Source: a virus. From it: a stretch of 41,352 nt of DNA. Location of the stretch: UHGV virus genome UHGV-0213024; one strand, given 5' to 3'. The translations under genes were made by a program, and so were the position numbers. This document shows, piece by piece, positions 1 through 41,352 of the stretch. The notes beneath the pieces were generated by a model that searched no databases, was not told where the DNA came from, and worked only from the letters and a program-made list of their open reading frames with translations. The number at the start of each line of letters is the position of its first letter. Positions within the stretch are counted from its first letter, which is position 1.

Positions 1-111
1 ATGGACTGTCGAGGCTACAATATTCAGGTCCGCTGCGATCTCCCGCATGGATGGTGCATAACCATTTTTGATGATGCAATCTACTATGTAGGCATATATT
101 TTATCCTTCAA
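1..111 (-). CDS. Stand-alone LexA-type winged-HTH protein, 5' part (continues at 41352-41254; 69 aa in total)
   Basis: AGGAGG RBS, TTG start at 111. MKDKIYAYIVDCIIKNGYAPSMREIAADLNIVASTVH joins in frame to IYLKLLEDDGKIYCRHGSPRAIRV...; GYAPS.REIA and PRAI are LexA DBD motifs. Confidence 0.8.
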   Translation of the reverse strand, partial: MKDKIYAYIVDCIIKNGYAPSMREIAADLNIVASTVH

Positions 112-128
112 TTCTGTTTCCTCCTGTA

Positions 129-341
129 TTATTCTTTCTCGTCAAAATTAATAGTGTCCTCTACTGTGATACTTTGTACTACTCCCAACCTTCCAATCTC
201 TATTGCATGTTTCTTACATATTCGCATAGTTTTCCTTTTCTTTTTTCCATCTGGAAAACGAAGAGTAGATTCCATCTCAAAATCCATGCGATTCCAACAC
301 CCCTTACACTCACAAAATCCCACCAAGCCTTTTATTCCCAC
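129..341 (-). CDS. Hypothetical protein (70 aa, Cys-containing)
   Basis: GTG start with AAGGAAGGA RBS, co-oriented in the early operon. Confidence 0.6.
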   Translation of the reverse strand: MGIKGLVGFCECKGCWNRMDFEMESTLRFPDGKKKRKTMRICKKHAIEIGRLGVVQSITVEDTINFDEKE

Positions 342-724
342 GATTCATCATCCTTCCTTAAAAAATCTCCGTTTAACGGAACAAATGGTTCTGGCTCCGG
401 CAACCAAGCAATCACATCTAAAAGCCATTCATCGTCAGTTGACCACCACTCCTTTCTGTTGACATCGTAATAACCAACATCAACATTTCCATGCCTCACC
501 GTAACATGTACTACTCCACCATCTTCCGGAACCCGCTCCGTCACTGGTATCCAGCCGGTCAGCAATTTTCCATCCGTGATCTCCTCCGGCGACAGGCCGG
601 TATCCTCATAGGCTTTAAGCCGCCAGTATATCGTCATGGCCTGCTCTTTTACCGCCCTAATATCAATAACCGCCCGTCTTAATCCGCCCTCTATTGGCTC
701 GTCAGGTATTGTTAATCTTTCCAT
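332..724 (-). CDS. DUF551-like phage protein
   Basis: MERLT N-terminus, RLKAYEDTGLSPEEI, WIPVTERVPE ... VIAWLPEPEP; AGGAGG RBS. Confidence 0.75.
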   Translation of the reverse strand: MERLTIPDEPIEGGLRRAVIDIRAVKEQAMTIYWRLKAYEDTGLSPEEITDGKLLTGWIPVTERVPEDGGVVHVTVRHGNVDVGYYDVNRKEWWSTDDEWLLDVIAWLPEPEPFVPLNGDFLRKDDESWE

Positions 725-743
725 TGCTTTTCCTCCTTAAATT

Positions 744-974
744 TCAGTTTTGCGGAACAAATGCTTCTGCCAATGTTGCTTTGCTAATCTCTATCCAACC
801 AAAATCATCCGAACCGCTAACGCATTCTAGGTGGATTTCTCCGCCGCATATACTTGAGGTTTTATTTTCCACCCAGATACTTCCCTGCTTCACATATCCG
901 TATTTATTCGGTATTTCAAATCCGTCTCCATCGCATTGCGGTATCCATAATTCTTTTATACACTTATATTCCAC
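744..974 (-). CDS. Hypothetical protein
   Basis: GTG start with AGAAAGAAGG RBS; stop codon lies inside a junction motif. Confidence 0.65.
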   Translation of the reverse strand: MEYKCIKELWIPQCDGDGFEIPNKYGYVKQGSIWVENKTSSICGGEIHLECVSGSDDFGWIEISKATLAEAFVPQN

Positions 975-1100
975 GGTTATACCTTCTTTCTGTAAACCCC
1001 TAATTCGCCGGCGCCGGAGCTGCCGGAAGTTTCAGTTTTACGTATTAATCGGGCAATCCTGCGGAGAGGTGATGTTTTCGCAGGATCTCCCCGGTAAATA

Positions 1101-1388
1101 TCAAGCTTCCTGTTTTAAAATATTTTGAATATCACGGATATGTCGCCGAATACCTCCGGTCTTTTCTGGTCCCAAGTCAACGCACATGTCTTCCACGGCT
1201 TCCATTAAGTTACTAACCATACCGCCCAATTCGTTTTCTGCGACATATTTTTTATATATCAAAGTGCCATTTTCTGTAAAAAGTTCTAGTTGTGTTCCCT
1301 CGGCTATTCCCATTGTTCTTCTTACTGTTTTAGGAATAACAATCCTTCCTAAGTCATCTACGCGCTTTACAATACCTGTTGCTTTCAT
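1101..1388 (-). CDS. AbrB/SpoVT-family DNA-binding protein
   Basis: MKATGIVKRVDDLGRIVIPKTVRRTMGIAEG is the classic AbrB/SpoVT N-terminal motif. Confidence 0.9.
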   Translation of the reverse strand: MKATGIVKRVDDLGRIVIPKTVRRTMGIAEGTQLELFTENGTLIYKKYVAENELGGMVSNLMEAVEDMCVDLGPEKTGGIRRHIRDIQNILKQEA

Positions 1389-1427
1389 ATCTTCTCCCTT
1401 CCTCCGGTTCTTCCGGAAATCCTAATT

Positions 1428-1817
1428 TTACAGATGAAGAGATTTTAAAATTTGTTGCCGTTCCTCTTCCGCCTGTTCTAAATCTATGTCGAAAAATTCT
1501 GCCAGTAACTTTTCTGGATTTATATGGTCGCCAGCTCCAACATATCCAAATTGTTCTCTCGGTAAAGATGGGTCAAATAAGGCATACTTACTACGAATAA
1601 AATCCAAAAAATCACCGCAAATACGCGAAGCCGGTTCAACCGCTTTTATTTTTTCCAACATAGGATACTGTTCTTTTTCTGATTCTTCCTGCTCAAATCT
1701 ATCCGGTTTATAATCTTCCGCTTCCTGTCCTACATACTGTCTCTTACAATCCAAGCACAGCGTATTTATAAATCCTTCTTTTGCTCTATTCTTACAAACA
1801 TCACAATCCCACATCAT
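1428..1817 (-). CDS. Hypothetical protein with CxxC...CxxC N-terminus
   Basis: ORF with GGAAAGGAAG RBS, flanked by the 12-bp direct repeat AAATTAGGATTT. Confidence 0.7.
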   Translation of the reverse strand: MMWDCDVCKNRAKEGFINTLCLDCKRQYVGQEAEDYKPDRFEQEESEKEQYPMLEKIKAVEPASRICGDFLDFIRSKYALFDPSLPREQFGYVGAGDHINPEKLLAEFFDIDLEQAEEERQQILKSLHL

Positions 1818-1837
1818 TGCACTTCCTTTCCTAAATC

Positions 1838-2734
1838 CTAATTTAGCAAAATTTTTTTTGCAGTTTCTACGTCTCTCTGATCTATATCATGGGGCAAATT
1901 ATCATAATAATCTCCATAATAAAGTTCATTCTCATAAGCTCGAAAAGAATTCTGTTTCCACAGTTCTTCATTTGCTGTGTCCAACTCTTCATACCTTTTT
2001 TGTACTCCATAGATATACCAATCCATAACATCGTACTTTGTTTTCCAACGGTCAAAGTTCCGGCCTTCCAACATTTTTTCAAACGCCCACAGATATGCCT
2101 TTTCAAAATTAGGCCATCTTCTAAATTCTCTAATAATTTTTTTATAGTATGTAAGCGGACATCCCACACACCCAATACGGTCAAATCCTTCATCGTATAA
2201 ACAAGGGTATGGTATATGATTATCGTCTATCACTCTCCATAGTTGTTCATCTGTCCAGTCAATAATTGGATGATAAAATTCTACCCCTTTATCCAACTGG
2301 CAAGTTTCCCACTTTCCACGATTTCTACGCTTGACACTCTCCGCTTTGCGAACTCCTGTCAATGTCAAAACGTCTCCGCCTTTGGGACATGTATTACGTT
2401 CTTTAAATTCTTGACAACAATACCTGCAAACTCTCGTGGGCGGGAATCCTTTCTGTATAATCATTTTAAACATCGATGTTCTTGGCTTTTCTTCAATTAC
2501 ATCTTTATGGTATTTGTGTATAAAATCAAGAAGCTCTGGTGGATCTACACTTGTTCGGCTAAATCTTGTCTGATATGGAACTCCAGACTGTTCAAATAGC
2601 CATTTTAAAACAACGCTATCTTTTCCTCCCGAAAAACGTACACACATGGTTTTATTTTTTGATATGGCACGTATCTCTTTGATTGCTTTTCCGACATAAT
2701 CACCATATACAGGTAAATCCATTTGTCCTCTCAT
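1838..2734 (-). CDS. PAPS reductase-family (PP-loop) protein
   Basis: FSGGKDS PP-loop, CRYCC..FKE, LTGVRKAES..R, PIIDWT, RIGCVGCP. Confidence 0.9.
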   Translation of the reverse strand: MRGQMDLPVYGDYVGKAIKEIRAISKNKTMCVRFSGGKDSVVLKWLFEQSGVPYQTRFSRTSVDPPELLDFIHKYHKDVIEEKPRTSMFKMIIQKGFPPTRVCRYCCQEFKERNTCPKGGDVLTLTGVRKAESVKRRNRGKWETCQLDKGVEFYHPIIDWTDEQLWRVIDDNHIPYPCLYDEGFDRIGCVGCPLTYYKKIIREFRRWPNFEKAYLWAFEKMLEGRNFDRWKTKYDVMDWYIYGVQKRYEELDTANEELWKQNSFRAYENELYYGDYYDNLPHDIDQRDVETAKKILLN

Positions 2735-2802
2735 TATCCCTAAAAGGTTCCGTGTACACTCTCCCGGCCGGGGAACGGCTCCTTTCTTGTTTAAATATTG
2801 GT

Positions 2803-3435
2803 TTACAGCATCACTTTTTCTTCAAAAGTCAGCGCTTTTTTCTGCAAGTTTTCAAGTAGTTTTGGTATATTCAGCCTCTTAATTGTATCAGCCGCAAGCT
2901 GGTCTTTGAGATTTTGCTCGAGCGTTTTAAGTACCATTTCTTCTGCTTCTCCTTTTGCAGTTTGGATCATTTCGCTAACCTGTCCCGCTAAGCTCTTCTG
3001 CAAATATTTATCTATAAAGTATTCATTGATTGACACCTGCTTATCACCGTTGTAAGAAGCCACATTTCCGTTTTTATCAAATACTTTTTTATTCAGATAA
3101 TTCTGATATCTCTCTCCTACGTACTCGCTCATGGGCATATATTTAACTTCATCGCTCCACGAGTTCGTCTTATATGGGATCTGCATTTTAGCAATGCTCT
3201 CTTCGCATATGCGACCAAGAAAATCATCGATCTTTTTGTCTATAGATTCTTTCGCTTGTTCGATCTTTTCTAAAATTACTTCGTCTACCGCTTTTACTGC
3301 CTCTTCGGTAGCCCTTTTTAGTAGCTGTTCCTTTACGCCTCTTACTACCTGATCTCTGATTTCATCATCAATAGATATACCTTCTTCGCAGTTATCTATC
3401 CAATCAAGCTCAACCTCAATATTAAATTTTGCCAT
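2803..3435 (-). CDS. Hypothetical phage protein
   Basis: 210-aa ORF with AAGGAGG RBS. Confidence 0.75.
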   Translation of the reverse strand: MAKFNIEVELDWIDNCEEGISIDDEIRDQVVRGVKEQLLKRATEEAVKAVDEVILEKIEQAKESIDKKIDDFLGRICEESIAKMQIPYKTNSWSDEVKYMPMSEYVGERYQNYLNKKVFDKNGNVASYNGDKQVSINEYFIDKYLQKSLAGQVSEMIQTAKGEAEEMVLKTLEQNLKDQLAADTIKRLNIPKLLENLQKKALTFEEKVML

Positions 3436-3499
3436 TGATTTATCCTCCTTCTTAAAATTATTGCTTTCCCCGCCCGCTGGGTACAGGCGGGGAACACAA

Positions 3500-4219
3500 T
3501 TAGTGTAATACTATTACTTCCGGGAATATTTTCAGCTCATTTACTAAGTAATTATGGATAGACTCCATAGCGGCCGTTTTCCATGCACCACCATCAGCCT
3601 CGAACAGTGCGCAACCGATTTCTCCACTTCGATCCCTCATTCGAAATACAAACTCACTTAATGGCTGCTGTACCTCTTTAAAAGTGCGGTATGGCTGCAA
3701 TTTCACAGGATTTGGAACTATTGCATCCTCTTTTCCTGCTATGCCTTTACGGATTGTTACTTTCTGACTGATGCCGTCATCACCGTATGTATCCGCGGAT
3801 CCTGCTTCAACAGTTCCTGCAAACTTAATGATTAGGTCCCGGTCCTCATTTTTTATAAATTTTGACCGTAGGGCGATCAAAAAACTTTCATGGTCAATAT
3901 ATGACTCATATCTAAATTCTGGTGTCTCTGCATTGACAGCGACTAAGCACTCCCTCTTGCGATCTTCATCCAGGCATGAAAGAAGCTTCACTTCCGTCGG
4001 TGATTCTATGTGTACCAGCAGCTTTCCCTTAAATTGATCTGCATGGCTGCTGATATATGTTACAAGGCTGGTCAGCGTTGACATATTTAACGGCACTGCA
4101 CGCAGTTCTTTGTCTATCCGGCTTAACTTTTTGTCAGTATATGTCTCCCCTTTTATGTCGGTAATGTATGCATTATTCAAATTTACAAGATATTCTAAAG
4201 CTCCTCTTAATCCATCCAT
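3500..4219 (-). CDS. Conserved hypothetical phage protein
   Basis: VPNPVKLQPYRTF.EV.QP.S.F.FR and ALFEADGGAWK motifs of a common Firmicutes phage family. Confidence 0.8.
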   Translation of the reverse strand: MDGLRGALEYLVNLNNAYITDIKGETYTDKKLSRIDKELRAVPLNMSTLTSLVTYISSHADQFKGKLLVHIESPTEVKLLSCLDEDRKRECLVAVNAETPEFRYESYIDHESFLIALRSKFIKNEDRDLIIKFAGTVEAGSADTYGDDGISQKVTIRKGIAGKEDAIVPNPVKLQPYRTFKEVQQPLSEFVFRMRDRSGEIGCALFEADGGAWKTAAMESIHNYLVNELKIFPEVIVLH

Positions 4220-4231
4220 TTTTTCTCCTCC

Positions 4232-4621
4232 TTAAGCTTCCTTTTTTCTGTAATCTACTACTTTTCCGGTTTCTTCGTGGATTTCTCCAGTATCTTCATC
4301 CACATAATCAGACATATTCATCTGCCCTTTGATCTGCGGCCCATATTCTTCTGCAAACACTTCACCGGTACGCAGATCTTTTCCAATCGAGAACTTTGTT
4401 TCCACCGGCTTAATCGGCGCTGTTTTCTTATCTACTGATATTTCACATGTCGCGTCATCCCTGTCCTCATTCTGAGTGAATTTCATTTTGATAATAACCT
4501 CTCGCTTGTTTTTCCAGGGTGTATTAGGATCCTGCATATTCTCGATTACTTCTTCTATAGCTTTCTGAGCTTTCTCCTGCATAGCCCCATTCGCTAATTC
4601 TTTCAGTTCAATCTGGTTCAT
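4232..4621 (-). CDS. Conserved phage protein, usual partner of the 3500-4219 family
   Basis: LANGAMQEK...IENMQDPNTPW; gene context. Confidence 0.7.
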   Translation of the reverse strand: MNQIELKELANGAMQEKAQKAIEEVIENMQDPNTPWKNKREVIIKMKFTQNEDRDDATCEISVDKKTAPIKPVETKFSIGKDLRTGEVFAEEYGPQIKGQMNMSDYVDEDTGEIHEETGKVVDYRKKEA

Positions 4622-4687
4622 TTTTTCAACCCTTTCTTAATTTTTAACCGGTTATTTTCTCTATGTAAAACGGTGGCCCCCCGTATA

Positions 4688-5515
4688 TTATTTTTTCAGT
4701 CTCTCGATCATTGACAGGTTGTTTTCTCGGCTTAGACTATCTCTTATGGATTCCTCCGGGAATGCGATCTGATAGGTCCGCTCTTTCAGACGATTGGTGA
4801 TCCGGTCGTCATACGAGAGTACATCAAGAGCGTAATTGCTGGTTAGTAATGTCACCCGTCGCTGTATGTATCGCTCATTTACGATCTGGTAAAACTTATC
4901 ATTGATCCAGGGAGTCGGCTGCTCCGTCCCAAAATCGTCTATGATCAGAATATCCGTTGTTGCCAGTGCATCCAAAAGCCGGCTTTCACTTCGTTTCTCC
5001 TTGTCATCCCAGGTGTTTTTTATTTCCTGTATGATTGATAGGGATGTGGAGAATTTTACCTGCTTACCTTTTTCTCGCATTAGAGTATTTGCAATGCTGG
5101 CAGCCATTCGAGTCTTTCCTGATCCTTTTGTCCTGGACCAGAGATACAACCCCATCCCGGCCTCATGCATATCCTCAAATGCATCCAGGTATATTTTTAT
5201 AATCCGACATGCCGTCCGGCAAACGTCCTGGCTTTCTGGTTTCTGATACGCGCTCACCCGGAAGGATTTAAGTTCCATGTCCTTCAGCGCTTCCGGCAAC
5301 GCTGCGAATCTTAGGCGCCGGTCCATGATTGCCTTATCCCTGCACTTACACGGTGTCACGGAATTTGTTTTTTTGTCCAGTATCCAGGTTGTTCCCTGGC
5401 AATCAGGGCAAACGTCAGAATCCTTCGAATCCGTTTCCGGTGACTCCTGCGGCGATTGCCTGTGCGACAAGGTCATTCGGATCTGGTTCAGGGTCCGGTC
5501 CAGTTCTGTTTCCAT
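4688..5515 (-). CDS. DnaC/IstB-like helicase loader ATPase
   Basis: Zn-binding CPDC..CKC, Walker A KGSGKT, Walker B LIIDDFG, TSN, DRITNRL. Confidence 0.9.
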   Translation of the reverse strand: METELDRTLNQIRMTLSHRQSPQESPETDSKDSDVCPDCQGTTWILDKKTNSVTPCKCRDKAIMDRRLRFAALPEALKDMELKSFRVSAYQKPESQDVCRTACRIIKIYLDAFEDMHEAGMGLYLWSRTKGSGKTRMAASIANTLMREKGKQVKFSTSLSIIQEIKNTWDDKEKRSESRLLDALATTDILIIDDFGTEQPTPWINDKFYQIVNERYIQRRVTLLTSNYALDVLSYDDRITNRLKERTYQIAFPEESIRDSLSRENNLSMIERLKK

Positions 5516-6191
5516 CGGTTATTCCTCCCTTCAAAAAATCTGCAAACGGAAGAGCATCACTCAAAAAGGTGCTACCGTGCTTTATGTACTTCGGTTCCGT
5601 CCGGTTCCTGGCGCATTCCGCAGCGTATTTCTCAGCAGCTTCGAAAAGCTGGGCCTCTGAAAAGCCGTCTCTCAATCGGGCCTGGTACTTTTTGTAGCAG
5701 TTTCCCTTCTCGACTTTTCTCGGATACACTCGCCAGAATTCCGTGAAACCGGGGGTATATATATTCTCTTTCTTACATTCTTTTATTCTTACATTCTTGT
5801 TTGTGGTCACTGGCTGGTCACTGGCTGGTCGTTTGCTGGTCATTTGCTGTCCGCCTTGCTGGTCATTTTTTTGATACAGATTCCAATTAAGTATTGTAAT
5901 TAGGCTGTTTTTGTTGCTTGTCTGCTGGTCAATCTGTTGGTCATTTTTGAACGCACTTAAAATCCTTTTTACCTTACTTTCGTTCACGGATAGATCAGAT
6001 GCTATTTTCATTCTTCCCGTTATAAGCTGCCCAGGCTTCAATACTATTTTATGTCCTCTAAAATTTGCCGGTATCTCATCGTGAGTAGCTTTCAAAAGTA
6101 GATATATCCATACAGCAAGGTAGTCCGCATCCTTGCATGCTACTGGGTTCTCTAAGGTTTTCCGGTGCAGCTTGATCCATCCGTCCGACAT
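5415..6191 (-). CDS. Phage replication initiator (replisome organizer)
   Basis: GWIKLHRK N-terminus, FTEFWRVYPRK C-domain, internal iterons, upstream of the DnaC-like gene. Confidence 0.85.
   Translation of the reverse strand: MSDGWIKLHRKTLENPVACKDADYLAVWIYLLLKATHDEIPANFRGHKIVLKPGQLITGRMKIASDLSVNESKVKRILSAFKNDQQIDQQTSNKNSLITILNWNLYQKNDQQGGQQMTSKRPASDQPVTTNKNVRIKECKKENIYTPGFTEFWRVYPRKVEKGNCYKKYQARLRDGFSEAQLFEAAEKYAAECARNRTEPKYIKHGSTFLSDALPFADFLKGGITDGNRTGPDPEPDPNDLVAQAIAAGVTGNGFEGF
5770..5945. repeat. Iteron array and AT-rich repeats, putative replication origin
   Basis: GCTGGTC repeats at about 11-bp period (5803-5866, more at 5924-5943) next to TTCTTACATTCTT x2 (5770-5798), inside the initiator gene. 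Confidence 0.7.
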
Positions 6192-6529
6192 TGCTGTTCA
6201 CCTTCCAATTCTTGTCCCGCCTGCCATTCTCGATAGATTTCTATAAAATATTCCAATGGCATTGATGCCAACCATTCGCATCGATTTTTACGGTGCATAA
6301 CGACCGGTAGTTCATTCTGGCAGGCATCATGTCTGGATTGTTCTATAGCATCATATAAATTTAGCTTTTCGACTCGTTTACATTCAATGTGGATTCCCGG
6401 CAGCCCTACTACATCGGCCGATCCGTCCGCCCCACAATATTGCTGCCCACGCCGGCTCTCATATCCATATCCGCGTAGGACCCCTGCAAGCTCCCGTTCT
6501 CCCCGTTTCCCTTTCTCTCTGCTGTCCAT
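6152..6529 (-). CDS. Holliday junction resolvase (PD-(D/E)xK, Hjc-like)
   Basis: MDSREKGKRGERE...ADVVG...IHIECKR. Confidence 0.8.
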   Translation of the reverse strand: MDSREKGKRGERELAGVLRGYGYESRRGQQYCGADGSADVVGLPGIHIECKRVEKLNLYDAIEQSRHDACQNELPVVMHRKNRCEWLASMPLEYFIEIYREWQAGQELEGEQQCRTDGSSCTGKP

Positions 6530-6626
6530 CTGCTCTCCTTTCCCCCGCCGGCAGGTAATTACCGACGGGATGAACAATGGCATACAATAGTTACGTTCGT
6601 GATATATAATCCTCTTTGGGGAGGTG

Positions 6627-6929
6627 TCATAAGTAAGATTTCCGGAACTCCTTCCGGAATTGTTCTCGGCTGCCTATATGATCCTCATAGTATGTCTGGG
6701 CCATCCGTTTAAACCGCAGGTCCAATTCCCGGTTTTGGTGGACTCCGTAGGATGATAGGTTATGCCAGTCTGGCCGGAGTGGTACAAGAAAACCGTATCT
6801 CTCCGATGCTTTTCTGTCCGAGCCGCCAAATACGTGATGTATGGCCACCGTGTTGCTGCCGGTTATGTAGCAGTGATCCAGATCATCGGTCAGGACGCTA
6901 TACAGCTTTTTTCTTGTCACATTTAACAT
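6627..6929 (-). CDS. HNH-like/Ref-like small nuclease
   Basis: CYITG..AIHHVFGG..RK.SE.YG..VPL..WH...GVH pattern. Confidence 0.6.
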   Translation of the reverse strand: MLNVTRKKLYSVLTDDLDHCYITGSNTVAIHHVFGGSDRKASERYGFLVPLRPDWHNLSSYGVHQNRELDLRFKRMAQTYYEDHIGSREQFRKEFRKSYL

Positions 6930-7482
6930 CCCCTTCTATTCCCCACAATGCTTTCAAGCGGTCTATTTCATCAGGCGGAAGCGTCTCGACTCCAAGATCA
7001 TGACAGTCATCTACTACACCATCAATCAGTTTTGCCATTTCTTCCGTATCATAAGAACTGGATCCTATATAACATAGAAGAGTTACGAGAACTTTTCCAT
7101 CTTCCCTAGTACGCCTGTCTACTTCCTTCGTGATTCTCCATTCACGCTTGAATTTTTCTACGGCTTCTTCGACAAGTCCCACCGCGGTACACTGACCATA
7201 ACGCATAATTTCATACTCATATAGATCGTCTTTCGTATATTTATTCCTTTTCTGTTCCTTATTTAGTTCCTCCGCCATTTTTGTGAGAAGAACCCAAAGA
7301 TACGCATTTGCGTCTAAACTCCTTTTTTGTTTGTATACCTTGCAATTAAGGTTTAGGAGTTTACCTGTATATTTTTGGAAATCATCCAGGAGGCCGTTGC
7401 GATCTGGAACAGTAAAAGTAATGTCTACTGACGCATCCAGTACATTTTTATACGCGCCTTTCAACCTCCCTTTTAATTCCAT
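6898..7482 (-). CDS. NinB/Orf-like recombination protein
   Basis: KRSLDANAYLWVL and GSSSYDTEEMAKLIDGVV..C..LG.ET motifs; start inferred from RBS. Confidence 0.75.
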   Translation of the reverse strand: MELKGRLKGAYKNVLDASVDITFTVPDRNGLLDDFQKYTGKLLNLNCKVYKQKRSLDANAYLWVLLTKMAEELNKEQKRNKYTKDDLYEYEIMRYGQCTAVGLVEEAVEKFKREWRITKEVDRRTREDGKVLVTLLCYIGSSSYDTEEMAKLIDGVVDDCHDLGVETLPPDEIDRLKALWGIEGDVKCDKKKAV

Positions 7483-7483
7483 A

Positions 7484-8032
7484 CTAAGCCACACCTTCCT
7501 GTTTCTTTCGATTATCAAATACGAACACGCGCTGCTTCCTGCTTATATTTCGAATTGATAATGCTACAATGGCATTTTCTTGGTATATGATCTGTTCTAC
7601 TTCGAATTTGTCATAGCAAACAAATTTATTTTTTCCCATGAATTCCTCTGTTTTTATTTCACATTTATCTGCTGGTATCCAGATAAACGGGGCTGTATAT
7701 AATTCCCGTCCAATTCCCCAGTTAAAGCAAGCTCGCTTAAAACTATCAGATGCCTGTCCCTTTTCCTTTTCAGCATAACTTTCCTTACCTACATCCTGTT
7801 TGGGTACCCACATATCTTTTTCTTCGTCATAGATGGATACTGTACAATACAGGCGTCCATCTATAGTCTCATGGCTCCTGCTCCAATTCATAGGTCCTAC
7901 TGTTTCGTCAAGTAGATTCTGATCCACTCTAGCATCTTTATATAGTAAGAGAATTATTCCATTTGCTTTAATATTTGATATTCTGCATTCTATTTCATTA
8001 GCTTCCAGGTTTCTAAATTCAAGCTTCCCCAT
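7484..8032 (-). CDS. Sak/Rad52-like single-strand annealing protein
   Basis: LLLYKDAR...LDETVGP.NW, EKGQASDSFKRACFNWGIGRELY. Confidence 0.85.
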   Translation of the reverse strand: MGKLEFRNLEANEIECRISNIKANGIILLLYKDARVDQNLLDETVGPMNWSRSHETIDGRLYCTVSIYDEEKDMWVPKQDVGKESYAEKEKGQASDSFKRACFNWGIGRELYTAPFIWIPADKCEIKTEEFMGKNKFVCYDKFEVEQIIYQENAIVALSIRNISRKQRVFVFDNRKKQEGVA

Positions 8033-8594
8033 CGTTTTCATCCTCTCTTTCAATAACCCGGCTAGCCCACATATCCGCGAAATGCAGAAGCAGATACAGC
8101 GGTGTTTCTTTACCGGTAATCTCATATTTCAGAGGTCCGTAAAGTCCGTTATGGTAGAGGATTGCAAAGTATTCCTCTTCCGTCAGGTTCATCCGGCTGT
8201 CGATTATAGACAAACTGCGGATTTCGTGCGGAACGTTTAGCAGCTCTGAATTAACCATGTATGGCTTCTTGTCCGAGCGCTTGCCTGACTTCAAAATATT
8301 TTCTACATATCCTGGCTTGTCGAACTGTCCGACTTTCCCGACATCGTGAAGAAGGCTAGTTATAATAACACTTTCCAATGTCACGGCGGGATTGAGGGCG
8401 GACCACATCTGCTCCATGGCCTCGTATACATTCAAACTGTGCTGGGCCAGTCCTCCCTCACAGGCCAGATGATACTGGGCGCTGCAGGGGGCTTCGTAAA
8501 ATCCAGATTCCCCTAAATATGTAATCATAAATTCTACTCCGGCCCTTTCTGTACTTCTCAATAAATCTTCGATTTTCGTTCTGATTTTGTTCAT
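8019..8594 (-). CDS. HD-domain phosphohydrolase
   Basis: APCS..YH...GGL..HS.NV, LLHDVGK, H, HNG, LH.AD. Confidence 0.9.
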   Translation of the reverse strand: MNKIRTKIEDLLRSTERAGVEFMITYLGESGFYEAPCSAQYHLACEGGLAQHSLNVYEAMEQMWSALNPAVTLESVIITSLLHDVGKVGQFDKPGYVENILKSGKRSDKKPYMVNSELLNVPHEIRSLSIIDSRMNLTEEEYFAILYHNGLYGPLKYEITGKETPLYLLLHFADMWASRVIEREDENDGEA

Positions 8595-8737
8595 GATGCT
8601 TCCTCCTCTAAATTGATTTCATACTCCACTCGGTCGAATTCCGCAGCTTCCCTGCGCCGGCGACGTCTCATTCTCTCCTGTTCGGCTTCGTGCTGCTCAT
8701 ATAGATCCGCTGCATCCGGTATATATCCCATGATCAT
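8591..8737 (-). CDS. Small hypothetical protein (48 aa)
   Basis: Manual translation MIMGYIPDAADLYEQHEAEQER...; ATGA overlaps with both neighbours. Confidence 0.6.
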   Translation of the reverse strand: MIMGYIPDAADLYEQHEAEQERMRRRRRREAAEFDRVEYEINLEEEAS

Positions 8738-8913
8738 TCCCCCCTCATTACCAGAAGAGGTTTTTCAAAGCAGGTTGATTTTTTGATTTCATACACTTCC
8801 CCGACCTTATCATGGTATCCAACATCTGTCGGATCATATCCGGTATCTATAAATACTACATCTGCGTCTTGATCACAGCTCAATAATACCTTCATCATGT
8901 CTCTTACTTTCAC
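8734..8913 (-). CDS. Small hypothetical protein (59 aa)
   Basis: GGAGG RBS plus GTG; MKVRDMMKVLLSCDQDADVVF... Confidence 0.6.
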   Translation of the reverse strand: MKVRDMMKVLLSCDQDADVVFIDTGYDPTDVGYHDKVGEVYEIKKSTCFEKPLLVMRGE

Positions 8914-9013
8914 TTGACTAATCCTCCGATTCTGCCTTATAATTAAGGCGTAATAAGTAATTACTCTACTAATTGATCCCGGCGGAGCCCACCTCCTAAG
9001 GGATCGTTTTTTT
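8914..9013 (+). ncRNA. Putative antisense sRNA unit (promoter plus terminator) against the early operon
   Basis: TTGACT-18-TATAAT (8914-8943), then GATCCC...GGGATC hairpin and T7 (8975-9013). Confidence 0.5.
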
Positions 9014-9169
9014 GCAGCGCTCCTGCGGTATCCGCACGCGCCATCCGGTTTTTGATCGGATTATGTATACCGGAGTACCGATCGCTATGTTGTCTATCCC
9101 GATCACTAGGCCGGTATTGGTACAACCGTCGCTCCCGGTCCAGGTCACGTTGTCCCCTATCTCAATCAT
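8996..9169 (-). CDS. Small hypothetical protein (57 aa)
   Basis: Manual translation MIEIGDNVTWTGSDG...; fills a gap in the operon. Confidence 0.5.
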   Translation of the reverse strand: MIEIGDNVTWTGSDGCTNTGLVIGIDNIAIGTPVYIIRSKTGWRVRIPQERCKKTIP

Positions 9170-9172
9170 CTG

Positions 9173-9307
9173 TCATCGCCCCCAAATCCATCGGTCGCAG
9201 GGTGACTGGTTATTCCTGATGATTCCGGCCTCTCGGCTCAACAGGATATGATATCGACCTGCATGGATGTGTAAGGTTCCATTATTTCGGCTATATCTTA
9301 TTTTCAT
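9173..9307 (-). CDS. Small hypothetical protein (44 aa)
   Basis: AGGAGG RBS before MKIRYSRNNG. Confidence 0.5.
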   Translation of the reverse strand: MKIRYSRNNGTLHIHAGRYHILLSREAGIIRNNQSPCDRWIWGR

Positions 9308-9318
9308 GGCATTTCCTC

Positions 9319-9714
9319 CTATCCTTTCGCCCCGGTTATCACCCGGACGTATACTGTTTTTCGGCCCCACTCAACCGCATCCCTATGCTCGTCCATGTAC
9401 AGATCTATGATCCGACCTTTGATCAGCCGACCGGTGTCCTGGGCCTCATATATGCCCATCCACTCTCCGTCCTCGCCCCATATCATCACCGCACTACCCA
9501 GCGGGATCACGTCGGGATCTACTGCTACTGTGACACCCTCGCGGGGCCATTTGCCGCTTGAAGTAGGATTTCCCGTTTCGCAGTAGGCTGTGCTCTCGAA
9601 CGCCTCCGTATACGGCGGCTGCGGGTCTTGCCCGGCCTGTGCCCGGATTGCTGCGGCCATAATGACAATCATGACAATGGCGATTATGATTCCCCAGCGG
9701 GTACCTTTATCCAT
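9319..9714 (-). CDS. 3D (Asp-Asp-Asp) domain protein with signal peptide/TM
   Basis: STAYC, TVAVDPDVIPLGS, AQDTG, IIDLY; hydrophobic N-terminus. Confidence 0.85.
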   Translation of the reverse strand: MDKGTRWGIIIAIVMIVIMAAAIRAQAGQDPQPPYTEAFESTAYCETGNPTSSGKWPREGVTVAVDPDVIPLGSAVMIWGEDGEWMGIYEAQDTGRLIKGRIIDLYMDEHRDAVEWGRKTVYVRVITGAKG

Positions 9715-10055
9715 TACCACCACTCCTCGCCTTTGTAATTCCACCAGCCCGTACCCGCATACTTAATGCGCAAAATGCCGTCACTATCCCGCTTAATGCC
9801 TTTGATGTCAGACAATGCCCGATCAATATTTTCCTGATGGAGTTCAATCGTTTCCAGCTCTTCCGGGGTTATACTGACACCATGGATAATGATGTCGTTA
9901 TCGCTGGTCCTGGCATCCGGCTTATTGACAGCCGCCAGCCCGGCCAGAGCGCTGATCATTTCTGGCAGATTATTAATAGATTTACTGCTTTGATTTTCCA
10001 GTTCTGTCTGTATCCAGTTACATATCGCTTCGATGGTTTCATCTACTTTTTTCAT
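9714..10055 (-). CDS. Hypothetical protein
   Basis: Co-oriented ORF overlapping the next start. Confidence 0.65.
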   Translation of the reverse strand: MKKVDETIEAICNWIQTELENQSSKSINNLPEMISALAGLAAVNKPDARTSDNDIIIHGVSITPEELETIELHQENIDRALSDIKGIKRDSDGILRIKYAGTGWWNYKGEEWW

Positions 10056-10092
10056 GTTCTCTTTCTCCTCTCAATTTTTCGCATGATCCGGA

Positions 10093-10320
10093 TCATCCGG
10101 CGGATCTCTCGTTTTGACACTCTGCTTCCCCCTCCTGGCACATATCGCCGTACCCGTAGTATTTTTCTTCAAAATATTTCCGGCTGACTTTTGCGGCTAC
10201 AGTGACATAGCCTTTTTCCTTCAACTGGTCATTCAGCTCCCGGATGATCGCAAGGGCTTTGCTGTCTGATACATCCAGGGCTTCCATGATCTCTTTCTTT
10301 TCAATGTAGTACTTGCTCAT
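10093..10320 (-). CDS. Excisionase-like HTH protein
   Basis: EIMEALDVSDSKA..IIRELN..L...GY.T...V...YF pattern; position after the antirepressor. Confidence 0.7.
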   Translation of the reverse strand: MSKYYIEKKEIMEALDVSDSKALAIIRELNDQLKEKGYVTVAAKVSRKYFEEKYYGYGDMCQEGEAECQNERSAG

Positions 10321-10345
10321 CGATCGCCCTCCTTTTCCTCCTGTT

Positions 10346-11161
10346 TTACGCCGCCTCGCGATACACCACAGTGCAGGTCTTCTGATTACCTCTGGAGTCC
10401 ACGTAAGGGATTCTTGTCGGATAATTATTCTCTGCCAGCCACAGTTTTACATCTTCCAATACAGACGGCTTATACTGTGCTGTCACATCGTCATGTCCGT
10501 TCCGGCTAAAGGCCGTGGTTACTATCTCACTGCTCGGGATATGTAGCTTTTTTATAATGGCGCTTACCGCTTGATTATGGGGCTTCCCGGTATTTGAGTA
10601 GATGCCCAGCTCCTTACCGATCTCCGTGCAGTCATACAACTTCGGCATGTTCTCTTTGTCTGTGATAAGCGGAGCCTTGACTTCATATCCGAGATCTGTA
10701 TATAGTCGTTTTACTTCTGCCGCTACAAATACAGGTTCGACTTTCGCCTTCTCCAACGTGCTCATGACGTTCTTCACCATCATATTGACCGAGGATAACG
10801 GCAGGCGATTGCTCTTGTCCTGCTTCTCTTTCTTCGGCACCTCATAGGAGCCGGTCTTGCGAAGGGATGGAAGGACTTCATCAAACACCCAGCCTTCAAA
10901 GCGTTCGGCACTTTCCAGCTTACTGTGGGTAATCAGGCGATACATATCTCCTTCCGGGATATATGAAATGCTCTGAATACCTCCGGATGTAGGGGTGTCG
11001 TGTTTCACGACTCCCTTGCAGTGCCTTGCAATGGCATCCCTGGTATTGCTATAGCCAAGAGCCCTTGCTACATCACTTGCTACAAAATAAATCTTCCCTT
11101 CAACCTCTACTGTCCGTACCTGCCCGAACTCGGCATTGTTAAAAATCTTTAATTCGTTCAT
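10346..11161 (-). CDS. BRO-N domain antirepressor
   Basis: MNELKIFNNAEFGQVRT...FVASDVARALGY...WVFDEVLPSLRKTGSY. Confidence 0.92.
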   Translation of the reverse strand: MNELKIFNNAEFGQVRTVEVEGKIYFVASDVARALGYSNTRDAIARHCKGVVKHDTPTSGGIQSISYIPEGDMYRLITHSKLESAERFEGWVFDEVLPSLRKTGSYEVPKKEKQDKSNRLPLSSVNMMVKNVMSTLEKAKVEPVFVAAEVKRLYTDLGYEVKAPLITDKENMPKLYDCTEIGKELGIYSNTGKPHNQAVSAIIKKLHIPSSEIVTTAFSRNGHDDVTAQYKPSVLEDVKLWLAENNYPTRIPYVDSRGNQKTCTVVYREAA

Positions 11162-11409
11162 GCGCCCTCCTTTCTTGAAACGCGTTTTTGTGAATTTAAT
11201 TCACTATCAGAGGCAAAAAAAATTTTGTCTCTTTCAATTCTGCTAAGACCTAATACCCTCGATAATGCACAAATTTCTGAACCCTTAAAATCACCAGTTT
11301 TCATACGATTATAAAATGTTTCTCGTAGAATTCCAGCTTTTTCAGCAACAAAAGTCACTGAAAGTCCAGAGTCTTCTATGCATTTCTTTAAAGCAATTAC
11401 ATCGGTCAT
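11158..11409 (-). CDS. Cro-like XRE HTH regulator
   Basis: Short HTH divergent from cI; AGGAGG RBS before ATG at 11409. Confidence 0.8.
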   Translation of the reverse strand: MTDVIALKKCIEDSGLSVTFVAEKAGILRETFYNRMKTGDFKGSEICALSRVLGLSRIERDKIFFASDSELNSQKRVSRKEGA

Positions 11410-11423
11410 TTCGCACCTCCTTT

Positions 11424-11513
11424 GTTGATTTACATTCACTATAGCACCGCCGTGAATAATTGTCAACTGTTTTTAACAAAATTGTTGATTTTTTTTCACT
11501 TCTATGATATTAT
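11424..11513. promoter_or_regulatory. Lysis/lysogeny switch: divergent promoters and operators
   Basis: Minus TTGACA-17-TATAGT (11466-11438); plus TTGATT-17-TATTAT (11485-11513); operators GTTGA-N6-TTCAC at 11424-11439, 11452-11467 (inverted), 11484-11499; similar site at 11189-11204. Confidence 0.75.
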
Positions 11514-11538
11514 CACTTTATCGGAAGGTGGTGTCTGC

Positions 11539-12200
11539 ATGCTTGAATTATATAAAAATATTAAACGGTTGCGAGAAGAAAAAGGAATGTCACAAGATGC
11601 GCTAGCTAAACTCACGGGATATACTGATCGTTCCTCTATTACCAAGATAGAAAAGGGCCAAGTTGATTTGCAGCAATCAAAAATAGAATTGTTCGCAAAA
11701 GCACTAGGTACTACTCCAGGTGATTTAATGGGATGGACGGAAGAAACCTATTCTATACCCCATAAATCATATACGGACAGTATTTACACTTATGATAATC
11801 TCTACCCTATCGAATTGAAGAAATTCCCTCTTTTAGGTGAGATAGCATGTGGAGAACCTATCTTTGCTAGTGAGGACAGGGAGTCATACATATAGCTGGA
11901 ACAAACATCAAGGCTGACTTCTGCTTAAAGGCTAAGGGTGATAGCATGATTAACGCTCGAATCTTTGATGGCGATATTGTTTTTATTAGAGAACAGCCTT
12001 CCGTCAATGATGGAGAAATCGCCGCTGTCATTATAGAAGATGAGGCAACGTTAAAGAGAACATATTTTAATCGAGAAAATAATACATTGCAGCTTGTAGC
12101 GGAAAATCCCGCCTACAGACCACTAATATACACAGGAGAATCGTTAAATACAATTCGCATTCTTGGTAAGGCTGTAGCGTTCCAGAGTGATGTTAGATGA
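11539..12200 (+). pseudogene. CI-like repressor (XRE HTH plus S24 peptidase), split by a 1-nt frameshift near 11892
   Basis: HTH and LLGEIACGEP cleavage loop end at TAG 11893-11895; the -1 frame continues IAGTNIKADFCLKAKGDSMINARI...ATLKR...GKAV to 12200. Confidence 0.85.
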
Positions 12201-12274
12201 TTAAATACCTCATGATTCCGGGGTCTGAACATATCATCTGCGTCGGTAAAGTAATAGGAAAGGTAGAAAAATAA
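12197..12274 (+). pseudogene. Remnant C-terminus of a second S24 repressor
   Basis: MIKYLMIPGSEHIICVGKVIGKVEK* resembles the final strands of S24 domains. Confidence 0.45.
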
Positions 12275-12514
12275 ATGAATATTAAGTTCTCGAAACCTGC
12301 TGTAAAATATATTGACTCCACTGATAAACCAACAAAGTTACGCCTAAAGGCTGCTATTGAAAGACTCCCTCTCGGTGATGTCAAGAAACTCCAAGGATTG
12401 CAAAACGATTATCGTTTGAGAGTCGGAGATTTAAGAGTTTTATTTTCTATATCAGGTGATACTATAGTAATAAAAGATATCTTGCCAAGAGGGCAGGCAT
12501 ATAAACGATTATAG
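12275..12514 (+). CDS. RelE/ParE-family toxin
   Basis: I.FSK.A.KY...GDVKKLQG...YRLRVGDLRVLF...I.PRGQAYK. Confidence 0.88.
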   Translation: MNIKFSKPAVKYIDSTDKPTKLRLKAAIERLPLGDVKKLQGLQNDYRLRVGDLRVLFSISGDTIVIKDILPRGQAYKRL

Positions 12515-12525
12515 GAGGTATTGAT

Positions 12526-12717
12526 ATGAGTAAAGAAATGTTACACGGACTAATTGATATGATTCCAGAATCTGACGCTGAAACAATTTATCATGTACTG
12601 CTCAAATTTATTCCTACAGACATTCCGGAAAATGATGAGTTAAAGGCAATTGCATTTGCCGACAGATGCATCCAATCTGAAGGCACTGTATCCATGGATT
12701 CCATCAATTGGGACTAG
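12526..12717 (+). CDS. Putative cognate antitoxin
   Basis: Small acidic protein directly downstream of the toxin, AGGAGG RBS, ends SINWD. Confidence 0.7.
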   Translation: MSKEMLHGLIDMIPESDAETIYHVLLKFIPTDIPENDELKAIAFADRCIQSEGTVSMDSINWD

Positions 12718-12762
12718 ATGGGACACAATTAAATACAAAAATTTTCGCGGAGGCGACGTAAT

Positions 12763-13170
12763 ATGTTATTCCCATTAATCAAAATTAAAGACCTAGCGGT
12801 TTTGAAAAATCGGCCAGAGCGTGTCGTAGGCACGAATACCCATGATTCATTATACATTGACAAGGAGTCCGGGGGGATACAGTATTTAAATCTCCAATGT
12901 TGTGAAGGCACGAAAAAATATGGAAATTCTCCGGTCAGTTACCAATTCTCTGGTGAAAACAATGAGTACTCTCCTTATTGTGAAATAACATTTGTTACTT
13001 TTGAGCAATTATGTGAGGTATATCTGGAGGAAACCCGTAAAGGCTGTGAAGCAGAAAAAGCTATCCGTAATCTTATTAAGGAAACCATTGCCAAGCATGA
13101 ACAAATCATAGAAGAATATAATTTTGATGATGACGATAGGTTTAATCACACAGCCGGAATACTTTTATAA
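12763..13170 (+). CDS. Hypothetical moron protein
   Basis: GGAGG RBS; 135 aa, VVGTNTHDSLY...GGIQYLNLQC. Confidence 0.7.
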   Translation: MLFPLIKIKDLAVLKNRPERVVGTNTHDSLYIDKESGGIQYLNLQCCEGTKKYGNSPVSYQFSGENNEYSPYCEITFVTFEQLCEVYLEETRKGCEAEKAIRNLIKETIAKHEQIIEEYNFDDDDRFNHTAGILL

Positions 13171-13199
13171 AAGAAATCCATATATGTAGTATTATTTTC

Positions 13200-13329
13200 T
13201 TGACAATCGAATATAATATGGGTACAATGAATACGAAAACAAAGCCGTTTACCGGCCGTATAAAAGACAATGTTTTCAGTCAACTGAAAACCGTATTCAT
13301 TAAGACCCTGCAGAAATGTGGGGTCTTTT
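13200..13329 (+). ncRNA. Putative structured small RNA A
   Basis: TTGACA-17-TACAAT (13200-13228); hairpins; GAAA-capped terminator 13302-13329; no RBS/ORF. Confidence 0.6.
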
Positions 13330-13356
13330 ACGTTACACAACAAGATCAAGAATACG

Positions 13357-13455
13357 TTGACAAGACTCGTACATACCGTTATAATGTGGTTAATTAGCGA
13401 ATGACTGCTGTGCGGTCACAAAAGGGTCTTGGGATTGTGCTCCAGGACTCTTTTT
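13357..13455 (+). ncRNA. Putative structured small RNA B
   Basis: Perfect TTGACA-17-TATAAT (13357-13385); hairpin TGACTGC-TGT-GCGGTCA; terminator 13420-13455. Confidence 0.65.
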
Positions 13456-13515
13456 GTATATTGGCGACCATTTTGCCGAGGTCGGAAATATGGTACAGAA
13501 TCTCCGGATTGCATT

Positions 13516-13612
13516 AAAAAAATAAGCTAACCCCAGGGGCAAAGGAATTCTAAGTCTTGCGACCTACTCCCATTCGGGAACCCAGCCATATCCTTCACGA
13601 GTTAACTTATTT
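13516..13612 (-). ncRNA. Putative multi-stem RNA C
   Basis: 14-bp closing stem (13599-13612 with 13520-13533) plus U-tract; inner UUCCC-GAAU-GGGAG and UAGGUC-GCAA-GACUUA hairpins. Confidence 0.6.
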
Positions 13613-13695
13613 ATTATGCTGTCCCGTGTTGCAAGCACCGGACGGCAAAGATACTATTCCAGGCGCACCCGGATATAATACCCAATCCCAAGAGT

Positions 13696-13724
13696 ATTAT
13701 ATCATCCACGGGGACACCTGGCAA
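13696..13724 (-). promoter_or_regulatory. Antisense sigmaA promoter upstream of the integrase
   Basis: TTGCCA-17-TATAAT with extended TG, pointing into RNA C. Confidence 0.65.
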
Positions 13725-13764
13725 TAGGTGTATTTTTTATACCCAAAATCAGGAGGATGATATT

Positions 13765-14826
13765 ATGCCAGCATATCTGGACGAAAAAACAAAAATGTGG
13801 TACTGCAAATTCTATTATCAGGATGCTGCCGGTATCCGGCACCAGAAACTCAAGAGAGGCTTCAAGCTCCAGCGGGAGGCCAAGGCCTGGGAGCGTGAAT
13901 TCCTGGCAAATCAGCGGCTTAATCCGGACATGACTTTCCAGGCCCTATATGACATATATATTGAGGACATGAGCCACCGGCTTAAACCGTCTACATACAA
14001 CGTCCGCAAGCATCAATTTGCCGCCAGGATGTTGCCTTTTTTTAAAGACAAGCCGATCAGTGAGATCAAGCCCGCAGATGTCCGGCGCTGGCAGAACACA
14101 TTGATCTCTGACAATGCCAGCCCGACATACCAAAGGACGCTGCACAGCCAGCTAAGCGCTATTTTTAATTATGCTGTCAAATACTGCGGACTCAAGTCCA
14201 ATCCATGCCGCATTGCTGGGCGCATAGGAAAGCAAAAGGGTGAGAGCATGGACTTCTGGATACCTACAGAGTTTGAGGCCGCTATGAGGCAAATAACGGA
14301 TCCAGAGATACACCTTATACTGGATATGCTATACTTTGGCGGGTTCCGCAGCGGCGAACTACTGGCCCTTACACCGGATGATTTGGATTTTGATTCTGGT
14401 CAGATCAATGTGGACAAGTCCGTCCAACGTATCGGTGGCCAGGACATCGTCACGTCTCCCAAGACAGACAACAGCATCCGGGTGGTCCCTATGCCGCTTT
14501 TTGTGATGCAGGAAGCCCAGGGGTATGTTAATCGCCTGTACGGCATCAGGCGCAAGGACCCGATTTTCCATGTTTCCCGGGACGTACTCCGGGACCGGAT
14601 CGGCAAGGCAGCGGCGGCGGCCGGCGTCAAGAGAATCCGCTTGCACGATACCAGACACTCTCATGTCTCCCTGCTGATCGATCTGGGATTCACCCCGATG
14701 CTGATAGCGGAGCGCATCGGTGATACCGTGGACATGGTCAACAATACATACGGACACCTGTTCCCCAATCGGCACGCAGAGGTGGCAACCAAATTGCAAC
14801 AATTTAAAAAAATAGTATCAAATTAG
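13765..14826 (+). CDS. int: Phage integrase (tyrosine recombinase with Arm DNA-binding and SAM domains)
   Basis: WYCKFYY...KRGFK arm domain; GFRSGE, PKT, LHDTRHS, TYGHL; AGGAGG RBS. Confidence 0.95.
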   Translation: MPAYLDEKTKMWYCKFYYQDAAGIRHQKLKRGFKLQREAKAWEREFLANQRLNPDMTFQALYDIYIEDMSHRLKPSTYNVRKHQFAARMLPFFKDKPISEIKPADVRRWQNTLISDNASPTYQRTLHSQLSAIFNYAVKYCGLKSNPCRIAGRIGKQKGESMDFWIPTEFEAAMRQITDPEIHLILDMLYFGGFRSGELLALTPDDLDFDSGQINVDKSVQRIGGQDIVTSPKTDNSIRVVPMPLFVMQEAQGYVNRLYGIRRKDPIFHVSRDVLRDRIGKAAAAAGVKRIRLHDTRHSHVSLLIDLGFTPMLIAERIGDTVDMVNNTYGHLFPNRHAEVATKLQQFKKIVSN

Positions 14827-15021
14827 TATCACACACTATTCAAAAACCGATTAGCCCGTATTATATATAGGGTTAGTCGGTTTTTGTAAGAACGCATCAT
14901 GAATAACGATATCACATTATTATATTTTTTCTCACGTTTCCTACGTTTTTCGTGTCTTTTCACGCACCAGATACACCATATACACACGTATTCCAATTTT
15001 TTTAGTATCAATTTAGTATCG
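14813..15021. other. attP region
   Basis: Paired arm-type repeats TAGTATCA at 14813/14824 and 15003/15014 (last one TAGTATCG) flanking non-coding DNA directly after int. Confidence 0.7.
14841..14886. terminator. Bidirectional terminator after int
   Basis: CAAAAACCGATTAGCCC ... GGGTTAGTCGGTTTTTG. Confidence 0.75.
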
Positions 15022-15027
15022 CTTATG

Positions 15028-15158
15028 TTGACATTTTCGCATAATTTGCATATACTATAAATGCAGATAGAAATATGCTGTATACCTGTGTAACCGAATT
15101 AACGTTTAAGCGACATGTAATGTCGCCGGCCGCAGGGACCGCCGAAAGGCGGTTTTTT
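15028..15158 (+). ncRNA. Putative structured small RNA D
   Basis: TTGACA-17-TATACT (15028-15056); GAAA-capped hairpin 15061-15083; stem 15085-15136 with GCGACAT/ATGTCGC; terminator ACCGCC-GAAA-GGCGGT plus T-run. Confidence 0.7.
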
Positions 15159-15345
15159 GTTATCAAGGAGAAGTCAAAGCTTTGGGGTGCGAACCGGAGG
15201 ATCTGATATGAAATGCGTAATATATGGATGATGACTGAAAATGTAACGAAAAGGACGTATAAAAGAATCATAGAATGCTGTTTTAATCTTTAGCAACAAT
15301 AAATCATAAAAATATGTACTTTTTTTGAATTTTTATGTGTATAGA

Positions 15346-15374
15346 TTGACTTTTAGTAACATTTAGAATATTAT
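15346..15374 (+). promoter_or_regulatory. sigmaA promoter of the GNAT module
   Basis: TTGACT-17-TATTAT. Confidence 0.5.
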
Positions 15375-15479
15375 AAGAGTGTAAATAAAGCTATGGAATA
15401 ATTATGTTGACTCTGGTTATATTAAATATAAGCAGAGTTAATGTGTCTTTGCTATTTTTAGCGAAAAAGGGGGTTTAAT

Positions 15480-15647
15480 ATGGCAACATCAACATTTAGA
15501 AAACAGTTTGCAGTTCGACCTGATAGAGCAAATGAATTTGTCGCAGAAATGACCAAAACAGTGACTCCCACACTGAAAAGTGGTTTTCGTTCTAATTTGA
15601 AACACGAAAAGGACTTAAGAGAAAATCTTTTAAAGGCGCTTAGATAG
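15480..15647 (+). CDS. Small protein (55 aa), putative antitoxin of the GNAT
   Basis: Manual translation MATSTFRKQFAVRPDRANEFVAEM...; AAGGGGG RBS; ends 5 nt before the GNAT start. Confidence 0.7.
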   Translation: MATSTFRKQFAVRPDRANEFVAEMTKTVTPTLKSGFRSNLKHEKDLRENLLKALR

Positions 15648-15652
15648 TACAA

Positions 15653-16249
15653 ATGATAGAATACGAAATAATACCATTGGGAGAAATACTCAAGAAAGAG
15701 TATGAGCAACAAAAAATTGAAAATGCATTCAAAAAGTTCTCTTGCTGTCGCGAAACTGACCTGGAGGACTTTTTGATGCACAGGGCCATACCATATGAAA
15801 AAACCAACTACGGTAAAACACACTTATTTATTGATAGTCGTGCCTTAAGTAATGGTCAATTTGATATTCTTGCCTACTTTACGATTGCGCAAAATTCTTT
15901 GAACATATCTTGTCTGTCCACAAAGAAAAAAAGGAAAGTTTTAGGTGAATATCCCGGAAGAGATCGTCTAAATACTGTGCCAACTTATTTAATAGGGCAA
16001 TTAGGAAGATGTGACCAATGTCCAAAAGAAGATTTAAATGGACTACAAATACTAAACGAATGTTATCATGCAATAAGTTTAGCAGCAAGAGTTGTAGGTG
16101 GCAATTTAATAGTATTAGAATGTAGAGAGCACATGTTTGACAAATTTTATAAAAATCAAGGTTATAAGAAACTATATGATGAGTTAAATGATGAAGGGTT
16201 GTTTACATTATATAAGAAAATAAACTTTAATGAATATTGGAATAATTAA
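15653..16249 (+). CDS. GNAT acetyltransferase (TA-toxin-like)
   Basis: FSC....DLEDFL...A, AYFT, P.YLIGQLGR, VGG.LIVLEC, FY...GY. Confidence 0.82.
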   Translation: MIEYEIIPLGEILKKEYEQQKIENAFKKFSCCRETDLEDFLMHRAIPYEKTNYGKTHLFIDSRALSNGQFDILAYFTIAQNSLNISCLSTKKKRKVLGEYPGRDRLNTVPTYLIGQLGRCDQCPKEDLNGLQILNECYHAISLAARVVGGNLIVLECREHMFDKFYKNQGYKKLYDELNDEGLFTLYKKINFNEYWNN

Positions 16250-16255
16250 AATCTA

Positions 16256-16296
16256 AAAACAATTCCCTGGCCAGTGAGGCCGGGGTGTTTTGTTTT
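16256..16296. terminator. Terminator between the convergent GNAT and rha genes
   Basis: CCCTGGCC-AGTGA-GGCCGGGG hairpin with flanking A/T runs. Confidence 0.6.
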
Positions 16297-16948
16297 ATGC
16301 TGCCAACATCAATAAGTCTTGATGCAGTATAAAATCCTTGATCTGATCATAGCTCCATCCAAAATCTATCAAACCACTGACAACCATCTCAACTGACTGT
16401 ACCGCTTTCAATTCTTCTTCGTTAAAGTAATCCCGAAGGTTATCCTTTTTCGCTATCCCATACTCTTCCCGGAGGTGTTTCGCGTCCTTCCCAAATACTG
16501 CCTTGTAAATCACGTTTGTGTATGTGGAGTATGCATGTCCGTGCATCCGTTCATTTTCCTGGGACAGTTGCAGGGCATTTGTCAGGGCCTGGCGGACGGC
16601 AATTCCTTTTTCCCGCTCCTTCATCTTTCCGATCAGGGCCTTTTCCATGGCATTAAACTGTTTGATGTAGGCCAGTTTAAATCTCATTGCTTTTTCGCCT
16701 GTATATCCCATAACCAGCAGTGTAAAACCATCTCTTGTCATATAGTACAACGGATTATTTTTTCCGTTTGAAGCTTTATAAACTGACTCGAAGAATAGGG
16801 CTGAAATTTCAGCGGTACTAATATCATTTTGAATATTTCTGATATCAGCCAAAACATTCTTATGTTCTTTTCCAAAAGTCTCAGCCACATCCAGGCTGGT
16901 TACTACTGTCACTTCTTCTTTATTAATTCTTTTGATCTCTACTAACAT
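16295..16948 (-). CDS. Rha-family phage regulatory protein
   Basis: VTSLDVAETFGKEHKNVLADIR...MTRDGFTLLVMGYTGEKA..FK..YI..FN.ME. Confidence 0.92.
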   Translation of the reverse strand: MLVEIKRINKEEVTVVTSLDVAETFGKEHKNVLADIRNIQNDISTAEISALFFESVYKASNGKNNPLYYMTRDGFTLLVMGYTGEKAMRFKLAYIKQFNAMEKALIGKMKEREKGIAVRQALTNALQLSQENERMHGHAYSTYTNVIYKAVFGKDAKHLREEYGIAKKDNLRDYFNEEELKAVQSVEMVVSGLIDFGWSYDQIKDFILHQDLLMLAA

Positions 16949-17021
16949 AAAATCATCCTCCTGATTGTTTTATTTTGTAGTACAAAAAGAGCACCCTTCC
17001 GGATGCTCTCAATTTTTAATA

Positions 17022-17963
17022 TTACAGTAGGCTGTTAATCGTCTTTGGCCCGCACAGTCCGTCAACAACAAGCCCAGCCCGCGCCTGCTGATCTTTCACG
17101 GCGGCTTCGGTCGCAGGGCCGAATTTCCCGTCGTCGTCCAGGCCGGCGGCCATGATCTCGTTGATCCTCTTCTGGACCCAATCGACCGTAACCCCGTCGC
17201 TTCCGCGCTTAAGCACCACTTTCCCGATTGCCTCCCGGGTCCGTGGCCCCATCTTCCCGTCTACCACCAGAGGTTTCCCGGCAGCGTCCCGGTATCCATC
17301 CAGGTTCAAGGCGTTCTGCAGCGCTTCCACTTCTGCCCTTCCAGATGACGGGATGGGCGCCGGATCAGAATCAGTATCGAACAGTTCTGGCTTGTAGCAG
17401 ATATTCATGTCGACCCTACCCGCGATCCCGTCCACCAACCCATTACTGGTATGCTGCCAGATCACGGCTGCCTCCGGGCGAAGGCTGGGAACTGCGGTCC
17501 CGTCATTCTTTCCATACCTGGCGATCCAGTACATATACGGCAGGTTAGCCACGTCCAGGACGTTGTTGTACCAATCCTGATTGCAATAGATCCCGACCTC
17601 GTACCCGGCCGCCCGAATCACTTCGACCGCAGCATTGATGATCTCGGTCAGGCGGGATTTCGGGAGATTCCGCTGTGCTGCCAACTCCATATCTAGCCAC
17701 ACGCGCTTGACCTGCCGACCTCGGATCAGATCCACTACCTTCCCGGCGCGGGCCCTCGCCGACTCTGGTGTCAGATCGTACATGTACACATACACGTCCG
17801 GGCGGTATCCTGCGGAAACGGAACCGGCGTAATACTCTTCGAAGCGTGCATCCGTTTTTCCACTTTGCAGGATACTACGCAGGATAACAAAATCGATATT
17901 GTCTTTTTTAACCGCGTTCCAGTCAATTCGACCCTGGTAGGAGCTTACATCTATTCCTCTCAT
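17022..17963 (-). CDS. Endolysin: GH25 muramidase plus peptidoglycan-binding domains
   Basis: GIDVSSYQG.IDW, WLDME, WQHTS.G...GI.G.VDMN; two DG.(M/F)GP.T PG-binding repeats. Confidence 0.93.
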   Translation of the reverse strand: MRGIDVSSYQGRIDWNAVKKDNIDFVILRSILQSGKTDARFEEYYAGSVSAGYRPDVYVYMYDLTPESARARAGKVVDLIRGRQVKRVWLDMELAAQRNLPKSRLTEIINAAVEVIRAAGYEVGIYCNQDWYNNVLDVANLPYMYWIARYGKNDGTAVPSLRPEAAVIWQHTSNGLVDGIAGRVDMNICYKPELFDTDSDPAPIPSSGRAEVEALQNALNLDGYRDAAGKPLVVDGKMGPRTREAIGKVVLKRGSDGVTVDWVQKRINEIMAAGLDDDGKFGPATEAAVKDQQARAGLVVDGLCGPKTINSLL

Positions 17964-18238
17964 TTCGTTCCCTCCCTCTCTATCAAGCGTCTAAAAGCCT
18001 GATGCAAACCTGTGCTCGCAAGCCCCGTCAGCGCCCCGTAAACGATATTTTCCAGCGTGATAGATGTATTTGCCACACACGCCAAGATCGCGCCCAGAAT
18101 CGCCAGGATCGCGGGGATATAGTCATTGCTGACCTTTGCCAGCCGGGGGATATGCTTAATACAGTACCCAACAATCAGACATGCAACCAAAACTATCGGT
18201 ATAAATAATTCGCTAATAAAATCTAAATTCATGTTCAT
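17960..18238 (-). CDS. Holin
   Basis: Hydrophobic, NDYIP.IL.ILG, GLASTGLHQAF; upstream of the lysin. Confidence 0.88.
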   Translation of the reverse strand: MNMNLDFISELFIPIVLVACLIVGYCIKHIPRLAKVSNDYIPAILAILGAILACVANTSITLENIVYGALTGLASTGLHQAFRRLIEREGTK

Positions 18239-18570
18239 CTCTCCTTTTCTTTCAGGCTGGTTGGCAGCTCTTTCAGCTCTTCCACCAGTTTTGTGATCGT
18301 TCCGTTGCCCCCCAGGGCATGGTACTGTTTATACATTTCTTCTACATTTTCCAAGGCATAGATCGGGCAATATCCCTTGTCCTCATGATAGTGGTTGTAG
18401 GCCTGGAGGATCCGGTCTCGGAGTAATGCCCGCAGACCGGCGCGGATGGCAATGGTTTTTGCATATACGTATCCCAGGGCCGGTACCATTGCCGCAAACA
18501 GCCAGCCCACCCAATTCTCTGCAATATATTTCGCTATCTGGTCAATATCAATCAAGTCCTTTCTCTGCAA
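18235..18570 (-). CDS. Lysis-cassette membrane protein (start uncertain)
   Basis: TM segment plus ALLRDRI...Y..YHALGGNG family motif. Confidence 0.75.
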   Translation of the reverse strand: MQRKDLIDIDQIAKYIAENWVGWLFAAMVPALGYVYAKTIAIRAGLRALLRDRILQAYNHYHEDKGYCPIYALENVEEMYKQYHALGGNGTITKLVEELKELPTSLKEKER

Positions 18571-18574
18571 TTTA

Positions 18575-18598
18575 AAACCGGCCCCCGCAGGGACCGGC
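18575..18598 (-). terminator. Terminator after the tail-fibre cassette
   Basis: Minus strand GCCGGTCCC-TGC-GGGGGCCGGT followed by a short T-run. Confidence 0.55.
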
Positions 18599-18659
18599 TG
18601 AAACGGTATCTCAATTTTTGTCTATCACCTTCATGGCAGCATCACCACGCCTTCTTTAT

Positions 18660-18980
18660 TTAAATAATAATTTATATATCAATCTCACAGGCGGAGCCGG
18701 GGTCAAAACAGTTGACAGTTTCAACAGTAAGCCCATATACACAAAGGTACTCGGATATGCTCGTGGATCTATCACAGATACCACGGATGCAACTATCCCG
18801 CATGGCGTATCAGGATATAGTCAGATCTGGATCGATCAGCAAAACAGTTTTATGCATAAAAGTACATTGTCCGCGCCATTGGACGGGGCGTATATCAATG
18901 GGAATAATTTGATTATCTCTTTTGCCGGGAACCGCAATGGGTATAACTGTTATGTTACTTTGCGGTATACACTTGCATAA
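18660..18980 (+). other. Silent alternative tail-fibre C-terminal module (106 aa, LNNNLYINLTGG...VTLRYTLA)
   Basis: Open frame begins at a 15-bp site identical, in inverted orientation, to the site in the expressed fibre gene; no RBS; convergent stop 7 nt from the fibre stop. Confidence 0.75.
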
Positions 18981-19560
18981 TTGATCATCACGCGGTTGTA
19001 TGCCACATTGCCGATATCATGACGTTGAGACCGGATATGAGGTTGGGACCGATGATAGTCACATTACCATCGGAGACGCTGAAGTAAGCCCTTGTGACGG
19101 TCGGCAATGCGCCCAGGCCGGTGACCATGATATCCAAATCTTTTGTGGGCCGGTAAGCGGCGGGGATATTCAGCGCCTGGCGGTTGGCCGTGCTTGTGGT
19201 TGTCTCCATAGATGCAAATACGCACAGTGATACTGTGCTGCCGCTTTTGGTTAAGGTAGAACGCGAGATGGTCAATGGTGAGTCCCCGCGATTGATAGTA
19301 CCGGTATATGTTGATACAGATCCGGTATCAACCCAGTCTTGCCATGTTCCGCCGGTATAAAGTCTGCGATATATATTAGATTTATTCATGACCGGCCAGG
19401 CGATGAGCAGCGACTCCGTAGGTGATAAGGTGATATGCTCCACATAAAACCATGCTGAGTAAGGCATACCAGCTACATTTCCGCCGCAATAGTACCGTCC
19501 CGGCGCCAGGTCTGTTACACTACCAGAGTTTACAGCCCTACCAACTAAATTATTATTTAA
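18660..19560. mobile_element. Invertible tail-fibre segment (two-state shufflon)
   Basis: Perfect inverted 15-mers TTAAATAATAATTTA at 18660-18674 and 19546-19560, both read in frame as LNNNL. Confidence 0.8.
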
Positions 19561-19734
19561 CGTCGTAATATCATCCGTATTGCTGTCCGCTTTTGCTTTC
19601 ACCTCATTGATCGCGGCAACCAAATTTGTCTTTGCCGTGGTTGTCAGGCTGGAAATAGTACCTACTGCTGTTTTAATCGGTTTTACTCCGTTCGTCCAGA
19701 ATCGATTTAGCAAATTGGCTGTTATAACCTTCAT
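18988..19734 (-). CDS. Tail fibre / receptor-binding protein
   Basis: LTTTAKTNLVAAINEV stalk; knob-like GRYYC..G.P...RLYTGGTWQDW; head-like IPAAYRP domain. Confidence 0.8.
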   Translation of the reverse strand: MKVITANLLNRFWTNGVKPIKTAVGTISSLTTTAKTNLVAAINEVKAKADSNTDDITTLNNNLVGRAVNSGSVTDLAPGRYYCGGNVAGMPYSAWFYVEHITLSPTESLLIAWPVMNKSNIYRRLYTGGTWQDWVDTGSVSTYTGTINRGDSPLTISRSTLTKSGSTVSLCVFASMETTTSTANRQALNIPAAYRPTKDLDIMVTGLGALPTVTRAYFSVSDGNVTIIGPNLISGLNVMISAMWHTTA

Positions 19735-19748
19735 TTATCATCACTCCC

Positions 19749-20180
19749 TTATACAAATAATCCATTGATAATATTATCAATGTCCGCCGTAGTCGCTTCT
19801 GTAATATCAGCCTTAAGCGCATAGCTACTTAGATCGATATTTACAGCCTTACTTGTTACAGGTAGAGCCGTATTATTTACTTTTACAACCTCAATAACAT
19901 TTGCCTGTCCGCCTGCAGGTACCGCCCACGTACCATCACCACGTAAAAAGCTGGCCTGCTTTCCTGCCGCCGGTGCCGGCACAAGTCCGTGGGATCCAGC
20001 TGCTGATGCGGTTGCCCCTTTCATATCCGTAATGCCTGCCAGCTTCGTCTTTTCGGCCGCCGTATAATCGTTACTGGACAATCCCTTTCCCGACTCTTTT
20101 GCTACAAACTTTTCAGTAATTTTTGTTACCAACCCAGCCGCAAATGCGGTCAGGTTTTCAAGTGTTACATATTTAGCCAT
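19749..20180 (-). CDS. Minor tail/fibre-associated protein
   Basis: GKGLSSNDYTAAEKTKLAGI, GLVPAP.AG...FLRGDGTW repeats typical of fibres. Confidence 0.75.
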   Translation of the reverse strand: MAKYVTLENLTAFAAGLVTKITEKFVAKESGKGLSSNDYTAAEKTKLAGITDMKGATASAAGSHGLVPAPAAGKQASFLRGDGTWAVPAGGQANVIEVVKVNNTALPVTSKAVNIDLSSYALKADITEATTADIDNIINGLFV

Positions 20181-20193
20181 CTACTCTTCCTCC

Positions 20194-21156
20194 TTAAAAT
20201 AGACTATTTATAAGTTGCTCTATTTCCTGATCGGTAATGGACACATCATCAAATATACCGCCATCATCTCCGGTATCTACGTAATCTCCGGATATCATAT
20301 TGTCAATATCCTCATTGGTTGCCGTGTTAAAGACTGCCGTTGTATCGTCAGTATCGATATAGGCGCTGGCTATGATATTGTCAATATCCTCAATGCCCGC
20401 CACCGCATACAGGCGGACGATCATATCATTCAGTTCCGCCAGCTGCTTCCCGTCGATCCCGCCGGTATCAATAATTTCCTGAATGCTTTCGAACCAGAGC
20501 ACAAGATCATCTGCTGTCTGGTTAACTTCCCTGATCGCGGTGTCGGTATCAACTTCCCTTTGGATCTCGGCTGTCACACGCTGACTTTCTGCCGCCTGCC
20601 TGTCGTTTTCGGCTTTCACGCGTGCTATTTCGGCATTCCTCCTGGCTGTTTCCGCTACCTTTCTTGCTTCTTCTGCAGTATTCCTGATGGCTTCCGCGGC
20701 CTCTCTTCCAGCCTCGGTCTGCTCGATCTTTGGTATATTTTCCTGCGCCCATAGAATAAATTCATTTAATATCGAAAATTCATTTGTACTCTCGATATCG
20801 CTGTCTGGAACCACGCACTCCTGGATCTGCATTTTAAAGCTTATGGTCGACAGGATATCCTGATCTTTTCTAAGTTCAATCTCCACAACGGCAATTCCGG
20901 CTATTGCTAATGCCTGGCTCGTTAATGGGATCAAAACTTCTTCGTCCTGTAGTTCACAAAAGCTAAATACAGATGTACCATCCGGTTTTCGTATTTTAAC
21001 CCGCAATTCCGCGTCCTGTGGTATGTCAAATAGCGAACCTTCTTCAGTAATTCTTGCAGCTATATATCTGCTTCCAGAATCATTCTGTTTCGCTGTGACC
21101 ATAATGGACGGCACTTCTCTGTATAAATCAATTACCACATGCTTAATTATCTGCAT
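20194..21156 (-). CDS. BppU-like baseplate upper protein
   Basis: AKQNDSGSR.I...RKPDG N-domain, IESTNEFS.L, then coiled coil; start inferred. Confidence 0.82.
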   Translation of the reverse strand: MQIIKHVVIDLYREVPSIMVTAKQNDSGSRYIAARITEEGSLFDIPQDAELRVKIRKPDGTSVFSFCELQDEEVLIPLTSQALAIAGIAVVEIELRKDQDILSTISFKMQIQECVVPDSDIESTNEFSILNEFILWAQENIPKIEQTEAGREAAEAIRNTAEEARKVAETARRNAEIARVKAENDRQAAESQRVTAEIQREVDTDTAIREVNQTADDLVLWFESIQEIIDTGGIDGKQLAELNDMIVRLYAVAGIEDIDNIIASAYIDTDDTTAVFNTATNEDIDNMISGDYVDTGDDGGIFDDVSITDQEIEQLINSLF

Positions 21157-21358
21157 CCGCACCACCCTTTTCCAGGGCCTCATGATATGCCCGCCTTGCC
21201 GCTTCTGCCTGTTGCGCAGTAAGCGCCTGTACCTCCATGTATAGATCCCTGATCAGCGGTTCTAGGATCATCCACGGAAGCCTAGCCTCATTGATTGCAG
21301 TTTTGATCTTCTCCCGCAACTCATCCATGATAATCACGGTTGGTTTTTCCGGTTTCAT
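21143..21358 (-). CDS. Small tail-region protein
   Basis: Overlapping ORF, IN...LP..ILEP. Confidence 0.65.
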   Translation of the reverse strand: MKPEKPTVIIMDELREKIKTAINEARLPWMILEPLIRDLYMEVQALTAQQAEAARRAYHEALEKGGADADN

Positions 21359-23552
21359 TAAGCATCATCCTTTCCACTTTTTCATTCAGTTCTTTGACCG
21401 CGCCCCAGAGGACACCGACCGCAGTATACATGTTAATAGCATCCCCCTTTCTGGATAAGACTTTTGGTGTAAGCCGGTACCCATCACCGATTACAAAACC
21501 TTGTAGCTCGTATCCGGGTGAGTCGCGGAACTCAAACTTATAGATATCTGTATCCATTACTTCATCCAAAAGGTTGATTGCTGGCCTGATATTCTGCTTG
21601 ATCGAGGCCAGCGATTTCGTGTCAACACCGTCAGGGCTTAACCGGCTCCCGGATCCCCCATTGCTGATCTCAATCGCTTCTGACGTCAGTAACGATCTGG
21701 TTCCGCCCGGAGGCCCTACCCCATCCGGAGAAAGCGCTTGCGCCCCTCGATCGTTCGATACCGACACGAATTTAGGCGTCATCAACGCTTTTTCTGATCC
21801 ATTTTCCATTCCCACCCCGGCAGTACCTATCTTTGCGATCCATCCGGAACCATCCACCTTTTTGATATGCATGCCCTGACCGAACATTTGGGTTACATAT
21901 TGTTGATTATGATTCAATACTTGGCAAGTAACGTTTTCCTCTTCCCCACCGTTAATTGTTGCCTGGGAGGAAAACAATCTTCCATCGTGTGACACACGAA
22001 ACGTTGCCGTCTCTCCGGTTATATCAGTTCCGCCAGCCCAGAATGCCATTCCGTGACCATTCGAGTTCATGCCGGCTCCTTCGTTTCGCAACCGGTACTG
22101 CTCTATTGTCCACCCCGCTATGTTGCCGTGTATGGCGGTCAATCCTGTGCTATCCAGGCGGACATATTCGGTGCTACCATCCCCGGATTTAACTCGGATC
22201 ACTCCATCCGCGTCATTTTGAGATCCCGCTATGATCTCATTTCCCTGGATCTTGATTCCAGACAATGTTCCAACAGTGATATAATCGGCTACAATCGCGC
22301 CGTTCATCGTAATCGCCAGATCATAAGGGCCATCCATTCCGTCTTTGCTGTATCCCAATCCCGCCAGATTCCAGCGCCAGCATTTCCCAGCCTTGGCCTT
22401 ATCCGGCTTATCCATGATCAAGATCTGCTCCGGTCTTTTCGGCGGATCCAAAACTACATACCCTCCACGCTGACCGGTGATCAGCTGTGTAGCAACATCA
22501 ATCGCCACCTCCAGCGTTGTCTTGGTCTGCTCCGCCTGATCCGTTATCTCATTCCGTATCTGGTTTATGGTCCCTTGCACCCTGGGCGGCGTAGTGGATA
22601 GTGTAACCACGTCAAGTGAGTGATTATCCGGATACTCCCTGTACTCGATCACCTGGTGATTTACCCGGATATTCCGCTTTCGGTCGATCAGTGTGACCAT
22701 TTTATACAGCCATACGTCCTCGTCAAGATTGATCACATCGCATTCGTATGATCTGACCGGGAAGGCTAGCTTTTTCAATTTTTCGGTTGCTGCCGCCAGC
22801 AAGCTTTCTGGTTTTGTATAGCGTTCATCCTTCCACCCGATCGATATTACCCGATCCGAGTAGCTGTGATCCTCTACATATTCCTTCCCTCCGTTTACGG
22901 ACGCGATCGATAACGGGATATCCGTCTCTTCGTCCGGTTTCCCGTAGGCGTACAGGCGGGTGGCGAAATCCGTGCTATTCCCGGTATACCCTAGGCTCCG
23001 CAGGTTCAGTTCGTCGGTGATATATTCACCGCCTGGCGTATAGCTCCCCGGGTCAACCACGTACATAATCCGCTTAACCGAATCGTATGTAGCCGTCAAC
23101 CCGTATAGCTCCAGGATCCGCAGCATTAGATCTTCCGAGTTTGCATTCTCGATCGGCCTTCCTTCGCTGGCCTCAATCGTTTTTTTAGCCGGGTACTTCC
23201 CGGCGTCAGCGATAGACCAGTTTACCGGTTTGATAATATTTAGCGCATCACTGATCGTTATCTCTGTCCGCCGGAAATCTGTCCAGAACCTTTCCCGCCA
23301 GTCGTCCAAATCGATCTGGCAGTCAACCGTTACAATCCGGGATCTCTCATCAATATTCTTTACGATATACCGATTTTGCCCATCAAAAATCCGGACCTCT
23401 TCGGCTATGTACTTATATGCCTCGTGAGAGTCCGGAATTTCAAATGACAATATATCATATCCGTTATATTTATGGGTGACGCTCCATTTATCCGGCTCAA
23501 GTTCGAGCGGATATAGGATTTTCGGTGCATTATAATCCTGTATTTTTAGCAT
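21321..23552 (-). CDS. Tail spike/Tal-like minor tail protein with C-terminal S74-like chaperone
   Basis: TRLYAYGK, W.DERYT, WRWNLAGLGYS..G..GPY..AIT.NG.IVAD.I; C-terminal S...IKQNI...LWGAVKEL. Confidence 0.85.
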   Translation of the reverse strand: MLKIQDYNAPKILYPLELEPDKWSVTHKYNGYDILSFEIPDSHEAYKYIAEEVRIFDGQNRYIVKNIDERSRIVTVDCQIDLDDWRERFWTDFRRTEITISDALNIIKPVNWSIADAGKYPAKKTIEASEGRPIENANSEDLMLRILELYGLTATYDSVKRIMYVVDPGSYTPGGEYITDELNLRSLGYTGNSTDFATRLYAYGKPDEETDIPLSIASVNGGKEYVEDHSYSDRVISIGWKDERYTKPESLLAAATEKLKKLAFPVRSYECDVINLDEDVWLYKMVTLIDRKRNIRVNHQVIEYREYPDNHSLDVVTLSTTPPRVQGTINQIRNEITDQAEQTKTTLEVAIDVATQLITGQRGGYVVLDPPKRPEQILIMDKPDKAKAGKCWRWNLAGLGYSKDGMDGPYDLAITMNGAIVADYITVGTLSGIKIQGNEIIAGSQNDADGVIRVKSGDGSTEYVRLDSTGLTAIHGNIAGWTIEQYRLRNEGAGMNSNGHGMAFWAGGTDITGETATFRVSHDGRLFSSQATINGGEEENVTCQVLNHNQQYVTQMFGQGMHIKKVDGSGWIAKIGTAGVGMENGSEKALMTPKFVSVSNDRGAQALSPDGVGPPGGTRSLLTSEAIEISNGGSGSRLSPDGVDTKSLASIKQNIRPAINLLDEVMDTDIYKFEFRDSPGYELQGFVIGDGYRLTPKVLSRKGDAINMYTAVGVLWGAVKELNEKVERMMLNETGKTNRDYHG

Positions 23553-23562
23553 TCCTTCACCT

Positions 23563-24291
23563 TCATTCAAACAGCGGGTAGAACTCAACCGTCACCGGCA
23601 TGTTATTGGACATGGTTATTTCGTTCTTTCCTGGCTGGATTTTGGGAAAATTGATCAAGTCCGTGTCAGCGAAACGGTTGTTCCCGTCCTCCATAACACG
23701 TCCCTCTATCCCATCGATCATGAAGTCTTTTCCTGCGTGTATGCCTATTACCTGGATACCGCAGATTTTTTGTGCAAGAAGATCCTCCGCGGGGTGAAGT
23801 ATATACCTTACACCAGATGGGACGTTCCCGTCATTGAAGATCACTCCTGGGCCAGTTATGTTGATCGATACCAGCGGAAGTCGTTGGATAGCAACAAATG
23901 TAAGCCGTACAATATAGTATGGCTCAACGCCAGACTCCTGTACCGTGCTTCCGGTCAAAATTGCTGGATACTCAAAGCGGTGGAGTTCCCGGCGGATAAT
24001 ACATTGCTTCGCTGCCAGCAGCAGATTGGAAATATTTTCATTTGCCTGTTCATCGGAGGCCCCGCCTACGATAAATTCTGCCGTAAGCATTTTGGGCTGT
24101 ACCGTACTGCCGTAGTCTATAAATCCGCAGCGGCCAGCCTGGAGGATGTATTGCGGAGTTATTGCTCCCGGAGTAAGTTGGAGAGATTTCAGGTCGGCGT
24201 TATAGTCAGTATAGGCGTCCAAATTATTAATTTGGCATTTTTCACCTACTCTTTTGTCATAAGCAAAATAACTTTTAGTATAGTCCCACAT
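23563..24291 (-). CDS. Distal tail protein (Dit)
   Basis: Position after the TMP; FPKIQPGKNEI C-terminus. Confidence 0.8.
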   Translation of the reverse strand: MWDYTKSYFAYDKRVGEKCQINNLDAYTDYNADLKSLQLTPGAITPQYILQAGRCGFIDYGSTVQPKMLTAEFIVGGASDEQANENISNLLLAAKQCIIRRELHRFEYPAILTGSTVQESGVEPYYIVRLTFVAIQRLPLVSINITGPGVIFNDGNVPSGVRYILHPAEDLLAQKICGIQVIGIHAGKDFMIDGIEGRVMEDGNNRFADTDLINFPKIQPGKNEITMSNNMPVTVEFYPLFE

Positions 24292-24320
24292 TAAAACGCC
24301 TCCGTTCTTATTATGCATAA

Positions 24321-24353
24321 TAAAACCCCGTACATATACTGCACGAGGTTTTT
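24321..24353 (-). terminator. Terminator after the lipoprotein moron
   Basis: AAAACCTCGTGC...GTACGGGGTTTT hairpin. Confidence 0.6.
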
Positions 24354-24365
24354 ATAAGTATTTAA

Positions 24366-24887
24366 TTAAAGTTTTTTCTTTAATTTATACAGAGGTGATT
24401 CAGGCATGGCCTCGTATTTACCGGACATAACAATAACTTGCTCTTCATCTCCTGTTAGACCCATTGTACTTATATAACAGGATGTTGAGTAATCATCATT
24501 CCCATCTATAAATCCCCAATATGGTCCGTCATTTTTCCCGCCGGATAAATTTTCAGAAATAGGATCTCCATATTTCTTTTTTAGAGACTCAATTATTCCC
24601 GCTTGTGCATCCTCTGTATAACTAATGTTGTATCTCACTTTGCATAACGAATCATTTACAAAATTATACGATACTGTTACCCCATCCACGCCAAGAGAAA
24701 TCTTATTACTTTGCACCCAAAAATCTTGATCATCACTCAACTCTCCCGCGATATCTTCTACCTGCTCCTTTGTCATTCCAAACTTGATCTCATCACTGTG
24801 TGGAACCAGTTCAACATCTGGTTTTCCGCATCCAACTAGAGATATTAGTAGAGCAGACAGTATAAAAAATGATAATAATCTTTTCAT
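24366..24887 (-). CDS. Lipoprotein moron
   Basis: MKRLL..hydrophobic..LVG-C lipobox; own promoter TTGACT-16-TATAAT (24937-24910) and AGGAGG RBS. Confidence 0.85.
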   Translation of the reverse strand: MKRLLSFFILSALLISLVGCGKPDVELVPHSDEIKFGMTKEQVEDIAGELSDDQDFWVQSNKISLGVDGVTVSYNFVNDSLCKVRYNISYTEDAQAGIIESLKKKYGDPISENLSGGKNDGPYWGFIDGNDDYSTSCYISTMGLTGDEEQVIVMSGKYEAMPESPLYKLKKKL

Positions 24888-24933
24888 TAATCCTCCTCCT
24901 TTTGTTACCATTATACTATTATAATTGTATAAG

Positions 24934-27900
24934 TCAAAGAGGTTTTGAGATTATGCGCGAAACTGTGGGCGCCGTTTTTCTGCCTACTAACTCATGATCC
25001 ATAATCACGTCCCCACCCTTCATCTCTATATTGACTTCTGGCTTTACCGGTGCTTTCCGCAATTCATTCGCAAGGCAAGCGGATAATTCCCTGTAATCAA
25101 TTTGCAGATTGTTTTCTATATTTATATTGTATTCTGTCAGTTTGCTGATCTCCGATGCCTTGGATACATCGTTCATGATCCTGCTTCGTTCTGTGCTGGA
25201 TACCCCTAACATCTGCCCAGTCTGTTGCCACAAATTTATTGCGCTGGATCGACGCGCCGGATTAAGTGGGATTATTGCCTCCGGATGCCCCTCTTCTGCT
25301 ATCCACGCCAAGGTTGGGTCTGTCACTATACCGCCAGTTGCAAATCCTCCAGCGCTTCCGCTCGATTTTGTGTCAACATATGCTGTTAGATGGTTTGCGT
25401 CAAAATACCCCTGAATTTCATTCCACGAAGCTATTGCCGATTCGGTGCCCCCAACAATTTCTCCCATCATGGGGCCAGTAAGGGTTGCGTTCTTTGTAAT
25501 ATCATCCATGCTGTCCACGATATCAACCGCTTTTCCGGTCGCAGTGTCAATGATTTCCCCATTTTTGCTGATCGACAGCCCCATTTCTTCAAGCATATCG
25601 GTTGGGAGTTTGACTCCCTGCTCATTCAGATATGTAGCAATCCTCGGGCACTCTTCCTTCGCACCTGTTTTCATCTTTGCCAGCAGTGCAATCATTTGCT
25701 GCTGTGCTGGTCCTTCCTTTCCAGCAAGACTTCCGATCAGTTCGTCTGACGTCGATAGACCCATTGCCCGGAAAGTTTCTTTAAGTTCTCCTTCCTTTAA
25801 TTTCCCTCCTTGCACGAGCTTACTTAAAAGACTTATCGCCTGTTCCTGTACATGGCTTTCCTGCATACTGATGGACTGGATCAGCGCATCTGGGATTTCT
25901 ACCCCCAGCGTTGTGAGCAATGTCTTGACATCCTCTTGCCCGAGCATTGCCCCGGTTCCAAGTGTATTTAGCAATCCGGCGGCCGTTGCTTGGACACTTG
26001 GGCCCTGCCGCGTCAAAGATGTAATTAGACTATCCGTTACAGTCATACCGCAAGCGTCCATAGCCAGAGATAATTCCGCCATTGAGTCATCGGCTGATTG
26101 CTTTAGCTGCATATAAGTAAACTTTCCATTTTCATATACAAGATTTTGCTTACTTGCAAGTGCGGATATTAATTCGTCCGGCACCCTTTCCCCCGCCAGC
26201 TTTGCTTGTGCTATAGCGTCCAATTTAGCCGGAGAATTTGCAATCTGATAAGATAAAGCACTATAAATTGCGTCCATGTCCCCGGTTCCGGACATCGCCA
26301 TGAGTTCGTAATATTCTGCAAGGCCGTCCTGTATCCCTTGCGGAACTTCACGGCCTGCGGATCTCCACTCTTCCGCTACCCGTTCCATTTCTGCCACATC
26401 TGGTTCCATTTCTTTTAACAATTGTTGAACCGCCCCTCGCGTGGAAGAATCTAGCCCCTCAACTCCACCCTTAAATTGCTGCTCGACGCCATACCAAAAG
26501 TCCTGCCATTCTACTCCGCCGTTCTCCGCTCCAACTCGACCTATCTCGTCATTAAAGTATTTGACCAGTTGATCAACTGATAATCCTGCTACCTCCTCAT
26601 AATTCCCTTTGATTGTCCTCAATTGCAAGTTGACATTATCCACAACCAAATTGCCAAATTTTCTACTGGCTAAGAGTTCGGCTTCTTTGGCTGCTCTATC
26701 AAATTCCGCCTGATTTATATCTCCCTCATTTAATTTGATTTGGTATGGAATTAGAAGTTGCATCTTAGACTCTTCCAACTCCTCTTTACGGCCATCCATT
26801 TTTTCTTGGATCGCGGACCGCAGGTCACGAAAGCTTTCGATTGATAGCCCATCTTTCGATGCTTCAACAGTCAGGTTATTCAATTCCAAATCATATTCAG
26901 CTTGGGCGATCTTGTCCAGTTCCTCCTGGATTTCCTGCCGTTTCTGCCCAATTAATTTCATTTCCTCTTCTGACAGGAATCCATCTTCCCAAGCCTTGTT
27001 GGTTATATCCGCAAGCTCGGTTCCGAGTTCGGTCAACTTACCGTTCAGCTCGTTATAATACTGGTTCGTAAATCCTTCGATATTTGTATAAGAGCTTGTG
27101 CCCTTAATAAGAAGCGCGTCGATTGCCAGATTGGCCGTGTAATGCTGTTGTTCCACATATCCTTGCACACCGGACACATAATCAGTGACAGATTGCTTAA
27201 ACGATACCTTCTCTTCTTCTGTCAGATCCATACCAACGCTCACCTTCCAGGCGGCTTTGTCCATTTCATCGACCGCCGTCTGCATTTGGGTTTCAAACTC
27301 TTCCAGTTTCCCCTTCGCTTCTATGGCTGCATCCAGTTTGATCGTCCAGTCCCGGGTGGTCAGGCGGTTGGCAACATCCTCTACCTCTTCGGCGGACAAT
27401 TTAATGTCTCCAAAATGATCCTTAAGGCTGGATTTCACCGCCTCTTCGTTTGCTTTTTGTATCGCCGCCGCAATCCCGAGGACTGCACCGGACGCCAATA
27501 TACCGATGCCTACCGGACCGGTAAGAGCTGACAGAACAGTTTTGAATCCAGACATCCCAGTAGTAGCAATAGTAGACGCGCCGGCAGCATCTCCTATACC
27601 GCTGGTCAGTGTTTTCAACGCCGCCTTTTTCCCGGCAGCCTCCATCATCTTGCCTATCCCCTTCGTGAGACCGCCAATGCCAGACGTAACGGAACCGGTC
27701 ACTTTCAGCAGCGGACCCATGGCAGCTGCTACACCAGCAGTTTTTATGATGCTTTTTTGCTGCTCTTCTGGCAGGTCTGAAAACTTATCCGCCAGATCCC
27801 CGACCTTTTCCACCGCATCGGTGACCAGAGGAAGCAGCTTCTCCCCAGCCTTAATCCCTGCATTTTTAAGCTTATTCAGCTCTTTTTGCATCGTCGCCGC

Positions 27901-29421
27901 CGGAGTCGCGTCCATTTTGTCAAAAGCCGCCTGGGTTGCACCGGCGGAGTCTTTCATGGCTCCCAGGATCTCATTATACTCTGCACCATCCTCTTTCATA
28001 ATCGTCAGGGCGGCCTTGGAGGCTTCCGCTGATCCGAACATATCAGACAGTGTCTTACCGGATCCCTCCGCATTATCTTTGAGCATTTGTAAGATCTCTG
28101 TGACAGGTTTCCCTTCCGCGACGAGCTGTCCGAAACCTTTCCCTGACATGTCCCGCAGCACCTTATCCGCCACGGATCCGCTCTTGCCCAACTCGTTAAG
28201 CATGGAATTGTAGTATGTGGTCGCTTCTGCGGTCGCTATACCATTTTTTGTCAGTGTAGCCATGGCAGCCGAAACATTGTCCACATCAACATTGACGCTT
28301 TTGGCCGTTGGTATAACCTTACCCATGCTGGACGCCAGCTCATCTACTGTTGTCTTGCCTAGATTTTGTGTGGTAATCAGCTTGTCGGCAATGGCAGTCG
28401 CTTGATCTGCACTCAAGCCATATGCATTTAAAGTGGAGGTAACCACGTCAACCGCCTTTGCTGTATCCGTAAACCCACCCTTTGCAAGCTTCACCATGTC
28501 ATTTGTAAATTGGATTGCATTCCCGCTGTCCACGCCGGCGGAAATCGAAGAATATAACGCCTCGTTAAAATCTGTGATTGCAACTCCGGTCTCATTCGAG
28601 GAAGAGGTTACGCTTGATTTAAGCTTGTCATAGGATACCACCGTGGAGTCGATAATCGTCCCAACTTTCGCAAAGCTCGTCTCCGCGTCCATGGCAAATT
28701 TGGTTGATGCGGTGCCGGCGGCCATCATCGGAGCAGTCACCAGACCGGTAAGCATCCCCCCTACACTTGATATTTGTCCGCCAACCGTTTTGACCTTATC
28801 GCCGGCCGTCTGCATGGATTGGCCGAACAATACAGCTTTGCTCTGTGCGTCGGCAAGCTCCCGGGATATATTTGTTATGGACGCCTCGGTATTATTCAAA
28901 TCTGTTTTAAACGACGTGACATCCTGACTGGCCTGTTCGATCTCCTGACCCAGCAGGTCATAGCGCCCCTGCAGCTGTACCAACGCATTGCGGTGTTTAT
29001 CGGCAGTTTCAGACGCTTTTTTTGCTTCCTCTGATTCCTTCCCGTGAGTCTCCGCCAGCGCCTTCGCTTTTTGCTGTGCCCTCTCATACTGACCGGTCAG
29101 CTTTTCGATCTGAGCTTTCAGCGATGACTGCTCCTGCTTTGACTTTGAGATCGTCTCGTTTAAATTCTTGATCTCCTGCCGGTACACATTCGCCTTGTTT
29201 TTCGCCGTGTTTAATTCATTTGCCAGGGATTGTGATTTTTCCGCTGCGTCACGAAATATCCCGCCAACGCCTTTGGTTACGGCTTCCAGCTTATTTAATT
29301 CCGACTGTGCCAGGCTTCCCTGCCGGTCGATCTGTTCCAGCGCTTTCACCGCACTTTCCGCAGACTTTTTCATGCCTGACACATCAAGCTCTATATACCC
29401 TCTTGCAACTTCCTGTTCCAT
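24934..29421 (-). CDS. Tail tape measure protein (TP901-like)
   Basis: 1495 aa, helical, TQNLGKTTVDELASSMGKV, C-terminal GFATGG...AEEG.PEAIIPL. Confidence 0.95.
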   Translation of the reverse strand: MEQEVARGYIELDVSGMKKSAESAVKALEQIDRQGSLAQSELNKLEAVTKGVGGIFRDAAEKSQSLANELNTAKNKANVYRQEIKNLNETISKSKQEQSSLKAQIEKLTGQYERAQQKAKALAETHGKESEEAKKASETADKHRNALVQLQGRYDLLGQEIEQASQDVTSFKTDLNNTEASITNISRELADAQSKAVLFGQSMQTAGDKVKTVGGQISSVGGMLTGLVTAPMMAAGTASTKFAMDAETSFAKVGTIIDSTVVSYDKLKSSVTSSSNETGVAITDFNEALYSSISAGVDSGNAIQFTNDMVKLAKGGFTDTAKAVDVVTSTLNAYGLSADQATAIADKLITTQNLGKTTVDELASSMGKVIPTAKSVNVDVDNVSAAMATLTKNGIATAEATTYYNSMLNELGKSGSVADKVLRDMSGKGFGQLVAEGKPVTEILQMLKDNAEGSGKTLSDMFGSAEASKAALTIMKEDGAEYNEILGAMKDSAGATQAAFDKMDATPAATMQKELNKLKNAGIKAGEKLLPLVTDAVEKVGDLADKFSDLPEEQQKSIIKTAGVAAAMGPLLKVTGSVTSGIGGLTKGIGKMMEAAGKKAALKTLTSGIGDAAGASTIATTGMSGFKTVLSALTGPVGIGILASGAVLGIAAAIQKANEEAVKSSLKDHFGDIKLSAEEVEDVANRLTTRDWTIKLDAAIEAKGKLEEFETQMQTAVDEMDKAAWKVSVGMDLTEEEKVSFKQSVTDYVSGVQGYVEQQHYTANLAIDALLIKGTSSYTNIEGFTNQYYNELNGKLTELGTELADITNKAWEDGFLSEEEMKLIGQKRQEIQEELDKIAQAEYDLELNNLTVEASKDGLSIESFRDLRSAIQEKMDGRKEELEESKMQLLIPYQIKLNEGDINQAEFDRAAKEAELLASRKFGNLVVDNVNLQLRTIKGNYEEVAGLSVDQLVKYFNDEIGRVGAENGGVEWQDFWYGVEQQFKGGVEGLDSSTRGAVQQLLKEMEPDVAEMERVAEEWRSAGREVPQGIQDGLAEYYELMAMSGTGDMDAIYSALSYQIANSPAKLDAIAQAKLAGERVPDELISALASKQNLVYENGKFTYMQLKQSADDSMAELSLAMDACGMTVTDSLITSLTRQGPSVQATAAGLLNTLGTGAMLGQEDVKTLLTTLGVEIPDALIQSISMQESHVQEQAISLLSKLVQGGKLKEGELKETFRAMGLSTSDELIGSLAGKEGPAQQQMIALLAKMKTGAKEECPRIATYLNEQGVKLPTDMLEEMGLSISKNGEIIDTATGKAVDIVDSMDDITKNATLTGPMMGEIVGGTESAIASWNEIQGYFDANHLTAYVDTKSSGSAGGFATGGIVTDPTLAWIAEEGHPEAIIPLNPARRSSAINLWQQTGQMLGVSSTERSRIMNDVSKASEISKLTEYNINIENNLQIDYRELSACLANELRKAPVKPEVNIEMKGGDVIMDHELVGRKTAPTVSRIISKPL

Positions 29422-29639
29422 CAGCTCGCCCCCAATTCTGCGTAGAAATCACTCATGCTCGTTACTTTCTTTTCATATACCGGAGTTTCACCGTCAGCTA
29501 CCTTTGACCGGATATATTCACAGCACTCGTCCAGGCAAAATGCCGTATAATCATCTTCTATTCCCATAATACTGCTGGGACTTCTTTTCTGGGATGCCGC
29601 CAGATTTATGATTCGCAGCAGATCCTTGCTTTTCACGAA
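29421..29639 (-). CDS. Tail assembly chaperone extension (T part, probably reached by frameshift)
   Basis: Open +1 frame FVKSKDLL...PS.IMGIEDDYTAFCLDE ending at the TMP start. Confidence 0.7.
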   Translation of the reverse strand, partial: FVKSKDLLRIINLAASQKRSPSSIMGIEDDYTAFCLDECCEYIRSKVADGETPVYEKKVTSMSDFYAELGAS

Positions 29640-30009
29640 ATATGCGCAAGGAGTCAATCCCTGTCTGCACATAGTTATAGATATACATTAACTGCATATC
29701 TGTAAGGTTCAGGCCGGCGGCCTCAAAATCCTGATAAGATGGCTTCACCAGTGCTGCCTTGGCGATGCACTTCATTATTTTTGCGGTTTCCACCAAAGTA
29801 TTCCCCGTCTTAACTACTCCTTCTGCTCCGCCCTTGAAAAGCTCTGCCGCTACAGTCAGCAGTGAATTCGGGATGGCGCCGGTCTCGGCCAGATCCAACA
29901 GAGAGGGCCGCCGCAGTTTAACGATCAACGGTTCGTCGGAAACAAATCCGGGCAGCTCCACTTCGGAACCGCCCGCATACTTTTTAATATCCTCAATACT
30001 TGCTACCAT
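29551..30009 (-). CDS. Tail assembly chaperone (G)
   Basis: Between the major tail protein and TMP; LRRPSLL.L...G.IPN.L. Confidence 0.82.
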   Translation of the reverse strand: MVASIEDIKKYAGGSEVELPGFVSDEPLIVKLRRPSLLDLAETGAIPNSLLTVAAELFKGGAEGVVKTGNTLVETAKIMKCIAKAALVKPSYQDFEAAGLNLTDMQLMYIYNYVQTGIDSLRIFREKQGSAANHKSGGIPEKKSQQYYGNRR

Positions 30010-30021
30010 CTAATACCTCCA

Positions 30022-30867
30022 TTATGCTTTCGACGTAACTGTCGCAATACCGGCCTTTTTGGCTTTGTTGGAAGAATCACACTCCACCACCAAAACTTTC
30101 TGTCCGGTTGTAGCCGTGATCTCATCCGTTCCATTCCAGTCCGTATACCCGGTAACACAGCTATCATCGTAGGCCGGGAGCGCCACGGACGCAGCGGTCT
30201 TATACTTGTAGGTATTCCCGCTGGACTTGTTAGGTGTAACCGTCAATACAGTCTTTCCTGTTGTGGCCCCCGCCGTGCTTGTGATACTCAATGAGCCAAT
30301 CTCCTGACCAATCACCGGTAACGTATCCACGTACTCGATCTTGTACGGCGCTTCTCCGTTCCCGGGAGCCGAGTTGATCGTATATTCCGTTGCTCGGAAT
30401 ACATCGTCCTCGGAGTTGAGACCGGCCGGCTGCCCAGCACATCCGGGATAGATTGTTTTCTCGTACCCGATCACGTCTGATCCAGCCATCTGTGCGGAAT
30501 ATACATCCAGTGTAAATTTTACTGGGTCATAGTCCACCCCAGAGGCCGGCGGCTCATAGCTGATGATCTCTCCTGCTTCATTTCTGGTAACAGTCCCCCC
30601 CTGTAGGATCTCAATCAGTTCCAGGATCGTCAGATTATCCGTCAGAGTAATAGTATGCCCGGTTAACGTCCGCTTCTCCGGTTTCTGGGCCTTTAACGTC
30701 CCCTTGATGATCAGTTTCACCGCCTCTGTGGTTTCCACCTGCGGCTCTACAGCGATCTTCGTTCCCGATGTGATTCCAATACACCGGGGGGATGTCTCTT
30801 CTGTCGTTGCTACAACCATGCAGCAATCAATTGTCGCTCGTTCTGTTCCTCTTTTTGGCGTTGCCAT
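30022..30867 (-). CDS. Major tail protein with C-terminal accessory (Ig-like) domain
   Basis: Synteny; C-terminal S.AG...GKT....P....N.YKYK...W.G...I.A..G. Confidence 0.85.
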   Translation of the reverse strand: MATPKRGTERATIDCCMVVATTEETSPRCIGITSGTKIAVEPQVETTEAVKLIIKGTLKAQKPEKRTLTGHTITLTDNLTILELIEILQGGTVTRNEAGEIISYEPPASGVDYDPVKFTLDVYSAQMAGSDVIGYEKTIYPGCAGQPAGLNSEDDVFRATEYTINSAPGNGEAPYKIEYVDTLPVIGQEIGSLSITSTAGATTGKTVLTVTPNKSSGNTYKYKTAASVALPAYDDSCVTGYTDWNGTDEITATTGQKVLVVECDSSNKAKKAGIATVTSKA

Positions 30868-30882
30868 ATATTATCATTCCTT

Positions 30883-31242
30883 TCATATTACTTTGTTAAT
30901 AGTGACTATTTCCGTTACCTGATAGATCAGGCTGGTCATGTACCCTTTGACATCATCGTCTGGGTAATGTGGCTGTTCTGGACCTACATACTTGACCGCA
31001 GGGAACAGCTCGTTCATACACTTCCTAACCTCGTCGATATATCCTCCAAACTCGCTATACCTGTTATACGGGTAGTACAGCAGCACTTCATATTCGTGGG
31101 CTTCCAGGCTGTACGACGGTCCTGCCCGCCCGTTATCTCTCAACACTAGGTATGGATCCTTGCAATCCCCCTGATGTTGCCCGAGCGAATACACGTCATG
31201 CCCATGATCTCGGAGATGCTTATATATGTCTTTCCAACTCAT
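30883..31242 (-). CDS. Tail terminator/completion protein
   Basis: Synteny and size. Confidence 0.65.
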   Translation of the reverse strand: MSWKDIYKHLRDHGHDVYSLGQHQGDCKDPYLVLRDNGRAGPSYSLEAHEYEVLLYYPYNRYSEFGGYIDEVRKCMNELFPAVKYVGPEQPHYPDDDVKGYMTSLIYQVTEIVTINKVI

Positions 31243-31580
31243 AGATTGCCCACCACCTTTTTTAACCCGGAAAGAATCTTCGGTGCCTCTCGGCGAAGCG
31301 TCGGGTAAATAATTGCATAGCGCTTTTCATACTTAAATTCCAGCTCCACTCCGTAATCCACGCCATGTGCAAGATAGATCCGGATCTTTTCGCTTTCATC
31401 CTTTTTGCAGTATCCTTCCAGACGTTGGCGGGCATGACCGGTTCTATCCGTCCACGGCCGTTCCCTTGCCGCAATGGACTGCAAGTTGCTGGCAGATGTT
31501 TTTCCGTAGGCCATCAACGCCTTTTCCGCTCGTTCCGGAAGTGCCTGGATCATATCTTCCATGTCAGTCAGTTCAAACAT
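31239..31580 (-). CDS. HK97 gp10-like neck protein
   Basis: PWTDRTG.AR..L, LAHGVDYGV.LE. Confidence 0.78.
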   Translation of the reverse strand: MFELTDMEDMIQALPERAEKALMAYGKTSASNLQSIAARERPWTDRTGHARQRLEGYCKKDESEKIRIYLAHGVDYGVELEFKYEKRYAIIYPTLRREAPKILSGLKKVVGNL

Positions 31581-31581
31581 G

Positions 31582-31929
31582 CTATACTTCCTCCCGTAAC
31601 GACAGGTCCATCCACAGATGCAGGTTGCCAAGATCATCTGTACCAGTAATGGTATAATCCCTGTTGTTAACTGTGACAAAATCATTCTTCCGGATATCTC
31701 CGTTGCTGATCAAAAGCTTTGGCTGTTTCTGTGCGTCCAACTGGCCGGAATCAACTAGGGTGATATTCAAAAATCCATTGGATGAATGGAAAAGTCCTTT
31801 GCATTTCAGGATCTCCACCGGTTCCGTTGGTTCCCGGTACTCATTTGTTCCCGTCCTCCGGAATATACACTCTTGCCCGTGCTGCTCCATGGCTCTCTGG
31901 ATCTGGTATATTTGATGCGTTAATCCCAT
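31582..31929 (-). CDS. Head closure / head-tail adaptor
   Basis: Synteny; start MGLTHQ inferred from RBS. Confidence 0.65.
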   Translation of the reverse strand: MGLTHQIYQIQRAMEQHGQECIFRRTGTNEYREPTEPVEILKCKGLFHSSNGFLNITLVDSGQLDAQKQPKLLISNGDIRKNDFVTVNNRDYTITGTDDLGNLHLWMDLSLREEV

Positions 31930-31934
31930 CGTGA

Positions 31935-32210
31935 TCACCCGCCTTTGGTAACTGCCGTGGCATTCGGCCGGTACATTGCTGCCAAACGCAGCCAGTATGA
32001 TGACGAATCGGAAAGGGAAAGGCCGGAGACGTTCAGGGAACATTCTTCGGCCTTGATGATCAGACAATTATATGTAGCCAGATCCACATCCCAATTTGCT
32101 CGTTCGATTTGATACTGCAATTCCGGATCGTCAAAGAATGGCACCTGTGCTTCCCGGAGATTGATCTTTAGCTGGTTAATTTTGATTTTCTGCTCCTCGG
32201 TCAGTGCCAT
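31935..32210 (-). CDS. Head-tail connector protein
   Basis: LRE...PFFDD.EL; follows the capsid gene; AGGAGG RBS. Confidence 0.7.
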   Translation of the reverse strand: MALTEEQKIKINQLKINLREAQVPFFDDPELQYQIERANWDVDLATYNCLIIKAEECSLNVSGLSLSDSSSYWLRLAAMYRPNATAVTKGG

Positions 32211-32220
32211 AACATCCTCC

Positions 32221-33234
32221 TTATACTGTCGGAGACGGATTCGCCTCAATTTTATGTTTAAGGGCAACGATCGCAATGTTTTTCAGGTCTTTCTTTCGTG
32301 TCCAGTTTGCTGCCTTTTCAAGATCTGCGTTTGCGGCATATTTCTTGCCGCCAGTCAAAGTCGCATCTGCTTTCCACGATAGGCCCAGAGGGTGCATCAC
32401 CAGTGCACGCCGATTTATGAGGATGTTCTGCGCTTTGAGCTTATTCCTATCCACCTCCGTGCCGATCAGGCCGCGCGGCATACCATCATCTCTCGCAAAC
32501 ACACCCTTTCCCAGGAAATACGTCATATACGTCTTGGCCGTAGAATCATATGGCATACCATCATCGACAATAACCTGGTATCCTAAGTAATAATCGATCT
32601 TGATCTTAAGGGTTGCGTCATACTCCGTCTCGATATTCTGCTGTTTTTGCAGCTGAGTGTAAGTGGCGGAATGCATAAACACCATACCCAGTTTGTCATA
32701 TGCATCACCCATCAACTGCTTTGCATCCAGCGTATTATCCACGCCGATAATTGCATCGGTACCGGATGCCGCAGATACATCAAGCACATGGGCCTTGAGC
32801 GCACCGTTTGTGGGATTCAGGATTCCTTTGAGCACAGAAAGCATGACAGCCTGTTCCCTTTCGTTCCACCAATCAGCAATCAAGTTTCCGATCGCACTGA
32901 TCGGGTCCGTACCTCCAAAGACCTTTGACAGGTCAGTATCGCCCCATGCTTTCTGGCGCACCAGCAGCGTAGCAACCTCATTATCGGTCGTGATCTTGTC
33001 AACGCCGATCTCTTCCTCACCAAACACTTCGTCTTCGCCGGTCAGCGGATTGTAGTACGGCATCGTGATTAAGTTTCCGCCCTTCGGTGTCCCATCTATA
33101 ATCTGGGATACTGTCGGGTCACTGGTTACAATCCCGCTTTTTACAAGCATGGATTTCTCCGTGGTTTTTTCCAAGGTATACTCTGTAAACTTGGAAGGTA
33201 CAATCTGTAAATCAGCAATAGTAGTTACTGCCAT
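32221..33234 (-). CDS. Major capsid protein
   Basis: T.IAD.QIVP..F..Y, I.MPY...L.G, LGYQVIVDD.MP, HP.G..W. Confidence 0.92.
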   Translation of the reverse strand: MAVTTIADLQIVPSKFTEYTLEKTTEKSMLVKSGIVTSDPTVSQIIDGTPKGGNLITMPYYNPLTGEDEVFGEEEIGVDKITTDNEVATLLVRQKAWGDTDLSKVFGGTDPISAIGNLIADWWNEREQAVMLSVLKGILNPTNGALKAHVLDVSAASGTDAIIGVDNTLDAKQLMGDAYDKLGMVFMHSATYTQLQKQQNIETEYDATLKIKIDYYLGYQVIVDDGMPYDSTAKTYMTYFLGKGVFARDDGMPRGLIGTEVDRNKLKAQNILINRRALVMHPLGLSWKADATLTGGKKYAANADLEKAANWTRKKDLKNIAIVALKHKIEANPSPTV

Positions 33235-33248
33235 AATTTTTCACTCTC

Positions 33249-33839
33249 CTATTCAACTTTTGCTTCAATTTTAAGTTTCTTTGCCTTGTCCGGGTCGGAA
33301 ACCTCAAGCTTCATCTGCTCGGTCAGGTTCCACCCCTTTTCTGTGTATGGATTCTTTTCCGGCGGAGTAATCTCGCTGTGGTTCCTGGCAAAGTTTCCTG
33401 TGCCTCCGGTCCCACCGCCGTTTGCCGGGTCCTGAAACTGGCTGGCATATTTTTCCTTTGTGGATTTAACAAAGTTTTCTTGATCCTTGATCTGTCCCTT
33501 GTCGTCAAACTCTACCGTGTCACCCAGCTTAAACAGCAGGTAGTCCACATCTGTGCATCCCTCCTGCAACATCAGGGAGCGCAGGACAAATTCCTTTTTG
33601 TCTTTTTCCCTACCCTCTTTTTCCGCTTTAAGCTGCCCCTGCAGATCCTCAACGTCGACTTTTTCGAGTTCTGCGATCCTTCCATCTTTCTGTATCACGT
33701 CGTCACGCAATACTTTAATGGTCTCATCCTTGGTTCCGATCTGAGTCTGGTACCCGGTCACATCGGTGCCGTATTGTGCCATGATCTTCTCGATGTTCTC
33801 TTTTTCAATCCCCAGACCCTCTAAAAACTTTCTGTCCAT
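33249..33839 (-). CDS. Scaffolding protein (GP20-like)
   Basis: MDRKFLEGLG.....I..IM...G, NPY....WNLTEQ..L...DP..A. Confidence 0.85.
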   Translation of the reverse strand: MDRKFLEGLGIEKENIEKIMAQYGTDVTGYQTQIGTKDETIKVLRDDVIQKDGRIAELEKVDVEDLQGQLKAEKEGREKDKKEFVLRSLMLQEGCTDVDYLLFKLGDTVEFDDKGQIKDQENFVKSTKEKYASQFQDPANGGGTGGTGNFARNHSEITPPEKNPYTEKGWNLTEQMKLEVSDPDKAKKLKIEAKVE

Positions 33840-33848
33840 ATTTTCTCC

Positions 33849-33922
33849 ATCCGGTACTACGCTTGTTTTCGGGGTCGCGCCCCCGTGTACCCGCGCCGAT
33901 TACGCCCGCGCCCAGGCGAATT
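33849..33922 (-). promoter_or_regulatory. GC-rich structured 5' leader of the scaffold gene
   Basis: CGCCU/GGGCG, GGGG-GCGCGA-CCCC and GGUAC/GUACC stems ending at the RBS. Confidence 0.5.
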
Positions 33923-34052
33923 TTGTGTATAATAAAAGCCCGGATCTCTCCGAGCTTTATTAACAGTATTTAATCAGATACATTCCGCTGGCATAAGAAA
34001 ACCGCCATCATTGAGACAGCGGTTTAATATATTCGTCATATGGCGTACCTTC

Positions 34053-34253
34053 CTAATCTTGGTACTTTTCTTGTATTTCTCTCATTCTGGTTTTCCGTCT
34101 TTCACTGACCGCTTTATATTCCTCATTATTTCCATCAAGGCCACCTGTCCATTTACCTTCTGCTTTCAGCCTATTCGTTATCTTCTCTTCCTCTGCAATA
34201 CATTCTTCGAGGACTTCTTCCCATTCTTTTTGTGCCGCTTCCCTGCTATTCAC
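34053..34253 (-). CDS. Small protein downstream of MuF (candidate immunity/partner)
   Basis: GGAGG RBS plus GTG overlapping the MuF stop; G.W.GGLDG motif. Confidence 0.65.
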   Translation of the reverse strand: MNSREAAQKEWEEVLEECIAEEEKITNRLKAEGKWTGGLDGNNEEYKAVSERRKTRMREIQEKYQD

Positions 34254-35664
34254 GCTTCCACCTCCGGTAACCAACCTTTAATTTTTGTGCAATACCAATA
34301 ACTTGTTCATGGCGGCCATCCTCTTCGGTCAAATCCAACAGATTCTTGTAATCATCCAAATCATCCGGGTCCCGAGAGAGTTGATAGATATATTTTTCGT
34401 CAATCCCACGCAACACTTCTAATTCGGAATCATTAAATAAGTTAATATCGGCATTACTGAATGAATACTCATTTACTGATCCGATCGGGTGATTATGTGT
34501 AACTACCGCGCCTTTGAGTGCCTCTCCCAGATCAGCATCCGGATACACTCCATTGAGATCTCCATAGCACTGCACAACTTCGCCGGATCGTTTAACTACA
34601 ACTGCATTCTCTACGCTACTATTTACGATTCTGGATTCATATTTTTCTATTACAGATTGTACCGTTCTTTTATCTGAAAAGTCAATCATTTCCAGCTTTT
34701 TCACAGGTTTGTGATCTGGAATACCTTTTACTCCTCCCGCACTTAGCCCAGATGTTCCCAGCCACTTATCCAGCGCAGCATTGCGTCCGCCTTTTGACCA
34801 GTTCCGGATCTCTTCTGCAATCTCATCATAGCTCTTTTCAATGACCGGTATAACTACGCAGCGGCCATTCGGATGATCCAGCGGAAGGGATGACTTGTCG
34901 AAATACTTCCCATTGCGTTCCCGGCATAGATCACAAGTCCCAGTTGCAGCATTTGAGGCTAACCATTGATATTTTTCGACGAATGGATTATCTTGCGTAG
35001 ACCGGCGCATAGCCATCTGGTAGGCATGTGTAATCGATGTCCTGGCAAGCCGCTGTGCACTATAATCTACGACCTTGTTCGATCGCGGGTACAACCATGA
35101 CCATTCGTAAGGGCATTTGTATTTCGGATCCAGGTACATTTCCAGATCTTTCGCCAGGTCATAAGCAGATCTGTGGGCCAGGATTCCCTGGTTGATGATA
35201 TACCCGATATCCTGTTTAAATTGTCCCTGGTAATTCCATAACCGCTCCGACAAGCCTGTAAAATCTTTGTAAATTCCGCCATTCATCAGCTCTGCTACTG
35301 CCCGCTGGGGGATCGTAGAGAACACATCGGTAAACCGCTCCGATACCTCCGGTACAATACCGCCCCAGAACTTGCTATTCGCCCCAGCAACGGCTTTTGC
35401 CGTAGCAAGCATATTACTTTCGACTGTGCGCTGTATCTGCCGGTATAGGCCCTTACTATCTCGCTTAAGCACCTTTCCGTAATCGACAATCCACCGATGG
35501 CCTAAGCTGTTCTTTTTGTGCTTCGCTACCTCTCTGCCCAAGTCATGGGCGACCTCTGCATACAGTTTTGCGATCTGTCTTTCTTGCTGCGCGGAGATGT
35601 GGATGCGCTTCTGCTCCGCCTCATCAATCAGTTCCATGTATTGCTTAATATGCCCGTATGGCAT
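34246..35664 (-). CDS. Minor capsid / head morphogenesis protein (MuF, SPP1 gp7-like) with C-terminal extension
   Basis: RLART...AY, C..C..R.G..F....P..HPNGRC; extension with THNHP...SFS..D. Confidence 0.88.
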   Translation of the reverse strand: MPYGHIKQYMELIDEAEQKRIHISAQQERQIAKLYAEVAHDLGREVAKHKKNSLGHRWIVDYGKVLKRDSKGLYRQIQRTVESNMLATAKAVAGANSKFWGGIVPEVSERFTDVFSTIPQRAVAELMNGGIYKDFTGLSERLWNYQGQFKQDIGYIINQGILAHRSAYDLAKDLEMYLDPKYKCPYEWSWLYPRSNKVVDYSAQRLARTSITHAYQMAMRRSTQDNPFVEKYQWLASNAATGTCDLCRERNGKYFDKSSLPLDHPNGRCVVIPVIEKSYDEIAEEIRNWSKGGRNAALDKWLGTSGLSAGGVKGIPDHKPVKKLEMIDFSDKRTVQSVIEKYESRIVNSSVENAVVVKRSGEVVQCYGDLNGVYPDADLGEALKGAVVTHNHPIGSVNEYSFSNADINLFNDSELEVLRGIDEKYIYQLSRDPDDLDDYKNLLDLTEEDGRHEQVIGIAQKLKVGYRRWKRE

Positions 35665-35676
35665 CCAATCACCGCC

Positions 35677-37131
35677 TTACATTTCTCCGGAGAAGCTATC
35701 TTCGAGCATTCTTTTTTCTTTGACGAGCTGTTCGATTTCGTCATCTGCCTCGTCATCCGTCAGCCCCTTGTGGTCCGGCCCGCCCCACTCCATGAGGTAT
35801 GACTTGATCGACCGGGCTATCCCGACCTCCTGTAAGTCCAAGGCCCGTTCTTCTGCTTCGTCCTCTGGCAAAGGATACTGTGTCTCTACCGTGGTGATAT
35901 GGTCTGCTGTCCTAAAGTCTCCATATACCGATTTTAGCGCCGGAAAGACTTCTGCCGCATGTAAAAGTAGTTCAGTCAGCCATTCGAGAGCCGGTTTCCA
36001 TGCAGTCCACTTCGCTTCACACCGACAAATCAGCGGCCAATATAGCATTTTTAGCCCTTTCCCGCTGGTCATAAGCCCCTGGGTCTTTTCCAGGGACAGA
36101 TCCGGGATCCCCAGGCTGTCATGCATATTTTCCGAAATGTTTCCCAATGTATCACTATAAGCATCCTTGTATGTAAAGCTATTCTCGATTGTCCCAACCG
36201 TAGGGATCCGGCCTTGGTTGATCGGGTCAGCCTGTAGATCCCATACTGTACCCGGAGTATTCTTCAATTTTTCGAATGCCTTCGGCGAGGCCCCGGAAAC
36301 CCAGGTGATCTGGTTCATCGTCTTTCGGATTGTATCGAGGTTGGCCGATCTCATTTTGTTATACCAGCTGTCCTCATCTAATATTGAGTCAACATCGGAT
36401 TCGCCGTCCATATCCCCGGATAATCCATCGTTAACAATGATGTACACGGGGATTCGGTCAAGCTTTGTGTCCTGGTCCTGGATCTCATGTCCAGGGATCA
36501 CAGAGCCGAATCCATCATGCAGGCTCTCGGACACCAGGCACTTGCCGCCCTCCATCCTGTAGCGCTGGCGCCACCAGCGCTGCTCCGTTTTATCCTCGCT
36601 GTCATTGACGCAATAAAAAAGGACCACCTTTTTCAGGACATCCACATCGTCTAGCTCTGTCTCATAAATAAATCCATCGGCCGGGATGAACATAATCCCT
36701 AATCTGTCCGCTGTCACACTGACTTTCAGTGCAACCTTTCCGCCGATAAAACAATCCTTCGCGCCTTTCAGCAGCTTATCTGACCAGAGATTCTTTTTCA
36801 GCACAGCCTTGATGTATTCCTGCATTGCGGATTCGTTCGGTTTGCCCTGTTCGGTCTTTGTCTCATCCGGGCAGGATATTTTGATATCCGGCGGCTTCCC
36901 AACCATAAACTCTGCTTGCTTGCTGATCAACCGCCTGATTTTTTTTGACCGGAAGTCCGTCGGTGTAAAGTCATCGTCTCCGGTATCCTCGGATTCAAAT
37001 TCCGCGCCGGATGAGTAAGTATTATACCAGCGTGTGATCTGGCTGATTTTTTCTGTTACTTCCGGGCCATAAGGGCCTGAAAGCTCCTGTATAATAAACA
37101 ACGGTAAGTCAATCATACTCAAAGCTATCAC
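35677..37131 (-). CDS. Portal protein (SPP1-like)
   Basis: 484 aa after TerL; IPV....N....G.SD, SG..L...YW.L...C. Confidence 0.9.
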   Translation of the reverse strand: MIALSMIDLPLFIIQELSGPYGPEVTEKISQITRWYNTYSSGAEFESEDTGDDDFTPTDFRSKKIRRLISKQAEFMVGKPPDIKISCPDETKTEQGKPNESAMQEYIKAVLKKNLWSDKLLKGAKDCFIGGKVALKVSVTADRLGIMFIPADGFIYETELDDVDVLKKVVLFYCVNDSEDKTEQRWWRQRYRMEGGKCLVSESLHDGFGSVIPGHEIQDQDTKLDRIPVYIIVNDGLSGDMDGESDVDSILDEDSWYNKMRSANLDTIRKTMNQITWVSGASPKAFEKLKNTPGTVWDLQADPINQGRIPTVGTIENSFTYKDAYSDTLGNISENMHDSLGIPDLSLEKTQGLMTSGKGLKMLYWPLICRCEAKWTAWKPALEWLTELLLHAAEVFPALKSVYGDFRTADHITTVETQYPLPEDEAEERALDLQEVGIARSIKSYLMEWGGPDHKGLTDDEADDEIEQLVKEKRMLEDSFSGEM

Positions 37132-38327
37132 CTCTCTCCGTACATCTGATCACTGTATATTCCATATCTCATTGCATCCATTATGTCATCATTCTCCTTC
37201 ACCGGTTGCTCTTTCCCTTCGTCCCAGGCGTAAGTATCTATTTCTTCGTCGAATCCTTCTACATCTTTTTCGACGACAAAAAGGCGACGTGTTTTAAATA
37301 ACGTCGCTACGGCGGCTATGCCAGCTACAACATCTTTACGGGCATTAATTGCCCGAAGTCCGGCCACTTGCATGTCATAAATCAGATCTGGCCTGGCAGA
37401 ATCGCAATAAAAATTGATGTCTCCAAACTGCGAGGTCAGGCCAAGGCCAATTTCAATCCATTTTTCTATCGGCCGGTGTTTTTTCTTCCATCCGCGCAGC
37501 AGATAGATATTTCCGTCCATTCCCTCTCCAAGCAAGCATAATGCGCCTGGATGTTCCCATCCAAAGTCTTTGCCCGCCCAGTGCCGAACGATCGGCGGAA
37601 CCTGATCAGCTCGGATGTAATGCACATTCCGTTCAAAATCCGGATACACTATGCCAGCAGCCGCTACCCATGCCCCATTGATATCTCGGTCATAAAACAT
37701 ACCGGTTGGAGTTGTGGCTTTTGTATTTTCGATATATCGCTCATCAACAAAAGTATTGTCCGTTAATTTCCATTGAAATTGCGCGATTGATTTACCGTCC
37801 GCCTTGTCTATATAGTCCTTTTTTAACCAGTGCGAGGGGCAATCGGGGTTTGTATCCATCAATATTCTAGCCCCTGTACCAGAACACCTTTTTGATATCT
37901 CATTAAATACTTCTCGGTTGGCCATCGTGGCCTCGTTGATGTATGCACCATAAGATGTCATCCCCCGGATCCGATTAAGATCATTAATCTTGCTATGTCC
38001 GAAGCAGCACACTTGCACGCCAAAAAGGACGAAACGATTGTATTTATCGAACTGGAATGATAAGCCATATTTATTTTCCAGTTCGTTTAGCACGTTTCTC
38101 TGGACCGCTCCCTGATCAGATCCGGCCAAAATATATTGAGGTTTAGTGATTCTATATTTATCTGCAATTTCCCTGGTGCGTATCAACTCGTTTAAAAACA
38201 GATCATTATCTAACACAGTTTTTCCTGATCTTTTCGCGCCGTGGTTAATCAGCATAAAAAAATCGTTATTCAAAGCGAATCGAAGAACTTCTTGCTGCTT
38301 CGGGCTGTACAAATCATTCAGGCTCAT
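37128..38327 (-). CDS. terL: Terminase large subunit (PBSX family)
   Basis: GAKRSGKT, YINEA, DTNPD.P.HW, DFGW, DSARP, KENDD.MDAMRY. Confidence 0.95.
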   Translation of the reverse strand: MSLNDLYSPKQQEVLRFALNNDFFMLINHGAKRSGKTVLDNDLFLNELIRTREIADKYRITKPQYILAGSDQGAVQRNVLNELENKYGLSFQFDKYNRFVLFGVQVCCFGHSKINDLNRIRGMTSYGAYINEATMANREVFNEISKRCSGTGARILMDTNPDCPSHWLKKDYIDKADGKSIAQFQWKLTDNTFVDERYIENTKATTPTGMFYDRDINGAWVAAAGIVYPDFERNVHYIRADQVPPIVRHWAGKDFGWEHPGALCLLGEGMDGNIYLLRGWKKKHRPIEKWIEIGLGLTSQFGDINFYCDSARPDLIYDMQVAGLRAINARKDVVAGIAAVATLFKTRRLFVVEKDVEGFDEEIDTYAWDEGKEQPVKENDDIMDAMRYGIYSDQMYGER

Positions 38328-39117
38328 TTCGCACCGCCTCCCGCAGGGCATTTATGTACTCTGTGACCTTTTGCTCCGGCCCCTCATTGTCTTTGATGTT
38401 TTTCGATCGCAGCGCCTCGATCCGCGCCTTTTGTTCTTCTGTGGCCATCCCCATGTGATCTCCCAGCCATTTCATGGCGGCCATTCGATCGTGAATCTCA
38501 ATATTCACTCCATATTGGCCTTCTGATACTTTTTTGATCATACGGCCGTCAATGCGGTCAGACTTGTGCAATCGTATTCCGCTAGGACCGAAATCTGCAT
38601 AATCATTCATGTCCACGGTGGCTATCTCAAGATACATCTCAAAGAGATCCGTCATGTCGAAAAGCTCCCGGCACATCCGGCTTTTCTTAAGCTCCCTGAT
38701 CTGCGCCTGGACCTCCGGCCGCTGCATCAGCTTGCACCCATTTACGACGGCAGTATCGTGGGATGCATCCGGGTATGCCTTTTGATATGCCTTCGCTGCG
38801 CTGAAATACCGGGTATAGTATAGGCAGAACAGCCGTTGCTGGTCATTGAGTTCCCGGTTGTCCAGTACAGCATCCACCGCCTCCGCAATGGCCTCCTTGT
38901 CTACCTTTGCACCCTCCGCTTTTGTGTGCACACATTTTTGTGTTTTGGGTGCGGGCTTTTTGGGTGCGGGTGCAGCCTTTGTACGGCTCCAAGCATACCG
39001 CTTTTTCCAGCTCTTGACCGTATCCAGCGATACCCCGTACTTATCTGCTATCTCTCTGTATTTGGCGCCGGCGATATAGTCCGTCTCTGCCAGCTCGTAG
39101 TTTTTTGGTGCATCCAC
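38314..39117 (-). CDS. terS: Terminase small subunit
   Basis: IADKYGVSLDTVKSWK.R..W HTH, L...Q.LFC..Y...A..AY..AY; upstream of TerL. Confidence 0.9.
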   Translation of the reverse strand: MDAPKNYELAETDYIAGAKYREIADKYGVSLDTVKSWKKRYAWSRTKAAPAPKKPAPKTQKCVHTKAEGAKVDKEAIAEAVDAVLDNRELNDQQRLFCLYYTRYFSAAKAYQKAYPDASHDTAVVNGCKLMQRPEVQAQIRELKKSRMCRELFDMTDLFEMYLEIATVDMNDYADFGPSGIRLHKSDRIDGRMIKKVSEGQYGVNIEIHDRMAAMKWLGDHMGMATEEQKARIEALRSKNIKDNEGPEQKVTEYINALREAVRNEPE

Positions 39118-39119
39118 CG

Positions 39120-39341
39120 GTCACCACCTTCCAATCGTGTGCAATTATTCCCTCGCAAGGCGAAGGAGGTCCCCGGCACCCTAGGTTTCAGACGCCGGGG
39201 CGAAACATGCGCAAAAAGGCACCCGTAATCACGAGTGCCATGCAAGGGGAATTGGTCAAGCGGCCTAAGTCGCTCAAGAAGCCATTGCTTTCGCCACTGG
39301 CTCTATTATCATTATAAATGTGTTTTTTGTGTTTTGTGTGC
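39120..39341 (-). promoter_or_regulatory. Late promoter and structured leader with internal terminator
   Basis: TATAAT at 39316-39311 without a canonical -35, preceded by ACACAAAA repeats; several hairpins; terminator at 39213-39239. Confidence 0.55.
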
Positions 39342-39758
39342 AAGTTTCAAATAATCATCAATTTTTCGACTGATCACGCTTCGATCCAGATGCACTAAAT
39401 CCGCAATTTTGGCCTGTGAAAGCTTCTTTTCTCCGTATGTAAAGTAAAGTTGGAAAATCCTCCTGATCAGGCTGTTTTGTATCTCCCCGATAAATTCTTC
39501 CACGGCTCTGCATTCTTCTTCAAGGTATGTTTTCCGTAACATATCCCGGTTTTGCAGTCTCTCGTATCTATCCTGATCGAATCCCGCAACAGTCTCCGGT
39601 GCTGGGAACCCCCTACTGTAGTTTAGGATCGTATCTAATCCTATCATGGACTCGCTTTTCCATCGATTGTGGAGCATAAATTCCAGCTCCATGATTTCCT
39701 GCCGGTTACTCCGATACGCCTCAAGACGTTCCCTGGTCATCGGATGCATGTCAATCAC
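39312..39758 (-). CDS. RinA/ArpU-like late transcriptional activator
   Basis: Last early gene before terS; E.FI..I...IRRIF.L...SQ..IA....DRS.ISR. Confidence 0.78.
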   Translation of the reverse strand: MIDMHPMTRERLEAYRSNRQEIMELEFMLHNRWKSESMIGLDTILNYSRGFPAPETVAGFDQDRYERLQNRDMLRKTYLEEECRAVEEFIGEIQNSLIRRIFQLYFTYGEKKLSQAKIADLVHLDRSVISRKIDDYLKLAHKTQKTHL

Positions 39759-39999
39759 TCTCCCTTTTTATTCTTTCCGAGATCCGCCGGATCGTCTCCC
39801 GCTCCCAATCGTCCAACCGGAAGCTGTACCGCCGGATATCTGCCAGCGCCTCCCTGATGTCTACCCGGACCTCCGCCGGTCCATCGCGGTACGCCGGCCG
39901 GCGGAATGCCTGATCCGCATCCGGATCAACCGGGTACCGTGACATGTTGCTGTGTGCTGCCTGTTTAAGCTGTAAGTTTTGCTCGTATGTATTCAGCAA
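39751..39999 (-). CDS. Hypothetical protein
   Basis: GAGG RBS; overlaps the next gene. Confidence 0.6.
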   Translation of the reverse strand: MLNTYEQNLQLKQAAHSNMSRYPVDPDADQAFRRPAYRDGPAEVRVDIREALADIRRYSFRLDDWERETIRRISERIKRESD

Positions 40000-40015
40000 T
40001 CTATTTCCACCTCAT

Positions 40016-41053
40016 TTATGCCGCCCGGCGCCGTACACTTCGCAGCGTGTCCGCCGTAGACTCGGCATAGTATTTTGATGTCGTTGACGGGCTTTGATGG
40101 CCCAGTACCTCCTGGATCATACCGATATCTACACCCTTGTTTTTGAGATCCATACCCAGAGTCTTTCGCAGTTTGTGTGGGTACACCCTGCACTGGACTC
40201 CGGCCCTCTCCGCAATCTCCTTGAGCTTGATACGGATCGTAGCCGATGACAACGGATTGTGTGGCCGCTTGTACGACGCCAACAGCGCCGGCGATTGATC
40301 GGTACGTGTATCCAGGTATTTTTTGAGATGATACCGGGCTGGCTCATCCAAGTAGATTGTCCGATATCCTCCCCGTTTCTCTCCTAAAATCATGATGTCT
40401 CCGGTCATCCAGTCAATATCATATCGGTCGATCTGCGCCAGCTCCCCGACACGGACACCGGTACTCCGCAGCACCTCAATAATCGCCCGGTCCCGCAGAT
40501 CCCCGCATCCCTCCCGCAACTGCTCAAGCTCGGAGTCACGGAAATAGTCGATCGGCTTCCGCGGTGCCTTTTTGGGCTGCGTGCTGTCTACCGGATTGTC
40601 GTGGATCAGTTTCTCTTTCCGCATCCAGCTGAAAAAGGCGGAAAGGAACCGACGCTCGTTGTTTACTGTTGTGGCCTGTATCCGGTGTCCGGTAGCCTCC
40701 TGGTTTCGCGTCTCATACCACCGCAGGTAATACGATATATCAATGTCCTCTATCTCTGTCAGGGGCTTGTCAATCAGAGTCAGCAGACGCTTGATGGCGC
40801 CCAGGTACATTTCTTTTGTGCCTTCGGCCAGCTCTTTCTTTTTAAACAGAAACAGGTTGATAATATACTTGTTCTGCTCATCCGTGCTCCGGTGGACTTC
40901 CGCCGGCAGCGTAGTGATCTCCTCCATGTTCACCCTGACAAACTGTGCCTCAATCACCTGCTCAAGTATCCGCAGAGATCCCTGGCCGATATGTGCTGCC
41001 ATTGCCATCAATATTTCCTGCTCGATATTCGTCTTAATCTGCTGGTTCATCAT
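40016..41053 (-). CDS. Second tyrosine recombinase (XerD-like, no arm domain)
   Basis: Intact catalytic set STGVRVGE, K, YPHKLRKT, LGH, Y; AAGGAGG RBS before ATG at 41053. Confidence 0.93.
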   Translation of the reverse strand: MMNQQIKTNIEQEILMAMAAHIGQGSLRILEQVIEAQFVRVNMEEITTLPAEVHRSTDEQNKYIINLFLFKKKELAEGTKEMYLGAIKRLLTLIDKPLTEIEDIDISYYLRWYETRNQEATGHRIQATTVNNERRFLSAFFSWMRKEKLIHDNPVDSTQPKKAPRKPIDYFRDSELEQLREGCGDLRDRAIIEVLRSTGVRVGELAQIDRYDIDWMTGDIMILGEKRGGYRTIYLDEPARYHLKKYLDTRTDQSPALLASYKRPHNPLSSATIRIKLKEIAERAGVQCRVYPHKLRKTLGMDLKNKGVDIGMIQEVLGHQSPSTTSKYYAESTADTLRSVRRRAA

Positions 41054-41071
41054 GATTTTTCCTCCTTCGTA

Positions 41072-41162
41072 TTGCCTAAGACATACCAAGGTGGTATAAT
41101 GATCTTAGGTTTGAGATTGTGGTAGAAATTCACTTTGGCCGGTGTTCTACCACTATTTTTTT
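41072..41162 (+). ncRNA. Putative antisense sRNA unit in the leader of the second recombinase
   Basis: TTGCCT-17-TATAAT with TG (41072-41100); GTGGTAGAA/TTCTACCAC hairpin plus T7. Confidence 0.5.
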
Positions 41163-41253
41163 GATTATGTAGCCGAACATATTTTCGTAACATACGTTCG
41201 ATTTGAAGTTCTTTTTTTGGGTCCCGGCGCAAAGGCTGGAACCCTGGTAATAA

Positions 41254-41352
41254 TTAGTTCTTACTGATCTTTAATTCCTTGACTCTGATTGCCCTTGGAC
41301 TTCCATGGCGACAGTATATTTTTCCGTCGTCCTCGAGTAGCTTGAGGTATAT
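41254..41352 (-). CDS. LexA-type HTH protein, 3' part (joins 111-1)
   Basis: In-frame continuation to TAA at 41256-41254. Confidence 0.8.
   Translation of the reverse strand: MYLKLLEDDGKIYCRHGSPRAIRVKELKISKN

Follow-up and report, generated by a model that had tools for sequence, protein, structure and literature searches.

It has long been asked how phages exchange small accessory genes so neatly at the borders of genes, and the outcome is usually ascribed to random illegitimate recombination and selection. The 41,352-nt sequence analysed here (the window) is a temperate phage of the Lachnospiraceae type; its order of modules is complete and an ORF with its RBS spans the join of its ends, which suggests a circular genome. 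An initial annotation had noticed a short dyad at the gene junctions upstream of a second tyrosine recombinase, and had proposed that the accessory genes are integron-like cassettes inserted or excised by this enzyme. Are these junctions sites of recombination, and which enzyme would act on them?

Cassette joints in the window

The consensus proposed initially, WAAAY-N4-ATTTW, was rejected as a detector, being too loose in the window, with six exact coding-strand matches (362, 738, 1832 and 2792 in the array and two elsewhere) and 37 matches when one mismatch was allowed, and too strict in relatives. We used a site matrix instead, trained on 524 upstream regions of relatives with the window left out. 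This matrix placed 1832, 738 and 1416 at ranks 1 to 3 in the window with both strands counted, and 2792 fifth and 362 seventh on the coding strand (Table 1). The enrichment at array junctions implied by the cassette proposal was borne out: three sites scored ≥15 compared with a mean of 0.05 in shuffles, 0/500 of which reached three, and an upstream site scoring ≥9.5 was present for 5/7 array genes versus 2/37 other coding-strand genes (Fisher p = 3.7e-4). The motif is genuine and far above chance, and only part of the listed copies stand. Among the original eight, 1832, 738 and 1416 are supported together with the strong sites 2792 and 362, whereas 1095 and 1026 are weak and 3454 (score -0.4) is unsupported as the 5′ site of gene 2803-3435; two further copies listed as weaker, at 993 (1.0) and 41248 (2.5), found no support either.

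The dyad is better written as AAA, a 6-bp core and TTT than in the original 5-4-5 form. As had been claimed, most of the sites overlap the upstream stop codon: in 5/6 upstream genes it falls on column 0, 1 or 6 of the site that follows; in the sites of relatives, column 6 is the commonest position (185 cases; 71 at column 1). Conservation in the exchange sites of relatives is confined to columns 1-13, the RBS excepted, and 65 sites lie on the coding strand and four on the opposite one. The description of the cassettes as promoterless units of site, RBS and ORF also agrees with the array, inside which no coding-strand promoter match was found.

Table 1 Joints, genes and leader elements of the window; scores are matrix scores against a common background
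Feature	Position	Strand	Score	Remarks
Hypothetical gene	129..341	-		70 aa; after last site; occurs with other upstream neighbours
DUF551-like gene	332..724	-		frame continues through site 362; PF04448 E 0.0028, below cut-off
Joint	362..375	-	10.9	core CGGAGA; last site of the array
Joint	738..751	-	15.3	core CTGAAA; contains stop of gene 744-974
Hypothetical gene	744..974	-		76 aa; cargo
Doubtful joint	993..1006	-	1.0	maybe TTAGGG core with one extra base; no matrix support
Weak joint	1026..1039	-	6.9	core CTGAAA; right arm damaged
Weaker joint	1095..1108	-	8.5	core TTGATA; contains stop of AbrB/SpoVT-like gene
AbrB/MazE/SpoVT-like gene	1101..1388	-		DNA-binding; cargo; PF04014, TIGR01439
Joint	1416..1429	-	15.3	core TTAGGA; then short hairpin leader and RBS
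Hypothetical gene	1428..1817	-		129 aa; flanked by identical TTAGGA cores
Joint	1832..1845	-	16.9	core TTAGGA; stop of PAPS-reductase-like gene at column 6; best matrix match
PAPS-reductase-like gene	1838..2722	-		PAPS-reductase domain; cargo; PF01507, phrog_424
Joint	2792..2805	-	11.7	core CCAATA; earliest array site with good support
Gene	2803..3435	-		210 aa; no assigned function; upstream of first strong site
Second tyrosine recombinase	40016..41053	-		345 aa; XerA-like; candidate enzyme for the joints
Sigma-70-type promoter match	41072..41100	+		TTGCCT-17-TGTATAAT type; over recombinase leader, pointing away from recombinase gene
Conserved hairpin and U-tract	41119..41163	+		predicted short divergent RNA, ~60 nt

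DNA identity with one related locus (L192) starts at 1430 at joint 1416 and stops at 1109 at joint 1095, running from site to site over gene 1101-1388, and an X3-run contig has 1396-1427 in common with the window, with different genes on either side. At joint 2792, an X1-run contig matches the upstream gene and the whole site, and divergence sets in at 2784, 8 bp past it. At joint 362, two X2-run contigs contain gene 129-341 and the site and, from 375 and 377 on, run into different neighbours. The core of this last joint also terminates the array of another locus (L344), in which TTAGGG cores are present.

Two genes had been described as bracketed by matching cores. This holds for 1428-1817, which is the best candidate for excision; around 744-974, the sites at 1026 and 738 do have the same core, but the degenerate element at 993 intervenes. 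Site-like sequence was seen on both sides of 744-974 in 4/5 homologues, as judged by eye. Joint 1026 closes a 69-bp unit that has a hairpin and no ORF (z of the DNA fold, -2.8). Joint 362 had been placed just past a DUF551 domain, and the closest homologues of this ORF indeed align only up to residue 114-116, just before the site, but the domain match is below the cut-off and the ORF reads through. Homologues of gene 2803-3435 occur in array-free phages. A search for relatives through the PAPS-reductase-like gene gave metagenomic homologues in 33 loci, and none of the 18 inspected had sites or the recombinase; a search for relatives through gene 3500-4219 returned none.

Gene gain, loss and exchange in relatives

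By sequence comparison, the gain, loss and swapping of genes in relatives falls at AAA-N6-TTT joints, as the cassette proposal had it, with breakpoints inside the site in relatives and also at the window's own site 362. In a crossover map of 54+54 independent groups, columns 1-4 go with the upstream gene, columns 5-12 with both flanking partners and the sequence from column 14 on with the downstream gene. In these exchanges the upstream gene keeps the AAA arm, the downstream gene keeps the sequence after TTT and both have the six-base core in common, which is the geometry of a tyrosine recombinase. The whole core was identical in 173/209 and 129/151 exchange pairs versus 9525/29620 unrelated pairs; the corresponding figures were 29/37 and 23/28 versus 173/2695 without motif-selected loci, and 96/111 and 54/74 versus 1567/8645 with the TTAAGA core left out. 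At a looser threshold, core mismatches occurred in 23/84 and 24/75 groups. The arms and the RBS of exchange pairs were no more similar than those of unrelated pairs with the same core.

Relatives differ by the presence or absence of one gene or several, with the core duplicated; we found 17 distinct pairs of empty and filled units, all three cores being identical in 13, and several of these pairs consist of a recombinase-bearing and a recombinase-free phage. The same core flanked a gene on both sides in 63/181 cases versus 26.9 in shuffles, and the upstream neighbour differed for 71/82 shared genes with a site versus 471/1247 without. Among unbiased clean indels, 9/73 in the recombinase-first and array-lineage loci (chance 1.4%) and 0/33 in array-free sets were at a site, and 64/73 were away from the joints. 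The arrays have a polarity, T-cores coming first and a C-core at the end (a C-core site ends 52/73 arrays); one core may recur many times within an array, the order of cores is conserved, and only four cassette pairs were found in both orders. No excision joints were seen in the small-share contigs of four contig sets from related strains, an absence that is uninformative.

The second tyrosine recombinase and its link to the arrays

The enzyme encoded beside the array matches PF00589 and gives no match to an arm-binding domain, its catalytic set is intact (R201, K226, H293, R296, H319 and Y328), and about 55 extra N-terminal residues are predicted to be helical. XerA is the closest PDB entry by sequence and by fold, and NF040815 is the best family model, yet below its cut-off. 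The promoter match over the leader is present in 42/47 recombinase clusters and faces the array on the strand antisense to the cassettes. Compensatory changes were observed in 7/9 pairs of the leader hairpin (8 sequences); the leader RNA bears a weak likeness to ctRNA_pT181 (E 1.3), and Rfam contained no family for it or for the joints. We make no claim of SOS control of the recombinase, a strict SOS box being present in 1/47 leader clusters and a looser form in 11/47.

The co-occurrence of motif and recombinase that had been postulated was found from both sides, with at least two sites in 17/33 recombinase clusters versus 2/41 terminase-selected controls (p = 6e-6, shared ancestry uncorrected) and with the recombinase family in 11/42 motif-first arrays versus 0/41 controls (p = 5e-4, again uncorrected for shared ancestry). 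The only control with three sites (L447) has a variant core and a 38% recombinase homologue whose leader is the same, and two further loci (L131 and L134) likewise have a homologue with this leader and a variant core. A 32% homologue lies within a shufflon with short AAATAGTAA sites, and the distant homologues in L032-L039 have a shufflon layout with opposed sites and inverted C-terminal fragments. Enzyme and array are both present in phiCs5676-1, a sequenced phage of the type strain Clostridium scindens DSM 5676. Some phages have the array downstream of the recombinase gene.

The co-occurrence is partial: 31/42 motif-first arrays had no recombinase within the compared loci, the sites number fewer than two in 16/33 recombinase clusters, and in a quick version of the tree one recombinase clade is mostly without upstream sites. 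In one lineage with arrays, 47/47 loci have no recombinase within 10 kb, and this lineage still exchanges genes at the sites (core identical in 29/30 and 14/23). Because of these arrays without a nearby gene and this swapping lineage, the recombinase is not required in cis; the idea that the adjacent recombinase moves the cassettes agrees with the family association but, as an action in cis, is partly contradicted. In the genomes G034 and G037, family-bearing prophages were found beside array prophages without a close family member in the stretch compared. Five array phages that are at least 90% complete have a single PF00589 protein, read as the lysogeny integrase. Arrays in chromosomes outside prophages were dismissed, with few motif matches in five host genomes; one match that was inspected sat at rplM-rpsI.

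Which enzyme acts at the joints?

We consider it somewhat better than an even bet (probability roughly 0.55) that the joints are places of site-specific cassette exchange by the XerA-like family, in cis or in trans. The joints would be cut by a tyrosine recombinase, probably of the XerA-like family encoded beside the array, which could be supplied in cis or by a co-resident prophage; we infer that its contacts are the AAA and TTT arms and that strand exchange spans the six-base core. Where sites with equal cores lie in one genome, a cassette would then be excised or inserted; where they lie in two genomes, the exchange would be in register and preserve the order of cores. Since the core carries the stop codon and the next RBS comes after it, each exchange would leave the genes intact. 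The cassette genes are predicted to be transcribed from the early operon promoter. Against this reading, the conserved arms are of 3-4 bases, far below the 11-bp arms of dif sites, and there is no information beyond 13 columns.

An unlikely alternative is that the joints are true recombination sites on which a host Xer-type or another phage enzyme acts, in the way of XerC/XerD at Acinetobacter pdif sites, the neighbouring recombinase having another job, e.g., phage dimer resolution. The arrays active without a recombinase gene nearby and the recombinase clades without arrays would fit, as would the resemblance of the joint arms to the inner arms of difSL and difH, but the strong two-way association with the XerA-like family and the variant cores adjoining distant recombinase homologues point away from it. 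Moreover, a difSL-like pattern was absent from four of five host genomes and matched in one, the motif was not enriched in these genomes beyond the few matches, and by inspection no other gene was seen to be common to all arrays.

Similarly improbable is a scenario without a dedicated recombinase, in which the motif is a stop and translation-start signal kept for expression and microhomology or single-strand annealing uses it as a boundary, as in PeSLs. It would account for the stop codon inside the core with the RBS right after, the motif-like sequences before rplM and rpsI in one host genome, the majority of indels lying elsewhere and the exchange at the RBS itself in the X3-run contig, and the phage does encode an Erf-like annealing protein. 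However, a core of 6-8 bp suffices for crossover and identity of arms or RBS brings no benefit, the left arm is conserved yet not common to the exchange partners, and the motif seldom precedes structural and core early genes (19/662 downstream junctions; 16/1189 in controls); exchange by homology only would also leave the link to the recombinase family unexplained. We give very little credence to the motif being the operator of a regulator without any role in exchange; that regulator might be the recombinase-fold protein, in the manner of the SPbeta protein MrpR. A tyrosine-recombinase-fold repressor acting on a repeated intergenic element has been described (PMC10516654) and the array contains an AbrB-like gene, but MrpR is without catalytic residues whereas the recombinase here keeps all six, the sites have no promoters, and the mapping of breakpoints inside the motif, with duplication of the core, has largely refuted this reading.

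Relation to known systems

The arrays resemble integrons and CALINs, described in PMC8618304 as tandem rows of single genes in one orientation, mostly promoterless and without a known function, between sites, with a tyrosine recombinase nearby, enzyme-less arrays and occasional units without an ORF; under exchange by the XerA-like family, the arrays that have no recombinase would correspond to CALINs. The initial label "integron-like" fits the mode of working but not membership. Integrons have an attC hairpin with an inverse core and the integrase IntI. At the phage joints, attC-type hairpins were absent from 60 sampled exchange sites (median fold z ~0) and RYYYAAC occurred upstream in 1/246; the XerA-like enzyme scores 58.9 bits with the IntI model TIGR02249 (cut-off 265) and, aligned to XerA, has no long insertion in the catalytic domain. 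The phage sites are 13 bp long, their partners have a six-base core in common, and a temperate phage carries them in its early operon. Whereas integron cassettes are transcribed from Pc, the recombinase-leader promoter reads antisense to the cassettes, its transcript apparently ending in the hairpin after ~60 nt.

Acinetobacter dif modules, as reported in PMC6449649, are likewise bounded by sites with a six-base centre and moved between replicons by an enzyme able to act in trans, and columns 5-10 of the phage sites, common to both flanking partners, correspond to such an exchange centre. The pdif sites are 28 bp long, with 11-bp XerC and XerD arms resembling chromosomal dif (PMC6449649); the phage joints have arms of 3-4 bp and all point the same way, and a search for a corresponding host dif with a difSL-like pattern gave a match in one of five genomes. 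XerS/difSL, XerH/difH and XerA are simple tyrosine recombinases without an arm-binding domain, with an inner site of A-run, core and T-run, and resolve chromosome dimers at one long site (PMC5357621), whereas the phages have many minimal sites between cargo genes. PeSLs of T4-type phages also recur between genes and mark places where accessory genes are inserted, deleted or replaced, but they are cassettes of promoter and stem-loop terminator (PMC2839356), both missing from the 13-bp phage joints. The Rin shufflon of bifidobacterial prophages uses a phage arm-less tyrosine recombinase apart from the integrase and 11-bp crossover sites, and inverts C-terminal fragments between opposed sites (PMC6109161); the arrays concern whole genes, direct sites and gain or loss, and the Rin-type layout occurs in the distant homologue loci L032-L039.

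A wider picture is more tentative, at slightly less than even odds: Lachnospiraceae gut phages may have an integron analogue of their own, in which a phage-encoded XerA-like enzyme, acting at 13-bp core-coded sites, excises, inserts and trades whole genes, also works in trans for phages without the recombinase and keeps up a common pool of cassette families, at least 100 and mostly unknown, while a distant branch of the enzyme family runs a tail shufflon. We found no description of such a system in the literature covered, which left out most subscription journals. If the recombinase acts on the joints, phages would have an integron-like route to shuffle genes. A recombinase with 13-bp core-coded sites as its substrate would be interesting as a tool, too. 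With the crossover pinned to the six-base core of a defined site in many gut phages and with a named candidate enzyme, the question of clean gene swapping becomes directly testable. The sites delimit the cargo as well: 101 gene families are bracketed by them, 89 without a Pfam match, and these form a ready list of candidate host-interaction genes.

Gene exchange at the sites

The initial annotation had placed the pattern WAAAY-N4-ATTTW at the gene junctions; on the coding strand it is exact at four array sites and also at two places elsewhere. A matrix was trained on 524 upstream regions of recombinase-bearing relatives, with the window left out, in a search that started from two motifs present both in those relatives and in the window; an earlier unseeded run (152 regions) had already yielded AAATTAAGATTT. 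Its consensus is WAAA-YTRRNA-TTT (columns 1-13, with the six-base core in the middle). Among the proposed sites, named by window start, 1832, 738 and 1416 were the top three matches with both strands combined, and 2792 and 362 were among the coding strand's best seven, whereas 1095 and 1026 scored weakly and 3454, 993 and 41248 were without matrix support. The expected enrichment was recovered, with a site upstream of 5/7 array genes vs 2/37 other genes (p = 3.7e-4), and three sites of score 15 were reached in none of 500 shuffles.

Across 230 loci of related phages (L-numbers) and the window, the ends of shared DNA accumulate at the site. In pairs with only the downstream gene in common (209 pairs, 54 groups) identity climbs to ~0.96 at column 5, and in pairs with only the upstream gene in common (151 pairs, 54 groups) it drops at columns 13-14. 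The whole core was identical in 173/209 and 129/151 of these exchange pairs, compared with 9525/29620 unrelated pairs. Because part of the pool had been chosen with the motif, we repeated the test on recombinase-first loci, a marker-first lineage and non-TTAAGA sites; the pattern was kept in all three, its left boundary being least sharp in the small recombinase-first set. Furthermore, 17 distinct units were present or absent between phages with the site duplicated, all three cores being identical in 13. Crossover mapping and these empty and filled units thus place gene gain and loss breakpoints within the motif, as had been anticipated, and that the motif is a mere operator appears very improbable. 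The window's AbrB-like gene aligns with L192 over 1430 to 1109, from site to site, and two contigs from related strains (X2) keep the gene at 129-341 and the site at 362-375, then diverge at 375 and 377 into unlike neighbours. From these comparisons, the sites would be points of gene exchange with a probability of about 0.9. In an unbiased search, 9/73 clean indels in recombinase-first and array-lineage loci lay at a site (chance 1.4%), and 0/33 in array-free sets; since the other 64 lay elsewhere (21 in the loci L032-L039), the sites are one favoured exchange route, not the sole one.

Array organization

Site orientation is uniform (65 vs 4). Identical cores bracket genes in 63/181 cases, compared with 26.9 by chance, and most genes have unlike cores. 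Within 73 distinct arrays, cores starting with T precede those starting with C 217 times, with 16 cases of the reverse, and the final core starts with C in 52. The window obeys this order from 1832 onward and ends in CGGAGA, like L344, the exception being its first site, 2792, which has a C-core. Only four cassette pairs were found in both orders. The 159 bracketed genes fall into 101 families (median 83 aa), 12 with a Pfam match. Core matching is preferred, not absolute, because relatives also have mixed cores, as well as composite sites made of two adjoining cores; the composite joints are perhaps products of unlike-core exchange.

By gene annotation, the window is a temperate siphophage with every module present once, including a lysogeny integrase, repressor, replication genes, terminase, head, tail and lysis. 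The early operon ends in the array, which on the inferred circle is followed by the second recombinase, a regulator and the terminase.

Features of the window and of related loci
Feature	Position	Observation
ORF-less units	1007-1094	two (69 bp and roughly 33 bp), hairpin-containing, flanked by weak sites
45-bp leader 5' of PAPS-like gene	2742-2787	98-100% identity in L020, L069, L077; possibly a conserved regulatory RNA
Repressor region	11422-12200	two ORFs, HTH part, then peptidase-like (UmuD-like) part downstream
Lysogeny integrase	13765-14826	arm-binding domain present
DUF3800-I RNA motif	15056-15164	near integrase; 102 bits
Second recombinase	40016-41053 (-)	XerA-like
Recombinase leader	41072-41163 (+)	divergent promoter, inverted repeat, hairpin RNA with CTTKGYCG loop; conserved
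GAAC-N4-GTTC-like boxes	41175-41200	degenerate, past leader hairpin; loose form in 11/47 clusters only; SOS-box-like
Composite joints	L185:10433-10454; also L178, L158, L174	CTGAAA followed, at an offset of 6-7 bp, by TTAAGA or TTAGGA
Motif-like sequences	L351:7920-8375, genome G034	ahead of two host genes, which we take to be rplM and rpsI
phiCs5676-1 (OR574845.1), Clostridium scindens phage	L512:5980-9276	recombinase and downstream array; cores TTAGGA, TTAGCA, CTGGCA among others

The second recombinase and the mechanism of exchange

The second recombinase (345 aa) has six of six catalytic residues and is closest to XerA by sequence and by fold. A domain search gave no arm-binding domain match, and its N-terminal extension is predicted to be helical. 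Its relatives lie in prophages of the Lachnospiraceae and closely related bacteria, and 525 relatives were found at E 1e-50 or better. Elements of its leader were found in 42 and 33 of 47 clusters; the hairpin RNA matches no Rfam family and possibly acts in antisense or attenuation control.

The comparisons establish where crossovers fall, that cores are shared and duplicated, how the sites are oriented and ordered, and the association with the recombinase family; the exchange is likely to be site-specific recombination. Following established tyrosine-recombinase chemistry, the enzyme would bind the arms and exchange strands across the six-base core. Exchange through generic microhomology, with the joint serving as a translation signal, is an unlikely explanation; it would fit the stop codon, which usually occupies columns 6-8 with the RBS behind, but the arms and RBS of exchange pairs are no more alike than in same-core unrelated pairs. 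Excision or circle joints were absent from four contig sets of related strains.

That the second recombinase's family performs the exchange is slightly favoured, less firmly than arm binding and strand exchange. Junctions with a site number 229/996 upstream of close homologues and 19/662 downstream. As had been foreseen, motif and recombinase co-occur: at least two sites were found in 17/33 recombinase clusters (fewer in the other 16) vs 2/41 terminase-selected controls, and the family in 11/42 motif-first arrays vs 0/41 controls; all of these association figures ignore kinship. The 41 controls are those most like these phages out of 73 with 7 kb upstream; three of the 73 have two or more sites, and the lone control with three has a 38% homologue whose leader is the same, and its cores read TGAGGA; in L131 and L134 they read TAAGGA. 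The initial proposal that the adjoining recombinase is the enzyme holds as a family association, whereas arrays lacking the gene speak against a need for action in cis. It is absent from the examined DNA of 31/42 arrays and, in one lineage, of 47/47 loci; that lineage exchanges at the sites nonetheless. Five near-complete array phages have a single tyrosine recombinase each, and two of them (L144 and L167) retain the leader or a C-terminal remnant of the lost gene. A different enzyme acting on the sites is accordingly considered, and judged improbable. Recombinase action in trans is possible, because the same cassettes occur in phages with and without the gene and the host genomes G034 and G037 each contain both prophage kinds. 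Some phages have their array downstream of the recombinase gene, among them phiCs5676-1, a sequenced phage and a ready test system.

Relation to known systems

The arrays are integron-like in their mode of working, as proposed, but not members: the second recombinase scores far under the integron-integrase cut-off, and the site features also differ from those in the consulted part of the integron source (PMC8618304). The dif-module array, as far as the available part of its description goes (PMC6449649), works similarly, without the present arrays belonging to it. Our literature searches yielded no description of these sites.

On large gut phage contigs of 104-211 kb (L032-L039), the second recombinase has a 32% homologue. 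In these, AAATAGTAA splits 250-320 bp units in direct and inverted rows flanking the homologue, in a stretch reaching some 2 kb ahead of its gene and 4 kb past it; 18/21 clean indels lie at this motif, and L042 has four sites of the type. Behind a gene of 1800-1900 aa lies a constant start of 70 residues, to which the units are joined in frame; the arrangement resembles a tail-protein shufflon having some 10-14 variable ends. The layout, with opposed site rows swapping C-terminal ends, is shared with the Rin shufflon in the part of its description consulted (PMC6109161).

Follow-up and report, generated by a model that had tools for sequence, protein, structure and literature searches.

A remote XerA-like tyrosine recombinase as the probable invertase of a tail-fibre switch in a temperate gut phage, and related dyads at its early-gene junctions

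The recombinase encoded in the early region of this phage is probably the remote invertase of a tail-fibre switch located 20 kb away. This reading is favoured because the enzyme is kin to shufflon recombinases and its family co-occurs with fibre switches that have no invertase beside them. That the enzyme family also acts on short dyads at early-gene junctions, and then mostly in trans, is about evenly balanced on the sequence comparisons described here, and the joint reading (a remote fibre invertase together with junction dyads served by the family largely in trans) likewise stands at even probability.

Open-reading-frame calls and family scans identify the window (the whole stretch of DNA analysed, 41,352 nt) as the genome of a temperate tailed phage, with replication and early genes, an immunity region, an integrase gene, and genes for lysis, tail, head and terminase; it also has Erf-like, NinB-like and RusA-like genes. 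A 79-codon open frame crosses the 41352/1 join, so the phage genome is taken to be circular, which places the recombinase just downstream of the early array. This frame is similar to LexA DNA-binding-domain genes and matches genes in eight of 119 related loci; two of these homologues contain PF01726 and one homologue lies 451 bases upstream of the recombinase of the closest relative. Named relatives come mostly from Lachnospiraceae genomes (Diplocloster modestus, 72%), and phage phiCs5676-1 of Clostridium scindens provides another (57.6%). On this basis we infer Lachnospiraceae as the host family, and the host is likely to be a gut bacterium. A DUF3800-I RNA motif (Rfam RF02969, 102 bits) is located at 15056–15164, beside the putative attP, and the repressor is apparently split (11422–12200), its HTH and peptidase domains being encoded by separate ORFs. 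The coordinates of the features are summarized in Table 1.

Table 1. Positions of the recombinase, crossover sites, junction dyads and neighbouring features in the window.
Feature	Position	Strand	Basis or remark
Arm-less XerA-like tyrosine recombinase, 345 aa, PF13495 + PF00589	40016..41053	-	Family scans
Hairpin overlapping divergent sigma70-like promoter, with two SOS-box-like sites	41054..41205	-	Kept in relatives
Divergent sigma70-like promoter	41072-41100	+	Motif likeness
Active crossover site TTAAATAATAATTTA within fibre ORF, read L-N-N-N-L	19546..19560	-	Perfect inverted repeat
Silent crossover site, perfect inverted copy of active site	18660..18674	+	Perfect inverted repeat
Predicted tail-fibre ORF, 248 aa: 58-aa constant N-terminus + current tip	18988..19734	-	Weak PHROG tail-fibre matches, E 3e-5
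Silent alternative tip, in frame once inverted	18660..18980	+	Inversion in silico
Junction dyad AAA CGGAGA TTT	363..374	-	Before ribosome-binding site, in last codons of ORF 332-724
Junction dyad AAA CTGAAA TTT	739..750	-	
Junction dyad AAA TTAGGA TTT	1417..1428	-	
129-aa cassette ORF	1428..1817	-	Between two identical direct dyads
Junction dyad AAA TTAGGA TTT	1833..1844	-	Holds TAG stop of PAPS-reductase-like ORF 1838-2734
Junction dyad AAA CCAATA TTT	2793..2804	-	
Imperfect dyad AAG CAATAA TTT	3455..3466	-	Upstream edge of array
Arm-type integrase, PF14657	13765..14826	+	Family scan; outside recombinase/dyad system
Putative attP beside integrase	Repeats near 14815 and 15005		

The catalytic residues of the recombinase (R201, K226, H293, R296, H319 and Y328) are invariant across 26 homologues, and with the R-K-H-R-H/W-Y set and the integrase fold the protein is predicted to be an active tyrosine recombinase. 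The N-terminus contains an extra helical region of about 40 residues. The family scan found no arm-binding domain; the integrase at 13765 does have one (PF14657). The best-scoring model is the XerA-like NF040815 (176.5 bits, below the cut-off of 220), which gives 215.7–257.6 bits for five sister-clade enzymes, three of them exceeding the cut-off. XerA is the best sequence match (∼27% identity) and the nearest solved fold. Identification as XerD (NCBIfam, 113.9 bits; cut-off 329.6), XerC (NCBIfam, 121.4 bits; cut-off 335.15) or IntI (TIGR02249, 58.9 bits; cut-off 265) was rejected. The original prediction described an intact, arm-less, XerD-like enzyme next to the array and about 20 kb from the fibre, and the only recombinase not accounted for by attP. 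The residues and the missing arm domain agree with an intact, arm-less enzyme, the likeness is to XerA instead of XerD, and the 20 kb distance is correct, with adjacency to the array holding only across the window join. No further recombinase besides this enzyme and the integrase was found among the window ORFs scanned.

The fibre locus has the geometry of a tail shufflon, with inverted crossover sites, one of them inside the fibre gene, and an in-frame alternative C-terminus. The tail dyads (TAAAT-AATA-ATTTA at 18661–18674 and the reverse complement at 19546–19559) form part of a perfect inverted repeat of 15 bp, and inversion in silico places a second open tip, with another C-terminus, behind the first 58 codons of the fibre gene. 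Exact TAAAT-N4-ATTTA sequences occur three times in the window (1832, 18661 and 19546) compared with 0.13 ± 0.36 in shuffles. Both tail copies of the motif named in the original prediction were thus located, and its identity with the dyad of the junction site at 1832 holds; the 3454 site, said to share the AATA core, does share it, but its dyad is not perfect, one arm being mismatched. The 15 bp pair is not among the 25 longest repeats returned by the repeat finder, and the family scan found no recombinase among the ORFs surrounding the fibre (17022–24911). The silent tip recurs letter for letter in other contigs from position 18662, one of which has different upstream letters. No inversion or excision joints at the sites were seen in contigs covering only shares of 0.05–0.17 of the window, which bears neither way.

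Thirty-five phage or prophage stretches with an early-region enzyme were assembled, a recognisable lysis gene being present in 25; leaving out the window, one duplicate and one stretch with an upstream lysis gene gave 22 phages. Of these 22, 17 have an AAAY site that is in frame and has an inverted partner (two of the pairs are weak and more than 2.5 kb apart), and clear pairs are present in three of ten enzyme-bearing stretches without a lysis anchor. The five phages failing the pair test are phiCs5676-1, three with opposite-strand ORFs after the fibre, and G350, which has an early enzyme and no switch layout at all. Two window genes (3500–4219 and 20194–21183) yielded no relatives as control anchors; the control set was therefore anchored on one holin family (50 of 80 loci taken, 48 searched, 22 at least 90% complete, 17 of these without the enzyme family and 13 of the 17 with a 5 kb flank). 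Inverted pairs were found in two of the 13 family-free controls, both weak, compared with 17 of 22 enzyme-bearing phages (Fisher p 5e-4), a comparison that rests on a single holin family and on related, non-independent samples. Neither a serine (resolvase-family) nor a tyrosine invertase was found beside these fibre switches.

A full family member is encoded in five of the 22 complete holin-anchored records. The reverse direction was checked in the three holin-anchored loci in which a pair without an adjacent invertase has at least 5 kb of flank: one has the close enzyme at a remote position (E 1e-181), one a broken remnant and one (67% complete) none. Between the relatives G315 and G317, opposite orientations of one tip are seen, the active tip of G315 being inverted in G317 from the dyad onward (289 nt, 94.8%). 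Other arrangements were also seen: G435 has kept the fibre switch with only a broken remnant of the recombinase, and G322 encodes an early-region family member and a second, distant one in the same record. A transposase gene lies in the silent tail-site region of phiCs5676-1 (L046 13690–14600), apparently splitting the site, and the fibre of this cultured phage may be fixed in a single state. Elsewhere in this locus (37203–38083), two near-identical small-gene copies with two cassettes between them and dyad-like junctions lie just downstream of the recombinase.

Relatives of the recombinase were found in at least 52 of 301 host-family genomes by a profile search in which seven candidates per genome were scored. 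Shufflons were surveyed around 20 more distant relatives on long contigs and others from viral records, and many of these enzymes proved to lie within one. Ten of 13 fibre-adjacent relatives examined lie among inverted sites starting AAAT (read by eye), five of these loci having a full or nearly full dyad and five a weaker right arm; in the other three (L402, L416 and L044) the enzyme has no inverted AAAT sites. Clear inverted dyad pairs accompany four of nine hsdS-adjacent relatives (also read by eye). L152, L157, L158 and L159 are type I restriction hsdS shufflons with the same dyad around a sister-clade recombinase, the dyads encoding INNNLEQ or VNHHLEQ. L168 is a phage tail locus. The phylogeny proposed as a check on the original prediction accords with kinship: in a tree of 75 rows, built by a quick method with long outgroups, the early-region clade (41 rows including the window enzyme; SH-aLRT 96) is sister to the fibre/hsdS-adjacent clade (29 rows; 96).

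In the early region (1–3500), AAAY-N4-ATTT occurs six times on the coding (-) strand, five times at gene junctions and once, at 2594, inside a gene; in the other 37.8 kb this strand contains it twice, as the tail pair. The dyads at 1417 and 1833 consist of the same 12 bases. The looser pattern AAAY-N4-RTTT is found eight times in the window compared with 5.6 ± 2.4 by chance, so the signal is carried by placement. No Rfam match was obtained in the early-gene array. The window cassette (1426–1828), in contigs of two runs, has a different neighbour and ends at a dyad whose core also differs. Directly following the 2793 dyad is a 47-base intergenic stretch (2742–2788) that is found again, between differing flanks, in many contigs; it may be a small leader or promoter element that is mobile.

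Junction dyads of this type are true homology breakpoints and exchange points. In 120 undereplicated loci with close relatives of the recombinase, a scan for the dyad with a ribosome-binding site gave densities of 17–41 per 100 kb over the 4 kb that lie upstream of the recombinase gene compared with 0–10 elsewhere, and 76 of the 120 loci have a dyad within these 4 kb. Conservation at 121 junctions is confined to 12–14 bases without extended arms. Homology blocks between loci start at the first base of the dyad and stop at the last; breakpoints fall at 61 of 137 covered dyads (297 in total) compared with 61 of 1141 control gene starts, and identity changes abruptly at both edges of the dyad in pairs of loci with a common downstream gene (42 pairs) or a common upstream gene (33 pairs). 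The breakpoint enrichment and edge steps, together with the occurrence of the window cassette (1428–1817) elsewhere, identify the dyads as the points of exchange. Parentage switches near dyad positions 3–5, which matches the 6 bp overlap expected for tyrosine recombinases, and exchange partners share as little as ∼6 bases, with differing cores.

Tail and junction sites differ in their centres. Among 16 tail sites 88% have A at position 4, and among 120 junctions 73% have T there, the cores being T-A-G/A and Y-T-R, respectively. The right arms of tail sites are often degenerate (ATTT in only 69/69/81%), and the junction arms had been selected as perfect. This core difference could keep the two classes apart. 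The original prediction had the core set partner choice; the cores do differ, but the effect is confounded, since, of 251 junctions examined, 180 have a long upstream frame, and in 59 of these the stop codon of the upstream gene occupies positions 4–6; coding constraint therefore explains part of the difference. Co-variation of tail and junction arms was not seen; a clade with altered tail arms is simply without junction dyads.

The distribution of junction dyads does not follow that of the enzyme. One narrow junction pattern occurs in ∼910 viral stretches (a scan estimate) compared with 164 matches for a close enzyme. Dyad-anchored records of at least 35 kb numbered 47 (from 80 listed out of 115), and 46 were searched: a full family member was found in three of the 46 and in two of the 34 complete ones, and 21 of the 46 had no tyrosine recombinase at all. 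The family is thus present in only three of 46 dyad-anchored compared with five of 22 holin-anchored records, which counts against a dedicated system acting in cis. Four junction dyads occur in prophage G200, whose whole genome encodes no family member. Conversely, the clade L012–L017/L070–L080 has an intact enzyme and tail sites, no junction dyads, and mosaicism at ribosome-binding sites and inside genes instead. The junction pattern is found in 12 of 15 complete enzyme-bearing and six of 17 enzyme-free records (some of the matches being tail sites; p 0.016). The dyad-anchored loci share no protein family (the largest cluster covers 11 of 115), and no alternative phage enzyme was thus found.

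On the chromosome, too, dyads come after accessory genes located downstream of rlmH (L247). There, toxin-antitoxin, GNAT, RibD-like, glyoxalase and MATE genes (3300–10100, genome G176) are accompanied by seven dyad-plus-ribosome-binding-site junctions, with no recombinase within 10 kb of the array; similar single junctions are seen in L240, L244, L246 and L249. Two close homologues of the array genes diverge right after AAAT. An exact dyad follows two of 27 homologues of the cassette genes (most being distant MATE genes) compared with eight of 316 background gene ends. Twenty matches to the dyad with a ribosome-binding site in host genomes are mostly single, with no family member within 10 kb, and many of the single ones are probably due to chance. 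An identical 21-mer comprising dyad and ribosome-binding site occurs in ten genomes (G032, G034, G036, G058, G059, G135, G158, G194, G235 and G245) and probably belongs to one widespread mobile element.

In the mechanism that we propose, one recombinase subunit would bind each AAA/TTT half, strands would be cut around the central 6 bp and exchange would occur in the first bases of the centre. The identical inverted TAATAA pair would flip 18675–19545, joining the constant fibre N-terminus to either tip, and direct sites with compatible centres (TTAGGA, 1417/1833) would allow single-gene cassettes to be excised, inserted or swapped between co-resident genomes. The single diversification system of the original prediction survives in part: kinship and co-occurrence support inversion and the junctions are exchange points, but the enzyme counts and the clade without junction dyads speak against a dedicated cis system. 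A strict version, in which this copy acts in cis on tail and junction sites alike and partner choice depends on the core alone, would suit the joint presence of both classes with a single unassigned recombinase in this genome, the differing tail and junction cores and the 12/15 versus 6/17 association; with junction dyads mostly separate from the enzyme, an enzyme-bearing clade without them and a core bias partly due to stop codons, it is improbable. Another alternative, unlikely but to be taken seriously, is that the enzyme is only a remote fibre invertase and that the junction dyads are recombined by a host XerD or XerS-like enzyme or by phage annealing proteins acting on the stop-codon/ribosome-binding-site linker. 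Most dyad-bearing records are without the family, nearly half of those searched being without any tyrosine recombinase; dyads border chromosomal genes too, and the hosts encode XerD and a conserved XerS-like recombinase of ∼350 aa; the phage has the Erf-like, NinB-like and RusA-like genes; and the stop-codon cores and the clade without junction dyads point the same way. Exchange on ∼6 shared bases with differing cores is nevertheless short for annealing proteins, the junction geometry and reading frame match the inversion sites of the family, and the dyads cluster beside the enzyme. The dyads also have no extended arms, whereas XerS is described in the accessible text as needing a 31-bp site, difSL (PMC1914069).

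The enzyme could instead shuffle cassettes or resolve phage dimers, with the fibre flipped in trans by a chromosomal relative or one from another prophage. Its position in the array and not at the fibre, the relatives in host-family genomes and a nearest solved fold that is the dimer resolvase XerA would fit; the strong cis co-occurrence with invertase-less switches, and the retention of enzyme and tail sites by phages that have no junction dyads, make this very improbable. The motif is short, the loose count is near chance and single chromosomal matches are often accidental, as would be expected if the shared motif had arisen by chance from AT-richness and the enzyme were a passenger; this is scarcely credible in view of the dyad placement and conservation across relatives, and is largely refuted by the breakpoint and co-occurrence data.

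Extended beyond phages, the comparison raises the tentative suggestion, at less than even probability, that one XerA-like family uses the 12-bp AAA-N6-TTT dyad throughout the Lachnospiraceae in fibre and hsdS switches, phage cassettes and chromosomal arrays, and that, because it acts in trans, most arrays can do without a recombinase gene. If so, the whole would resemble an integron cassette system that has neither IntI nor attC. In integrons (IntI/attC) and pdif modules, the units are single genes with a site between the stop codon and the next ribosome-binding site. The present arrays resemble integrons in the exchange of gene units at a site after the stop codon and in the SOS-box-like sites upstream of the recombinase; unlike integrons and pdif modules they have a 12-bp dyad, with no attC-type hairpin or 28-bp dif-like site apparent, the IntI model scores far below its cut-off, and the dyad arrays are mostly without a linked recombinase.

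The closest known system, by analogy of organisation, is the Rin shufflon of Bifidobacterium prophages, in which, according to the accessible text, the rin gene lies beside the locus and the crossover site rix (TTCCCTAACCC) is 11 bp long and asymmetric (PMC6109161). Both have a phage-encoded arm-less tyrosine recombinase, a constant N-terminus with swappable receptor-binding C-termini and short sites inside the gene. Unlike Rin as described there, the enzyme here lies 20 kb from the fibre locus, with no recombinase at 17022–24911, and unlike rix the site is an AAA-N6-TTT dyad of other sequence that also occurs at early-gene junctions. RecV of C. difficile, a clostridial tyrosine recombinase, and Mpi of B. 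fragilis are master invertases that act at a distance, one recombinase serving unlinked invertible sites as proposed here; they are chromosomal and flip regulatory switches, and the accessible text reports no direct-repeat cassette class (PMC5903667). Invertible loci without a nearby recombinase are acknowledged in the portion available of PMC9881135, as are type I R-M hsdS shufflons with a tyrosine invertase, which the hsdS-embedded sister-clade enzymes with the same inverted dyad resemble; hsdS enzymes lie inside their own shufflon, whereas the early-region enzyme is remote. The enzyme is a single arm-less recombinase like archaeal XerA and streptococcal XerS, but is phage-borne with many short sites in place of one long dif site (PMC1914069, accessible text). 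The available part of the phiCs5676-1 paper makes no mention of inversion or a recombinase (PMC8005731). No description of the dyad or the enzyme clade was found in the literature covered, outside which lie subscription journals and supplements such as the locus tables of PMC9881135.

A variant of the phage tyrosine shufflon, possibly with a wider cassette system behind it, would supply a candidate enzyme for the fibre switches without a neighbouring invertase that are common in these gut phages; scans made only beside the switch would miss an enzyme that is remote from it. Mosaicism of early genes, usually ascribed to homologous or illegitimate recombination, gains a base-exact crossover site, and this site is common to shufflons and chromosomal accessory genes. 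Were one family to act on all of these, gut Lachnospiraceae would harbour an undescribed cassette system whose recombinase uses a 12-bp site. The cultured relative phiCs5676-1 on Clostridium scindens makes the system open to direct testing.

The hairpin overlapping the divergent promoter-like site upstream of the recombinase is kept in most recombinase loci. An SOS-box-like site (consensus with one mismatch) is located within 300 bases upstream in 51 of 118 recombinase loci compared with 30 of 632 background windows, and twice in the upstream region of this phage; from these matches we infer that the recombinase may be under host SOS control. In G315:C56:104495 and G337:C1:18761, a serine-recombinase-family frame of 290–299 aa is located just downstream of the tyrosine recombinase.
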